From assembly GCA_053919585.1 (NCBI GenBank), contig CM132783.1: 64,000 nt of DNA. The stretch is one strand, 5' to 3'. A program made the position numbers and the translations under genes. Numbering within the stretch: the first letter of the stretch is position 1; each line of letters begins with the position of its first letter. This document shows positions 1 through 64,000 of this stretch, one piece after another. The stretch comes from Euprymna scolopes. Lineage: Eukaryota. Under the pieces are notes generated by a model. The model was given only the letters and a program-made list of their open reading frames with translations. It was not told the origin of the DNA and made no database searches.

Positions 1-984
1 TTATTTAAAAAAAACAGTGTTTACAAAGTGCCGTGCGCTTTCATGCAGCCATTTTTTTACGTAATGAAATCAATTGAATTTTACGAGTTAAATATTTTTC
101 AACTTTAAAAAATCTATTAAAAATGTTTTCTATTGGTTCAATTTTTACGATATTTTCAGTGTCAATGTAAAATTTTATGCTCTTTCCAAAAAACTAAATG
201 TACAATTTTACACAAAATGTTTTTTTTCTAATTCGCCGCCCAATTTTGAAATGTCTATTAAAATTTAAATACTTAATTTACTCACCAAAGTTTTATATAT
301 CAGAAAGTGAAGATAAAAGATCAATAAATAAAATATTCTAATTTAAAACAAAAAAGAAGTGTTTTTTAGAAAGATAGAAGGTCGAATTATTCCATTTGTT
401 ATCACGCATTTTTAATGCCCTTTTCTGACACTGCTATTCAGTCATTCGTTGATAGAAACGAATGTATACTTTCCCATTGTCTTTTATTGAGATGATAACA
501 TTTTGGTAATTATTCACAATTTTTTTCCATTTTCAAAAATGTAAGTTAATTCACCTGGGCACGTGCAGTTTTATGCAGCTTTTCTTGACAGGATTGGCAT
601 ACTGTAAAAGGTTTGTCACTATATATAACATAATGTAATCGTAAGTCTGTCAAGACGAATAAAATTATTTCGCCAAAGAAATCAGTATATAATGTATATC
701 TTCCTACAAGATTTAAAAGTTATACTCATTAAACATTCTGTCTTGAATTTTATCAAGTTTTAATCAAACTTCATTTTATGATCTGCTTCTAGATAAATTA
801 TAAAATGTAAAAATTGAACTAAATCAGTTTTAGAAAATTGCTTTCTCTCTAAAGATAGTCTAATATACATGGGCTAAATTCAAGTAAATCTGGCATATTT
901 GCTTTTTAAAGTGAGAGATTGTGTTCATATTTTGCAACATCAAACTCTTTTACATGCAACAAAGTAACTGAAACCTGAAACGTA

Positions 985-1031
<47 letters not shown>

Positions 1032-1154
1032 ATTTATAAAATATATATGCTAACTAGCTCTACCTACGTATTGAACACTTTTGAAGTAAATACTTAAAGT
1101 TTACGCATAAATCTATATTTTCGTGTATTAAATTTATGTGAATATACGAAGCAG

Positions 1155-1219
<65 letters not shown>

Positions 1220-1222
<3 letters not shown>

Positions 1223-1428
1223 GGTGTTCAAAAAGTCTTGGGCACATTCCAAGTCCGCATAACTGCTTAATTGTGAATGGTAGTAAGATGAAAGCGGTGC
1301 CATTTTAAAGCTAAATGCATTAAGTTTTTGTAAGGCTATACCAAAATATACCAGATATACAAGATGTGTTTTTTTAGTTCTAGAGATATTCAATGTCAAA
1401 ATGTGCCCAAGACTTTTGGAACACCCTG
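1220..1428. mobile_element. Tc1/mariner-type MITE (209 bp)
   Basis: 29-bp TIRs cagggtgttcaaaaagtcttgggcacatt (1220-1248) and aatgtgcccaagacttttggaacaccctg (1400-1428), 1 mismatch; TA on both sides; abuts a (TA)n tract. Confidence 0.9.
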
Positions 1429-1459
1429 TATATTGTCGCCCTAAAGACAACAACGCTAT

Positions 1460-1832
1460 AGCTTTATTTACAAAACTTTTATTTAAAAAATGAATTCAGG
1501 TAACTTGGTTACGTAGTAGAGCTGACATCTATTCAATGTCGCCTTCAGCCTCAGTTGCCGCTTCGATACGAGCCAGGAACTGACAGCATGCTATTTCCGC
1601 AAGCGCCGGCGGGAGTTCGATAAATACTCGGCGGATGGCGGCGATCAGGCTGGCTTCGAGGTTATGGGATATTCTCGACGTATAACCAGACGAAGTAGTC
1701 CAGAGGTTCCAGGTCGGGGGGAGAATGGGGACAGTTGGAAAAGAATAAAAGTCCTAGCGCTTCTTCTGGAACCAAGCCTAGGTCTCCTTGGACTTGTGGG
1801 TTGGCGCCGAGTCGTTCTGCCATACCCAGGGT
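1460..1832 (-). mobile_element. maT/DD37D (Tc1-mariner) transposase 3' relic
   Basis: Minus strand reads PWVWQNDSAPTHKSKET..SPDLEPLDYFVWLYVENI..IAAIRRVF; homologous (inverted) to 10240-10630. Confidence 0.8.
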
Positions 1833-2551
1833 TTAAGGTAAACAATTGAGAATTCAGCTAATGTTTGCTCTCAACCAAACGTAATTATGTGTCTAGAATT
1901 AACTGACACTAAGAATTATAATTGAAATAGTAATAAACTTGATTATAACAGTCAAGCGAACTGAATTATGCATCGTTTCAATTCAAATCAATAAATTATT
2001 TATTATGAATGTTAAGGTCAATCGGTCTTTTTGAGTCTGGTTTAGGTTAGTTTCGCATTTGCAAACATGTATAATAGTTTATAATTCTTGATGTTATTTT
2101 TATAAGTATGCATATATAAATTAAAATTAATAAATTAAATAGAACATTCTGACAGAATATTCCTTAATTAATAAGGAATGTTAGTAATAGTTGGGTTTAG
2201 TATTTTTTTGCATTCAAAATGGAGTAATGGAAACATATTAAAGGTATTTGCAGCGTCTCTTCAAATTTTCAGATTTTAATCATGTCAAATCATACTTTAT
2301 TCCCGCTTGATGGATGTATTGTTGCTATTGATGGATGTATTGTTGCTATTACTTCTGATGAGTTATTGGCATAACACTGATTGATATAATAAATAAGTGA
2401 TTGAATTTGGGCTACGAAACAGATACTGTCAAGAATTCTAAATGTCAACTGAATTAAAGGAATGCATTATAAGATTGTGAACATCATGGATTTTAGAATA
2501 TAGTGTGTTGTCATTTATTCACTATATTGCTCTGTAATTACATCGAGTTTC

Positions 2552-2723
2552 NNNNNNNNNNNNNNNNNNNNNNNNNNNNNNNNNNNNNNNNNNNNNNNNN
2601 NNNNNNNNNNNNNNNNNNNNNNNNNNNNNNNNNNNNNNNNNNNNNNNNNNNNNNNNNNNNNNNNNNNNNNNNNNNNNNNNNNNNNNNNNNNNNNNNNNNN
2701 NNNNNNNNNNNNNNNNNNNNNNN
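2552..2723. other. Assembly gap
   Basis: N run; other gaps at 7827-7963, 14669-14814, 26167-26345, 48602-48757. Confidence 1.
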
Positions 2724-2999
2724 TTAGATAACATATATCATAATTAAGCTATACAAACATTTCTGCATTTCCTTCCACGCAAGACATGGTAAGACATTTT
2801 AACATAATGAATCTCTACGGGGGAAATCGCGGAAACTATGTGTAATGTAATTGACATGGATATATCTTCATAGCCTTCTACCTAGCTGAACGCACTTATT
2901 AAGCACTGTTGAAGTCCATACTGAAAATCGCAACATATAATATTATCTTTTTTTCATAGCATTTAATGTGGTTACAAAACTTAACACGCGCGCGCACAC

Positions 3000-3042
<43 letters not shown>

Positions 3043-3046
<4 letters not shown>

Positions 3047-3850
3047 ATTTATAAAATATATATGGCGATTAAGCTACACTGAATATTCCGCGTTTCATCC
3101 ACTCTAGGACTCATCAGGCATATGCGCGAATTCTGTGGTTGGTTATCGTTTTTATATGCTCCTCTTCTATTGAGATTTTAGTTAGCCAATCAGATTTCTA
3201 GTATCCACCGCGCCCTTCCTACCAGCCAATGGGCATGCATTTTATCGGACATAGGATCTGTTTTAAAACTAGGTTAGTGTGTGTTTTTTTTTACTTTATA
3301 TATAAATATATATATATATGTGTACATACATATATGCACAAACACACACACATATATATATTTATATATATATACATATATGTGTGATCGTTTATGTATA
3401 TTCATGTTTATTTAATTAATTTATTTGTTTATTTTCTATTGTTTTTGTTAGTTTTAAAACTATTTTGTATCGCTATCCTAGATTAAATTTTATCTCGTGA
3501 ACACAGTTGTTTGCTATTTATTTTCCATAGTTTAATAGCTGCTGGGGTTCTTTAAAGTACAGGATAGCAAATTTTTCATGAAGGCATAATCTGCATGGGT
3601 TGTCTAGGTCCCTACACGTGGTAGCTTGTCTTATTATTTTCCATTCGACTACCGGCTAATGTCCGCTTTCTTTGAGTTCCCAGTATTTATTCGCTATTGT
3701 TGTTTTTATACGGTGTTTTTTTTTTTTTTTTTGAATGTACTTTTGTGGTCATAGTATCGGGTTTTGAAATCTAAGGAAGTCATGCCTACGTAATATTTAT
3801 TTTATTCGGGTTTTCTTTCAAAAATATTGTTGCCTGAGATATAGTAAATA
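3043..3850 (-). mobile_element. Penelope-like retroelement 3' relic (GIY-YIG end plus pseudo-LTR)
   Basis: Minus strand ~3800-3480 reads KYYVGMTSLDFKTRYYDHKSTF..YWELKE..VEWKII..CRLCLHEKFAI, typical of PLE GIY-YIG C-termini; hammerhead core downstream at 3081-3125. Confidence 0.8.
3081..3125 (-). ncRNA. Minimal hammerhead ribozyme motif (probably decayed)
   Basis: Minus strand CTGATGA-GTCC-tagagt-GGAT-GAAAC-gcg; core and stem II intact, cleavage triplet (NUH) not evident. Confidence 0.6.
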
Positions 3851-3921
3851 ACTGAATTTATTTTATCAAATCACCTACGTACCAACATTCCTCGCATACA
3901 CATACACACACGCATACACAC

Positions 3922-3956
<35 letters not shown>

Positions 3957-4025
3957 CATGTATTGACAGATGTATATGCAAAAAAAAATAAGGAAATGTA
4001 AACATCTACATACATATGCCAACCC

Positions 4026-4085
<60 letters not shown>

Positions 4086-5696
4086 AAGAAGAAGAAGAAG
4101 AAGAATGCTTCCAGAAAGTGAGAAAACCCGGTGAAAATGCAAACCTCAACGCCCCTGCTTCAAAAAATAACATAACTATGTAGTGTGGGCATACACCCAC
4201 GTAACATCAAACCGTCAAGGAGGATAGAATGACCGATAAGGATAAGCACTAACCAGACCACGACTGGAAGAGTGTGACACAAGCTAGAACATTATAGGGC
4301 GTATTGTCAAACAAAATCTAGTAATATAAAATGTCAATTTCCAGCGAGAAATAAATGAAAAACTCCGGCTCTGATAACGTAAATTAATTTGCAAAGATTG
4401 CCGAAAGGGGTGGAGAGTACTGTACACTTAAGTAGACTTATTGACAGCTACATTCATGAGTACACATCGGATTTTTATCAGTGAGTAATCACATATTATT
4501 ACCTGATTGATAGCTTACTGTTAGTAAAAATAATAATAATAGCAACAACAACAACAATAATAATAATAATAATAAAATTAATAATAGTAAAATATAAAAT
4601 ACGATGATAATAACAAAATTAGACCAATTATTTACCATAAAGAATATATAACCAAACGTTTCTAGTAAGATACAACTCCTTACCTAAGTATAAACATTAC
4701 AATGAACCAATATTATTTATAAGTTAGATGCCATTTGCAAGAATGGAGAATGCAACTCTAATAATTACGATTATGTTCATATCTGCATTGATACAACATT
4801 GATGGGCACTTGTAATCTCTTGCTCTATTTAATAGCAATAAGAAAAAATATATAATCAACCTTAGGATTTAAAGTAAATTTTAATAAATAACTCGGAAAT
4901 TATACATTCCGAACAAAATCAAAACGTAAAACAACTTGAACCTCTCCTTATTTAACCATAGCAATTTACAATTAAATTCCGCATCAAACCTGTCATAACA
5001 TTATACAACGCTTAGCATAATAGAATGTATTCTGTAATACATTCTCTAATTTAAATAGTCAACACCTCTCATAGAACAGCACTAGTTTCTTTCTTCAGGG
5101 TTCTTTCTGACTTCCTATCTGCAGTATCGATTGCTCTGTTGAGTTCTCTTCTTTGCTTCAGCTATTTTATTCATTTGCCGCTGTCATCTGAAAAGGATTC
5201 AAATAGAATCGAAATGTTCGTGATAAATATGGAACATACGTTTCTTTTTTCTTAATTTTGACGCTAACTTTTCCTTAGAAAAATGAAAAAAAAAACATAT
5301 AAAACTACAATTACGTTAAGTAATGCTGTTATGTTAAGATATATTTGCTTAAATGGAAGCGTGCTGCCTATATACACACAATTTAAAGAGTAGGATCATG
5401 CAGCATGTTAAATAAACAGTGGTTAATCGGGAAATAAACGTGTATAAATAAATGTTCATTTTCAATTACTTTGTGCATTCATATGAATTACTTAGAATTC
5501 AAATATGACTAAAAAATATTATTCAAGTTAAACTGGCAACTAAGCCTGCACACGAGCCTCCATATGTACACAAACATACATGCACACATACTAACGCCTA
5601 AACGCAGGCGCACATGCAAACATACCTGTATATGTGTACTCATGCATACATGCATACGTTCACACATACATGCATACGTACACACATGTACGCATA

Positions 5697-7234
5697 CACC
5701 TTGTGCCAAATTTATATGCAAATCGATATTTCTGTTCTAACTGATAGTTTTCAATGAAAATTCGTGAAACTTCGCACGTTACACGGCAACACAGACGCAT
5801 ACACAGATATACATTTTTTAAGCTGATCTGCGCAATAGCGAGAAAACTGCAGCCATTTAGGTGGCTTGCAGTTTTCTTTCAGTGTGCCAACTTTATATGC
5901 AAGATGGGAGGTAAAGGTGCTTTAAGTCAAGCTAAGAAGTCTAAAATTGTTCAAACGCTTCATAATAAGAAATTGCCAAGGAATTACACCGTGATTATTG
6001 TACAACGAAAAAGTATTGTACTAACCCTCAACTTAGAAACGGACACTCTGACAAAGGGAAAATTCGTAAGAAATCATATCTGTCACGGCAAACAATAGAC
6101 AAGATCAAGAGATAAATTCGCTATAATCCACATGAAACTAGCAAACAAGTTTTTGAAAAAACTAGCGTTCTTGATATGCCTAAATACACACGTTGCCGTA
6201 TCCTGAGGACGATTGCAAAATTCGAAAAGCCAGAGGTCAGCCCTCAATTGAAGGATATCCACAACAAAAAGAGGATGGAGTGGGCAAGAGATAACATGAA
6301 GGTGAATTTCCAAACTGTTTTGTTCACCGATGAGTGTCGAGCGACCCATGATGGACCCGAGTGGTGGAGGAGGGGATGGTACCATAATGAGGTCCACGTC
6401 CCCAAAGGATAAGGCGTCAACAAGGAGGTGGTGGTGTGATGTTCTGGGCTGCAATCATTGGCAATGTGCTGATAGGATCATCTAGATTCCAAGATGGAGT
6501 GAAAATTACCGCCAAACTCTACATTGACTTCATTAAAGAACACTGGGAACCCTGGCACAAGAAGAAGAATTGGGCATTCTTGAAAAAGATGGTATTCATG
6601 CATGATAATGCACCGTCTCATTTTGCAAGAATAGCCACTGAATATTTGGAGAGAGTTTTTGTCAGATATGGGAAAATAATGTGATGGCCAGCCTGTTCTC
6701 CAGATTTAACTTCCATCGAAAATGTGTGGAGCATCTTGAAGCAAAATATTTACTCCGGAGGAAGGCAGTACAACTCCAAGGATTAACCCTGGAATGTCAT
6801 TCTCACTGCTGCAAAAGACATTTCACCAGATGAAATCGAAAGTTTTACATCTTCAATGGACCAACCGCATTTGCTTTTGTCAATAAAAATGGCAATTATA
6901 TAAAATATTGATTGTACTATGAAACCATATTGAAGTTGTTTGTTCTTTATTATTTTTGTTCTCAATTTACAAATTCCTAGAATAATCAATGTCTCGATGA
7001 TCTTTTAGCACTTCACCATGTTTTAGCATGGGTTTGCACGTAAAGTTGACACGTTGAAAAAATGCAACTCACCAAAATGGTTGCCAATTGTTTATTATTG
7101 TGCAGATTACCTTGACATTTTATATCTGCGCTTGTCTTAGTGTTGCCATAACGTGCTTAATTTTACAAATTTTCATTGAACCTATCGGAGTTAGAACAAA
7201 AATTTAGATTTGCATATAATTCTGACATAGGGTG
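5697..7234 (+). mobile_element. Tc1-family DNA transposon, DD37E (TRT-like), decayed
   Basis: ~200-bp degenerate TIRs (5697-5902 / ~7036-7234), TA at 5695-96; transposase motifs FTDECRATHDGPE, QQGGGGVMFWA, MHDNA, SPDLTSIENVW; 37 residues between second D and E; stops and frameshifts. Confidence 0.85.
5904..6905 (+). pseudogene. DD37E transposase pseudogene
   Basis: ORF pieces 5754-6098, 6176-6412 and 6436-6684 plus in-frame continuation past a TGA at 6682. Confidence 0.85.
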
Positions 7235-7963
7235 GATGGATATATGTATATTAAATTAAATTTTGGATGTATTATTTTATGTTCAAATTTTAATTTATTT
7301 ATAGGTTTTATTTATATTTTCTTTTCGTATTATCGATTCAGCTTTGCCTGTTTTCCTGTCTCTCTGTTTCTATCCTTGTCTCTATATATATACATATATA
7401 CACACACATAAACCTGTACACTTATGCACATACACACACGGACACACACAACCACACACACATACAACTATATATATATATATATATATTTATGTATATA
7501 TATATGTATATATATATATATACATATATTGTTTTTAAAATATAATTATTCACTGAGAGGTGTTTCGTCGTCAACGACCCATGAGAGTGGCTGAATCTAG
7601 GGAAATTCGAAATTGGGACCGCATGGTAAAAAGTTTTAACCATTACCATTCGTCACCTTGCACGACTTGACGTCTATATCGCGATTTAGGTAGATAGTAT
7701 TTGCTTTTGTTTTTGCGATACGTTTTGAATGAATTCAATTATTTACGAAAGTGACTCTTTACCTAAATACGGGTTGAGAATAATTTTCCCTTTAACCAAT
7801 TTGGTACCCCCCATATAGGGACCGGANNNNNNNNNNNNNNNNNNNNNNNNNNNNNNNNNNNNNNNNNNNNNNNNNNNNNNNNNNNNNNNNNNNNNNNNNN
7901 NNNNNNNNNNNNNNNNNNNNNNNNNNNNNNNNNNNNNNNNNNNNNNNNNNNNNNNNNNNNNNN

Positions 7964-9740
7964 AGCATTATACAAAAATATCTTAAAATAAAAAAAATGA
8001 AGAAAAATATAGAAAATTCCTTTTAAACTTCTGCAAAACAACGAAATCGACCATATTGCAGATTGGGAACTTGCATTGGCAGACTTTATGCTAGTAAATC
8101 CACAATTATACAAGAGGATTCCACTATTAATCCAGACAAAATACGAAGGAAAAACTTTACCCAGGACAAATTTTAAGAAAGCGTTTTCTGATTTTTATTA
8201 GTATGATATGTGAAGAAAAAACATACTAAAACTTTACCCATATCTGATCACAACAAACTGAATCTGACGACATAAAACGATGTCACTCATTTAAAGACAA
8301 ATAACTAATAATTTCAATTGGCAAAGAAATAATGGAAACAATAGAAGGGCAATCCCTGTTTTAAGTTTCGTACAAGCAATGAATGAAAACTAAGACCCCC
8401 ACACCCAATATGAAAGGAGATTTGTTAATGAGAAAACAATGGGTCCAGCTCTTTTGTTCCAAAGGTTTCTTGTGGTGTCTCAAACTGACGATCGTTCCCT
8501 TGATGAGATGATAACCTATGAACTTTCACTATACCCACATTCAGTTTTTGAGGCGAAACATTTGTAACGCAAACTTAACAAACCACAACTGAGGCTGTTA
8601 TAAATTAACAGAGTTCAGATGACGCAGTACTCAAGGAGGTATCAGAAGTACGACATAACTTTCTTGACAGAGATTCTCTTCTCCAATGACTAAAGTGGCC
8701 AGATAGAAAGACATATTCTTACATTAGTGACGACTATGCTTATTTCACACTAAAACACTATTGTAAGGCTACAATTGTATTTAATTTATAGAAGACCAAA
8801 CACTCAACCACTCAGAGATTCCGACAGAATCGAACACTTAACAAGTGGAAATTGCTGAAGGAATGAAATTTGTCGATACAAAGGAAGATTTACTCGCGAG
8901 TGTAGAAAACAAACAATATTTTATTAAATGCATTTCACAACACTGGATGGACAGAAGTTGCCACGTAATATAATCACGGAGATGAAAATGTGGAGATTTT
9001 TTAGGCAGCAATATCAATGCGGTCAAACAAAATGATTAGTGTCATTGGAGAAGTTATAGATGATTTGTGTTGTTACTTCTCCGCATGTTAACAAGCAATT
9101 ACAAGCTTTGGTTCTACTCGGATAAAGCGAGTTGTGCAACAGTATACAATATTAAGTTTATTAAGAAGTTTCTTTGGATACAATGTTTGTTCCAGTTTTC
9201 TGTTCCTGTATGCATTCACGGGATGCGAAACAATTTCCGCGGTTTTTGGAATTGGAAAAAAGGTTACAACGGAGAATTTCCTGAAGAACTGTGCTAAGAT
9301 GTTTTCCACAACTAAAAAAAAACATTGCTAGGATCGAAAACGCTGGTTTTAAGCGATGGTGGCAGTGTCTAGAGGTATTCTAGTCTATGCCCCAAAATTT
9401 GGTTCAGCCAAAAGCTTTGTTAAACCCCAACGGCTGCCACCGACCTCCTCTGCAACAAAGGGTCATACTCTTCGGAACTACCCCCATGTGATGATTGGAT
9501 GGACAATTGTGAGTTCATGAACACTACTGAATGGGGATAGGAATTTTAGAACACCAATCTAGTTCCAGTGTCGATGTATACTTCACTTGCACCAGAAAAA
9601 AACTTTGGAAATACGCGAACTTATCTGTTCACGGGTATGCGGACCAAATCAAGAGAGGCATTTTGACAATATGCGCGAGGAAGCAATGTTTGCTGATGAA
9701 AAGAGTGATTATTGAACCGACACAATTATGCAGTGATTAA
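7964..9740 (+). mobile_element. Relic of a large DNA-transposon-like ORF with PIN/XPG-like nuclease motifs (superfamily uncertain)
   Basis: Fragmented motifs YELSLYPHSVFE..RKLNKPQL (~8515), FLDRDSLLQ*LKWP (~8660), LFLYAFTGCETISAVFGIGKK (~9200), RLPPTSSATKGHTLR (~9430), EWG* and APEK (~9530-9600). Confidence 0.65.
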
Positions 9741-10074
9741 TTATGTCTAGCAATGCACTGTGGATTCGATAATCTTTAGAAATTTACATGTTTGGCATGA
9801 CGTATTGGTGACGCCATGATCATTTTATTTCTGTGTGATGGAAACCAAATTTCATTTTTTTTTTTGTTGCAGACAATCAACTGCAAATCCCAATAACGAT
9901 AGGAAACTTCTGTTATGTCTGAAAATGGCAAAATGTTCAACGAGCGAAATTGCAGATGCGTCGCTGTACAACTCATGCTCTTTACGGATGAAACTTATGA
10001 CAACAGAACCATTTCCAGCATCCTCAAAATGTAAATCCAGTCAGTTGAACGCTTGAAGTACAGCTTAACCTATC

Positions 10075-10635
10075 AGACGCCCCGAAGGTATGGTATTTTG
10101 TGTGGTTTCAAATGAAGGTCACATCATGCAACCGCATATATCCGAATTCGGCTTGGAAGTCAACACCAAAGTGGAAATGGATGTGGTGAATTGTGTGGTG
10201 ATAACCTTGTGCAATCAGGTGACAGCTGGCATGTGGTAGGTGAAGCAGCAGGGTTCGGCAGCGGACTATAAGTCAAAAGAAACCCAAGCTTGACTTTATA
10301 AGAAGTGCTACGACCTTGTACACTTCTTTAACTGAGCCTACTTTTTCCCCGACTTGAGCCAGCTGAACTATTTCGTTTGGTCGTACGTCGAGAACATCAC
10401 AAACATGACCTTCTACAATACCAAAGCCAGCTTGATCACGATCATGAGCCTTCATTCGCAAAGTATTCGCCGAGCTCTTGCCGGCGCTTGTAGAAGGGGC
10501 ATGCTGCCAGTTCCTGACATGTATCAAAGCGGTTATTGAGACTGAAAGCAGCTACATTCAATAGATGTCAGCTCTATAAAATAATCATGTTAATTGAATT
10601 GATTTTTACAATGAAAGTTTTAAAATAAAACAGTA
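10075..10635 (+). mobile_element. maT/DD37D transposase relic
   Basis: KVWYFVWF-type start then QQ[G]SAADYKSKETQA..FPDLSQL[N]YFVWSYVENITNMT; 37 residues between the two mutated catalytic D positions. Confidence 0.8.
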
Positions 10636-10699
10636 GTAACGTTTCCTTTGAACAAAAGTTCCATCGTTCTCCCTTGTATTATGCTCCTATCTATTCAGA

Positions 10700-11760
10700 A
10701 ACACATTTACAAATAAAAAATATCTAAATGTACTTCCTTTCCAAAGAAAAAATATATCTCCGATGAGTTTATTGCAAATTTCCATCATTAAAAGAAACAC
10801 GTGTAATGCGAATTATACTTGCAAAATAACATGAGATGATGCAAATGCATATCAGGTTTGGTATCTTTCCTTCCGATATATACATTCTTTAGAAGAATAA
10901 ATTAATTACTATTGAACTTATTTTACTGTGGGAATCTAGAAAATAGGGCTTTATTTATTGGTATGTCCGACTCAGGAAAAGAACAGTTAATAAATTTACG
11001 TTAACATCTAAAAGTATTTTATTCCTCTGAGAAATGTAATATTAAAGTGCACCGCAAAACGAATTATGAGTGAATAACATATTTGAAATATAAACAGATT
11101 TTCCCCCGAAATTTAATTTACGTGCATAGACTTTTCTGGTTATGAACATAGAAACGTTTAAATTGACAGCTAATATTTATTTCAGAGGAAAAGTTAAAAA
11201 GATATTGATCTAAACAACATGACAATTGTCAATCAGAGAAGCTTTGAACAGTAAAAGCAAAGACGCAGACGAATAATACGGATTTCCGTTGGGGAGTCGA
11301 TCTATATAAGTATCGGATTTTAAAGTCTGCAGACATAAAGAATATTACTTCTCATGTTAGACACGAAAAAAAAACGTGAAAGATTCAATATTTCTATAGA
11401 GTACTTCTATTTTCTGATTGTATGGTAGCAGAAGCTTGCTTGATAAAATTAGTTTCTACCACCAGTATCTATGAGTAGAACTTTTCAAATTTCTTGAATC
11501 ATACCCCAGTACACATTAAACATATTTCAACAGGAGAGATCACTATTCTCTAAGTTCCCTTCTCTAATATAAAATCTGAAGGTGGAAGGTTTCGTTAAAA
11601 AAATTAATGTATGCTATTTCCACGCAATTTCTATCAGGTGTCTTTAATTCTTCGGGGAAGATAATGAAAGTGGTTTTAAATGTCTTTGCTTCTTTCTATA
11701 CATTAGCTGGCTATGTACCTTCACTTCTTTGCTATTCATTTTAACATTTCAATAAGATAG
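10700..11760 (-). mobile_element. Highly decayed Penelope-like RT relic
   Basis: Weak motifs on minus strand (FFNETFHLQ..SPVEICLM; LYRSTP) resembling PLE RT; adjacent to pLTR pair at 11885-12590. Confidence 0.35.
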
Positions 11761-11793
11761 ATTTAATATTCAAGAAATTTGTATAAGTCGGAA

Positions 11794-11862
<69 letters not shown>

Positions 11863-11884
11863 AAACAAGGAATATCATTTTATG

Positions 11885-12590
11885 CCTTTATTTATTTATG
11901 TATTTGTGGACTCTTAGGCATATCTTCCAGTTGTTCCACAAAGTTTTGGCCAACGGTTGTTCTAGCGATCGTCAGATGGTAAACCGCGATGCGATATATC
12001 TTTGAACTGTATCTTCCTGTTTTCCATAGTTGTTGTTGCTCACCACGTTTGGTCAACTAATCCTCTGGCCGGTTTTTAGTAGGATTGAAACCGATATCTT
12101 CAGACAATGCTCATCTCCAACAGTAGAGATTCACTGTCTTTCCTTTGTGCCAGGGGCCCTAAAGCGCGATCAAGATCAAAATAAATAAAAATAATATGAC
12201 ATTCGGTACGGACCAAATGACGAAAGACCAGATAAAAATGAAAAACTTAGATTTGTTAAGACCAAAAAAATCCAACTTTGATCGTGCTTTGTGGGTTGGC
12301 GCAGTGTATACAGACGTTGAATCTCTATGGTTTCAAGTCAACATTTTCTGAAAATAGCGGGTTCATCCTACACAACACCAAGCAGAGATTAAGTTGGCTT
12401 AAACTTTGTGAGACGACAGCAACTAAGGAAGACAGTAATTAATGAGGATACAGTTAAGAGACTCGACATTCCTATCCCGTCGCGCTTTACCACCTGATGA
12501 ATCGCAGGGGAATAGATGGCGATAGCTTCGGGTAACAACAACAAGAGGATGAGGATAATAGTCCGCAAAATATAAATAAACTAATATATA
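11885..12590. repeat. Inverted pair of Penelope-type pseudo-LTRs with decayed hammerhead motifs
   Basis: ~290-bp arms (11885-12175 vs 12278-12590) align as reverse complements, e.g. gcgatcgtcagatggtaaa / tttaccacctgatgaatcgc and aaagcgcgatcaa / ttgatcgtgcttt; CTGANGA cores at ~11970 (-) and ~12494 (+). Confidence 0.7.
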
Positions 12591-14833
12591 AATTGCTTAT
12601 CTTAAATGGATCACAATAGTAAAAATAAAGATCATTTTATGCTCGGTATCCTGACCAAAATTGGAATAGTTTCTGAGAAGATTCTGTAGCTGTAATTTAC
12701 ACTTTCCAGTAAGTTACACTGAACTCGGTTAATGAATAGTTCTAACATTTATCAGTTCGCTCAATAAAAATAAATCAAATGGACGTTTCACATGTGATCC
12801 ATCGATGGTTGCTCGGAGCTTATATCGGTAAATCGGGGTGTTGTTATACAAGGAAATTAAACTATACATATTTAACGTACTGCACCCGTATCTTACATAT
12901 AATTTACGTTACCATACAGGTTATGCCTTCTAATCTATTCTATTTTTTTAATACATTAACCGTATCCTCTTTTTTATTCTTTTACATATATCGTTTATAT
13001 ATAATAATATATTATTTGAGAGTTAATAAATGTGTGTTTCTGTAAGGTTTATTTCTCTCGCTCGTATTCTCTCTCCATCTCTCTATCTCTCTCTCTTTAA
13101 TTCTCTCTGAACATTTTACGTGTTTTCTTGACCCTGTCACTTTTTTTATTCAACCACTCTCTATTGTTTCTCCATCACTCTGCAAGCATTTACAGAACGG
13201 CTGATTTTATTTTCTCAACATTATTACCTTAAAACCGTTACCTGAAAAACTTAGAACACGCATGAAAAGTGGATAAATGCATAAAAATAAAGAAGAAGAT
13301 CGCCATACAATAATTATATGTATAATATTTAAGTAAAATACCAATATTTTTAGTTGCGCAATTTAAAAGTCTGGACATAAATACTTATTAAAATCACGAA
13401 GATCATTCAAAAATATAAATATCTTACGTTTTTTTAACTCCCAAAGTTGAAGAGCCATGGACACAGGAGTGAATTCATTACAATGAGTGACTTCATGTGT
13501 TCAGAATTTATTTTTCTACGTAGTCTCCACCATGCCCAAGTCACTTTTGCCAGGGAGTCAATGACGCTTCTGGCATACGTACATGACAAGAGTTGCTTAC
13601 GTAGTATCTCACAACGTTAATCTCATTAATGCATAAGTCCTGTCATTATAAAACAATGCCATTTGCAATCCGTTTTTATCACTTCGGGCGGAATATAAAT
13701 ATAAGAGGCATTTGTTTTGGACCATCCCTCTTATATCTTAGTTAAAGTAATGAAATATGATTAAAAAAAATACATGTTTTAATCAGTTTTACTTACAATT
13801 CTTTAAAATCAACCGGGCGAATCACATGGCTAATGTCTATCATTCTGTATTTATTCAATCACTCTTTATATTTGCAACTTTAAATTATTGCTTACTTAGA
13901 ACTCTGGATAGGGTTCTATCGCTCATCAAGGACATTCTTGACATTTTAAATTAAATGCAGTTCGGTAATCCCTATTTCGATTTCCGCACGCCAATAGGTA
14001 ATTAAATTGTTCGAATTGGCATGACTTATGGATACATAAGCCTCGGAGCCGTTACCATCTCCGTCGTAATCAAACGTGTCAGCAGTATAAAATCTATGCC
14101 GTTTGCATCTAAGTCAGTCCGAAGGATCATATATTCTCGTTACCCAGGAAAGAATACCAGTCTTTCCTGTACTGTTTATCAAATAGAATCATATATCGCA
14201 AGCAGTTGAGATAATGGATTTCGACAAACAAAGCCTACACAATTTTCTGTGTAGCCAGATTAGTATTAACCGTTAGGCGATTAACAATTAAGTAAACACT
14301 TTTCGGAGATAAGGTAAAACTTGGGACTATTGACTTCTTAGAACTAAAAAAATCTTACAACAGCGGCAACAATGCCGCTGTCAGACTGAGTGTCGATGAC
14401 GTACCTTGATTGGTATATACAGTACATGCTCAATCTATGCCAGCTAAGTAGTAAATACTTATTGATATTGAAGAATACTTATTACGCTCTTCCATACAAT
14501 TAACAAGCCGCTGGATTTTATGATACAAATGTTATGAATGTTGTGATCAAAAGTTGGAGAGTAACTTTATACGGGGTAGTTCTTTGGTTGGTTTTGTAAA
14601 TGCTGCAACAATAAATATTTGTGAAACGCGTTGTCTGCATGAGAAGAGCTATTTGCACTAAAACACCCNNNNNNNNNNNNNNNNNNNNNNNNNNNNNNNN
14701 NNNNNNNNNNNNNNNNNNNNNNNNNNNNNNNNNNNNNNNNNNNNNNNNNNNNNNNNNNNNNNNNNNNNNNNNNNNNNNNNNNNNNNNNNNNNNNNNNNNN
14801 NNNNNNNNNNNNNNACAAAACCAACAGCAATAC

Positions 14834-14888
<55 letters not shown>

Positions 14889-14889
<1 letters not shown>

Positions 14890-15900
14890 GGAAAAAAATT
14901 AAAATAATATTCAGAAGAACAAGAAAACTCATCGAAACTAAACTATATTGTATAAACCTAATTAAAGGTATACATACATAGGTTGTGTCACAACTAAGAT
15001 ATTCTGGACCGTTTATATCTTGGGCAAAAGAAGATTGGGGCACCTCAAACAGATGACCAGAGATCTCATGACTATGCATAATGCACTACAATACACATAC
15101 AATTCATAAAAATGACAAAAGATGAGACTTACTAAAACACTTGGGCATGGCTAGGAAAAGCTAACCTAAGCAGAGAAACTGAACCCCTAATAACAGCCGC
15201 GCAATATCACGCAATTAGAGTCAACCATGCCAAATCAAGGAATTGCAAGACAAAAGTAAACAACAGACACTTTGGACAAAGAAACCGAAACAATAACCCA
15301 CAGAATTAGCGAATGTAGCAAACTGATCCAAAAAGACTATAAAAATAGACACGTTCACATGGGGAAGATTGTCCGCTAAAAATTATGCAGACAACTATAT
15401 CTTGAACACACTGTATTTTGTTTTCAAGGATAAACTCGCAGCAATACTTAAAAATGAAAGTCACAAACTCATATGGGGCATGCGTATATAGACGGATAAA
15501 TCCATCCAAGCAAGAAGATCGTATGTAACAATAGTTAACAAGAAGGAAGAATCCTGCCATATTGTAGATTTTGCTGTCCAGAAAACCTCAGAGTGAAGAT
15601 CAAGGAAACCGTATATCGAACCAAATACACCAGAAAGCTCAAAGAAATACGGAAGCGGAAGAAAGTAAAGATAACACGACTAATAGTAAGCGCGTCAGAA
15701 ACAATACCGAAAACCTTTGAAAATAATAAGAGAGATTATCATCAGAAGGGTGACTGATAGGATACAACGTATAACAATAATTAAACTGGCTGTAATATCC
15801 AAGAAAACCCTTGAATGCGGAAGCCAACACGCACGAGATACAGCTATAAGCCGGGCGTGCAGAAACTGCAACAGATCTAAAACACACAAAAGAATATCAC
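14889..15900 (+). mobile_element. RLE-type non-LTR retrotransposon (R4/Dong/NeSL-like) 3' relic
   Basis: NLSRETEPLITAAQYHAI, ETITHRISECSKL..YKNRH (CCHC region), IVNKKEESCHIVDFAV..RVKIKE (RLE nuclease); starts at the end of an (AAT)n tract. Confidence 0.75.
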
Positions 15901-15967
15901 ATGGAATCATGAGAAATGGAACTATGAATGTAAAGATACCTCCCGAGCGCCCTTGTACTTTGTGTGT

Positions 15968-16004
<37 letters not shown>

Positions 16005-16199
16005 CGTGCAGATCACAATAAACTGGCACCACACAAAATATGTGACGAGGAGAAAATAACTAGCCATACTTCTGCTGGATGAGTTCCAAGTGGACTGGAA
16101 CCTTGTGGAGGCTTATTGCCACCCAAATTCCAGCGAAGACGAATGGTAGCTTTCAACAAGAAATCAATGGTAAACGGTTGTTTCCTTAAAGCAAATTGA

Positions 16200-17475
16200 T
16201 CTACAAAGTTTATCGAAAGAGGTGGAGTATCTCTCAAGACTTCTTCCTTTCAAGGATAATTGCTTTTGACATATCAAACGCCTTTTATAGTGTATGGCAT
16301 AAAGTTCTACTCTACAAAATCTCCAGCTACTTCATAGCTGCAAATATATTTACAATTATTTAATCATTTTTCTCTGATAGGTTCATAAGAGTAGTGGTTG
16401 AGTGGCAGAAATCAGAAGCGCACTGGTTTTATGTTGGAGTCCATAAGTGGTACCTCCTGGGCCGAACTCTTTTCCTGATCTACATCAATGATCTACCAAA
16501 TCACATCCTAAGATCATTCGTAGACATGTATGCTGCTGAGACTACAATATATGGCAACACTTCAAAGCCCGAAAACGACCAAGGTTTCTCTGATTCTTTT
16601 TCTTCTAATCATGAGCACGATGAGCAATGGGGAAAGAGGTGGCTGATCAATGCATAAAAAAACAAGCTTCCATCTTTATGTAATCAACGCTCTGATCCTT
16701 TTCTTGTATAAATTGTAATGAAATGCTCTCGTATTTTGGAACCTTCATATTTTGACTAGCTTCTAGCTCCAACCTTTACTCCTGTCTGATCTGAGATAAA
16801 ACACGTACATCAAATACGTTGTCAATACTGCTAGAAAAATATTGGGATAGTTATACCGCTCCAGTAGATATCTATCTGCATATGCAATTTTCTACTTGTA
16901 TGAGAGCCAAGTACGCAAATAAGGATAGGATACTGTTGCCACATGTAAGTAGGAGCTGCTAGAAGCACTGATCCTGCCTGGGCGGATTTAAAATAGACTT
17001 CGTAATCTGGTGTGTGATGCCTTATTCATTTCCCTGAACCGTGTTTCCTACAGAAGAGACGTTGCCAGCATGCCTTTACTTTATCGTTATTTTCATGTCA
17101 AGTACTCTTCTGAGCTCCAATCCATAATCCCCCTTGCCTGATTTTCACGAAAACACTCATCTAGCTAAAACCACTATCAATAATTCCCCCACTCTTTATC
17201 TGTGCCTAAATGTAAACGTAGATTCCATAAACAATCCTTTTTGTATAGAACTGCATGCCTGTGGATCTCTGTCCCGTTGTCCTGCTTTTCTAACTGACTA
17301 CAATAAGATTGTCTTCAAGTCCAAGGTGAACAAATTCTTGATGAGCCGTCCTCTCGAGTAACCCAATTTACCAACTTTCCACTACTAATGATGACTACGA
17401 TATTGTCTAATTGACTTCCGTACACATTGACCCTTATTCTCGAATAGTATGATATGTGGTGATTCGTTTGTATAT
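16200..17475 (+). mobile_element. CR1/Zenon-like LINE, 5'-truncated RT relic
   Basis: IAFDISNAFYSVWHK, LFLIYINDLP, VDMYAAET, YCCH, RRDVAS; 3' end similar to copies at 24540 and 37900. Confidence 0.85.
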
Positions 17476-17513
17476 AGATACCATCTGCAAGAATCGGAAC
17501 CTAAAGCTAAATT

Positions 17514-17852
17514 GTAGCATTTAAAGCTGGTGACGTCACCATTGTACCAATGTGATACGTAGATAAATCGATTAAAAATTAAAAATAAACTGAGAAGAAC
17601 GTAATGTTACCCCATTGTTGACTCTTTAAAACCTTTTAACCGGCTAAAGACTCATAAAAGAATGGCTGATAAAACCTTCAATCATTACAGACCTCCAGCG
17701 CTGCTTTTCGACTTTTAGCTGTGGAAGATAGAGTTTGAAAATATGAATACAGACAGACAGACAGACAGAAAGACAATCGGACAGTCACACAGATAGACGG
17801 ACAGACGGACAGACAGAATGACAGACAGACTTATAGCCTTTTATGTATTAGA
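17514..17852 (-). mobile_element. Non-autonomous Helitron-like element
   Basis: Minus-strand 5' end a|TCTAATACATAAAAGG followed by (CTGT)n; palindrome tggtgacgtcacca (17527-17540) about 10 nt from a CTAC end. Confidence 0.5.
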
Positions 17853-19345
17853 TTTTTTATGCAAACCATTATCTATCGTTGTGGATAGGTCGGGACATAC
17901 GCCAAGTAAGTGTATATTGGATCAGCAGCGAATACCGAGCTGTCATCCTTCAACTGCTTGTATGTAGTAGCGTAAAGGGATTAACAACGAAATTATATGG
18001 TACTTCTTTTAAAGCAGTTCTTACGATGAAAATGGAAACCCTATTAGTGGGCACAGAAAAAACGTATGTTAGAAATTTCAGAATGCAAGGGCGATAACCG
18101 CGTGATCGTTCCAATCACGCGATTATTTCGACCAATGGTATTGCGTTCTTCAGTTGCTGCGGAGGATTCAGAAGTGGCGGGAATATTATGTTTCAAAAAC
18201 AGATTCAATTCAGCGTCGAGCAAAGCAGACGCGTAATCTCGCTACGTGCCTAATGAACTTAGGCAGGGTTCTACCCATTTATTTCTCCGCTCATTTAAAT
18301 GCGGATACTAGCCGGAGGCTAAAATGTTCTACGGATTAATTACTTCATTATCATTGCCCGCAAGGGGGATATTATTTTATGAACATCGATCGCAATGTGC
18401 GTTGTTCGTATCGACAGTCTGGAAGGATTTCGAGAACCCTCAACCATTTTTACAAGCGGCCGATTCTACCAGCATCTTTAACAAAAAGAAAACTACCTTC
18501 GCCTTTCAAGGCATGAACTACCCGTCATTTGGCAGAAGCTGAAGAGGCCACTCTTTTGCAATATGGACTCCTTTTTTTACCCTTTTGTAAATAAAATTAT
18601 TCTTGGATTTAAGGTGAGCCTTTGTTGCTTTTCTATGCCTCTTTCATTCTGCCAAAGCAAAAATGAGTAAGAGAATTTCTTACAATGTTAAGAGAATGGA
18701 GAGAAGGACGAAGATTTCGATTAACAGCGTGTGAATGGTCAGGCAGGAGCAATAGGGAAGCATGGATGGTTATAGGAGCTAGAATTGGAGGGTATAACAC
18801 GACAGGTTAACGCAGAATTATAAGGATGGCACGACAAATAAAGGAGATACGCAGATTGTTGAGGAAAAGATATAGTGTGATGCAATATGTGGGTACAGTG
18901 GTAGGAAATGGGACGGAAACAAATAACGAGATAATACATTATATAAATAAGGTTGTCTGTGTATTTTTGCGTGTGTTTCTATGTCTTCAAAAAACTTGTT
19001 CAATATTTGTGCTGCAAAGCAAAATACGTGTCTATTCAGAGCTGAACATTTTGCTAACCGCATTTCATTTCCTCTGATCATATGATCCATTATTGAAAAT
19101 CCATGGATTAAGGAACTTAACATAACCACCTTCCATATATTTCTTTTGGCAAACAATAAATTCTTAACTCAAATATATGTGTCTATATTTTGATTTTCAG
19201 AATTTCACGTTATCCCCTAAACGTATATATTGTTCTATTGTAAAATATTGGGCTTATTCTTTTTGGCTCGGATCATCCTGAAAGTATTACGTCAAGTGAT
19301 ATCTATCAGAATTTTCCTCTGACTTTTAATCCGTCCCTTATCTCG

Positions 19346-19438
<93 letters not shown>

Positions 19439-19919
19439 TTGAATTTGAAAAATGTTTTTTTTGATTACGGCTGCTAATTATATTAAAACAAAAACAAAAC
19501 AATTTCGATTTTTTATCAGATGTTTTAATCAACTGAGGGTTAGTTTTATAGTAATAATAAACAGAAATTCCAATCCAATTTAATTAAAAGAAACAAAACC
19601 TTTCTAAGATTGACATTTTGTATGTTCACTTTACATTTAAACATAAAATATTTGTTTTGTTTTGCTCTTTGTATTATTTATGTGACATTTTTTCGGACGG
19701 TAAATTAAATGAAAAAAAACATTTTTTCTTATTTCGAAGGTTACACTAATTACATGTTTGCAATGACACTGTTTATTGTTTTTATACTAAGTCTTCATTT
19801 TTAAAACATAAAAAAACGCTTATTTTGGTTATTAAAATTCTACTTATTTCCAGTACGGACTGTAAAGTAACACAGTCGTTGCAAAAGACCGAAAAGTTAC
19901 GCACGCGCATTAAATTAAA

Positions 19920-20990
19920 ACGATTTTAAGAATAATAATTTTGCAACGCTACGCAAAAAATCGGATGTAAAAGAGGGGAACGCCAATACATGAATGAACC
20001 AAAGCGGAAAAGAATAAAATATGACATACAAAATTATGAAACGATGTGAACTTGCTTGAAAGAGGTTCAAGTGGGCAATTGGGCGTGAGGAAGACGGACA
20101 TATTGAAACAAATGAATGAAAAGTACAGAGTGACATGAAACGGAATTAAAACTATCCAAGAGGAGATCGAACTAAGAATGCTGGCAAAAAGTGTGAAAGT
20201 GAGTAGATATGAAAAGAGGACTCAGCAGTTCAGAGAGAATGGGTTGTGAGTCTTGACGAAAGGAAATACTGTGAAATGCTTAATAGATGGTAAAATTCAG
20301 TAAATAAAGAACCAGAAGTAGAAAATGTACCCAGTTTTGTGAGCGATGTTTGGAGTGTGAAAAATAGGCATAAAGAGAGTACTTTGTGGCTGGAAGATGT
20401 TAGGAAAAATACAAGGTAAGTTAAATGCGCAAGAAAAAGGTGGTTAAACAATGTAAGAAAATTCCAAATTTGAATGTTCACGGACAATATAGTGTGCAGG
20501 TTATTGGTTAAAACGCTACCATCTTGCATGGAGGAATTGCCTCCTACATTGATGAAATGATGACAGATGTAATTCCTGTGTGCACCACGTGTGAAAGAAC
20601 AGTGTTCAGGCAGTATGATATTCCTGAGAGCACATTAGTTGATAACTATTGGCCCATCAGCTGCCTTTCACCGATGTGAAAACTGCTGACAGTCATTTCG
20701 ACAGATGATATTTTAACATATCTGGAGCAGCTATAGATTTTACCAAAGGAACAACAGTGATGTAAGTGACGTAGTAGAGGTAACAACGCGATCAGTTCCT
20801 TATTTATAGAACAATACTGCAAGTTGTAAGAGGAAATACCAAAAATCTATGCATGTCATGGATAGATTACTGCAAATCATATGATCTAGTTCCATATAAC
20901 TGGAGTAATCAATTGTGGAAATATTTGGAATAGCGGCTAATGTGTGAGATTTCCTAGAAAGAAACTATCTGGCAAGTACCTTTGGAATAC
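19920..20990 (+). mobile_element. R4/Dong-like non-LTR element, 5' RT part
   Basis: KVSRYEKRTQQFREN, NYWPISCLSPM*KLLT, LPKEQQ*CK*RSRG, KNLCMSWIDYCKSYDLVP. Confidence 0.75.
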
Positions 20991-21149
20991 ATATTTTATT
21001 TTATTTAGTTATTTTTTTATTTATTCATTTATTTATTTTATCATAGATTTTTCTTGTCTATAAATGTTTATAATTCCCAAGTTGATAGCATAACAGATTT
21101 TGTAATTGTTTTCAGCTTGTTGGATGGGAATTTTTCACCTAACCCCCTC

Positions 21150-24100
21150 TTAAACACACCAAATGGACTTTTTAATAAGTATTTTATTAATGGAGTGTAG
21201 GCAATGCATTGTGGATGCTTTATCGGCAGGTCCCGTTACTCTCGCTTCTCTGTATTTGTCACTCACTCCTCATTTTTAATGAGTGATTTTTCTGACAAAG
21301 GGAGAAGAAAAAGTGGTTTTCTAGGTTGGCAGACTTCTGCGTGAACATCCGTCAGGGATGTCGGACATTTTCTGTTTCTATGTCTATCCTTGTAGCCATG
21401 TCACGAGAAAGGGTGCTGGAGGTAAACGTTTTATCTGGGCTGACGTTATCCGCCTGATAGTCAGGGAGCCGAACCTTGGATTGCCCACTAAGGACGCTGA
21501 CCTATCAGCAGATGCAAAGTACTGGCACTGCTGTATTACCATTTGATGAATGGATTCGTGACCATGCAGTAGCTTCTGATGGGGCCCCTCGATGCCATAT
21601 AAGTGGGTAATTGTTACGGCTTTACCTTTTCGTGTGCTACAAAAAAATCTTCATTTCTATTTTTCTCTTACTTTCCTTCTCTGCCCTGCTTGAAGCATGT
21701 CTGTCGACCTTGTCAAAAAATCCCAAAACACCGTCATGAAAAGTCTCGATAAAAACATACGATTAAACCCGGATCTTCAACTTCTAACGTAGATCCCCGC
21801 TACCAGGTCTCCTTCTCTAACATCAGCGTTCTACGTTCTAACCAGCCAGAGGTTGAAACTCAATTACATGAGACTAAAGCAGACATATTATTTCTAAGTG
21901 AAACTGGCGATCATTTCCCTAGATAAGTTCCTAATGAAAGCATACTCTAATTTAACCTCCAAATCTGACCCCCAAGATCGCAATGGCATGGAATATGTGC
22001 TTATATAAAATATGGCTTTCCATGTGGTAGGGACATCTCCAGAGAAGATCCTAACTTACCCTATATGTGCTTCCGGGTTGACTAGCTCAAACTACTGCAT
22101 TTATATTTGCTCTCTATCGCCCCCACAACAGCGGAGCTACTATCTTTAAAAGCATATCTGAGAAAATTGACCACTCCCAATCTGCTTATCCTTCCGCTAA
22201 TATTCATGTCTGTCGAGACTTCAATGTTCACAATGTGGAATGGTTAGCTCACTCAGATAAGACCGATGATGAGGGGAGGTTCAGTCATGATTTCACCATT
22301 ACTTATGACCTCACTCAGATTGTTCACGAACCCACCCATGTTCCCGATACTGAAGGCCAGTATGCAAGTCTCCTAGATCTCTTTCTATCAACTTGCCCTG
22401 AACTGTGTTCAGCTTCTGTTCTGTCTCCACTTGGATCTTCCGACCATTCATTTGTATCAGTTAAGATAAAAAATGAAATACAATAAGTCCCCAGATGTAC
22501 CTCTTCATCGTACAGTATATCGATACTCTATGGCTGACTGGGATACCTTCTGCACATTTATATCAGATCTACATCTGCGTTTCATGTTTTTAAAAAAAGG
22601 GTCGTCTATAGTATCAGACCTGACAGAATGGTTAATTGTATGTATAGACCGTTTCATACCCTCGAAAAATTGCAGCAAAAACCTAACCGCCAGCCGTGGT
22701 TCTCTCCGGAATGTTCTGCGTCCATGGCACATGGAAATACCATTTTCCATTGCATCCAACGTAATAGATGTACTGAGACTAAATCCACTTTCAGAACTGC
22801 CAGCAACCATTGCAAAAGAGTAATAAAGAACGCAAGAGAGGTGTATGCTCAGTCCGTCAAGTCCAATGTAGCTGAGCAGCGGCTTGGTTCCCACCAGTTT
22901 TGGCAAATAGCAAGCAGGATCCTGAACAGAAGCGTGTGCTCTATCCCAACTCTCATAAATGGACCTGAGGTAATCTCATCAGCATCAGACAAAGCCAAAC
23001 TCTTTGCCAAGAACTTTGCAGCCAATTCTAACCTTTGCGACCATTGTTGCCAACCTCCAATATTTCCTCCTGCATCAAAAAATATGCTATATGATATGCA
23101 AATACCTGTGCGTGATGTTGCCAAACAAAACTGTTTAAACGTTGTCTTACGGAGAATTGTTTCCCGTCACCGTGGAAAATCTCATCAGTATGCTCCGTAT
23201 TTAAGAATTCAGGTGATCGCTCATCTACCTCACAGTACAGGCCAATAAGTCTCCTGTGCGTCATGAGTAAGTTGCTGGAATCTGTGTTTAATAGAGAAGT
23301 AACCAACCATCTTAGCAAAAATAACCTTCTTAGTGACACGCAATATGTTTTCCGTTCTGCTAGATCTACAGTTATATCTCATAGGATTAGCGAATCTCTC
23401 AACGGAGGCTACCTTTCTACGGTAATTGCTCTTGACATATCAAAGGCCTTTGATAGAGTATGGCATAAATGTTTACTTCACAATATATCCAGATACGGTA
23501 TAGGGGGAAATGTCCTCTCAGTTCTTAAATCATTTCTCTCTGATAGGTTCATAAGAGTAGTGGCTGATGGCCAGAACTCAGAAGCTTTAGTATTAATGCT
23601 GGAGTCCCTCATGGGTCTATCCTGGGCCCAACTCTCTTCCTGATCTATATTAATGATCTTCCAAATCGAATCCTTACATCATTCCTTGACATCTCACTAC
23701 TAACTATCGTAGCACATCTAAGACCGTAAACGACCAAGTTCTCTCTGAGTCTCTCTCTTTTGATTTTGAGCAAGTGGTACAATGGGGAAAGAGGTAGCTT
23801 GTTACTTTTAATGCGTCTAAAACCAAGCTTTTATCTTTACATGATCAACGCTCTGATCCCCATCTCAATTGAAATTAATGACTCTCGTCTTGGGGAGGTC
23901 TCATGTTTTGACAAGCTTCTGGGCTTGACCTTTACTCCTGATCTTTAATGGAACACATACATTAAATCCCTTGCCAAGGCCGCTGGAAAAATAGTGGGAT
24001 CCTTCTATCGATCTAGTAGATATCTCACTGCTGATGCAATTCTCTATCTATTTAAGAGCCAGGTACGTCCAAGGAGGGAGTACTGTTGCCACATCTGGGC

Positions 24101-24599
24101 AGGAGCTGCTAGAAAGGACTTTTCCTGCCTTGATACAGTTCAAAATAGACTTCGTAGCCTTGTGGGGGATGTCCTTTTCTCTTCCCTGCTACCTCTTTCT
24201 CACAGAAGAGATTTTGCTTTATCCTTATTTCCATGGCAACTGCTCGATGCTAATCTTTCATAAGAAACATCCGTCTAGCAGAAAACACTATCAATAATTT
24301 CCCCCACTCTTTGACTGTGCTGAAATCTAAACGTAGATTCCATGAACAAAGCTTCTTTCTTAGAACTGCACGCCTATGGAATTTTCTTCCGTTTTTCTGC
24401 TTTCCAGCTGACTACAATATGGTTGTCTTCAAGTCTAACGTAAACAACTTTTTATAGAGCCGTTCCATATAAGTTAACGATTTACCGAATCTCCATTACT
24501 AACGGTTACTATATTGTCCAATTTCTACTATGCACTCTTTAACCCTTATCCTCGAGTGACCTCTTGGACTTGATAAGTAGTGATGCCTATGTAAAAAAA
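21150..24599 (+). mobile_element. CR1/Zenon-like LINE, near full length (APE+RT), decayed
   Basis: APE: FSNISVL..ILFLSET, DFNVH, LGSSDH; RT: YRPISLL, ALDISKAFDRVWH, GVPHGSILGPTLFLIYIND, EYCCHIWAGA; 3' tail ending gtaaaaaaa at 24599; 5' boundary approximate. Confidence 0.9.
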
Positions 24600-24609
24600 G
24601 TATGACACA

Positions 24610-25650
24610 ATTAAAAAGTGGCATTAATGTTAAATAGAGATGGTGAAGATTTTTATGTGAAAATAGGGGTGTGTCACTTGTTACCATTGTTGTTTGGTTT
24701 GAGTATGGAACATTTGTCGTATATATTACGAAAACAAAAATCCGTGTTATCATTATGGAAAGAAGGAGTACCCTGTAAACCATTTATAATTTATAAATTA
24801 CTTAAAAGTTTATGCAAAGAACAAATATCAGTTTAATATGCTTGCAAGAACAGAGTTGATTGGCCAAATGAAAAGGAGAAAAATTATTGCAACTAAACAA
24901 ATAAAACTTTCGCATAGGTAAATGATTAAGGAAGCTGCAGAAGAAAGACACACCTACCCATACATTGTGAAATTAGATAAAATAAAAGATATTTAAATGA
25001 CGGGGACTATGAGGAAACAATGCAAGTTAAGACTACGCTTGGTTCTGAGGTCACGATTGAATGGAAGAAACCAAATATACCTGCAGTAGCAATGTTTCGA
25101 TATGAGGCGAGTATTATACAGTGGAAAGAAAATGAACTGGACAGGAAGACAAGGTGAACGATGACATAAATAGAGTTCTTCATCCAAAGAGTATCATCAA
25201 ATTAAACATGATTGACTAGGTGAGTATATAAATACTAAGGAATTTTAAAAAAATGCCTGAGACGTAATTATATGTATTAACATAATTAATATGAAGCATT
25301 AATAGTGTGCATCATTTACAAACATGACAAAAAAAGGAAAATCAGATAGCTGGATAAAACAAAGTATGAACCGACTACCAATGTTCGATGTATTCCATGG
25401 AAAGCATGATAGTGACAACATATGTAAAAAAAAAAGAATAAACGGACTATTCGGAAATATGCTATAAAATGATAGAACAATTCAGCGAAACAAAATACAA
25501 AAATATTGCATAAGGTTTGTTAGACAAGAGGAATATAAATGAAGTTTGGCTTCAGAAATGACATTTAAGAAAGAAACAAAAGTTGACACCTGTACCAAAC
25601 ATCGCGATCATAACGAAATGCATAAAGACGTATCTTAAGTATAATCTCGT
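24610..25650 (+). mobile_element. R4/Dong-like element, continuation after the nested LINE
   Basis: CHLLPLLFGLSMEHLSYILRK matches the SPLLF..M.PLS..L motif that follows the part seen at 19920-20990. Confidence 0.55.
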
Positions 25651-26792
25651 CTGAAAGAGATACACATACTACTTCGAATTGTAAGTGAATTTTACATTCC
25701 GTAAAAATTTTCTCAACTGACTTATATGTGTGATAGATATAGAGCAGGTCCTGGCTTTTGGAAGTACTGGGAATCTGGAGAGATGTGGTTGCATTTATAG
25801 TTAAGGGAACATCACCGGTCAGTGCGAACTCTGAAGTAGTTGAATGGAACACCAACCAACTAGCAACAACATAATTTTCGAATTAATTCTCAATGACGTA
25901 TCTCAGACTGTTACGAACAACACCTACTCAGGTTGTATCAAATACTAATGTTAAGAATGAAATTATTGATATTAAAAAAAAAAGTTATTACGTTGCTCAA
26001 GTAGACTCGAGTAAAGGGCACAAATCTTATGCCAGTTCTGATCAGAATCAGTGATAAAGAGGTTACTTAATGATGGATTATATACCACAAATAATCTGCT
26101 TTAGTTAAAGCGTTAATATTTTGTGTAAAGTGGTGTCTTCATGTGTTTAATAAAACTGATATAAACNNNNNNNNNNNNNNNNNNNNNNNNNNNNNNNNNN
26201 NNNNNNNNNNNNNNNNNNNNNNNNNNNNNNNNNNNNNNNNNNNNNNNNNNNNNNNNNNNNNNNNNNNNNNNNNNNNNNNNNNNNNNNNNNNNNNNNNNNN
26301 NNNNNNNNNNNNNNNNNNNNNNNNNNNNNNNNNNNNNNNNNNNNNCTACTACTACCACTCCTCCGCCTACTAATACTACTATTACTACTACTAATAATAA
26401 AAAGAAAAAGAAGAAGGGAGGAGAAAAAGCTGTTTTCTAGGTAGAAATAATAATAATAATAATAATAATAATGATAATAATAAATACCAACAGGACCCGT
26501 GGAAATTCCACGGTAGTTAAAATCCTTTAAAACACATCAGTAAGAAATTCCTTATTGTTATATTACAAAAATGAACGTATGGAAGCAAGCAGAACAAAGA
26601 ACTTTAGTTTAAACTTTTATTGAAGGTCAATGCGATCGTAACTGATGCTGTTGATATTGTCAGGAAGTACTGGTGATGATTGAGGCGGTGACAGGGACGT
26701 CGATCAGCTACTTGAAGTGAGAATAGTGGTAAGTCAGCAGGTTCTTGGGAATCAGACTGTGAATTTAAAAAAAAACTGTGACATTGTTAACA

Positions 26793-27084
26793 TCGATTTT
26801 GTGAAAGTTCTGATGACCCCAAGTTGTTTAATATTTCAGGACATTTTGGATTACACGTGTGAGTAAGGAATAGGTCACAGAAAACTGACATTGCATTTTG
26901 ATAAAGCTGTTGTAGATTCTTAGGACTTCCTGTAACTGTAGATGGTAAAATAACTGGTACACCAGAATAACCATCTTCATTCCTTGCTAAATGATCCATT
27001 AAGCCAGAATATTTAGCAGCTCTTGGTTGACTTTGATAGATTTTAATGAAGTTAAAGAAGCAACCGTCAACTTTTACATATGCA
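26793..27084 (-). repeat. Duplicated Rep fragment in the Helitron 3' region
   Basis: Copy of 30352-30658 (MDHLARNEDG..NNLGSSEL) with a 15-bp deletion; also present in copy B at ~48020-48312. Confidence 0.95.
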
Positions 27085-27551
27085 ATAGACTTTTCTATTT
27101 ATTTTGAATTTTATTCAATGAAGATTTGGAAATTCACAAATATTTTTAAAGTCGAATAATTGATATAGATTTCAATTAATGCATCACAACTTCCTGATAA
27201 TATAAATAGAAAACTTTGAATTTTCTTCACAAACGTTTTTTTTTCCATAAAAACATTGTAATCTGTTATAATATTCAGATTCTTGTGTGCATATAAAATG
27301 AAGTGTTTCTGTAAAACTTACGAAGTACAGTAAAATTTTGATTTTTTGATAATAAAAATTACGTGAGGTAGGTTGTACCTATAAAATTTATGTCAATGTT
27401 ATATAATTAAGTAAAGTTAAACAAACTGTACACTACTTTCTCATCAAATTATGAATTTTAAATATAAGGGAAGCAATTAAAAAGTTTTTTTTCCAAAATC
27501 ATATTTACATCCAAGTTAATTTTTAGATTCCATAGCTGTTCCTGATTGTTT

Positions 27552-30500
27552 TCATAACACTTCTCGGTAAACAATATTCTTAGTATATGTTACACCACAC
27601 TTTCTGTCCTGATTATCATCTCTATGCAGTTGCATTACCTTAAATTTCACACTGTACTTAGATCGAGCTCTTGAACATGCCACATACAGTTGACCATGAG
27701 AAAATACAGGTTGTTGAAGATATATACCAACCTTATCTAAAGTTTGACCTTGTGCTTTATTGGTGGTCAGTGAATATGCTAATCGTATTGGAAACTGTAT
27801 CCGATGAAATGCAAACGGAACATTTGTATCACTTGGTTTTAACTTAATTCTTGGAATGATAACTGTGGACCCTCTATTAGATCCATTAATTAAAATAGCA
27901 ATGATGCTGTTTTGATGACATTCTTTTATTTTCATCCTAGTTCCATTACAAAGTCCTTGATTTATGGATAAATTTCGCAGTCGTATTACTATTGCCCCTA
28001 TTTTCGCATTAAGTCGGTGAGGTGACATTCCAGATAGAGTTAATGAATTTATGAACTCGATAGGATAATTTTGAAGTTCAGCATCATCATCGGAGATGTA
28101 ATCTGTACTTAAATGTGTATTTATGCCTCCGGGAAGATTATTTAGAATTTCTTCATTTACTGTAAAACAATCTGTATTGTTTGGAGTCATGATGATTCTA
28201 TTTTCCATTTTTTGAGGGCTGCAATCAAATATTTCTGAGATTAGAGAACCATTACATACCGAATCATCAGGAACATCTATGGCATCTACAGGAACGTCAT
28301 TGAGACTGCTCATTAGTGTACCATTACCAAGATGAAGTAGCCATCTACAAAACTCCTGTTCATTTATGTTAGTTCTGGCGTTTTGTGTTAGCTGTAATTG
28401 ACTGAAATGATGCCACAATGTGAATCTTTTAAGACAGGTGTCTATAATAGATGTAGGTTATCCATGTGACAGTACTGGCAAAATTTGCCTGAGGTCACCT
28501 CCAAGTATGAGAAATTTTCCACCAAATATTTTATCGTTACCCATTATATCTTGTAAACATCTATCTATAGCAAGCAGTGCATGATTAGGTATCACAGATA
28601 CCTACAAGAGAAACGTTACAGACACTGGTTTTTGTCAGAGGTGCAGGTAGTTTAATATACTGTGGAGTGTTTTCCCTGAAGTAAGTAGCATTGCAGCAAT
28701 GCCAGTCCATGCTGCAGTGGCGGTTACAGTACTGCTAGAGGTGAAGTAATCATATAACATGTTGAATAAAACGGGTTTTCCTGATCCGGCTGGGGCATCT
28801 AAATAGAAGCAATTGTTGTGTGGGGCTTCTTTTTCAGTTCCATGACAGCCTTGATTATAGTATTAAAGACCTCTAATTGTTCATTGTTTAGCAATTCAAT
28901 ATTAGGCTGGTTTGTATTTTGAGTCATATTATCTATTGGAGGATCACCTGTTGGTTCAAGTAAACTCATTGCCTGGCAAGAAGACCCATGCTCATTAAAT
29001 ATTGCTTTTATCAAATGAAGTGCAATGTTTTCACATATGCTTTCATCATAAGCAGAAATAAGTATTCAATCATGCTCTGTTTATGGTTAATGAATAGTTG
29101 AAAGGCATCCACTGGATGATGATAAAGACACAGCATTGCAAGCATGCTACGTAGTTTTTGTGGCATTCTAAATGTAGCAGCTTCAGTAAGAGCATTTTCT
29201 AATTCAGTATCATCTTGCAATAATCTAAGGCTGATGCAAGCTTCTCTAAATGTAGGGAATGTATGACCTTGGACTGTTCTCAAATCTTCAAATGACTTTC
29301 CTCCAGAGACATGAAGAAGCAAAATCCGTAAATAAAACTTTTCACCTTGGTTTGGTGAAACTGAATACATTCTTGTGATCAAATTACTTGGCCGCTCTCT
29401 TTTAGTCCATTTTGTAGTAGTTTTGTTAAATACATAATGATGTGGAATATCACAGTAAAAATATTGGTTAGCAGTAATATCATTCTGATTTAGTTCAAAC
29501 CAAGCAGTCAAATTTGTGTGGTGTTGTTGTGCTTGTTGAATTGCTTGTTCAGCTTGTTCATGTTGATAATAAATCTGTTGCTCTCCAGGCATGTGTACAG
29601 CTAAACCGTACACAACATGAGACTGTCCATGCATTTTATAGTCAGAAAGACGCCGCATTGCTTCTGGAGGTGATACATATCTGCATGATAGATATTGCTT
29701 GACTTTATCTCTTTGTTCTGATCGCATTGTTTCTTCTTGATTGATATTAATAGATGAATCATGGTTATTAACCTCCATCATAGCACTATCATGTCCTTTA
29801 TAAACATATTTAAATATGTATTTTATACTCTTGACTGAAGAGCAGATTTCTAAGTTAATATGAGCTCGATATTTTCTCAGAAGAAATTTGTTGAAAGGGA
29901 CTATGTATCTATTATCAAGAGTAAAATTACCGACTTGAACTGAGTCACCATTATTTGCACGCTTGTAAGCTGGGTATCCATCAATGTTTTCTACTGTTTC
30001 TTCTCTAAATGCCTTTGGAAAACTTTTTTTGCATAATCCTTTACTCATACAAGGAGAATTAGGATTAACTGCACCACATGGACCATGTACCATTAAAGAT
30101 TTAACTAAATCACGAAGCTCTGGATCTTCAGGTCCAGGTATTTCTGCTGACACAATTGCATCAATTTGTTGAGCTGTTCTGATCTTATCCTGATCTCGCA
30201 GCATTATGATCATGTGGCAGTGTGGTAGCCCTCTATTTTGAAATCCAATAACATAAACATATGCAACATGAGTTCCCAATACATGTCTGTCTTTAATGTC
30301 TTTCAAAAGTTCAGTTAGATGTGCATGAAACACACGTGATATTAGGTCAGGTCGATTTTGTGCAAGTTCTGATGACCCCAAGTTGTTTAATATTTCAGGA
30401 CATCTTGGATTACATGTATAGGTAAGGAATAGGTATGGCTTTCCATATTTACAGAAAACTGCCATTGCATCTTGATACAGTTGTTGAAGATTCCTAGGAC

Positions 30501-31796
30501 TTTCTGTAAATGAAGATGGTAGAATAACTGGTACACCAGGATCGCCATCTTCATTCCTTGCTAAATGATCCATTAAACCAGAATATTGAGCTGCTCTTAG
30601 TTGACTTTGATGGCTTTTAATGAAGTTCAATCTGCACCCTTCAACTTTCACATATGCATCAACTACATATTGTTGGAATAGTTTACCAGATCTATGGATA
30701 ATACTGAATGAATCTCTAATTGCAAGGCGATAACTGTAATACTCTTGCATTGTCACTTTATTGCGAACTCTTGTTTGCTGTTCTGGCCTATGTTGCATGT
30801 TTATGTGCCAGCCTTGTTCAGCATTTGGAAACAATATGGGATATATCATGGGGTCCAGGTGGCAATACATATAAGAATTTCGGTGTTTTGGTTGAGAATG
30901 TGGGTAAACAATAATATCTCTGTTAGCAGGTGGAGCACCATCCTCACCAACAAATGCTACACCTATTTCGTTGTTTATTGGATTGTTAAATATTTTGATA
31001 TCTGGACCAGCCGTAAAATGCATCGAAACTCTCCTTGGCTTTACATTTTCCCTTATAGCAAGTGCTTCCTCTTCTAATTCAATGGCCCTCATATTTTTAT
31101 AAGCTTGGGCATAAGGATTATACTCCATAACTGTAGCTATGGTTTCAATGACACTTTTGATACATTTATTATTTTCTGGTAAATTACACCGGAGTTAATT
31201 TGCTTCAGATGAGTCCAAGATGTAAATTTGACCATATTTTCTCTCCTCTTCATTATTTGGGTGCAGAGTGCTGGAATAATGATAGGTTTGACCTTGTAAT
31301 CGAAAACAATAGGGGCCTCTTCCAGAAGGGCGGACAATATTTGCTCAAAATATGCAAATGAAAATAATGAGTTGTAATTGCGTATATTAGATCTGAAATT
31401 AAATGCTTCTTGGTCATTACCTTCGAGTATACTTTGGAGTTGAGGAGGATAATCTTGTAAGGGAGGAAGAGAAACTTTTTCTTTTAGACAACAATTCAAT
31501 GCTTCTCCTCGAAATCTAAGTGCTTTACAAAATGAGCAAATTAAACTCATGTCACCTACAATATAATACGGGATATTCATATTGTTTCTTCGTTCCCGTT
31601 GCCTAGCTCTTTTATTTTGCAGATAAAGTTGTCTGTCTTCTTCAGTCATGTTATTTATTTGCTGTCTCAATATGTTTCTCCTTTGCAATCTGATATTATC
31701 CCTTTCTTCAGTTCGTAGCTGCTGACGCCTTCGTCTTTGTCGTTCTCTTGCTGCACATCTTGTATCTTCCAATGTAGTGGTAGTGATTTGGTTCAT
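27552..31796 (-). pseudogene. Helitron RepHel pseudogene (zinc finger, HUH Rep, Pif1-like helicase)
   Basis: 31137-31796 coiled coil + CSFCKA..NCC; 29011-31128 Rep with FLTYTCNP, VIGFQNRGLPHCH, KYIFKYVYKG; Walker A DAPAGSGK ~28800; 27552-28418 GLCNGTR, QFPIRLAY..TNKAQGQT, HGQLYVACSR; frameshifts at ~31350 and ~29055, Walker B deleted. Confidence 0.95.
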
Positions 31797-31797
31797 T

Positions 31798-32730
31798 CTG
31801 TGTGAAAATTTAATTAGTCTTAATAAAAAAAATATAAATAAAGATTTTGATATGAAAAATAAATGTTTCTATAATGAAATAAAATTAAATATAAATGTTT
31901 AAAATGAAAATAAATATTTCTTTATTAATGAAACCGTCTTTTATATTAAAAAATCATTAATGTGTAATTTTTCTAAGAGGGAATTTAAATCAATATTTTC
32001 ATAATTTAGCTCTGTAAATAGGATATCTAGATGATATCTAGGTGAATTATATAAATTATTTAATAATAAATTATTCCCTCTCGTAACATTTATTGGTGAT
32101 TCTACACTTTGTCGCCGAAAAAAATATCCCATGTTTTTCAGCGCACCTGCTGCCAGAATCCAAGAGAGATATCAGTATTTTAAAGTGTATGAAATATTTT
32201 ATTTATTCGATAAATATATTGAAGTAAAAGTGTAGAAGCACCTATTTTGGCTTTAATTAAAGAACTGTACACGCTTTCCAGTTATTTCATGATTCGGTCA
32301 TAGTTTAAAGTACTGATGTCTTCCTCGGATTCTGGCAGCAGATGTGCTAAAAAAACATAGCGTTTTTTTTCGGTTACAAAGTGTAGAAGCATACATTTAT
32401 TTGTGAACATGTTATTTCCTTTTGATGAATAACTTAATAATTTCATTTCAATAAATTATATCTTGAATTTTGTAAAATATACGAAAAATGAAAAAATTGA
32501 GAATAAATATTTGTTTAAATCCTAAGTAATGAAACAAAGTGTTTATTTGATATTAAAAATGTTAAGTTGCGTAATTTTTCAAAGGGTATTTAATAGTCAA
32601 TATTTTTTCTAATTTATCTCTATAAAGATTAAAATTTAAGTATTTTAATGGCCGTTTCTAAAATTGCCGAAAGTAATTTAATTATTTTTAATATTTACAG
32701 TAAGAAGGATCAAAAATGTTAAAAACTTAC
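31798..32730 (-). other. Putative 5'-UTR intron of the RepHel transcript
   Basis: Donor GTAAGT at 32730; branch CTAAT and ttttcacacAG acceptor ending at 31798, one base before the ATG at 31796. Confidence 0.55.
32100..32388. repeat. ~65-bp inverted repeat (MITE-like) inside the Helitron intron
   Basis: ttctacactttgt..ctgctgccagaatcc (32100-32161) vs ggattctggcagcag..acaaagtgtagaa (32327-32388). Confidence 0.7.
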
Positions 32731-32903
32731 GCCGGATTAAATATTTAGTTTCTGATCATCAAAATAAGCTGCTTATAATCATTTAATGCTGGATGACTTA
32801 TCCACAAGTCAGTAAACTTTGTTGAAGCAAAGCTCTGTTTTTGTTGTTGACGATGGTGTTGGTTGTTTACGGTTAAATGAATAACGAAATTTCACCAAGT
32901 TGC

Positions 32904-32936
32904 ACTGGTTTATTAGATAATTTTGTGACTTATATA
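32904..32936 (-). promoter_or_regulatory. Putative Helitron core promoter (TATA + Inr)
   Basis: Minus strand TATATAAG at 32936-32929 and CCAGT initiator-like A at 32906, 30 nt downstream. Confidence 0.5.
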
Positions 32937-33229
32937 GAAGCTTTACCGTAAAATTCGGCTAAAACAATTGTTGACGAATTACCTCCTTTGAATCAATATC
33001 GTCTGCTTGTGGCCATTGGAGATCGTCTGCTTGTGGTAATTGAAGCGAAAACCTTATTAGGTATTAAATGCTAAAACATTTTAATACGGCTGGCTAATTG
33101 GCTATAAAGTAAAAGTTATTCCGAACTTTGATCTAACATTTCCATAAAAAAAAAGAAAAAAAAGCTTAACATTTTCTTGTATCTATTTTTTATATTAAGA
33201 AAAATGTAAGCATCATGGTGAAATAATAG

Positions 33230-34090
33230 AAATACCATTCTTAATAAGGGAGAGGGTTTGACTATTCTAAACCTTCACCTAAATAACGATTTAACGAAAA
33301 AAAAATGTTCTTGTATCTTTTTTTATAATTTTTGATAAATAAGAAAAAGCAATAAACTTTGATAGCACTATTGTAAGAATCATGATGAAAACCATTCTTA
33401 ATATGGGGGTAACTATTCTGAAACTTCACCTAACAATGTAAAAAAAATAAGGGAAAAATATATGCATGAAAAATAAATATGTTTACAGTTAAATAAAATA
33501 TACTGTCAATCTTTAAATAAGGAATAAATATTTATTTAAACCATAATTATTGAGAGAAAGTATTTTACTGCAAAAAAACGGTTATGGGGGAAGGGTTAAC
33601 TATTTTGAACCTATTTTGATACAAGAGAATAAATATTTCTTAATTAATGAAACCGTTTTTTATATTAAAAATCATTTAATGGTCTTGTATCTTTTTTTAT
33701 AATTTGTTTTAAAATAAGAAAAAAAAACTTTGATACCGCTATTGTAAGAATCATGCTGATATGGGAAAGCGGGTTAAATATTCTGAAACTTCACCTAACA
33801 ATGTAATAAAACCTTCGAGACAAGATCAAAGTGGAGTATCTGTTCTTCAGATGCTGCACTTCAATTTCTTGTTCTCTGTCAGTGGAGGAGAAATCCTTCA
33901 CGACTGAGACATTTTTTTCCTTTTCTCCACGTTAAAAAAACACCCTGGTGTCTATATCTGTCCCGTGGGGAGGCATTGTTAATAGGAACAATGAAATAAA
34001 AATAATGGAAAAAATATATGTATGAACAATAAGTATTTCTTCAATTAAATAAAATATACTGAAAATCTTGAAATAGGAAATAAATATTTC
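33230..34090. repeat. Helitron subterminal repeats
   Basis: Recurring ccattcttaata.gggg..ggttaactattctgaaacttcacctaa blocks at ~33235, 33392, 33585, 33760; mirrored at 44570-45235 in copy B. Confidence 0.7.
33812..33986 (+). mobile_element. 175-bp retroposed insertion in Helitron A
   Basis: Absent from copy B; flanked by 15-bp TSD aacaatg(t/a)aataaaa (33797-33811 / 33987-34001); homologous to the 45522-46019 element. Confidence 0.85.
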
Positions 34091-35364
34091 TTTAAATAAA
34101 TTAAATCGTAAGTAATGAAACAAAGTGTTTAATTTCATATTAAAAATAATTGTTGTGTCGGTGGGCATTAGAAGATGATGACTGCCTGTAAAAGAAGCAA
34201 AATAAATCAAACAAAGCATAAGTAATAACTATGTAAACAACGTGAAGCTGTATAAATGTTACAAAATTACTCGATTTGGCATTAAATAACATGAAAAAGT
34301 ATTGATATGCCGTAAAACAAAAGCAAAACAAAACAGAACAAGACGTAAAATATGTTTTGACTCTGTGTTACTCAGTGTATTTGCGAATGGTCTACTTTGG
34401 TGATTTATTTAATAAATCATTCTTGACTTTTGTAACATGTGTTTCTAAACATATTTTCTGTTATGTAAGGCTCACTCAAAAGTAAAAAAAAATAAATAAA
34501 GTGGCACAGTAAAAAAAAAACGAACTCGTAACGTTAAATGTAAAAAATATATTTATTACTGAATAAAATAGAATAAGCGTCCGTATTACACTACACTAAT
34601 AAACGGAAGACGTCGTTAAAAATGTAAGTAAAATACTATACTATTTAAACTGTGGAGCGATACCTTCTTTGCATAATTGTCTTTAAAATAATCCAGAACC
34701 ATAAATAGACAGGTCATATATTTTTTTTTGCTCGGGAAGTTTTGGGAAATAAAAGGGTTTAATGATTTTAACTAATAAAGATTGAACAATAAAGGGAGAT
34801 AATTCATTATAATTAATGTTGGCGATGATGATGACGCGTTTCATAATTTAATGTTTGCGATGATGATGATATGACACCGTACGGACAAGCATATTAATAT
34901 ATAGATACACACTCCCTCCAAAATAAACGCATCAGTTTCGCCTGATTGCTCTTAAACCAGTTCCCTTTTTCATGAGTGCGATGGTGACGAACATCAGAAA
35001 TTCAGTTAAAACCGATGGTCATTGGCAGGGAGAAATCAATAGTAAACTGCTTTTGTCATAACAAATATTATTTGCAAAGTTTATTGAAAGATGTAGGAGG
35101 TACATAAAACATATGGATGGTTTATTGTCGCCCGAAGTTACGGGAACACCACCAATTATTACCAACAATAATCTCTGTTTATGACCTGTGTGATAACACA
35201 AATAATGATGTAGTTAAAGAATTATGATATATTATGATCGTTAAAGGCAACAATAAATAAGCGTATAGAGAACAAAACGAATGCCAGACGAAAGATCAAG
35301 AGGGTCGTGTCGTTTGAAAGAATAGTAGGATTTTTCACTGTCTAACTGTCTAATTCGTTGATTT

Positions 35365-35540
35365 GCTTGTCGAACTCGGAGCACACAGTTAGTAACTCAA
35401 TAATAAAGTCAATGATCCGCAGTCATTCACTCACATATCCGATGTCTATGAGGTGTCTTCTGACAAGCAGATGTGTGAATAAGAAAAAGACAAAAAACAA
35501 ATAACCTTGTTATAATGCCAGCCAATATTGAAGGCGTGAA
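35365..35540. repeat. Dispersed repeat, second copy at 41277-41450
   Basis: Shared gcttgtcgaactcg.agcac..catatccgat..gcagatgt..ccttgtta motifs in the same order. Confidence 0.55.
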
Positions 35541-37499
35541 GGCGTGAAGGAGTGTACAACATAAACACACTCTACACAAAAACACTACTCAAACACACAC
35601 CCTCACACACACACACATATATATATATACATACATATATATACATATATATATGTGTGTGTATATATATATGTATGTATAAACTAGATGTCGTAATCGA
35701 GTATTGTCTGTTTTCATTTACTTTCATCTATTGACAGTGCTCTTTTCGCTTTTTTTCAGTTATTGTTTTGTAAGAAAATATTTGCATTTAAAAAAGATAC
35801 TTAAATGAAGAAGAATATTTCCTGTGTTATTATTTCCCTACGATGAGAGAATTGAACTCAAATTCCGTGTTCAACGTGAGCGACATCTAGGTCCGCAAAA
35901 GAGGACAGTTCGAATTCGTACTCAAATTAAAAATCGACTAAGGTATAAGGATTGCTTCTTAGCTTAATGTTATAACAAAAACGACGTGGCACGCTATCAT
36001 AAGACCTAGTACAGTTTGGCCTTAACCTAAAGGTTAAAAGATCTGTTTTGCATTAATAAGCAATCAGATATATAAAGAAAATGTGAGATTTCCATCCAAT
36101 TAATATTTTAAAGTGTATTACTTTCCGTAACGAAAAAAAAAAGTATTACATAGTATGATAGATGAAATAATATTGTATGTCGGACTTTGCATTTTACTTA
36201 TATTCCAAAGAGTATGGTTTGCTTATTTCTATTAACTGAAGAACATTGTTTAAAAGTATTACATGTTTTTAAAAAATGCTGATATAAATCGTTACTTTCA
36301 AGTGTAGAATTGTTTAAGTCAAGTTATATATGTTATAACAATTCTATGCATAGAAACGGGAAAAAAGTGTTTTATACGAGAAAGCCATCGCACAGGCTTC
36401 TTTAAGCTATTAATTAATAAGTGTCACGTGACCAGTGATAAAATCCCTTGGGGATCGGTCGTGATGAAAACTGTTGATTAATCACTAAAGAGAATAAATA
36501 AAAAAGGAACATGTTACATTGTGCTTGAAATTTATCATGTTATAGTCAGCTTGGAAGTAGCCCCGCAGTATTATGTTCAATAAGTTAACAGTTGATAGGA
36601 AAAAACTTAGTTCATGGATTTTCTGTTTAGTTTTAGGCTCAAGAAAAAAGAATGGAAAAGAAAAAAATTGTTGACATTTTATGCAGCTAGACGATGTCTG
36701 TAGGTTGTCAGATGAGTAACAGATGTGTGGACAAGAAGAAAATACAGATAAGCTCGATATAATTCCAGCAAATAGGCTTGACAGCGAGTATAACACACAT
36801 ACATACATTTCTACACACACATACATACGCACACAAAGACACACAGACGCACACACTCAGAAAACTTTTTTTTTTTTATATATATACTTTCGTCCATTGA
36901 CAAAGGTCTTATAGTTTTCTTCTTTCCGCTAAATTTTTTAATAAAATATTTACAGTTTAGAAAGAAGTTAGATGAAGAATAACATGTCCTAATTTACTTG
37001 CTCCCTTCTGAGGACAGGGTAAGGTGCAAAGTCGTTTTTTAATGTTAGAGAAAATTCACTTCCTTCAAAATGGACACTCTGAATTGTGACACAATTTAAA
37101 AATAAGCGCAATTAACAGGGATTTCTTATTCTCTAACCTAGAAGAGAAATGTTGAGGCGTATGTATCAGAACATTTTTTAATTAAACGATTTGTTTTGCA
37201 GCAACAATAAAATATCATAGAAAATTGTAAGATTTTTTAGCCAATAAATACTTGCAAGTTCATTCCATTTCACGGTGATAAAGGGAGGTTTTGGATGCTA
37301 CATTAAAAATTCAGCAAGTCACTAAACAACGGAGTGAGTTTATTACGAGAAAAATATGTGTACGCATTAATTTTCTTGAGTCTTCGTTAATTACTATAAG
37401 GCTGCCTGCCGGTGCCCAGTCGTAAAATACGTATAAATATTATATTTTAATTAATGCAGAATATTAATTGATGATAGTAATTGTCTGTATTTTTGAGAT

Positions 37500-37650
37500 G
37501 AGGTGTTTTCATTGATTGAGATTGTCGGACTGACTTCCTCATCTTGGTTGTTATTGTCACAACGTTTCGGCCGTTTTGCCCTCCGGCCTTCGTCAAGTGA
37601 ACCGTTTGTTAGGAGTCTCGAACCCAACCCTTTTATTATTTATTGATGAT
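37500..37650 (-). mobile_element. Penelope-type pseudo-LTR fragment with minimal hammerhead
   Basis: Minus strand tcac-TTGACGA-a-GGCCG-gagggcaaaa-CGGCC-GAAAC-GTT-gtga, then aacaaccaagatgagga..agtccg as in 12540-12570. Confidence 0.7.
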
Positions 37651-37891
37651 GAATCGAAATGTCGTAGCTATTAAACGTAACGTTTAATTTCTTAAAAAGT
37701 AAAGTAAAAAAAATGGAAAGAAAGAACAGCATGTGCATGCGATTATTATGTTTTTTTAACAGTTCTCTTCTCGTATGAATGAAAATACTCAAACTGTGAT
37801 CTAAACAAAATCCTAATGTATGATAACAAATGCACCAGATTAATATTACTTTAAAATAGTGTTTTTAAACAACACACAATTAACATAACTA

Positions 37892-40385
37892 TTTTTTTAC
37901 AATCAGGGCACCACTTATCAAGGCCGGAAGCCACTCAGGGATAAGGGTTATTACATATACAGTACGTTGTACGTTAGTGTTGAGATTTCACAAAGTGTCT
38001 ACTTAAGGGTGCGGTTCATCAGGAATTTGTTTACGTTGGATTTGAAGACATCCAAGTTGTAGTCAGGTGGGAAACAGGCAGACGGAACAGAGTTTCACTG
38101 GCGTGCTGTTCTAAGAAAGAAGCTTTGTTCATGGAATCTACGTTTTGATTTAGGCACAGCTAGAGAGTGGGGAAAATATTTGACAGTGGCTTCAGCTAGA
38201 CGGGTGTTTTTCGTAAAAGATTGGCGGAGGGGGCAGAGATTGGAGCTCAGACGAACACTTGCCATGGAAATAACGGTAAAACAAAGACAGGCTCGCAAAG
38301 TCTCTTCTGTGGGAGAGAGGTTGCGGGGAAGATAAAATGGCATCCCCAACTAAGCCACGAAGTCTATTTTGTACTCTGTCAAGACAGGATAGGCTGTTTT
38401 TAGCAACAGACTTGATGTACGTGTTCCATTTCATATCAGAAGCTTGTCAAAACATTGAACTTCTAGACGAGAGTCGTCCATTACAATTCATGGCAGATGG
38501 GATCTGAGCATTAATGGTGTAAAGATAGGAGATTGGTTTTAGATGCATTAAAGGTAACCAGCCACGTCTTCCCCCACTGAACTACACGCTCGAGATCAGA
38601 GGAGAGAGAATCAGAGAGAACTTTGTCATTTACAGCCTTTGATGTGTTGTCGTAGATGGTCGTGTTATCAGCATAGATGTCTACGAATGATTTAAGTATG
38701 TTTTTATGGAGATCATTGATGTAGATCTGGAAGAGAGGTGGGCCCAGGATGGACCCTTGAGGGAGTCCAGCATTAATACTGCAGGCCTCTGATTTTTGTC
38801 AATCGACCACTACTCATTTGAGCCTATCAGAGAGAAATGATTTAATGATTGAGAAAACATTTCCAGTTATACCGTAGCTGAAAATCTGGTTAAGTAAGCC
38901 TTTATGCCATACCTTGTCGAAGGCCTTTGATATGTCAAGTGCAATTGCCCTATAAAGGTAGGCTTTGTCGAGAGATTCGCTTATCCTATGCGATATAACT
39001 GTTAGCAAATCTACGGTAAATCTTGCAGAACGGAAACCATATTGCGTGTCACTAAGGAGGTTATTTCTGCTGAGGTGGTTGACTATTTCTCTATTTAGTA
39101 TGGATTTTAGCAACTTACTCATAACACACAGGAGACTTATAGGTCTGTACTGAGAGGGAGAGGATTTATCACCTGAATTCTTAAATACAGGGTATACTGA
39201 TGAGGTTTTCCAGGGTGTTGGAAAGCACTTGGAGCAAGTTCAGGTTGAAGCTTTTTTTTTTTTTACACTATAATTGGAATGCCGATAGGGGCAGTTTCTT
39301 TACTGGAAACAAGGTTCTTGATTAGCTTGGAGACCTCATGCACAGATAGTTGTATATTACCTAGCGTGTTTTGTGTTATAGGAGGAAATATGGGGAGTTG
39401 ATGGCCTTCGTCGCATAGAGTAGAATTAGCTACAAAGTTCTTTGCAAATAGTTTGGCCTTGTCTGATGCTGACGAGATGACCTCAGGTCCATTGATGATA
39501 GTTGGGATAGAACGCATACTTCTATTCAGGATCCTATTTGTTATTTGCCAAAACTGGTGGGAACCAAGCCGCTGATCAGCTACTTTGGATTTAACAGACT
39601 GGGCATATATCTCGCTTGCATTTTTTATTACTCTTTTACAGTGGTTGCTGGCGTTCCTGAAAGCAGCTTTAGTCTCAGTGCATCTATTACGTTGGTAGTT
39701 ATGGAAAAAGTGATTTCTGTGCACAATGGCAGCAGCACATTTTGGGGAATACCATGGCTGGCTGTTAGGTTTAAGTTGGAATTGTTTAGATGGCATGAAT
39801 CGGTCTACGCCTACAACTAGCCATTCGGTTATGTATGATACTATAGAGGGCACATCCTTTTTAAACATGGAATACAGCGGTAGATCAGATATGAATGTAC
39901 GGAAGCTATCCCAGTCAGCCATGGAGTATCGGTATACAGTACATTTTTATCTTAACTGATATAACGGAGTGGTCGGATGATCCTAGAGGAGAAAGAACAA
40001 TGCATGAACATAGCTCAGAGGAGGTTAAGAGAAAAAGGTCTTGAAGGCTTGCAAACTGACCAGTAGTATCTGGCACTCGGGTGGATTCGCGAACAATCTG
40101 AGTGAGGTCATAGGCAATGGCAACGTCATGACAGAACCTCCCCTCGTCATCTGTCTTATTTGAGTGGGCCAGCCATTCCACGTTATGGGCATTGAAGTCA
40201 CCACAAATGTGAATGTTAGTCGAGGGCTGTGGGGGCGATAGAGGCCAAATACAAATGCAGTGGTGTAAGCTAGTGCAACCCATAAGCACATATAAGGTAA
40301 ATTAGGGTCTTTTATGGAGATATCCCTGGCACATGGGAAGCCATCTTTAATGTAAGCACATATTCCATGCCCATGGCGATTTTAG
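37892..40385 (-). mobile_element. CR1/Zenon-like LINE (APE+RT), decayed, 5'-truncated
   Basis: GDFNAH, LGSSDH, QYGFRSAR, ALDISKAFDKVWH, GLPQGSILGP, IYADNT, HRRDFASLSLFYRYFHGKCS; 3' tail gtaaaaaaa at 37892; same family as 21150-24599. Confidence 0.9.
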
Positions 40386-40859
40386 GGGCCATAACGTACT
40401 TGTCATATTCTACGACCGCGCATGTGCAGCCGTGAAACAGTTGAGAACAGATACAAATCCGGTTGCCTCCAATGTACCAATTGTTCAATTCTTACATCTT
40501 TGCAGCCTTTTGTTCAGGGAGAAAACGGATTTAAAAGTTTTTTATATGTCTAAATATTCTTATACAAAATTTCAATTCTGAACAAAATAAAGACTGAAGT
40601 AAATAACTTAAGAAGTTTTCTCACACAGACACTTTCACTTTTATAGATATAAAGGTTATTAAGAAATACACGTCTTGTATTAAGCAATACATGCTTTAAA
40701 TATGTGAACGTTAGCTAAAGTTTTAGAAGCTATCCAAATGGTCGCCTGTCTCGAACATATTAGAGAATTTTACCTAATGTAAACTGTTTTAAGGTATTCT
40801 AAAGACTTGAAACTTGTTTAGATATAGTAAAAGAATTGATAGAGAAATATAGCTAGCAA

Positions 40860-41022
40860 TACCGGGTCCGAGTGGAAGTCCGGTAATGTCTTCAGTCGCT
40901 GAAATTCCAGCGAAAACCACTGATCGTAACCGACAAGACTATTATGGTAACAGTAATAATATAAAAATTTCTATGTGATTGGAGGCTGGTTGACATCCAA
41001 GGACTCGAACCACAGGTAAAAC
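40860..41022 (-). mobile_element. Possible tRNA-derived SINE relic
   Basis: B-box GGTTCGAGTCC on minus strand at ~41000-41010; no clear A box. Confidence 0.3.
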
Positions 41023-41959
41023 CGTTTTTTTTTTTTTTTTTTTTTTTAATTTTTATTTTACATCGGAGAGATCACTGTGAGATCGCTTAAGGAATATATG
41101 ATTATACTAGCAATCACAGAGTAACTTATTTATCATAAGATAGTGCACCCGATAAGATATCCATACGAACAGTGTAAAAGTTAAGCAACGTGAAATAGAA
41201 ATGAGACACAAGACGAAAAAGGTCCGCACATTTTAAATAGAAATATGTTAAGCCGCCTACTTTCTTCCCGTTCTGGCTTGTCGAACTCGAAGCACTCGGT
41301 GAACGATTGGAAAGTAAAACACAGACGCCCGCCTACTGACTAGCATATCCGATTTCTTTTACCCATCAGCTGGCAGGCAGATGTATAAATGTATAAGAAC
41401 CAAAAGTCTAAAATCCCTTGTTACCGATACAGACGTGATAAAAGGTATGTCGGCCTGTGTGCGCAATATAAAGATGGAGGTCTAGCATTAAAATGATAAT
41501 GGAACTCCGGAGCGCACATATCTCCGCTACATATTTTTTATTTTCCTCTCATTAGAACCATAGGACATGCGAGGCATAATCCAAACAAACACTTAAAATT
41601 AGACATGGTGAAAAATATAGCAAAATATCTATATGACTGGAAATTGGTTTCTTGTCGATTTTATTTTCGGCAATTAACTTACCACTTTCATATTGTATTA
41701 ATACAGAGCACCTGTTATTTTCAAATAGTTACACTTTACTATGTAAATATAAATAAAGTTCAATGTTGTTTATCTTTGATGATTCAATAAAAAATAGTTT
41801 TCTCAAAATGAAAGCTTTAACTAGTAATACTGACTGTTTACTAAAGAGGTGTATAAGATTTGCTTAGTATAACGTTTATATTTACTCACCATGTGAATAG
41901 AGATTAACACCACATTAATTTGATAAATTAGTAATAAGTTTACAAATTGGCCCAGTTAT

Positions 41960-42934
41960 AAACTTAACGATCCAAGGACGCTGTAAAAATAAAACGACCA
42001 ATCAACGTGTGGCACCACGGTGGTTAAGGAAATTTAGTAATTAAGAGCGACTGCGGTTGATAACGAACATTTAAAGCCTTAATTGAAGCCGATCCTCGTA
42101 AAACCACACGAGAAGTTGCTGTTGAACTCGAGGTCGACCACTCAACAGACATTCGCCATTTAAAGCAAATAGGGAAGTCACAAAAAGTTGGATAAATGTG
42201 TGTCGCATTAATTGAGCGATAATAATAGAAAAAAAAAACACATCGTTTTGAGGTTTCGATTACGCTCCGTCTGCGCAACAAAAACGACCCATTTCCGTGG
42301 CGGATTGTGACGTGTGATGGAAAGTGGGTCCTCTACGACGACCAGCGACAGTTGGCAAGGTGGTTGGATGCCAGAGAAACTCCATAATACTTCCCGGAGC
42401 TGAAATTGCACCAAAAAAGGTTATGTTTACTGTTTGGTTATTTTGAATCCAGACGAAACTATTACGGCGGAGAGGTAATGCGGAAAAATTGACGAAATGC
42501 ACCCGAAGCTCCAACCTATGTGCTCGAGAATTGGCCAATATCAAGGGGCCAATTCTCCTCCATGACAACGATCGCCCGAATGTTGCTCAACTGAATTTGC
42601 AAGAAGCTGATCGAATTGGGCTACGAGACTCTGCCTCATCCGCCATGTTTAACAGACATCTCGCACACCGCTTATCACTTTTTCAAGCATATTTGCAACG
42701 TCCTGCGGGAAAAACGCTTCAAAAGCCGACATAATGTCGAGTCGACCTTCAATGACTTGATGTCTTCCAGAAATCTTGATTTCTACGCTAAGAGGATAAA
42801 TACACTTGTGTCTCTTTGGCAAAAATGTGTCGATTATAATGGTTCTCATTTTCAGTAATTGAGTTTACTATGAAAGGTTTTATGATCTTATGAAATTGAA
42901 CGTCAAAAATGACATTATTTTTGCACCAACCTAA
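41960..42934 (+). mobile_element. mariner (DD34D, Hsmar1/cecropia-like) relic
   Basis: KALIEADPRKTTREVA, RIVTCDGKWVLYD, LLHDND, YETLPHPPCLTDIS..YHFF, WQKCVDYNG; 3' TIR ttatttttgcaccaacctaa + TA. Confidence 0.9.
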
Positions 42935-43193
42935 TAACAGCTAGGAGAGACATGTTTCCAAATATGTCTCATATTTCGCCTCATTGGTTTTCATACGTAA
43001 ATACATTCACGGTGTATAGGGATCAGTTGATACTGGACATGTTCATGATTGTGCCCTAGTTCCAAAAGAGAGCGAAATATAACAGATGAGAAATATTTGG
43101 AATCAAGTCTCCCCTGCTGTTATTTAAGGTCATTTGACATCATAGCAGCAAACATTAGTCTTCCCTCAATAAAGGTCAGAGGTACAGAGGTAT

Positions 43194-43265
<72 letters not shown>

Positions 43266-43796
43266 CACACGAGAGGCATCCCAAAAATAATGTCTATATA
43301 TATTTTTTTTTATTTTGTAGGAATGAATTACAGGAGGTTGCAAATTACATTATTATGATGATTGAACATATTCTTCGATGACATAAAAGATTCATTTCCC
43401 CGTTGCAGATATTAACGGTATGAGACTTTAAGAAAGGAGCGCATTTCATGGACGTACGTCAATAGCAGAAATGTGTCATTTGATGTCTATCAAAAATACA
43501 TTGTGTATTCTGGTTAATATCTAGAAAAATACATTCTGGGCACAAAAGGTCGTTCGTTTTAATGGTACCCTTTCTGCCTTCAACATTGTTAGATTAAAAA
43601 ATAGAAGGTTTTACTTTGGACCGACCATAGTGTATATTATTATTATTACTATCCATATATTAATATGATTGTCCGTACGGTGTCACGTCATCATCATCGC
43701 AAACATTAATTAATGTGAATTGTCTCCCTTTATTGTTCACTCTTCATTAGTTAAAAAAATCATTAACCCCTTTTATTTTCCAAAACTTCCCGAAAC

Positions 43797-43888
<92 letters not shown>

Positions 43889-45521
43889 CTGTCTATATAT
43901 GGTTCTGGATTATTTTAAAGACAATTATGCATAGAAGGTATCGTTCCACAGTTTAAATAGTATAGTATTTTACTTACATTTTTAACGATGTCTTCTGTTT
44001 ATTATTGTAGTGAATACGGAACGCTTATTCTATTTTATTCAGTAATAAATATATATTTTTACATTTAACGTTAGGAGTTCGTTTTTTTTTTTTTACTGCG
44101 CTACTTTATCTTTTTTTTTATTGTGCCACTTTATCTTTTTTTTATTTACTTTTGAGTGAGCCTTACATAACAAAAAATATGTTTAGAAATACATGTTACA
44201 AAAGTCAAGAATTACTTTATTAAATAAATCACCAAAGTGACCATTCGCAAATACACTGAGTAACACAGAGTCAAAACATATTTTACGTCTTGTTCTGTTT
44301 TGTTTTGCTTTTGTTTTACGGCATATCACTCCTTTTTCATGTTATTTAATGCCGAATCGAGTAATTTTGTAAAATTTATACATCGTCACGTTGTTTACAT
44401 AGTTATTATTTATGGTTTGTCTGTTTTATTTTGCTTCTTTTACAGGCATTCATCATCTTCTGTCAACCGACAGGGCATACATATTTAAATACTATAAAAA
44501 ATGGACACAACATTGTTTTGAATATGAAATAAAACACTTTGTTTCATTACTTACGATTTAATTTATTTAAAGAAATATTTATTTCCTATTTAAAGATTTT
44601 CAGTATATTTTATTTAACTGAGGAAATATTTATTGTTCATAAATATATTTTTTCCATTATTTTTATTACATTGTTAGGTGAAGTTTCAGAATAGTTAACC
44701 CCCTCCCCATATTGAGAATGGCTTTCGGCATAATTCTTACAATAGCGGTATCAAAGTTTTTTTATTTTTTTATTTTAAAACAAATTATAAAAAAAATACA
44801 CGACCATTAATTTTTTTTCATTAAATCGCTACTTAGGTGAAGGTGCAAAATAGTTAACCCTTCTCCCCCATACCCGTTTTTTTATGCAGTAAAATACTGT
44901 TTCAATAATTATGGTTTAAATAAATATGTATTCTTTATTTAAAGATTTACAGTATAATTTATTTAACTGAAGAAATATTTATTGTTCATACATATATTTT
45001 TCCCTTATTTTTTTACAGTGTTTCGTAAAGTTTCAGAATAGTTAACCCCCTTCCCTTATTAAGAATGGCTTTCAGCATGATTCTTACAATAGTGCTATCA
45101 AAGTTTATTGATTTTTCTTATTTAACAAAAATTATAAAAAAGATACAAGAACATTTTAAACATTTTTTTTCATTAAATGGTTATCTAGGTTAAGCTTAAG
45201 AATAGTCAAACCCTCTACCCTTATTAAGAATGGCGTTTTTATTATTGCAGCATGATGCTTACATTTTTCTTAATATAATAAAAGATAAAAAAAAATGTTA
45301 AGCTTTTTTTTTAAATTAAAATGTTAGATCAAAGTTCGGAATAACTTACTTTATAGCCAATTAGCCAGCTGTATTAAAATGCATTTAATATCTAATAAGG
45401 TTTTCGCTCCAATTGTCACAGCAGACGATATCGATTCAAAGGAGGTAATTCGTCAACAATTGTTTTAGCCGAATTTTACGGTAAAGTGTAGTGGTGAATA
45501 TATTATACATATCCCCCAGTT

Positions 45522-46019
45522 TGTATTTATTTGCTTCTCACTGAGCAAATTAGGCACAAGGCCGTTTTTTTAATGTGGAGAGAGAGGGAGAGGGGAGGGA
45601 AATGGGGACCAGCTCCCGATGGGTGGGAAATGGGAGTTTGATAGGAACTGTGTGTATGAAGGGTTGCCCCTACACTGACCAAGATAGATATGTGGGGTTA
45701 CCCCCACATATGGGCTTTGCTAGCAGTATCTGTCGGAACAGTTGGTTTATTTGCTTCCCCACTGAGCAAATTAGGCACAAGGCCGTTTTTTAATGTGGAG
45801 AGAGAGGGAGGGGGAGGGAAAGGGGGATCCAGCTCCCGAGAGGCTGGATAGTAACTGTGGTTTCTAGGGTGATCCCTACATTGACCAAGTTCAGATATGT
45901 GGGGTTACCCCCACATATGGTCATTGCTAGTCATAGCTAGTCTTTGCTTCAGCATCTGTCGGAACAGATACTGCACTTTGATCTTGTCGCCCGGGCCGCA
46001 AAGGGCGGGGGTCAGTGTA
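45522..46019 (-). mobile_element. Dimeric structured SINE-like retroposon
   Basis: Perfect 18-bp TSD tatacatatcccccagtt (45504-45521 / 46020-46037); two ~220-270-bp related units, each ending agcaaataaa on the minus strand. Confidence 0.8.
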
Positions 46020-46038
46020 TATACATATCCCCCAGTTA

Positions 46039-47546
46039 TTCATTTGATAAAAGCAATATTTAATGAGCATGGTTCTTCTTGCCAGGCAATGGGTTTACTT
46101 GAACCAACAGGTGATCCTCCAATAGATAATATGACTCGAAATACAAACCGGCATAATGTTGAATTCCTAAACAATGAACAATTAGAGGTATTTAATACTA
46201 TAATCAAGGCTGTCATGGCAACTGAAAAAGAAGCCCCACACAACAATTGCTTCTATTTAGATGCCCCAGCAGGATCAGGAAAAAAAAATTTATTCAACAT
46301 GTTATATGATTACTTCACCTCCAGCAGTACTGTAACCGCCACTGCGACATTGCTGCAATGCTACTAACTTCAGGAAAAACACTCCACATTATATTCAAAC
46401 TACGTGTACCTCTGACAGAAACCAGTGTCTGTAACGTTTCTCCTCTATCAGAGCATGCTTTTTTTGAGAAAGGTAAAGGTATTCATCATAGACGAAGCCT
46501 CTATGATACCTAATCATGCACTGCTTGCTATAGATAGATATTTACAAGATATAATGGGTACCGATAAAATATTTGGTGGAAAATTTCTCATACTTGGAGG
46601 TGATCTCAGACAAATTTTGCCAGTAGTGCCACATGGATCACCTACATCTATTATAGACACCTGTCTTAAAAGATGCCCATTGTGGCATCATTTCAGTCAA
46701 TTACAACTAACACAAAACGCCAGAAGTAACATAAATGAACAGGAGTTTTGTAGATGGCTCCTTCATCTTGGTAACGGTACACTAATGAGCAGTCTTAATG
46801 ACGTTCCTGTAGATGCCATAGATGTTCCTGGTGATTCGGTATGTAATGGTTCTCTAATCTCAGAAATATTTGATTGCAGCCCTCAAGAAATGGAAAATAG
46901 AATCATCATGACTCCAAAAAATACAGAATGTTTAACAGTAAATGTAGAAATTCTAAATAATCTTTCCGGAGGCATAAATACATATTTAAGTACAGATTAC
47001 ATCTCCGATGATGATGCTGAACATCAAAAGTATCCTATCGAGTTCATAAATTCATTAACTCCATCTGGAATGTCACCTCACCGACTTAATGTGAAAATAG
47101 GGGCAATAGTAATACGACTGCGAAATTTATCCATAAATCAAGGACTTTGTAATGGAACTAGGATGAAAATAAAAGAATGTCATCAAAACAGCATCATTGC
47201 TATTTTAATTAATGGATCTAATAGAGGTTCAACAGTTATCATTCCAAGAATTAAGTTAAAGCCAAGTGATACAAATATTCCGTTTGCATTTCATCGGATA
47301 CAGTTTCCAATACGATTAGCATATTCACTGACCACCAATAAAGCACAAGGCCAAACTTTAGATAAGGCTGGTATATATCTTCAACAACCTGTATTTTCTC
47401 ATGGTCAACTCTATGTGGCATGTTCAAGAGCTCGATCTAAGTACAGTGTGAAATTTAAGGTAATGCAACTGCATAGAAATGATAATCAGGACAGAAAGTG
47501 TGGTGTAACATATACTAAGAATATTGTTTACCGTGAAGTGTTATGA
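46039..47546 (+). pseudogene. Helitron Pif1-like helicase fragment
   Basis: LDAPAGSGK (Walker A), frameshift, then 373-aa ORF with IIDEASM, GGDLRQILPV, GLCNGTR, KAQGQT, HGQLYVACSR. Confidence 0.95.
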
Positions 47547-49891
47547 AAACAATCAGGAACAGTTATGGAATCTAAAAATTAACTTGAATGTAAATATGAT
47601 TTTGGAAAAAAAAATTTGTAATTGCTTTCCTTATATTTAAAATTCATAATTTGATGAGAAAGTAGTGTACAGTTTGTTTAACTTTACTTAATTATATAAC
47701 ATTGACATAAATTTTATAGGTACAACCTACCTCACATCATTTTGATTATTGAAAAAATCATAATTTTACTGTACTTCGTAAGATTTACAGAAACACTTCA
47801 TTTTATATGCTTGTAATACACAAGAATCTGAATATTATAACAGATTACAATGTTTTTATCGAAAAAAATGTTTGTACAGAAAATTCAAAGTGTTCTATTT
47901 ATATTATCAGGAAGTTGTGATGCATTTATTGAAATCTATATTAATAATTTGACTTAAAAAATATTTGTGAATCTCAAAATCTTCATTGGATAAAATTGAA
48001 AAATAAATAGAAAAGTCTATTGCATATGTAAAAGTTGACGGTTGCTTCTTTAACTTCATTAAACGCTATCAAAGTCAACCAAGAGCTGCTCAATATTCTG
48101 GCTTAATGGATCATTTAGCAAGGAATGAAGATGGCGATTCTGGTGTACCAGTTATTCTACCATCTACAGTTACAGGAAGTTCTAGGAATCTACAACAGCT
48201 TTATCAAGATGCAATGCCAGTTTTCTGTTACCTATTCATTACTTACACATGTAATCCGAGATGTCCTGAAATATTAAACAACTTGGGGTCATCAGAACTT
48301 TCACAAAATCGATGTCAATAATGTCACAGTTTTTTTTTTTAATTCACAGTCTGACTCCCCAGAACCTGCTGACTGACCACTATTCTCACTCCAAGCAGCT
48401 GATCGACGTCCCTGTCACCGCCTCAATCATCACCAGCACTTCCTGACAATATCAACAGCATCAGTTACAATCATACTGACCTTCAATAAAAGTTTAAACT
48501 AAAGTACTTTGTTTGTTCTACTTGCTTCCATACGTTCAATTTTGTAATATAGCAATTTCTTACTGATGTGTTTTAAAAGATTTTAACTACCTTGGAATTA
48601 ANNNNNNNNNNNNNNNNNNNNNNNNNNNNNNNNNNNNNNNNNNNNNNNNNNNNNNNNNNNNNNNNNNNNNNNNNNNNNNNNNNNNNNNNNNNNNNNNNNN
48701 NNNNNNNNNNNNNNNNNNNNNNNNNNNNNNNNNNNNNNNNNNNNNNNNNNNNNNNNNCAACAGAAAATTGCATAAATTCTAAGAAAGCATAAATCATACA
48801 GTCGTGTACCTGTCATATTCTACGACCGCGCAAATGGATAGATACATCAAATACAATGAGATTGATGTGTAACGCAAGTAAACTAAGAGAACGACAGATT
48901 GTCATTAAAAATAAAACAATCAAAACAGCAAAAAAGATAGACCGAGCGAAAATGGCGAATTTTAAAGGGCAAGGAAGCTGAAATGCATTAAATACATACA
49001 CTTGATTTAATCCAGTAAATAATGTCAATCACATTTCGGTGCTCAACAAGGTTAATTTTCTGTCATTGATCAAATGACATGCGCGACCAATTTCTGAATC
49101 ACTTTCAGACAAAGTTTCGAAATGGATCAATTTTCGTTATTGAAAAGTTAACGAGGCGTTCTATGCCAGAATGTGCGATTCATCTCTCCAAAACACGGGA
49201 TCACCGATGGGAAATCACGGAGATTTGAAAAGGTCACGTAAGATGGTCAACTTTGGTTTCGACGCATCAGGGCCGGCTGATAATGGGAGCGACAGCGAGG
49301 AGGCGGGTGTTGTTCAAACACCAGAAAGTAACTGGAGTGTGAAAGCTGAAGATGTGGAAGATTGAGATGAAATTGAAGATCCGTTTCATTAATTCATGAT
49401 TTGCCATAATGGGTGTGAGCTTCCAATAGATCGGATTTCCAAACGACAAATTAATTATGTAAGTAGAACAAAGACAAAAACCACACTAACAATAATTATA
49501 GTAGCAGTGGAAAATAAAATACTACTACTACTACTACTAATACTACTACTAATAATAATAATAATTGCAATTACTATAAACACTCTAACTCTAAAACGCA
49601 TATGGTGACTCGAGCCTCTACTTTCGAAATGTGAGGAAGATACCGAGAAGTGGGATCGTCAGTCAGGTCCCTGCTAGAACGAGTACTAAGATATTGAATA
49701 GATTTAATCGAAGTTGTGACAATCGTTCAGTCTAGAGAGATAACCGATTCACTGTAATAGTAACTGGCCATGAGATTGGCAAGCACGGAATGTGTAATCC
49801 ACATCCAAACATATCCTGAATCGGCACTGCTTACTTCCGGTGGCAAAAGGGTTTATCATTTGGCTTAAAATAATACCGAGATAAGCGGGGA

Positions 49892-50008
49892 GAACATACA
49901 GCACTTGGTATTCTTAAACGGTCACCCATTTTAATAATCCTCGGGCTTAACGTCGCTTAACTTCAACAATGTAACGAGCACTAATATGTCACTGTGATTA
50001 TGTGAATA
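49892..50008 (-). pseudogene. 5S rRNA-derived sequence (pseudogene or SINE3 head)
   Basis: Plus strand tacagcacttggtattcttaaacggtcacccat..gcttaacttc..acgag aligns with the reverse complement of animal 5S rRNA (TACAGCACCCGGTATTCCCAGGCGGTCTCCCAT..GCTTAGCTTC..ACGAG). Confidence 0.75.
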
Positions 50009-50353
50009 CGCTTATTGCCATAGAAATTCCTTTGACGAACTCTCGCCTTTGTCAGCAGGTAATTGATGGTAATCTGCTGTTGACATAAGGCAATCATTAT
50101 CGTGAGTGATGGAGAGTGTTGTTAATCTAGGGATACTTGTTTTTACTCAAACTGCAGAGTAAACTAGTGCAAATTGTCAGTGGGAGATTATAAAATATAA
50201 CTTGCATAAAATTTTACTCATTGAATATTAATAATACAAATAACAAAAACAACAGCAACAACAACTATAATAATACTATTTCTACTGCTACTACTACTAC
50301 TAATAATAATAATAAGACGAAGAAGAAAAAGAAGAAGAAAAAAGAAGAAGAAA

Positions 50354-50850
50354 ACGCAGAACACACACGACTGTGTGCAGAAAGTAGTGCGCTAGAGACT
50401 CTGTAAACGACTGCACTTAAAACATGCAGTCAGACGGTACAAGCAATTATCAGAGACAGTACTAAAAACAAAAACAAAAACAACAACATCCTGTGGCACA
50501 TGTAAATACGAGCAGATAAACTGATCCAAGCAAACAGGACGGACGTAATGATGATTAACAAGAATTAATTTAATTACAAAATTTAAGAGTTTGCTGCTCT
50601 GAGAGACCAATGAGTAAAGATAAAAAGGTGAATAAACGAAGCAAACGAACGAAAATTGCCAGAGAACTGAACGGTATATGTAACATAGAGGAAAGCAGTA
50701 CGATATAAATAATACTAATAAATGTAGAGACACTAATAAAGGTTTTGAAAGCCCTGGAAAAAAAGACTAGGAACAATTTATATCAAAGGGAAGTTTGGGA
50801 TTATACAGGAAAACAGTTTAAATCCCAAGGAAAACAATTCAATGAAGAAT
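50354..50850 (+). mobile_element. RLE-type non-LTR 3' relic
   Basis: IRADKLIQANRTDVMMINK..EFAA..VKIK..IAREL..ALEKRLG; follows (AAT)n(AAG)n. Confidence 0.6.
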
Positions 50851-51320
50851 CAAATACACGTAAACAACAATGGCTAACGAGCCACATGGGAATTACAACA
50901 TAAGTTTAAAAAAAAGAAGACGAAAAACCATAGGAACTGAAATCCTGAAACTGAAATTGAAAGAAAGTTTATAAACTGCCTCACTCACCCCTAAAATGTA
51001 ATATCGACCGTGTCTTCTACCACACAGCATAATCGTGGAAAAACATTGTTCAGACCTCTACTGGGTGAGTAAGAAAAATGCTAAGCCCTGTGAGAGACGA
51101 GTTACGACTCTAATTCTAGTCAAGAGCAATATTCATTGCTAAGAAAGAATCAATATAAAACGGCGGTTACGATAAAGCAAAGTCATTTACAGAGATTATC
51201 GAAATGGTTGGTCAGTACTGGAAATCCGGGGAGACTTGTCATAAGGCATTAGTGAACGCCACCGATATTATCACTGAATATTGTCTGTTAATGACTTATG
51301 TGAAACTTCTAGTGAGTACA

Positions 51321-51378
<58 letters not shown>

Positions 51379-51745
51379 GTGATGAAACCAGCACATGCTT
51401 ACACCATAAAGTAGGTCTGAAGTATCCAGGAAAATTAAATGTCGTAAACTGCATAAGTCTATCCAAACCTCTTCTGGATATTACCAGTAATGTTGGGAAC
51501 TTTAGGATCCTTAAACTATTCAATTAATAGAGGAAAAATGCAATGGTTATTTACACTGAGAAATCAATTATAAGCGGATGTTGCAATAACTAAAATAATT
51601 TACATTGATTATCAAAACTGATTGAGAGCACGGAAAATCGCGGGTTGACATTTTACAACTCAGACATTAAAGAACATCATTGTTTATGATGTGAACACTT
51701 ACTGATTATTATCTGAATGAAATATCCCATTTAGTACATGATGAA

Positions 51746-51777
<32 letters not shown>

Positions 51778-51824
51778 GACGAAGATGAAGAAGAAGAAGA
51801 AGAAGTAGAAGAAGAAGAAAATAA

Positions 51825-52000
51825 TGCGCCAGAAATAATTATAAATACAATGAATATAATACTAATAATCATAGGAGCATTAGGAGAAATCTTGATAAAC
51901 CTTTAAAAAATACAAGTAGAATGTTTTATAATAGAGATGACAAGGGCTATGCAAAAGAGTGCTATGACAAAATACAGCCGATATTAAACAGATCTTCACC
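51825..52000 (+). mobile_element. RLE-type non-LTR extreme 3' relic
   Basis: LIIIGALGEI..RAMQKSAM..RILN; follows (AAT)n(AAG)n. Confidence 0.55.
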
Positions 52001-52711
52001 AGAAGGTGTCGATGAATAGAGTAATGTTTTGAAGTTTATTATCACTAAAATTCCAGAAAAAGTCGAACAATCGCTGCCAACAAAGAAATAATGTGCAGCC
52101 ATCATTGCGATAACAGAATATAATCCGAACGATAATTCAAATTCCATCATAATGAAAGTCAGTATTCTTTGAGTAATATTTTCTAGGAAGTGTGAGATAA
52201 TAAAGAACCGATGGAATGTAAAATGCTTATAGTAACAGGTTGATGAGAAACCATGCATTATGTAACTTGTAGTAATATAGTAATTGGGATTATGTACATG
52301 TTTGTTTGAAGTCGAAATTCTACTATAACTTTTATTAATCGTACTATTTTCGTAATATACAATTACATTAGCGTCACTATTTACAACCACTGTACTATAC
52401 ATTTCATGCAGGCTATAGGTAATATCTATTTTCCTTTTAGATCAATGTTGCCAAGTATTATGTACTTTTTTTAATTATAGTAATATCTGTTCTGTTTCTA
52501 TTTTCTTTGCCCGCAACAACGGAAAAAATACATAGTTGATTTATAATGTAGGGAAAAATCCAACCCCTACAAAAAATGAGTGTATAATGATTTATTCCTA
52601 AATTTAAAAATATTTTCTTGGACAAAAGTATAGCATCAGAAAAATGCTCCCAGACATGACATACTTTTGGATGAGGTAGTTTAATATATCATGATATCAT
52701 AGACTCTCAGT

Positions 52712-52890
52712 AGGACGGTGACAACAGAATATTCTTTTCATTCTTTTGATTCTCAAGTATATATCCGACACAGTAAGACACAGTCAATAAAACGAGCACC
52801 AAACCAGTCTTTATAAAAACATATAAGATATTAACGGATATATACTAAAGAATCAAAACAATAGAAAGAATATGCTGTTGTCACAATCCT
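52712..52890. mobile_element. MITE-like element
   Basis: 27-bp imperfect inverted repeats aggacggtgacaacagaatattcttttc / gaaagaatatgctgttgtcacaatcct. Confidence 0.55.
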
Positions 52891-52894
52891 TTTT

Positions 52895-53470
52895 CATTGG
52901 AGATGGGAGGGTGTTTTGTAACTATTCTGTGCTTTCAACTAACAATTTATTAAAAAAATAAGATATCGTGAAATCATAAAATTTTTTTTAAAAAATGTGA
53001 AAGTATACGTCACACGATTGTTGCGATTTTGATTTTTTTACCTTAGATTGTTAGGTTAAAGTTTTTTTTTCTTTTTTTTCAGAAAACTTTTAACAAAATT
53101 GGAAGTACACATTTTTTAACAGAAGTTGTTTTTTTATAAGAAATTATGAATGTTTTGTCTTCATTAAAGTAATTGTTACGTGAAATACGGATACGTTTCT
53201 ACCAAGAAAACCGTTATTTTTTTAGCCATTCTGACCATGGGGAGGGTATGGTGTTTGGTAACTATCCTGTGCTTTCAACTAACAATTTATTTTTAAAAAA
53301 ACGAAACAAAAGGTAAATTTTCACATAAGGTCCACCTCAACAATTTTTAACATGGGTAGGTTGGGAGTGTATATTCCGAAAGCAATTCTTAACATGGGGA
53401 GAATTGTGGTATTCATTCCAAAAGCCATTCTTAATATAGGGAGGTTAGACGCGTTCTTAATAGGTGGATT
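52895..53470. repeat. Repeat cluster related to the Helitron subterminal repeats
   Basis: gggagggt..gtaactat.ctgtgctttcaactaacaattt twice, plus ~42-bp units ca/attcttaacatgggg; resembles 33390-33440. Confidence 0.5.
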
Positions 53471-55267
53471 CTTCTATTACACCAAATCGAGCCACAGAAA
53501 CGCGTGGCAGGGTACAACTAGTTATCATAATAAAATCATCCCATATATCACTACTAGGATTGACACGATGCAGTTTTCCATACAATCCTCTCGATCCTTA
53601 CCAAATACTTTTAGGGGGTAATTTTGTATCTGGTGATGAAGATATTATTATGCAAAGAATTGTCCTCTTTCCTTCTTGTGTTTTATTTTAATACTTCGTG
53701 CAACTTTCCAGAAAGACCCGAATGCTATTTTAAGATGAAAGGTTATAAGTGAGAATAAGATGGTGAGATATGATCGGCAACACTGGAACTTGAGCATGAC
53801 TTAATTATTTAAGATGAAACAATAAAATAACACTTATAAAATGAAAAAAAGTACAGTTGACGAGATCTACACAAAACAAGGCGATTTGATGAAACAATTT
53901 GTAAAACAGGTAAACAACATCCAAGGGAATAACAAATTTAGCTTCTAAACACAAAAGAACTGAGACCGTAAACAATAATATACATGACTGTGATACATTG
54001 GCCAAAATTCAATACACATTTTGAGGGGATTGTTTGATTAATATAATAGGCCAAGTAATTTCAAGCCTGCAATAAAGCATATGTAGTTAAACCGTAAGAT
54101 GGGGCAGTATTGAAAGTAAAATGGAAGATATTTTGCAAACATAACCCCTATCTCATATTTGTAAAATGATGTAACGAAATTACAATTAACACAGAGGATC
54201 AGCTTATTAAAGTTATATTTTAGAATAAAAAGAAATAACGAAAATAAAAAAAAAGATTAAAAACATGATGAAGCAAATAAGATAAATACAAAGAGATAAA
54301 GATGTAAAAAGACTCAATTTTAGGAAACGCGAGAAAAGAAATAAGGCATTGACGAAATGTACAAACTAAAGATAAAAAGAAACAAAATTAAAGGAAACGA
54401 CTTAAAGATAAGGAGGCATAGATATAGAAAAGAAACACACTAAAAAAAAACAACTAAAAAGAAAGCAAAATAAATCAAATAAAAAAGAACGAATTTAAGC
54501 AAAAAGAAAACGTGAATTAGAAAAGCTGTGACAATGAGGAAAGTGTTTAGGAAATAGAAAAATCCAAAAATAAAACATGTAGAAATAAGAACTAAACAAA
54601 TAAAAAAAAATGAAACGTAAAAGAACGTAAAAGAGAAAAATAAGAGAAAGTATAAACAACTTGAAAGAAATAAAAATAAAAAGAGTGAAATAATGAATGT
54701 TTGGAAATGGTGGGAGAGAAATGTATAATTTTGCAAAGAGAAGAGTAGGAGAAAGGACCAAAAGAACAAATAAATAAAGCGTATTAACTTATCGAAATAT
54801 ACAAATCTAAAAGGTAGGAAAGTCGGGGAAAAGATGGATATAGAGAAAAAAGGAAGAACGCAAGGCGAGGCTAAATCTGAAGCAAGAACACTAAAAAGTA
54901 AACGAGAGAAAGATAACGGACAGCGGGGCAGAACGAAAGAAGGTTTTGATTGAAGGCATTTAAAAAATTTTAAAAATGTTCTGCTTATTTAATAGCAAAT
55001 CTTGTCATCTTCGTTAAACTGTTTATACTCTATTTTTCTCATATCCACAAATATTTATTAATTAATCGGGTTAATTATTTTCATAGAAAAAAAAACGTTG
55101 TATTTATTTTTGACTTTACAGATTATTACTAAATTTTCTGAAAAGAAACAGATCACATCAAAGTTTTGTGCATATCAAATCAGGATGCAAGTATCTACAG
55201 ACATCCTCATCACTAATCAGGAAGCTCCAGAAGAGAATAAAAACTCTCTCTCTCTCACACCCACACA

Positions 55268-55269
<2 letters not shown>

Positions 55270-55347
<78 letters not shown>

Positions 55348-55394
55348 TATATATATCTGTGAATTTGTGTGTGTGTGTGGATGTATGCGTATGC

Positions 55395-55477
<83 letters not shown>
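55270..55477. repeat. Compound (TA)n/(TG)n microsatellite, representative of many in the window
   Basis: Directly visible; similar tracts at 988, 1156, 3003, 4025 (AAT/AAG), 11797, 14834, 19347, 43197, 43805, 51320, 55718, 55852, 60185, 62366. Confidence 0.95.
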
Positions 55478-55480
<3 letters not shown>

Positions 55481-55712
55481 ATCCGAAACAGCCATATATG
55501 CAACTTACTGGTTTAAAAAATAATAAATATAAAAAATATTATTTGTTTACATATAAATAACAAAAAAAATGGGCGATTTTCTAAAAAAAAAAAAGAAAAC
55601 GATCTCCAAAATGGAGACGCTAACCATATTATCGTTTGAAAAAAATCAATAACAAAAGCTCTTTCTCCCTCTCTCTTTCTCTCTATCCCTCCCTCCTTCC
55701 CTCTCTCTCTCT

Positions 55713-55766
<54 letters not shown>

Positions 55767-55849
55767 TACCGTTTCATCTGTTTAGTTACACATGCTTGGA
55801 TTATCGAATCGTATCAACGATCGGATAACTTTATCAGACTTTACAGGAA

Positions 55850-55899
<50 letters not shown>

Positions 55900-57089
55900 G
55901 GTGGGTGTGTGTGTGTGTTTGTGTGTGTGGGTGTATGCATGTATAGACATATATATAGAGATAGATAGAGAGATAGATAGATAGATAGATAGATAGATAA
56001 AAACTTGAAATATAGAATGAGAAAAAGACTGGACGAGAATGAGAGCGAGAATGAGAGAGAGCGAGAAAAGGGCGATAATGGAATTAAATAGAAAGGGAGA
56101 ATAATACAAAGAAAGAAAACAAAAATTTGGCGGAAGTAAATTGCCGAAAGAAAAATGGCGTTAACCAATACAGACATGTCAGCGGGATCGACTTTCGTGT
56201 TCCAAACAGCTGCAGTTTCCGCTTGCTTCACTGTTAACACGGCTAGATACGAAATTGTGAGATTATACGTAAAAGGCCGGGCTATGCCACGATGGACAGC
56301 TTAGCAAATTAAATTAAAATAAGGAATGTGCGTGTGTATGGAGATATTTACAGATTGAATATATCTGCTGGATTTTGAAAGTGCACACAGCTGATAAATG
56401 CCCGGGTTTATAAAACATGTCTACTATCACATGCTAACCTAAAAAGGAAATTTGAGAATATTTTGTATCATTCGTCAATAAATCATATTCTCTTGTCAGC
56501 GAAAGACGACTGAGAGTTCATCTCTATAAAAATATAGTCTTACTTGTTTTTATTTTTTTGCTAAAACACTACAATTATAACACTATCAGCCGGCCATTGG
56601 CGTGTCTGGCTTCATACTAAATGTCTTAGAAACGGCCCCATAAAGATGTGAATATGGGGCAGTCATTAGTGCGTGTGTATCAAGAAGAAAAGAATACCTG
56701 AGTGTTGGATATAGGTGTGGCTTCTTTTTCTCCCAGGAAACGTCTTGACTTTTGGTGGCATTCGGGTTGGAGTCTTCCTTTTCCTCAAGGCAACTTCATT
56801 CTTTAATGAAGAAATTTATGGCAGACACAAAAAAACGACACGCGATAAAATTGGAAATATATTATATAATCTCAACTATTTATTTTACAAACAAATATAT
56901 TACAATACAATATACAATTTACATATCTTACAATTATTGAAGTAACTATGCTTAACTAGTGTTGAAGGGGAGGGTGTCCCCTCTTGTTTACAGAGGGACA
57001 GAAATATGCGTGCTTACCCCATGTTGTCACGACGAAAAAGAGGTTGATAGAGGAAAATCAATTCTGGGCTGCATTTCTGTGTATCTCTA

Positions 57090-57950
57090 CGCTTATGGTC
57101 AAATTCCTAAGTAAGAGAAAAATCCAAGTTGTCCTCGACGGTCCTACATCTAAACAATGTGATATAAATGCGGGAGTACCTCAGGGGTCTGTCCTTGGAC
57201 CTTTATTATTCCTGATATTCATAAATGACTTCCCTGATAAAAGTTTCGGAGATGGGTTTACTTGCCGATGACACCACTCTCTATAACAGGCATGAGGGGA
57301 AAACAAATGAACACATATCTAAGCAAATGGCAGAAACACTAGAGGATGACTTCCAATCTGTAGTGGAATGGGGACAAAAATTAATTGTCACATTCAATGC
57401 TGCCAAGACTAAGCTTGTTTCCTTCAATAATAACAAGAAATCTTCTCTACCACCAATAGCAATGGTCAAGAACACATTGCCTGAAAGTACTTCTTTTAAA
57501 CTCCTCGGCCTAACGTTTACAGAGAATATGAACTATAATAGATACATTGTGAGCATTGCCAAGGCTGCTGCAAAGAAGGTGGGATCTCACTATCGTGCTA
57601 GAAAATTACTTATGCCTGAAAGTATCATGTACCTCTATAAGGCCACCATTCGCTCATGTATAGAGTACAGTTGTCACATTTGGGCTGGTGCTTCTACTGT
57701 TTGTCTCTAACTCCTGGACAGGATTCAAAAGAGAGTCACCAATCTGATAGGTCCTGAACTGTCATCTAGGCTTCAGCCTCTGTCCCATCGACGAGATGTT
57801 GCATCCATCTGCCCGTTCTACAAATATTTAATGGTGAATGCTCTGACGAACTGCAAACACTTGTCCCTCCTCGACGTGACTACCCCCGACAAACCCGCCC
57901 TTTTACAGTAGAGATCCCTAGGTGTAAGAAAGACTTTTACTCCAATAGAA
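57090..57950 (+). mobile_element. CR1/Zenon-like LINE 3' relic (different subfamily)
   Basis: AGVPQGSVLGPLLFLIFIND, LADDTT, YKATIRSCIEYSCHIWAGA, HRRDVAS..GECSDEL. Confidence 0.85.
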
Positions 57951-57959
57951 AGTACTCGT

Positions 57960-59153
57960 GGTAAATCACTTTTTAATTTAGATCGACATATCTCGGCCCA
58001 AAGAATAAAAAATATTGATGGGAATAAACACCATCACAATCAACATACCTTAGCAAACGCAAAACACGTGTATTTATGCCAATATCGTAGAAATATTGCG
58101 TTCTGTAGGCGATGAAGTCGCTGAAGGTTTTTGTAATATCGGTTCGGTTTTTTAAGTATTTCTAACGCAGAAAGTTATCGAGATGTGTGGAAAAGTTGTA
58201 ATCGGTAAGCATGTGTGATGAAGCACAATTTCATAACCTAATTTTTTATATATCTCAGGGTCAATTTAACAACGTGCACTCAGGTATTGTGGATGAGAAT
58301 AAAGGTTTTCTGTTTACTAATACTGGATGTTGTTTGCTAAGATTCTGATGTATTTTATCAAGGTGTTTACAGTACTTTACCGCTGTGATGATTTCGCCTG
58401 CATTAAAAAAATTGTAATGTAAGAGACCGGCACCAGACCACAAACAATCAACATTACGTTCCTTTAGTGAAACTCCCTGCTTCAAGAAGTGTTGTGAAAC
58501 TTCGTTGACCACTAATTCCTGAACTGATCATCGCTGGTTTTCGTAAAGCCACAAGCCGATCTAGAAACGGTTCGTTCTAGTTGCATAAAAGAAGCGAAGA
58601 TTACAATTCATAATGACGTTTATTTTGATTGTCATTATCAATTTTTTTTCCATTATCCGTCAATTGGTTGGAAATCGTCGTATACGTTACGTCTAATCCA
58701 GAAACAATTTCTTGAACAGATGTGCGTGGTTGGAGTCTAAATTGATCTTTGTCAAAATCCGATGACCGATCACCATCTTTATAACCTTCAAATCTCTGGT
58801 CGCCGCCATGAAATTCCTTAAATAACCATTGTGCTGGCCGTCCATTAATAGTTCTTGGGCTAAACGCTTCGTTGATATCGCGAGCTTTTTCAGCAGCTAA
58901 TTTCAATTATAACTAATTAGTTATAATTGAAATAAAAAAAAATGTGCGAATTTGTTTCTTTTCTATCTTGTATTTATATTCTGACAAGAAGACATAATTG
59001 TTTTAAACGATTGTAATCAAAACGATTAAATAGGGTCGAAAATGTTATTTAAAACGATATATAAATTTAAAATAAAATAACGAATGTATATTTGAAAATA
59101 CATAATTTGAAATCCAATTTTTTTAAATCCGAAAAACTTTCTTGTTCACCTCA
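57960..59153 (-). mobile_element. mariner relic
   Basis: AAEKARDINEAFSPRTIN..AQWLF, WSGAGLLHYNFFNAGEIIT..KYC, VDCDG; TIR-like ta|tgaggtgaacaagaaagtt at ~59153. Confidence 0.8.
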
Positions 59154-60183
59154 TAGCTTAACGTACGACGTATGATTTGTTTGTGAGTGGTATATAATGT
59201 TCTTTTAAGCATGGTTTTATTGGCCCCGATAAAAAGAATGTTTTTACAAGAAGAATATTAAGTAAAATTTGATAGTTTGAATGATTTTTGTAGATATGTT
59301 CACTAGGACATCTTATTACCATAAACAGTCCTTTAGAACTTGAGACACGATTTCTATGTAATTCTCCTGTTGTTACGTAAGGAAACCATTTTTTTTTCAT
59401 TTTTACGTACATTTTTATTTGAAATCTTGAGTAGATAAGTTATTTATTCTATAATTTTGTTTTTAATCATAAATTCTTTAGTAACCGCTAATCATAGCAA
59501 TTCGTATTTTTGAAAAGTGCTACATAATGAATATGAAAATAGTAAACCGTAAATGCATGAATAAATCTAACATCTTATATTATATATCTTGTGAATTTAC
59601 TTGAACGGAAAGCCGAATTAAAATTTACGATTAAGCTGAAACGTTTTATTTGTCATAATTTTTATTAACGCTTGTATATGATATTTTGAATTAATGTTTG
59701 ACAGACCATATGTCACGCAGAGTTTACGAAAAGGAATTGAGACAGTGGATAAAATGTTGACGGAAAAGTTTATCATTAAGCGTGACAATGGTTTAGAGAG
59801 ACAAAAACTATTATGATAAATGGTACATTTGTAAAATGATTACAATTCCAGTAACTTCTTCTGCAAGAACTCTAAGTTTGTAGAAGCTTTCTTTCTGAGT
59901 GTTGTTCTCTTGCTCATTATATTCTCATTTCAGAACTAAGACCAATGGTGATTACCTGTTTTTTCTTTTAATAGTTATCAGCTTTTGTTCCGTTAAAACT
60001 TTAAATCAAGTGGTTTCACGCATTGTCGATAGCATTTTCCATAAAAGTATAATTTGGTTTAATTGATGTAATGATTTAGTATTTAATTAAAGATTTTATT
60101 GATGGTATTTGGAGGATGGTTTCTAAATATGTGTTGTGTCAAAATATTAATTTAAACATTAGTCAGTTTCTAGAATAAGATAG

Positions 60184-60224
<41 letters not shown>

Positions 60225-61185
60225 ATAAACCTATGTAAGAACTGAGCCAGTATGTTTCGCTCATCGCACAGCCTATATTCTAATAGAAAAGCGTGTAAGT
60301 ATTGCCTCACTTATACTTACCTGTTTGTAACGGCATGCCATCTTAACAGGAATACGTCTACATTGCGGGATTTCAGCGAATTAAAGTGTCTGTTTATAAT
60401 CACTCCTAGACAGACCGTATTTTGGGAACATAAAACAGTACTAATATATCACATATAAGATTTCAAAACACAATTAGCTCAAGAGTTTCTAACTCATTTA
60501 CAGAACGACGAGAATTTAGATTGAATTACGTATTTGTGAAAAAACACCCGTTTGCTTAAAAGACTAACAAGATTGTATCCAATGTAAACAATGGTAAATA
60601 ATGTTGATCTAAGGGCTTGAACCAGTCGCCGTATCTGTATTTGCAATTCAATAACATCTTACTTCCTTGGTCTATATATTTCCTTTTCATAATATTTTGT
60701 CTTGTTTTCGAAATTTAATACCAATCTGCTTTTAAAAAGAACAAACAATTTTGTACGCGAATCATCTGTCTTAACAGTTTTTTATACAAATTGAAACCAG
60801 AAAATAGGGTTCAATTTACATCGTAGCTATTGAGTTACTATACTAAAACCCTGTGAAAAATATCAATATCTACAATATTAGACTTTTAACTGAAATGCGT
60901 GTATCATTAAAACACCTACTGGATACGACGAAAAAATACGAAAACACCTACGGCGAATCTGAATCACGAACGATTTACTAACTAATAGGGAGAAAAATAT
61001 AGGAACACAATCTATTATTAGCTTCAAGTTGACTCAAAAATAATGAATTGCTCATAAAACCTAGTCAGTTTCTTTTGCTGTACCTCACTTCACTAATTTA
61101 ATTAAAACACAAGAAAAGAACAGTGCCCGTTGTAATTCAGATATATAATAAGCTCGATATGCAAATATCCTAGAGTTACTTTAAT

Positions 61186-62362
61186 ATTTAGTAATGTGAT
61201 TGATAATTTACAATTCTAATTAGAATTAACAATTAAAAATCTGTTTTATAAGAAGGAACAGCAACAAAGTCAATAATTTGTACGGTCGTTTCGGAAACGA
61301 TGTTTTTTATTGTGATAGACATTAAGTCACTGACAATAATTTTTACATATAGTTTTTTTAAACAAAGTCTCCTCCTCAGCAAAAGTATTGGGTGGGGTGT
61401 TCTATATGCAAAAGACACCATAAATAAACCTAGCAATTTTTAAGTAAGGCAGATGTATCTGGAAAAAGATAAAATAAAACAGAACATATTTACTTGATAC
61501 GAAAAGTAATATTAGTTGAGAATAAAAAATAGAATAAAATTATAAATCTGAATTTGGTTTAAATATAAGGTTATAATAATATGTTTTAATAAAAGTTAAG
61601 AATTATATATATATATATATAGATATATATAATTCTTAACTTTTATTAAAAACATATTATTATAACTGTTGTGGTGGCACCCACTCATTTACATATGTGG
61701 ATAATATTACACATAAATAACAAGACTCGGTAAGTCTGAGGGTGTGTTAACCAGAAGCCACCGAAGACCGAGCCGAGAGCAGATATGTTCTCCCGCCAAG
61801 ACTCTCTTACATGACAACCATTATTCAAATATACTGTAAATATACTTTTCCTAATACACTTCTTATTGATCTACCTTTGTTTTTTTTTTTTGAGTCTTCA
61901 TTTGTATTGCCTTATACGTTATTTGGTTCAACCTGCAAACATAAGAGTTGGCGACGAAGATTATCGTCAAACATAACAATAACCTTATATTTAAACCAAA
62001 TTCAGATTTATAATTTTATTCTATTTTTTATTCTCAACCCATATTAATTTTCTTATCAAGTAAATATTTTCTTTTCTATTTTATCTTTTTCCATATACAT
62101 CTGCCTTACTGAAAAATTGCTAGGTTTATTTATGGTGTCTTTTAAATATAAAAAAACACCCAATACTTTTGCTGATGAGGAGACTTTGTTTAAAAAGAAC
62201 TATATGTCAAAATTATTGTCGTGGCTTAATGTCTATCACAATAAAAATATCGTTTCCGAAACGACCGTACAAATTATTGACTTTGTTGTTGTTCCTTTTT
62301 ATGAAACAGATTTTTAATTGTTAATTCTAATTTGAATTTTAAATTATCAATCACATTACTAA

Positions 62363-62364
<2 letters not shown>
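61186..62364. repeat. Large AT-centred palindrome (foldback), arms ~420 bp
   Basis: 61186-61570 is the reverse complement of 61984-62364; 61570-61605 is the reverse complement of 61630-61666; centre is (TA)n. Confidence 0.9.
61667..61978. mobile_element. Solo LTR or deleted LTR retrotransposon (312 bp)
   Basis: TGTTGTG...CATAACA termini; 5-bp TSD ATAAC (61662-66 / 61979-83); absent from the opposite palindrome arm. Confidence 0.85.
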
Positions 62365-62426
<62 letters not shown>

Positions 62427-62696
62427 GGTATTAAATATATTTATGACAATTTACACGGAGTCGTCAGCACTTAATATATGAATCGTTTACTCGGCTGGTG
62501 ACCTGACAATTCCCTGTTTAGCTTAATTGTCATCAATATATATTCATGCATATATTTTGCACTATTATAGCAAGTGCACTGGGTGTTTTATTTATGTCGC
62601 TTTCAAGGTGGAAGACTTATAGTGATTTGAAAACTATACAAAAACTCGTTCAGACTGAAATTCAAGATGGAATTCAAAGTTGCCTCGATGGAAAAA

Positions 62697-64000
62697 TCTG
62701 TCTATCTATTATATATATAAAGGTGAACGTGTATGTGTGTGTATCTGTGTGTGTGTGTCTGTGTGTGTACATTTCCTTAGGCAATAACTCTGTCAATTTT
62801 AAGTCTACAGACCTGAAATTTGATACACTAGGTAGTGAGATTTGGGAAAATAGATGTGATCGGTTTTAGCCAGAAATTTGGCGATTAAGGGTTCAATGAT
62901 TCACCTTTGAGAGCTCTACCAACTCCTCCGACAATTTTTGGTCTAAACACTTGGAATTTTAGATATAGGTTAATTGGACATGGAGCTAACTTAATAACTG
63001 AATGTGAACCCAAATCAATATACTTTAAGGGGTTATAATAGTGGTCAAAATTTAAAAAATTGACCACTTTTTTTTTTGCTCAACATACATCTCCAAATAC
63101 CCGGGCAACGCTGGGAACCCATGCTAGTATAGCTATAAAAGTGAAGGTGGCTGTGCGTGTCTGTTTGTGTGTCTGTCTGTGTACATTTCCCTACGCGATA
63201 ACTCTGCCATTTTAAGTCTACAGACTCGAAATTTGATATGCAGGGTACTGAGATTTGAGAAAAATCTTTGTGATCAGTTTTCAGACAGAAATTTAGCTGT
63301 TAAATGATCCACGTTCAACGATTTGAGTTTTGAGAACTCTACCAAACTCCTCCGTCAATTTTGGGGCTAAACACTTGAAATTTTGGATATAGGTTCCTTT
63401 GACATAACTTTATTTCAGCCCAAAACAATAAATTTTAAGGGGTCATAATAGGGGTCAAAGTTTTAGAAATTGACCGCATTCTTTTTTTTTTTTTAGCTCA
63501 ACATACTCGTCCAAACACCCGGGTACGCCGGATGAAATGCGAGTATATCTATAAAATAAAAGTGTCTGTCTGTCTGTCTGTCTGTGTGGCTGTCTGTGTA
63601 CATTTCCCTACACAATAACTCTGTCAATTTTCAGTCTACACACTCGAAATTTGATATAAAGGTTAGTGAGATTTGGGAAAATCTTTGTAATCCGTTTACG
63701 GCCAGAAATTTGGCTGGTAAAGGGTCAAAGTTCAACGATTTGACCTTTGAGAACTCTACCAAATTCCTCTGCCAATTTTAGGCATAAACACTTGAAATTT
63801 TAGATATAGGTTCCTTGGGCGTAGATCTAACTTAATAACTTGATTTGAGTCCAAAACAATAAATATTAAGGGGTCATAATACGGTTCAATTTTGTTTAAA
63901 TGTGACTTTTTCGGTCTCTACCAAATTACTCGGACAATTTCTGGTGTAAACATTTGAAATTTTGCATAAATGGTATTCAGAGATATGGCAAGTGTTTTGA
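62697..64000 (+). mobile_element. Head-to-tail array of ~420-bp non-autonomous Helitrons (at least 3 units)
   Basis: Each unit: tataaaag(g)tg + (gt/ctgt)n + gtacatttccc..ataactctg; ends hairpin cccgggcaacgctggg + CTAG (63127) and cccgggtacgccgg + CGAG (63543); third unit runs off the window. Confidence 0.85.

Follow-up and report, generated by a model that had tools for sequence, protein, structure and literature searches.

Each of the two Helitrons in the window analysed here (a 64,000-nt stretch, C1:107880001-107944000 of the 5.9-Gb Euprymna scolopes genome) carries an insert headed by a fragment of U2 snRNA sequence. The explanation that we advance with considerable confidence is that two families of repeats with U2 heads, for which U2-specific LINEs likely provide the mobility, each entered an ancestral Helitron once and were then multiplied together with it. 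The repeats are short, non-coding and dispersed, and are accompanied by target duplications. A first-pass annotation had recognised the 175-bp insert in Helitron A with its 15-bp target site duplication (TSD), as well as the head and tail motifs common to it and the insert in Helitron B, and these observations are borne out (Table 1). The heads match at 26 of 27 nt (E 1.6e-7; common head ~40 nt), and the tails attain a local score of 51, the maximum in 1000 dinucleotide shuffles being 36 (0/1000; common tail ~55 nt). That the 64 kb contains no further copy is also correct, the sole other match being weak, tail-like and 55 nt long (36992-37045, E 0.004). What does not stand is that one and the same retroposon struck both Helitrons: as the bodies of inserts A and B differ, they are two related families, and insert B is a dimer of two units. 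A-type copies end in TAAATAGG plus AAC/TAC and B-type copies in AAATAAATAC, neither being poly(A); the A-type insert has internal T runs.

Table 1. Features of the two Helitrons and their inserts (positions in the window)
Feature	Position	Strand	Remarks
Helitron A	26487..34905	-	RepHel split into three frames; 5′ TC terminus (34905); hairpin with degenerate CTAG at the 3′ terminus (26487), supported by the family 3′ end; Pfam Helitron_like_N
Rep part of RepHel, Helitron A	29011..31194	-	PF14214, E 3e-52
TSD of insert A, 5′ copy	33797..33811	+	AACAATGTAATAAAA; starts AAC; present once in Helitron B, which has no insert here
Insert A, A-type U2-headed retroposon	33812..33986	+	Monomer, slightly 5′-truncated; 39 other near-full-length matches at 90-92% among 40 scored of 2508 candidates
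U2 snRNA nt 23-48 in insert A	33822..33847	+	25/26 match to this genome's U2 gene; paired within a predicted long hairpin
TSD of insert A, 3′ copy	33987..34001	+	1 mismatch to the 5′ copy
Helitron B	43652..48601 (end approximate)	+	Deletion derivative without N-terminal and Rep regions; 3′ end enters an N stretch; mapped against A
Filler DNA at the 3.9-kb deletion junction, Helitron B	45487..45521	.	Includes one 18-nt TSD copy, 45504-45521
Insert B, whole	45522-46019	-	Flanked by identical 18-nt copies, 45504-45521 and 46020-46037
B-type body and tail, ancestral unit	45522..45741	-	Common to all Helitron-borne copies seen; monomer in L083, L229, L233, L237, L245, L259
Second B-type body and tail	45742..45961	-	Likely inserted later, with the ancestral unit's U2 head as target; added units vary among Helitron copies
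GC-rich leader and U2 nt 23-46	45962..46019	-	U2 part 45985-45962, 23/24 match to this genome's U2 gene
TSD of insert B, other copy	46020..46037	.	18 nt, identical to 45504-45521
PIF1 ORF, Helitron B	46416-47546	+	Pfam PIF1

The two hosts are the window's members of one Helitron family, A being in minus and B in plus orientation. They have the RepHel domains, 5′ TC, and 3′ hairpin with CTAG of Helitrons; a further host, X, was assigned to Helitrons by tblastn to the window RepHel. Both inserts are, as had been claimed, antisense to RepHel and at different sites (the gene is on the minus strand in A and the plus strand in B; Pfam Helitron_like_N and PIF1), and Helitron B is unoccupied at the position equivalent to insert A. 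The placement on the 5′ side is also as described, but insert B is '5-prime' only because the Rep region has been deleted: mapped against A, Helitron B lacks A's 29020-32940, a 3.9-kb internal deletion, and the TSD of the insert lies in filler DNA at that deletion, for which there is no good counterpart in Helitron A (best local score 19).

U2 genes of this genome, found by motif search, form a 764-bp tandem array (Rfam 161 bits), and the better copies of the repeat heads match them from approximately nt 10 to 47. Likeness beyond nt 47, such as a retained Sm site, was considered and rejected, with 87-187 of 500 shuffles scoring equally well. Rfam identification of the inserts by itself was likewise discarded (U2 at only 19-21 bits, for a cut-off of 46); the same scans of the inserts yielded no tRNA, 5S or 7SL match. 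Genome-wide there are 32,663 exact occurrences of the 24-nt head and 71,430 of the pattern for the B tail, and control patterns gave 0. In the first 70 heads, which sample the first 20 Mb of one chromosome, the unit following the head is A-type in 34, B- or C-type in 29, a variant associated with host Y in five, and a LINE or other sequence in two.

A source of the enzymatic activity is suggested by the U2 array itself. All four of the long gaps examined there hold intact two-ORF LINEs (ORF1 766-887 aa, ORF2 1145-1151 aa) with APE, RT and zinc finger domains (Pfam PF03372, PF00078, PF13966) and with L1 ORF2p as the closest solved structure (E 7e-64, vs 5e-19 for R2). One of the four has U2 nt 22-47 duplicated, and three open with U2 nt 1-47 and finish where U2 starts. 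In the 3′ UTRs of these LINEs the B-tail motif GGCCTT(T)GTGCCTAA recurs, and three of the LINEs end TAAATAC like B; no LINE with a tail closely like that of A was found. A named homologue comes from Argonauta, and the 120 homologues listed, and their clusters, include no named Tx1 or Keno protein.

Where these elements end is informative about their target. LINE ends are at U2 nt 1, 23 or 27. For the K1-LINE, 30 of 30 sampled 3′ ends adjoin AAGATCAAAGTG (a count that includes the query, which stopped short of the junction). The sequence entered is an A head in 14, a B or C head in 10, some further U2-headed stretch in six and a true U2 gene in none. For B tails, CATCTGTT, the Keno/Utopia U2 site with TCTGTTC, comes next in 77 of the first 100, a figure obtained with a pattern that drops tails having A as the eighth next base, and to which non-independent members of arrays contribute. 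Among A-type copies the TSD starts AAC in 5/8 of those ending GAAC, and TAC in 9/10 of those ending GTAC (AAC vs TAC, p 0.002); as an AAC site, site A in the window is nothing unusual. One host site may be occupied by a plain form in some copies and by an expanded form in others (L080 and L148 vs L077 and L078; L083 vs L076, L082 and L125), and so units were added after the host-site insertion. The B dimer of the window is likely a case of such later addition to a U2 head.

Arrays and head-to-head junctions could alternatively derive from multimeric donors, template jumps or tandem duplication, with no site-specific insertion into U2 heads. Some arrays (L173, L135, L296) do have runs of near-identical units; SINEU heads are reported to arise by template switching (PMC4494074); and tails within arrays, not being independent, could partly stem from multimeric donors or tandem duplication. 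Nevertheless, one Helitron-borne insertion bears differing added head units in different copies, and full-length LINEs, accompanied by a duplication of U2 sequence, occupy the same head and also true U2 genes, all of which makes this alternative very unlikely.

Both window insertions recur in other copies of this Helitron, at the very same positions. Five of the 29 other top matches to insert A are at the identical Helitron junction, two of these being 1.8 kb apart. In the first 100 of 697 matches to site A, five are filled, the window copy included, all with one junction, and 95 are empty, while at site B the first 100 of 169 matches, which represent the deletion subfamily, are all filled. 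A survey of 40 Helitron copies taken in list order (127.7 kb; every listed copy of C3 and C4, and two from C2) gave no private insertion vs 0.86 expected, a test that excludes only rates above ~23 per Mb, or 3.5 times background; all seven internal clusters were at site B, and two of those seven copies bear an added unit. Since both insertions are common to other Helitron copies and private ones number zero, each window insert likely represents one old event in an ancestral Helitron, later multiplied by Helitron transposition. The first-pass annotation's suggestion of a hitchhiker thus gains support, with both insertions recurring in other copies with identical junctions. At site A the argument for a single origin is the identical junction, because in a tree of 30 A copies the six carried by Helitrons do not group together (3 changes, with no branch starred), and the tree is uninformative on origin.

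The accompanying suggestion, of a parasite aiming at the window's Helitron family, antisense and on the 5′ side, and perhaps giving silencing RNA, we judge to be highly improbable. In its favour, one family received two distinct ancestral insertions, each of them antisense, and at the level of copies there is an enrichment, which also counts against our own reading: Helitron-like hosts account, by our count, for 23 of the 70 sampled heads, the window's Helitron family accounts for 4/70 yet is 0.37% of the background sample, and Helitron ends are present within 1 kb in 32/117 flanks vs 93/510 background windows (p 0.03). However, with shared sites counted once, which dropped 19 of the 70 loci as repeats of a common site, the excess is gone (19/89 vs 93/510, p 0.46). 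The Helitron-end comparison is a rough one, de novo detection being noisy and the ends used comprising 5/134 5′-end and 6/17 3′-end clusters picked by eye plus five further ends by eye. Background density (5 clusters in 742 kb) leads to 0.43 expected per 64 kb, with a probability of two or more of 0.07. The zero private insertions and the 95 empty copies at site A argue against targeting of the window's family.

Nor is a bias to antisense supported: independent Helitron-hosted sites are sense in five cases (X, N1, Y, L111, L118) and antisense in four (A, B, L071 and probably L113), with L071, L113 and L118 judged by eye. Host X is a second autonomous Helitron, in which the A copy lies upstream of the RepHel frame, on the 5′ side, in sense. 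The strand skew of AAC and TAC neither explains nor predicts an antisense bias. The heads are, then, largely what would be expected had there been no such preference, abundant genome-wide and with no strand bias among hosts.

As for antisense RNA against RepHel, both window inserts face the Helitron 5′ end and so point away from the RepHel coding region; it is unsupported because read-through would run towards that 5′ end. RNA runs that contain this stretch bear mollusc or invertebrate labels. In four poly(A) or oligo-dT RNA runs, whose libraries miss small RNAs, and with insert A alone covered and reads not assignable to the window locus, reads stack on insert A in both directions. Those continuing from it into unlike sequence make up 94-97% in three runs and 62% in the fourth, and few cross the A junctions, with depth in the adjoining Helitron bins being <15 vs ~1500-3600 inside insert A (X22, X23). 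The few Helitron-flank reads of run X22 are mostly in one direction, which would accord with the silencing proposal, but the A-type reads as a whole fit copies embedded in other transcripts.

A real hotspot does exist in a Helitron, though a different one, and to that extent the idea of Helitron targeting holds: it is unsupported for the window's family and applies to a non-autonomous element, N1, in which one site has been hit repeatedly, but in sense. N1 is ~600 bp with no coding sequence, has 5′ TC after A and a 3′ hairpin with CTAG before T, the ends being common to its copies, and gives 2,331 pattern matches (control, 58). Its target site begins ACWGGCC, and the GC leader of the N1 units and of window insert B starts with the same bases. 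From the first 100 matches 20 were picked as possibly filled, of which 18 truly were; B-type units fill the site in 19 of these 100 copies (L146 being the 19th), 18/18 fetched filled copies being sense and 20/20 fetched controls empty. Among the 18 filled copies 13 junction types, with several unit types, were distinguished by eye. A tree of the hosts (13 filled, 16 empty; 29 of the 40 fetched loci, the other 11 being those without a detected downstream anchor) rejects a single origin (p-AU 1e-62) and has seven changes, of which strong branches require at least three. Part of the scatter could be due to conversion or loss, but these would not make the junctions more varied. N1 is a hotspot per site and not the main home of heads, because only one of the 70 sampled heads is there. 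It is likely that the retroposon family aims at U2-like sequence plus one spot in N1, rather than at the antisense strand of the window Helitrons.

That the inserts are internally deleted LINEs or chimeric U2 retrocopies formed one by one, and not SINE-like families with their own donors, is scarcely credible: the LINEs do begin with U2 nt 1-47 and have the same tail motif, but BLAST of A or C bodies against the UTRs of sampled LINEs found no match beyond the head and the 17-nt tail motif, and thousands of copies have whole bodies in common at >=90%, bodies that are also common across the 70 sampled heads.

The two-family reading can be cast as a sequence of steps, which for trans-mobilisation by array LINEs, read-through transcription and RNA-target pairing we infer from the features of the DNA. 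LINE proteins would recognise the tail common to LINE and repeat, and the RNA would be reverse-transcribed at a nick, in a target-primed manner, with its 3′ end pairing with the nicked target. A-type copies would on this basis go to dispersed AAC or TAC sites matching their own last bases, a pairing that the TSD starts given above support, and B-type copies and LINEs mainly to U2 sequence, which may now be mostly the heads of earlier copies; with insertion into such heads mixed tandem arrays would grow. B-type copies with the GC leader would return to the one N1 site, whose sequence begins the leader. An internal promoter is not to be expected in a U2 fragment, and the transcripts likely start in the host locus and read through the repeat; where such RNA extends into the duplicated target, a return to sites of that kind would be favoured.

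A low-copy target such as U2 seemed a poor survival strategy to Kojima and Jurka (PMC4640811). On whether a LINE lineage here escaped such scarcity by means of decoys we are evenly divided: the U2-headed SINE would scatter targets by the tens of thousands and Helitrons ferry them, a chain of nested insertions (LINEs, a third element of 333 bp, B-type SINEs) would build up in them, and N1 would serve as a recurrent target and likely donor. It would offer a countable way out of the low-copy target, the target itself travelling in SINE heads.

The closest parallels are SINEU-1/2/3 and Tx1-Mar of crocodilians, and PMC4494074 gives them, in common with the present families, a U2-derived head, length below 500 bp, target duplications, tandem insertions around the TSD, a preferred site in a DNA transposon, U2-headed LINEs and, probably here too, no internal promoter. 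The Mariner-derived 5′ extension of SINEU-2B parallels the GC leader resembling N1 (PMC4494074). Differences are that SINEU is reported from crocodilians only, whereas the present families are in an invertebrate; that SINEU has a 3′ poly(A), which these lack; that the tail motif is common with LINEs here but was not found for SINEU-1; that copies number tens of thousands here vs ~10,000; that insertions here go mainly to U2 sequence carried in the heads of these same repeats, with a Helitron instead of a Mariner as the transposon hotspot; and that the SINE here likely spreads the target of its partner LINE. An origin independent of crocodilian SINEU is the more likely. No report of a SINEU-like family outside crocodilians was found in the openly searchable literature, though Repbase, Dfam, subscription journals and cephalopod-genome supplements, which lay outside the search, may list one; matches to 'SINEU' in an octopus paper are to the unrelated SINEUP. 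Such a family beyond crocodilians, in a cephalopod, is of interest to transposon biologists, and since there are intact LINEs 99% identical to each other and very young passengers, target choice and the transcription of SINEU (posed as an open question in PMC4494074) become directly testable.

Among U2-specific elements, Keno is a LINE of the Tx1 clade (PMC4494074, PMC4640811 and PMC6136364), and the 3′ flank published for it (PMC6136364) and for Utopia (PMC4640811) is TCTGTTC. Keno is likewise an APE-type LINE in U2 genes, and B-type tails end at its 3′ flank; in contrast, the present LINEs end at other U2 positions, with only B-type units using TCTGTTC, and the sampled copies of one present LINE family are in repeat heads, not U2 genes. 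Utopia has in common the U2 target, the 3′ flank of B units and tandem insertion, but a restriction-like endonuclease where the present LINEs have an APE domain (PMC4640811). In its workings the system resembles crocodilian SINEU with Tx1-Mar and Keno (PMC4494074), but we do not file it under SINEU or Keno because it has neither the poly(A) of the one nor, for its LINEs, the junction of the other.

Helitrons are already known to carry retroposed DNA passively, as in bats (PMC4224331), where there was likewise retroposition into a Helitron, with a TSD and empty sites, followed by amplification with the Helitron. Unlike in that case, the passenger here is itself the target of further insertions.

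The U2-like heads, pieces of U2 snRNA at repeat starts, have a carrier in an element, presumably of Helentron/HINE-like type by its subterminal inverted repeats and 3′ palindrome, which brings two of them per element. Their occupants, B units (the short U2-headed family of the insert in Helitron B) and LINEs, vary from copy to copy; the element is a mobile landing pad for both. The true U2 gene array, with exact U2 motif matches numbering 1,186 across the whole genome, holds insertions from at least two LINE families, and three of the LINE copies in it are 99% identical with open frames.

In the A and B units alike, downstream sequence is predicted to fold the U2 branch-site pairing bases into a long hairpin, which could neutralise the U2 piece or serve as an editing substrate. 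In the Helitron-like host Y, which carries a sense U2-headed insertion, the complementary stretch differs, by eye, from that of A and B.

Nested in B units is a 333-bp element, located in the same hairpin of these units at 20 of the 20 loci counted, its source locus among them, and with a tail resembling the B tail. A genome search yielded 1393 candidates, many copies being 100% identical, and the element is very young.

Part of the Rep sequence of the window's Helitron family recurs, as a 300-bp duplicate, in the family's 3′ region, and many of its deletion derivatives retain this second copy. One subfamily has about 1.2 kb of additional sequence close to site A, the insertion point of insert A (L232:1378-2678 and similar copies), for which there was no match to the window Helitron or the U2-headed library.

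Coordinates of the features (L-numbers, fetched genomic loci; G000, the genome; C9 and C35, its sequences)
Feature	Location	Strand
Helentron/HINE-like element (presumed type) with two U2-like heads	L120, L065, L073, L085, L086, L128, L129, L142	
Large U2 gene array, 764-bp period	G000:C9:168867294 onwards (L196-L209)	
Predicted hairpin taking in U2 branch-site pairing bases	window:33818-33880; L083, L120	
333-bp element	L038:1956-2268; L091-L110	- (L038)
Tandem array of 333-bp element, period 333 bp	G000:C35:19370238-19373214	
300-bp Rep duplicate in Helitron 3′ region and matching stretches	window:26793-27084, 30352-30658, 48021-48312	
Inverted repeat, 51 bp, in Helitron A region missing from B	window:32134-32184 and 32304-32354	
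Remnant of a mariner-like transposase (by eye); three LINE copies, related and also decayed	window:41900-42940; 38000-40400; 16200-17450; 21960-24560	
Small non-autonomous Helitrons	window:52700-53521 and 62704-63990	
Inverted repeat, 400 bp, 92% identity	window:61186-61586 and 61969-62364	

The decayed mariner-like transposase and LINEs surround the window's Helitrons. Small Helitron ends in the window comprise a hairpin and CTAG at ~53520 and, in repeated units, TC ends at ~62700-63550; 93 of 510 background kilobases have Helitron ends.

What the first reader, a model, noticed from the sequence alone, without database searches (positions are those of the whole stretch)
45522..46019. Unclassified structured-RNA retroposon with tetraloop-capped hairpins
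Seen: on the minus strand each unit forms stems closed by canonical stable tetraloops: atatgtgggg-GUAA-ccccacatat (perfect 10 bp in both units, 45688-45711 and 45895-45918), aggg-GCAA-ccct (one unit) and cagtatctgt-UCCG-acagatgctg. The 3' end ctccac..tttgct..gtgggg..agcaaa can fold as an H-type pseudoknot before an A-rich tail. There is an 18-bp perfect TSD and no tRNA/5S head. Known: GNRA/UNCG loops mark folded RNAs, and long TSDs mark LINE-mediated retroposition. Inference: a SINE, LINE 3' UTR or retrozyme-like RNA that I cannot assign to a known class; the dimer may reflect multimeric or circular RNA templates, or RT template jumping.
Basis: partly seen in the sequence, partly recalled or inferred. 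Interest (0 to 1): 0.75.

Follow-up and report, generated by a model that had tools for sequence, protein, structure and literature searches.

The report
U2-headed SINE stack inside a Helitron
The "dimer" is two copies of a very abundant short non-coding retroposon whose front end was copied from U2 spliceosomal RNA; the second copy landed inside the U2-derived hairpin of the first. This habit stacks such units tens of thousands of times in this genome.

Summary
A 498-nt insert (45522-46019, RNA sense on the minus strand) lies between perfect 18-bp target-site duplications. It holds the tetraloop hairpins described, and the sense strand folds better than shuffles.

The interpretation needs correcting.
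- There is a small-RNA head. Sense positions 35-64 match this genome's own U2 snRNA nt 24-53, and the leader aligns from U2 nt 5. This is a SINEU-like, U2-headed retroposon.
- The tail shares a 17-mer and a CT-rich block with the 3' UTR of a young APE+RT LINE that interrupts the real U2 gene array.
- The dimer is not one dimeric insertion. All 28 paralogous copies of the host Helitron that kept both flanks carry the element at this same site. Of these, 12 hold one unit, 7 two, 5 three and 4 hold four to six.
- Added units belong to different, younger subfamilies and sit between the resident unit's head and body. The window's extra unit joins at resident position 53, inside the U2-derived UCCG hairpin.
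- Genome-wide, the stereotyped tail-to-hairpin junction occurs about 46,800 times and intact heads about 39,100 times. Arrays show one head followed by headless units.
- No ribozyme, tRNA or Rfam match was found. Helices are conserved, but overall covariation is not significant.

Earlier agents of this scan reached the same reading on other DNA of this genome.

The parts
45504..45521 (.). Left copy of the 18-bp target-site duplication in the host Helitron
   Evidence: The same flank and TSD are present in all 28 paralogous host copies that kept both flanks.
46020..46037 (.). Right copy of the 18-bp target-site duplication
45522..46019 (-). Whole insert: a stack of two U2-headed SINE-like units under one shared head
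45522..45741 (-). Resident B-type unit, from its position 53 to its tail GCAAATAAATACA. This is the original insertion in the Helitron.
   Evidence: It is 91-95% identical to the unit next to the left flank in the paralogues. It matches subfamily cluster 8.
45742..45745 (-). Junction filler (sense CCAA) between the tail of the added unit and the resident unit
   Evidence: It corresponds to the stereotyped ...AAATAAATACC|ATCTGTTCC junction with a 2-nt deletion and one substitution.
45746..45954 (-). Body and tail of the later-arriving A-type unit. Its diagnostics are GATGCTG, a 20-nt AGACTAGCTATGACTAGCA insert and an AUCA-loop hairpin.
   Evidence: It falls in subfamily cluster 5, which has 23 members, many at unrelated loci.
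45970..46019 (-). Leader plus the 5' part of the U2-derived head (sense positions 1-50). It most likely belongs to the resident unit, not the added one.
   Evidence: The leader differs at 2 positions from the leader of the single-unit paralogues. A-type units elsewhere carry other leaders.
45956..45985 (-). U2 snRNA-derived block, equal to U2 nt 24-53 and including the branch-point-recognition sequence
   Evidence: 26 of 30 positions match this genome's U2 (L031:1472-1667, Rfam 179 bits). The match includes the lineage-specific extra A. In single-unit paralogues 24 of 24 match.
45950..45973 (-). H1 hairpin (UCCG loop), built from the U2 block and its complement. It is the landing zone for later units, with the hot spot between 45969 and 45970.
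45895..45918 (-). H2 hairpin of the added unit: 10 bp with a GUAA loop
45688..45711 (-). H2 hairpin of the resident unit: 10 bp with a GUAA loop
45657..45673 (-). H3 hairpin of the resident unit (GCAA loop, one U.U mismatch)
   Evidence: Pair 162/175 reads UA:27, AU:15, UU:42.
45864..45879 (-). H3 hairpin of the added unit (AUCA loop)
45547..45563 (-). 17-mer GGCCTTGTGCCTAATTT in the resident unit's tail, shared with LINE 3' UTRs
45768..45784 (-). The same 17-mer in the added unit's tail
45529..45550 (-). Terminal tail hairpin AUUUGCU...AGCAAAU of the resident unit
   Evidence: (99.6% of cells paired, almost invariant).

Best explanation
The insert is a stack of two units of a very abundant, non-coding, LINE-dependent retroposon family.

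What a unit is (shown): about 270 nt long. It has an 11-nt leader, a remodelled copy of U2 snRNA nt ~5-64, a hairpin-rich body, and a ~60-nt tail ending in GCAAATAAATAC.

History of this copy:
1. One B-type unit inserted antisense into a Helitron, just upstream of the stretch that encodes its PIF1-like helicase, making the 18-bp TSD (shown).
2. That Helitron subfamily then amplified with the unit as a passenger (shown).
3. Later, an A-type unit was inserted into the resident unit at position 53, inside the UCCG hairpin built from the U2 branch-point-recognition sequence.
4. The 5' end of the new copy merged with the resident head somewhere inside the identical U2 block. The stack therefore has one head and two bodies.

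Inferred mechanism:
- A site-specific LINE nuclease nicks the U2-like sequence, and reverse transcription is primed at that nick on the retroposon's tail.
- The new cDNA's head then anneals to the resident head, which gives a seamless 5' join.
- The likely machinery is a relative of the young APE+RT (Tx1/Keno-type) LINE that sits in the genuine U2 gene array. That LINE shares a tail segment with the element.
- The conserved hairpins are probably features of the RNA that this machinery, or RNA stability, requires.

Nothing suggests a ribozyme.
For: U2 head:
- A real U2 gene was identified by Rfam (179 bits).
- The head matches U2 nt 24-53 at 26/30 in the window and 24/24 (nt 24-47) in single-unit paralogues. 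The alignment runs from U2 nt 5 to 64.

Passenger status and later stacking:
- All 28 host paralogues that kept both flanks carry the insert at the same site.
- Insert lengths are 240-276 nt (12 copies), 459-498 (7), 666-692 (5) and 921-1313 (4).
- The unit next to the left flank is always B-type. Inner units are other subfamilies. The youngest subfamily (3.6% pairwise divergence against 4.8% for B-type) is the one next to the head in 8 paralogues.
- The window, L002 and L003 share the Helitron site but have A|B junctions at resident positions 53, 73 and 67.
- The window's leader is the resident type, while the body carries A-type diagnostics from position 66 onward.

Genome-wide pattern:
- The tail|ATCTGTTCCG junction occurs 46,800 times at <=1 mismatch, with 0 in the reversed control.
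- The intact head-to-hairpin sequence occurs 39,095 times.
- In the arrays on contig C1 compared by eye between the listed places of the two searches, a head is followed by several junctions 183-218 bp apart.
- Among 183 sampled units, 63 start exactly at position 51.

LINE link:
- The U2 array is interrupted by a 7.6-kb LINE with APE, RT and zf-RVT domains, flanked by a duplicated U2 nt 24-47.
- More than 100 dispersed copies are 97-100% identical in protein.
- The 3' UTRs of three LINE variants share the 17-mer and the CT-rich block with the SINE tail.
- LINE-type 3' ends lie directly upstream of U2-like nt ~23-28 of SINE heads in L019 and L029, where the 17-mer identifies them. L017 has a similar AT-rich end at that position, judged by eye.

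RNA structure:
- Sense-strand z-scores are -3.35 and -3.85.
- 94.5% of cells are paired, against 34-48% when the partners are slid.
- The H2 loop stays GNRA across subfamilies: GUAA, GCAA, GCGA, GAAA.
- U-A to U.G changes keep pairing only on the sense strand. One pair shows a true U-A / A-U alternative.
Against: - No LINE with the full SINE tail was found. The LINE in the U2 genes joins at U2 nt 23|24, not 38|39.
- The SINE-type junction does not occur in genuine U2 sequence (0 hits at <=3 mismatches). The nuclease that makes the stacks is therefore unidentified.
- The 5' join by head homology is inferred from the absence of doubled heads. It was not observed directly.
- Ectopic recombination or gene conversion with other arrays could also change unit number.
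- L004 shows that a whole dimer can be retroposed as one RNA, with its own 15-bp TSD.
- The overall covariation score equals that of the shuffles (0.044 against 0.045; 353 of 500 shuffles reach it).
- No RNA data could be obtained.
- How the element is transcribed is unknown, because U2 genes use an external promoter.
Confidence: 0.72

Rival explanations
1. The dimer was made in one retroposition event. The reverse transcriptase copied a B-type RNA up to the stable UCCG hairpin, jumped to the 3' end of an A-type RNA and finished at its head.
For: - Junctions carry a few extra bases (CCAA, TCCA) like those added at template jumps, and they fall inside a strong hairpin.
- A whole dimer with its own TSD exists at an unrelated site, L004.
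- End-to-end jumping is a known property of non-LTR reverse transcriptases (general knowledge).
Against: - The window's copy shares site and TSD with 12 single-unit paralogues. It also shares them with paralogues that hold different inner units and different junctions.
- One event cannot give that pattern.
- The head of the window's copy is the resident type, not an A-type leader.
Confidence: 0.08
2. Unit number at this site changes by unequal crossing-over or gene conversion with other arrays of the family, not by new insertions.
For: - Units are tandem and 75-95% alike, which are good substrates for recombination.
- Thousands of arrays exist elsewhere in the genome.
- L016 holds a pair of near-identical neighbouring units.
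Against: - Inner units belong to distinct subfamilies absent from the single-unit state, so within-array slippage cannot create them.
- The youngest subfamily lies next to the head, as expected for serial insertion at one spot.
- The resident 3' unit and the head are always kept.
- Conversion would still need an insertion process to create the 46,800 junctions.
Confidence: 0.13
3. It is a retrozyme-like element. Tandem units are transcribed as multimers, self-cleaved to unit length at position 50|51, circularised and reverse-transcribed.
For: - The architecture is head-to-tail units with an exact repeating boundary at position 51.
- The RNA is highly structured, with GNRA and UNCG loops.
Against: - No hammerhead, HDV-like, twister or other ribozyme family matched at E <= 10.
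- Full-length dispersed copies start at position 1 and have TSDs.
- A-type junctions vary between positions 53 and 73.
- Each array examined has one complete head.
- RNA data could not be obtained.
Confidence: 0.04

Closest known systems
SINEU (crocodilian SINEs with U1/U2 snRNA-derived heads; Kojima 2015, PMC4494074)
   Same: - Short non-coding retroposon with a U2-derived 5' region and TSDs.
- No recognisable internal pol III promoter.
- Marked target preference.
- A Tx1-type LINE is suspected as the driver.
- Dimeric forms exist, and snRNA sequence recurs at 5' ends.
   Different: - The host is an invertebrate; earlier notes of this scan call it a mollusc, which I did not test. The paper found SINEU only in crocodilians.
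- The tail ends in an (AAAT)-like motif, not poly(A).
- The U2 part is remodelled into a new UCCG hairpin.
- The preferred target is the element's own head, so it builds arrays. SINEU prefers a Mariner element.
- An independent origin is likely.
U2 gene-targeting LINEs: Keno (APE-type, Tx1 group) and Utopia (restriction-like endonuclease); Kojima and Jurka 2015, PMC4640811
   Same: - Site-specific insertion in the 5' part of U2.
- This genome's U2 array holds a two-ORF APE+RT LINE of the Keno kind, flanked by a U2 nt 24-47 duplication.
- Tandem insertion in U2 genes is reported for Utopia-1_NVit.
   Different: - The element studied here is non-autonomous.
- Its stacked junction lies 15 nt further 3' (U2-like nt 38|39).
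- That junction is not found in genuine U2 genes.
Non-autonomous derivatives of site-specific LINEs co-transcribed with their target, such as R2 SIDEs in 28S rDNA (general knowledge; the principle is discussed in PMC4494074)
   Same: - Carries upstream target sequence at its 5' end.
- Depends on the target for transcription and for a precise 5' join.
- Returns to the same site.
   Different: - The target is carried by the element itself, so copies spread genome-wide and serve as new landing pads.
- The body is not an obvious internal deletion of the LINE. Only about 45 nt of the tail is shared.
Animal retrozymes / hammerhead-bearing tandem retroposons
   Same: Tandem head-to-tail short non-coding units, structured RNA and dependence on a LINE.
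   Different: - No ribozyme motif.
- TSD-flanked full-length copies exist.
- Arrays show one head each.

Membership tests
SINEU-like (snRNA-headed SINE) | 5' region derived from U1 or U2 snRNA | tested here: met
   The head aligns to this genome's Rfam-confirmed U2 from nt 5 to 64. The core nt 24-53 matches 26/30 in the window, and nt 24-47 matches 24/24 in single-unit paralogues.
SINEU-like (snRNA-headed SINE) | Short (<500 bp), non-coding, flanked by target-site duplications | tested here: met
   The unit is ~270 nt. The TSD is 18 bp here and 15 bp at L004. No ORF of 200 aa or more lies in the insert.
SINEU-like (snRNA-headed SINE) | 3' poly(A) tail, as in all crocodilian SINEU groups | tested here: not met
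   The tail ends GCAAATAAATAC(A/C) in 98 aligned units.
SINEU-like (snRNA-headed SINE) | Sequence homology to crocodilian SINEU-1, -2 or -3 bodies | not testable with these tools
   No Repbase or Dfam library was available. Membership in those particular families is therefore not claimed.
Classical SINE (pol III transcribed) | tRNA-, 5S- or 7SL-derived head with an internal promoter | tested here: not met
   ARAGORN found nothing. Rfam cmscan at E <= 10 found no tRNA, 5S or 7SL match.
LINE-mobilised retroposon with a shared 3' tail | Tail homologous to the 3' end of a LINE in the same genome | tested here: inconclusive
   A 45-nt segment, including an exact 17-mer, is shared with three LINE 3' UTR variants. 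The last ~25 nt differ.
Retrozyme / self-cleaving tandem retroposon | Self-cleaving ribozyme motif in each unit | tested here: not met
   No ribozyme family matched at E <= 10 in 45000-46600 on either strand.
Retrozyme / self-cleaving tandem retroposon | Circular unit-length RNA | not testable with these tools
H-type pseudoknot at the 3' end | Two interleaved conserved stems with loops long enough to span them | tested here: inconclusive
   Both stems are conserved: S1 98.5% paired against 47-70% when slid, and the tail stem 99.6%. The loop between S1-3' and S2-3' is only 0-1 nt, too short to cross a 6-7 bp stem by general pseudoknot geometry. No two-sided changes occur in either stem.

The most novel reading that the evidence does not exclude
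A non-autonomous retroposon has turned a captured piece of U2 snRNA into its own portable landing pad. A LINE nuclease lineage that once homed to U2 genes now cuts a SINE-specific hairpin (U2-like nt 38|39) that is absent from real U2 genes. Every copy then seeds further insertions, and one-head, many-body stacks grow into satellite-like arrays (about 47,000 junctions). This would be a self-propagating safe-harbour strategy and a defined route from SINE to tandem repeat. It would sit in a lineage whose published relatives may be annotated as almost SINE-free, if the genome is a decapodiform cephalopod. I did not establish that.
Probability: 0.4. Interest if true: 0.7.

Novelty: new variant of a known kind. 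Interest (0 to 1): 0.55.

Why it matters
- It extends snRNA-headed retroposons, published only from crocodilians in the papers I could search, to an invertebrate genome where they number in the tens of thousands.
- It gives a clean natural experiment. Twenty-eight paralogous Helitron copies started with the same single unit and now hold one to six. This shows that arrays grow by repeated landing in the element's own U2-derived hairpin.
- That is a concrete mechanism for turning a dispersed retroposon into tandem, satellite-like DNA.
- It is also a case of target-site specificity drifting from a host gene to the parasite's own sequence.
- On the practical side, such elements lack tRNA, 5S or 7SL heads and would probably be filed as unclassified repeats by standard annotation.

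Tried and rejected
Tried without result:
- Rfam cmscan (E <= 10) and ARAGORN on 45000-46600 gave no relevant family, ribozyme or tRNA.
- A whole-genome Rfam U2 search failed twice. I replaced it with a pattern search, followed by Rfam confirmation on the fetched loci.
- I searched for the SINE tail joined to genuine U2 downstream sequence and found 0 hits at <=3 mismatches.
- I searched for relatives of the U2-resident LINE to find one with the exact SINE tail. The true partner remains unidentified.
- RNAalifold on 98 units predicted only fragments of the helices, because subfamily indels gap the alignment. I used a named-structure count instead.
Expression, transcript ends and circular RNA were therefore not examined, and read laying was not used.
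- The second, inverted Helitron copy in the window (28559-33455) did not serve as an empty site. About 3.9 kb of other sequence replaces the insertion region there.
- The 11-nt leader does not match the 5' flank of two U2 genes.

Rejected readings:
- A tRNA-derived SINE.
- A retrozyme.
- A single dimeric insertion.
- A classical H-type pseudoknot with both full stems.

Full report
**1. What is there**

Reading 45300-46250 confirms a 498-nt insert at 45522-46019. It lies between perfect 18-bp direct repeats at 45504-45521 and 46020-46037. On the minus strand it reads as two head-to-tail units:
- a 270-nt unit at 46019->45750;
- a 228-nt unit at 45749->45522 that lacks the first ~50 nt.

The two units are 82% alike.
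- GUAA hairpins at 45688-45711 and 45895-45918;
- a GCAA hairpin in the 3' unit;
- a UCCG hairpin at 45950-45973.

The sense strand folds better than dinucleotide shuffles. The 5' unit gives z = -3.35 and an intact single unit from a paralogue gives z = -3.85, both with 0 of 200 shuffles as good. The antisense strand gives z = -1.48. The truncated 3' unit alone gives z = -1.83, with 8 of 200 shuffles as good. ARAGORN and Rfam (E <= 10) find nothing relevant.

**2. The family**

The own-genome search gave more than 5,594 candidates in a 5.9-Gb assembly. Mapping one unit onto 30 fetched loci showed long head-to-tail arrays of unlike units. Each unit ends at the complete 3' end, and the 5' starts recur at a few positions.

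After notes from earlier agents of this scan pointed to U2, I tested the idea independently:
- A pattern search found a 764-bp tandem array of candidate U2 genes.
- Rfam confirmed U2 at 161-179 bits.
- The window's head positions 35-64 match U2 nt 24-53 at 26 of 30, including an extra A peculiar to this genome's U2.
- In less decayed copies the match is 24 of 24, and the alignment runs from U2 nt 5 to 64 with gaps.

**3. The LINE connection**

Gaps of about 8 kb in the U2 array hold a 7.6-kb element with two ORFs.
- ORF2 has endonuclease/exonuclease/phosphatase, RT and zf-RVT domains. ORF1 has a zinc knuckle.
- This is an APE-type, Tx1/Keno-like LINE, not a restriction-like Utopia (compare PMC4640811).
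- It follows U2 nt 47, and U2 resumes at nt 24, giving a 24-bp duplication.
- The family is young and dispersed. More than 100 places are 97-100% identical in protein, many with the full 1145-aa frame.
- Its 3' UTR shares a CT-rich block and an exact 17-mer (GGCCTTGTGCCTAATTT) with the SINE tail. It then diverges and ends in (AAAT)n.

Among 199 occurrences of the 17-mer in the loci held, 194 are SINE tails and 3 are LINE 3' UTR variants. LINE-type 3' ends sit directly upstream of U2-like nt ~23-28 of SINE heads in L019 and L029, where the 17-mer identifies them. L017 has a similar AT-rich end at that position, judged by eye.

**4. The dimer is a stack, not one event**

The left flank alone has 827 candidates in the genome. 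Of 29 fetched paralogues, 27 kept both flanks, which makes 28 copies with the window's own. Every one carries the element at this same site. The insertion therefore predates the spread of this host repeat.

Insert length varies:
- 12 copies hold a single ~272-nt unit with a full head;
- 7 hold two units, the window among them;
- 5 hold three;
- 4 hold four to six.

Other features of the stacks:
- The unit next to the left flank is always the same B-type unit, 91-95% identical to the window's 3' unit. The head next to the right flank is always the same leader.
- The units between them belong to other subfamilies.
- Pairwise divergence is 4.8% for the resident B-type and 3.4-3.6% for the two subfamilies most often added. 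The youngest subfamily lies next to the head in eight paralogues.
- The window, L002 and L003 share the Helitron site, yet their A|B junctions fall at resident positions 53, 73 and 67.
- The window's leader differs at 2 positions from that of the single-unit paralogues. A-type units elsewhere carry different leaders. A-type diagnostics begin at position 66.

The apparent full-length 5' unit is therefore a chimera of the resident head and an A-type body and tail. The 5' join lies somewhere inside the U2 block that both share.

**5. Genome-wide pattern**

- The commonest 3' junction...GCAAATAAATACC|ATCTGTTCCG (U2-like nt 38|39, unit position 50|51), occurs 46,800 times at <=1 mismatch. The reversed control gives 0.
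- The uninterrupted head-to-hairpin sequence occurs 39,095 times.
- In the arrays on contig C1 that I compared by eye between the listed places of the two searches, a head is followed by several junctions 183-218 bp apart. This is a spot comparison, not a count.
- Of 183 sampled units, 63 start exactly at position 51.
- The same tail joined to genuine U2 downstream sequence was not found. The landing site is therefore the SINE's remodelled hairpin, not the U2 gene.
- L004 shows that a whole dimer can also be retroposed as one RNA, with its own 15-bp TSD.

**6. RNA structure**

I counted six named helices on 98 aligned units.
- 94.5% of cells are paired, against 34-48% when partners are slid.
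- The covariation score equals that of the shuffles (0.044 against 0.045). The helices are conserved but not statistically supported by covariation.

Subfamily-level signals exist:
- Two U-A to U.G changes in the U2-derived hairpin keep pairing only on the sense strand.
- One pair in H3 reads U-A in 27 units, A-U in 15 and U.U in 42.
- The H2 loop differs between subfamilies but stays GNRA: GUAA, GCAA, GCGA, GAAA.
- By eye, the leader hairpin (the counterpart of U2 stem-loop I) shows CCGC/GCGG against CCAG/CTGG, and UUCG loops in some subfamilies.

Both stems of the proposed pseudoknot are conserved, but only 0-1 nt separates them. By general pseudoknot geometry that is too short for a classical H-type knot with both full stems. 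They may be alternative folds.

**7. Reading and comparison**

The best explanation is a SINEU-like, U2-headed retroposon moved by a Tx1/Keno-type LINE relative, with later copies landing in the U2-derived hairpin of earlier ones.
- Shown: the U2 origin, the passenger status in the Helitron, unit gain after Helitron amplification, the stereotyped junction and its abundance, and the partial tail homology to a U2-resident LINE.
- Inferred: the nuclease, target-primed reverse transcription at the hairpin, the homology-mediated 5' join, and the role of the hairpins.

SINEU elements were reported only from crocodilians, have poly(A) tails and prefer a Mariner target (PMC4494074). This family resembles them in kind but fails the poly(A) feature and is probably of independent origin. 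In the papers I could search I found none describing U2-headed SINEs, or self-homing SINE stacks, in invertebrates.

Earlier agents of this scan reached the same general reading on other stretches of this genome. My tests were run independently. They add the paralogue series at this site and the genome-wide junction counts.

**8. Limits**

- No RNA data could be obtained.
- No further genome loci could be fetched.
- No Repbase or Dfam comparison was possible.
- I did not identify the organism. "Mollusc" comes from earlier notes only.

Noticed in passing
window 33819-33880 (+): A 5'-truncated copy of a different U2-headed family begins at U2-like nt ~22. It has the variant hairpin TTCTTCAGATGCTGC and a different body (CACTTCAATTT...). 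It lies beside the second, inverted Helitron copy but not at the site homologous to 45521/45522.
   Followed up: partly
window 28559-33455 (-) versus 45000-46540 (+): This is a second, inverted copy of the host repeat. Homology to the left flank stops ~35 nt before the SINE site and resumes just after the right TSD. About 3.9 kb of unrelated sequence lies in between, so this copy gives neither an empty nor a filled site.
   Followed up: partly
window 46425-47546 (+): A 373-aa ORF with PIF1-like helicase and Pif1 2B domains lies directly downstream of the insert. The SINE therefore sits antisense just upstream of the stretch encoding the Helitron's helicase. Helitron copies carrying it still number in the hundreds (827 candidates for the flank).
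   Followed up: partly
L037 (G000:C9:168876200-168885100), also L038 and L039: A 764-bp tandem U2 gene array on contig C9 is interrupted several times by a 7.6-kb two-ORF APE+RT LINE. Each insertion is flanked by duplicated U2 nt 24-47. The same LINE has more than 100 near-identical, mostly intact copies on many chromosomes, so it looks currently or very recently active.
   Followed up: partly
L012:1967-2595, L010:782-1017, L014:1050-1285, L027: A related family of ~194-236 nt shares only the first ~70 nt (head) and last ~48 nt (tail) with the unit studied and has a different body. It also forms tandem runs with a 194-bp period. This modular head/body/tail exchange is typical of SINE evolution.
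   Followed up: no
L004:1710-2210 region: An A+B dimer with its own 15-bp TSD (TACATTATCTTAGAT) lies immediately upstream of another U2-like head (..CTTTTGGCAAAGATCAAAGTATAGTATCTG). This shows whole-stack retroposition and insertion next to, rather than inside, a U2-like block.
   Followed up: partly
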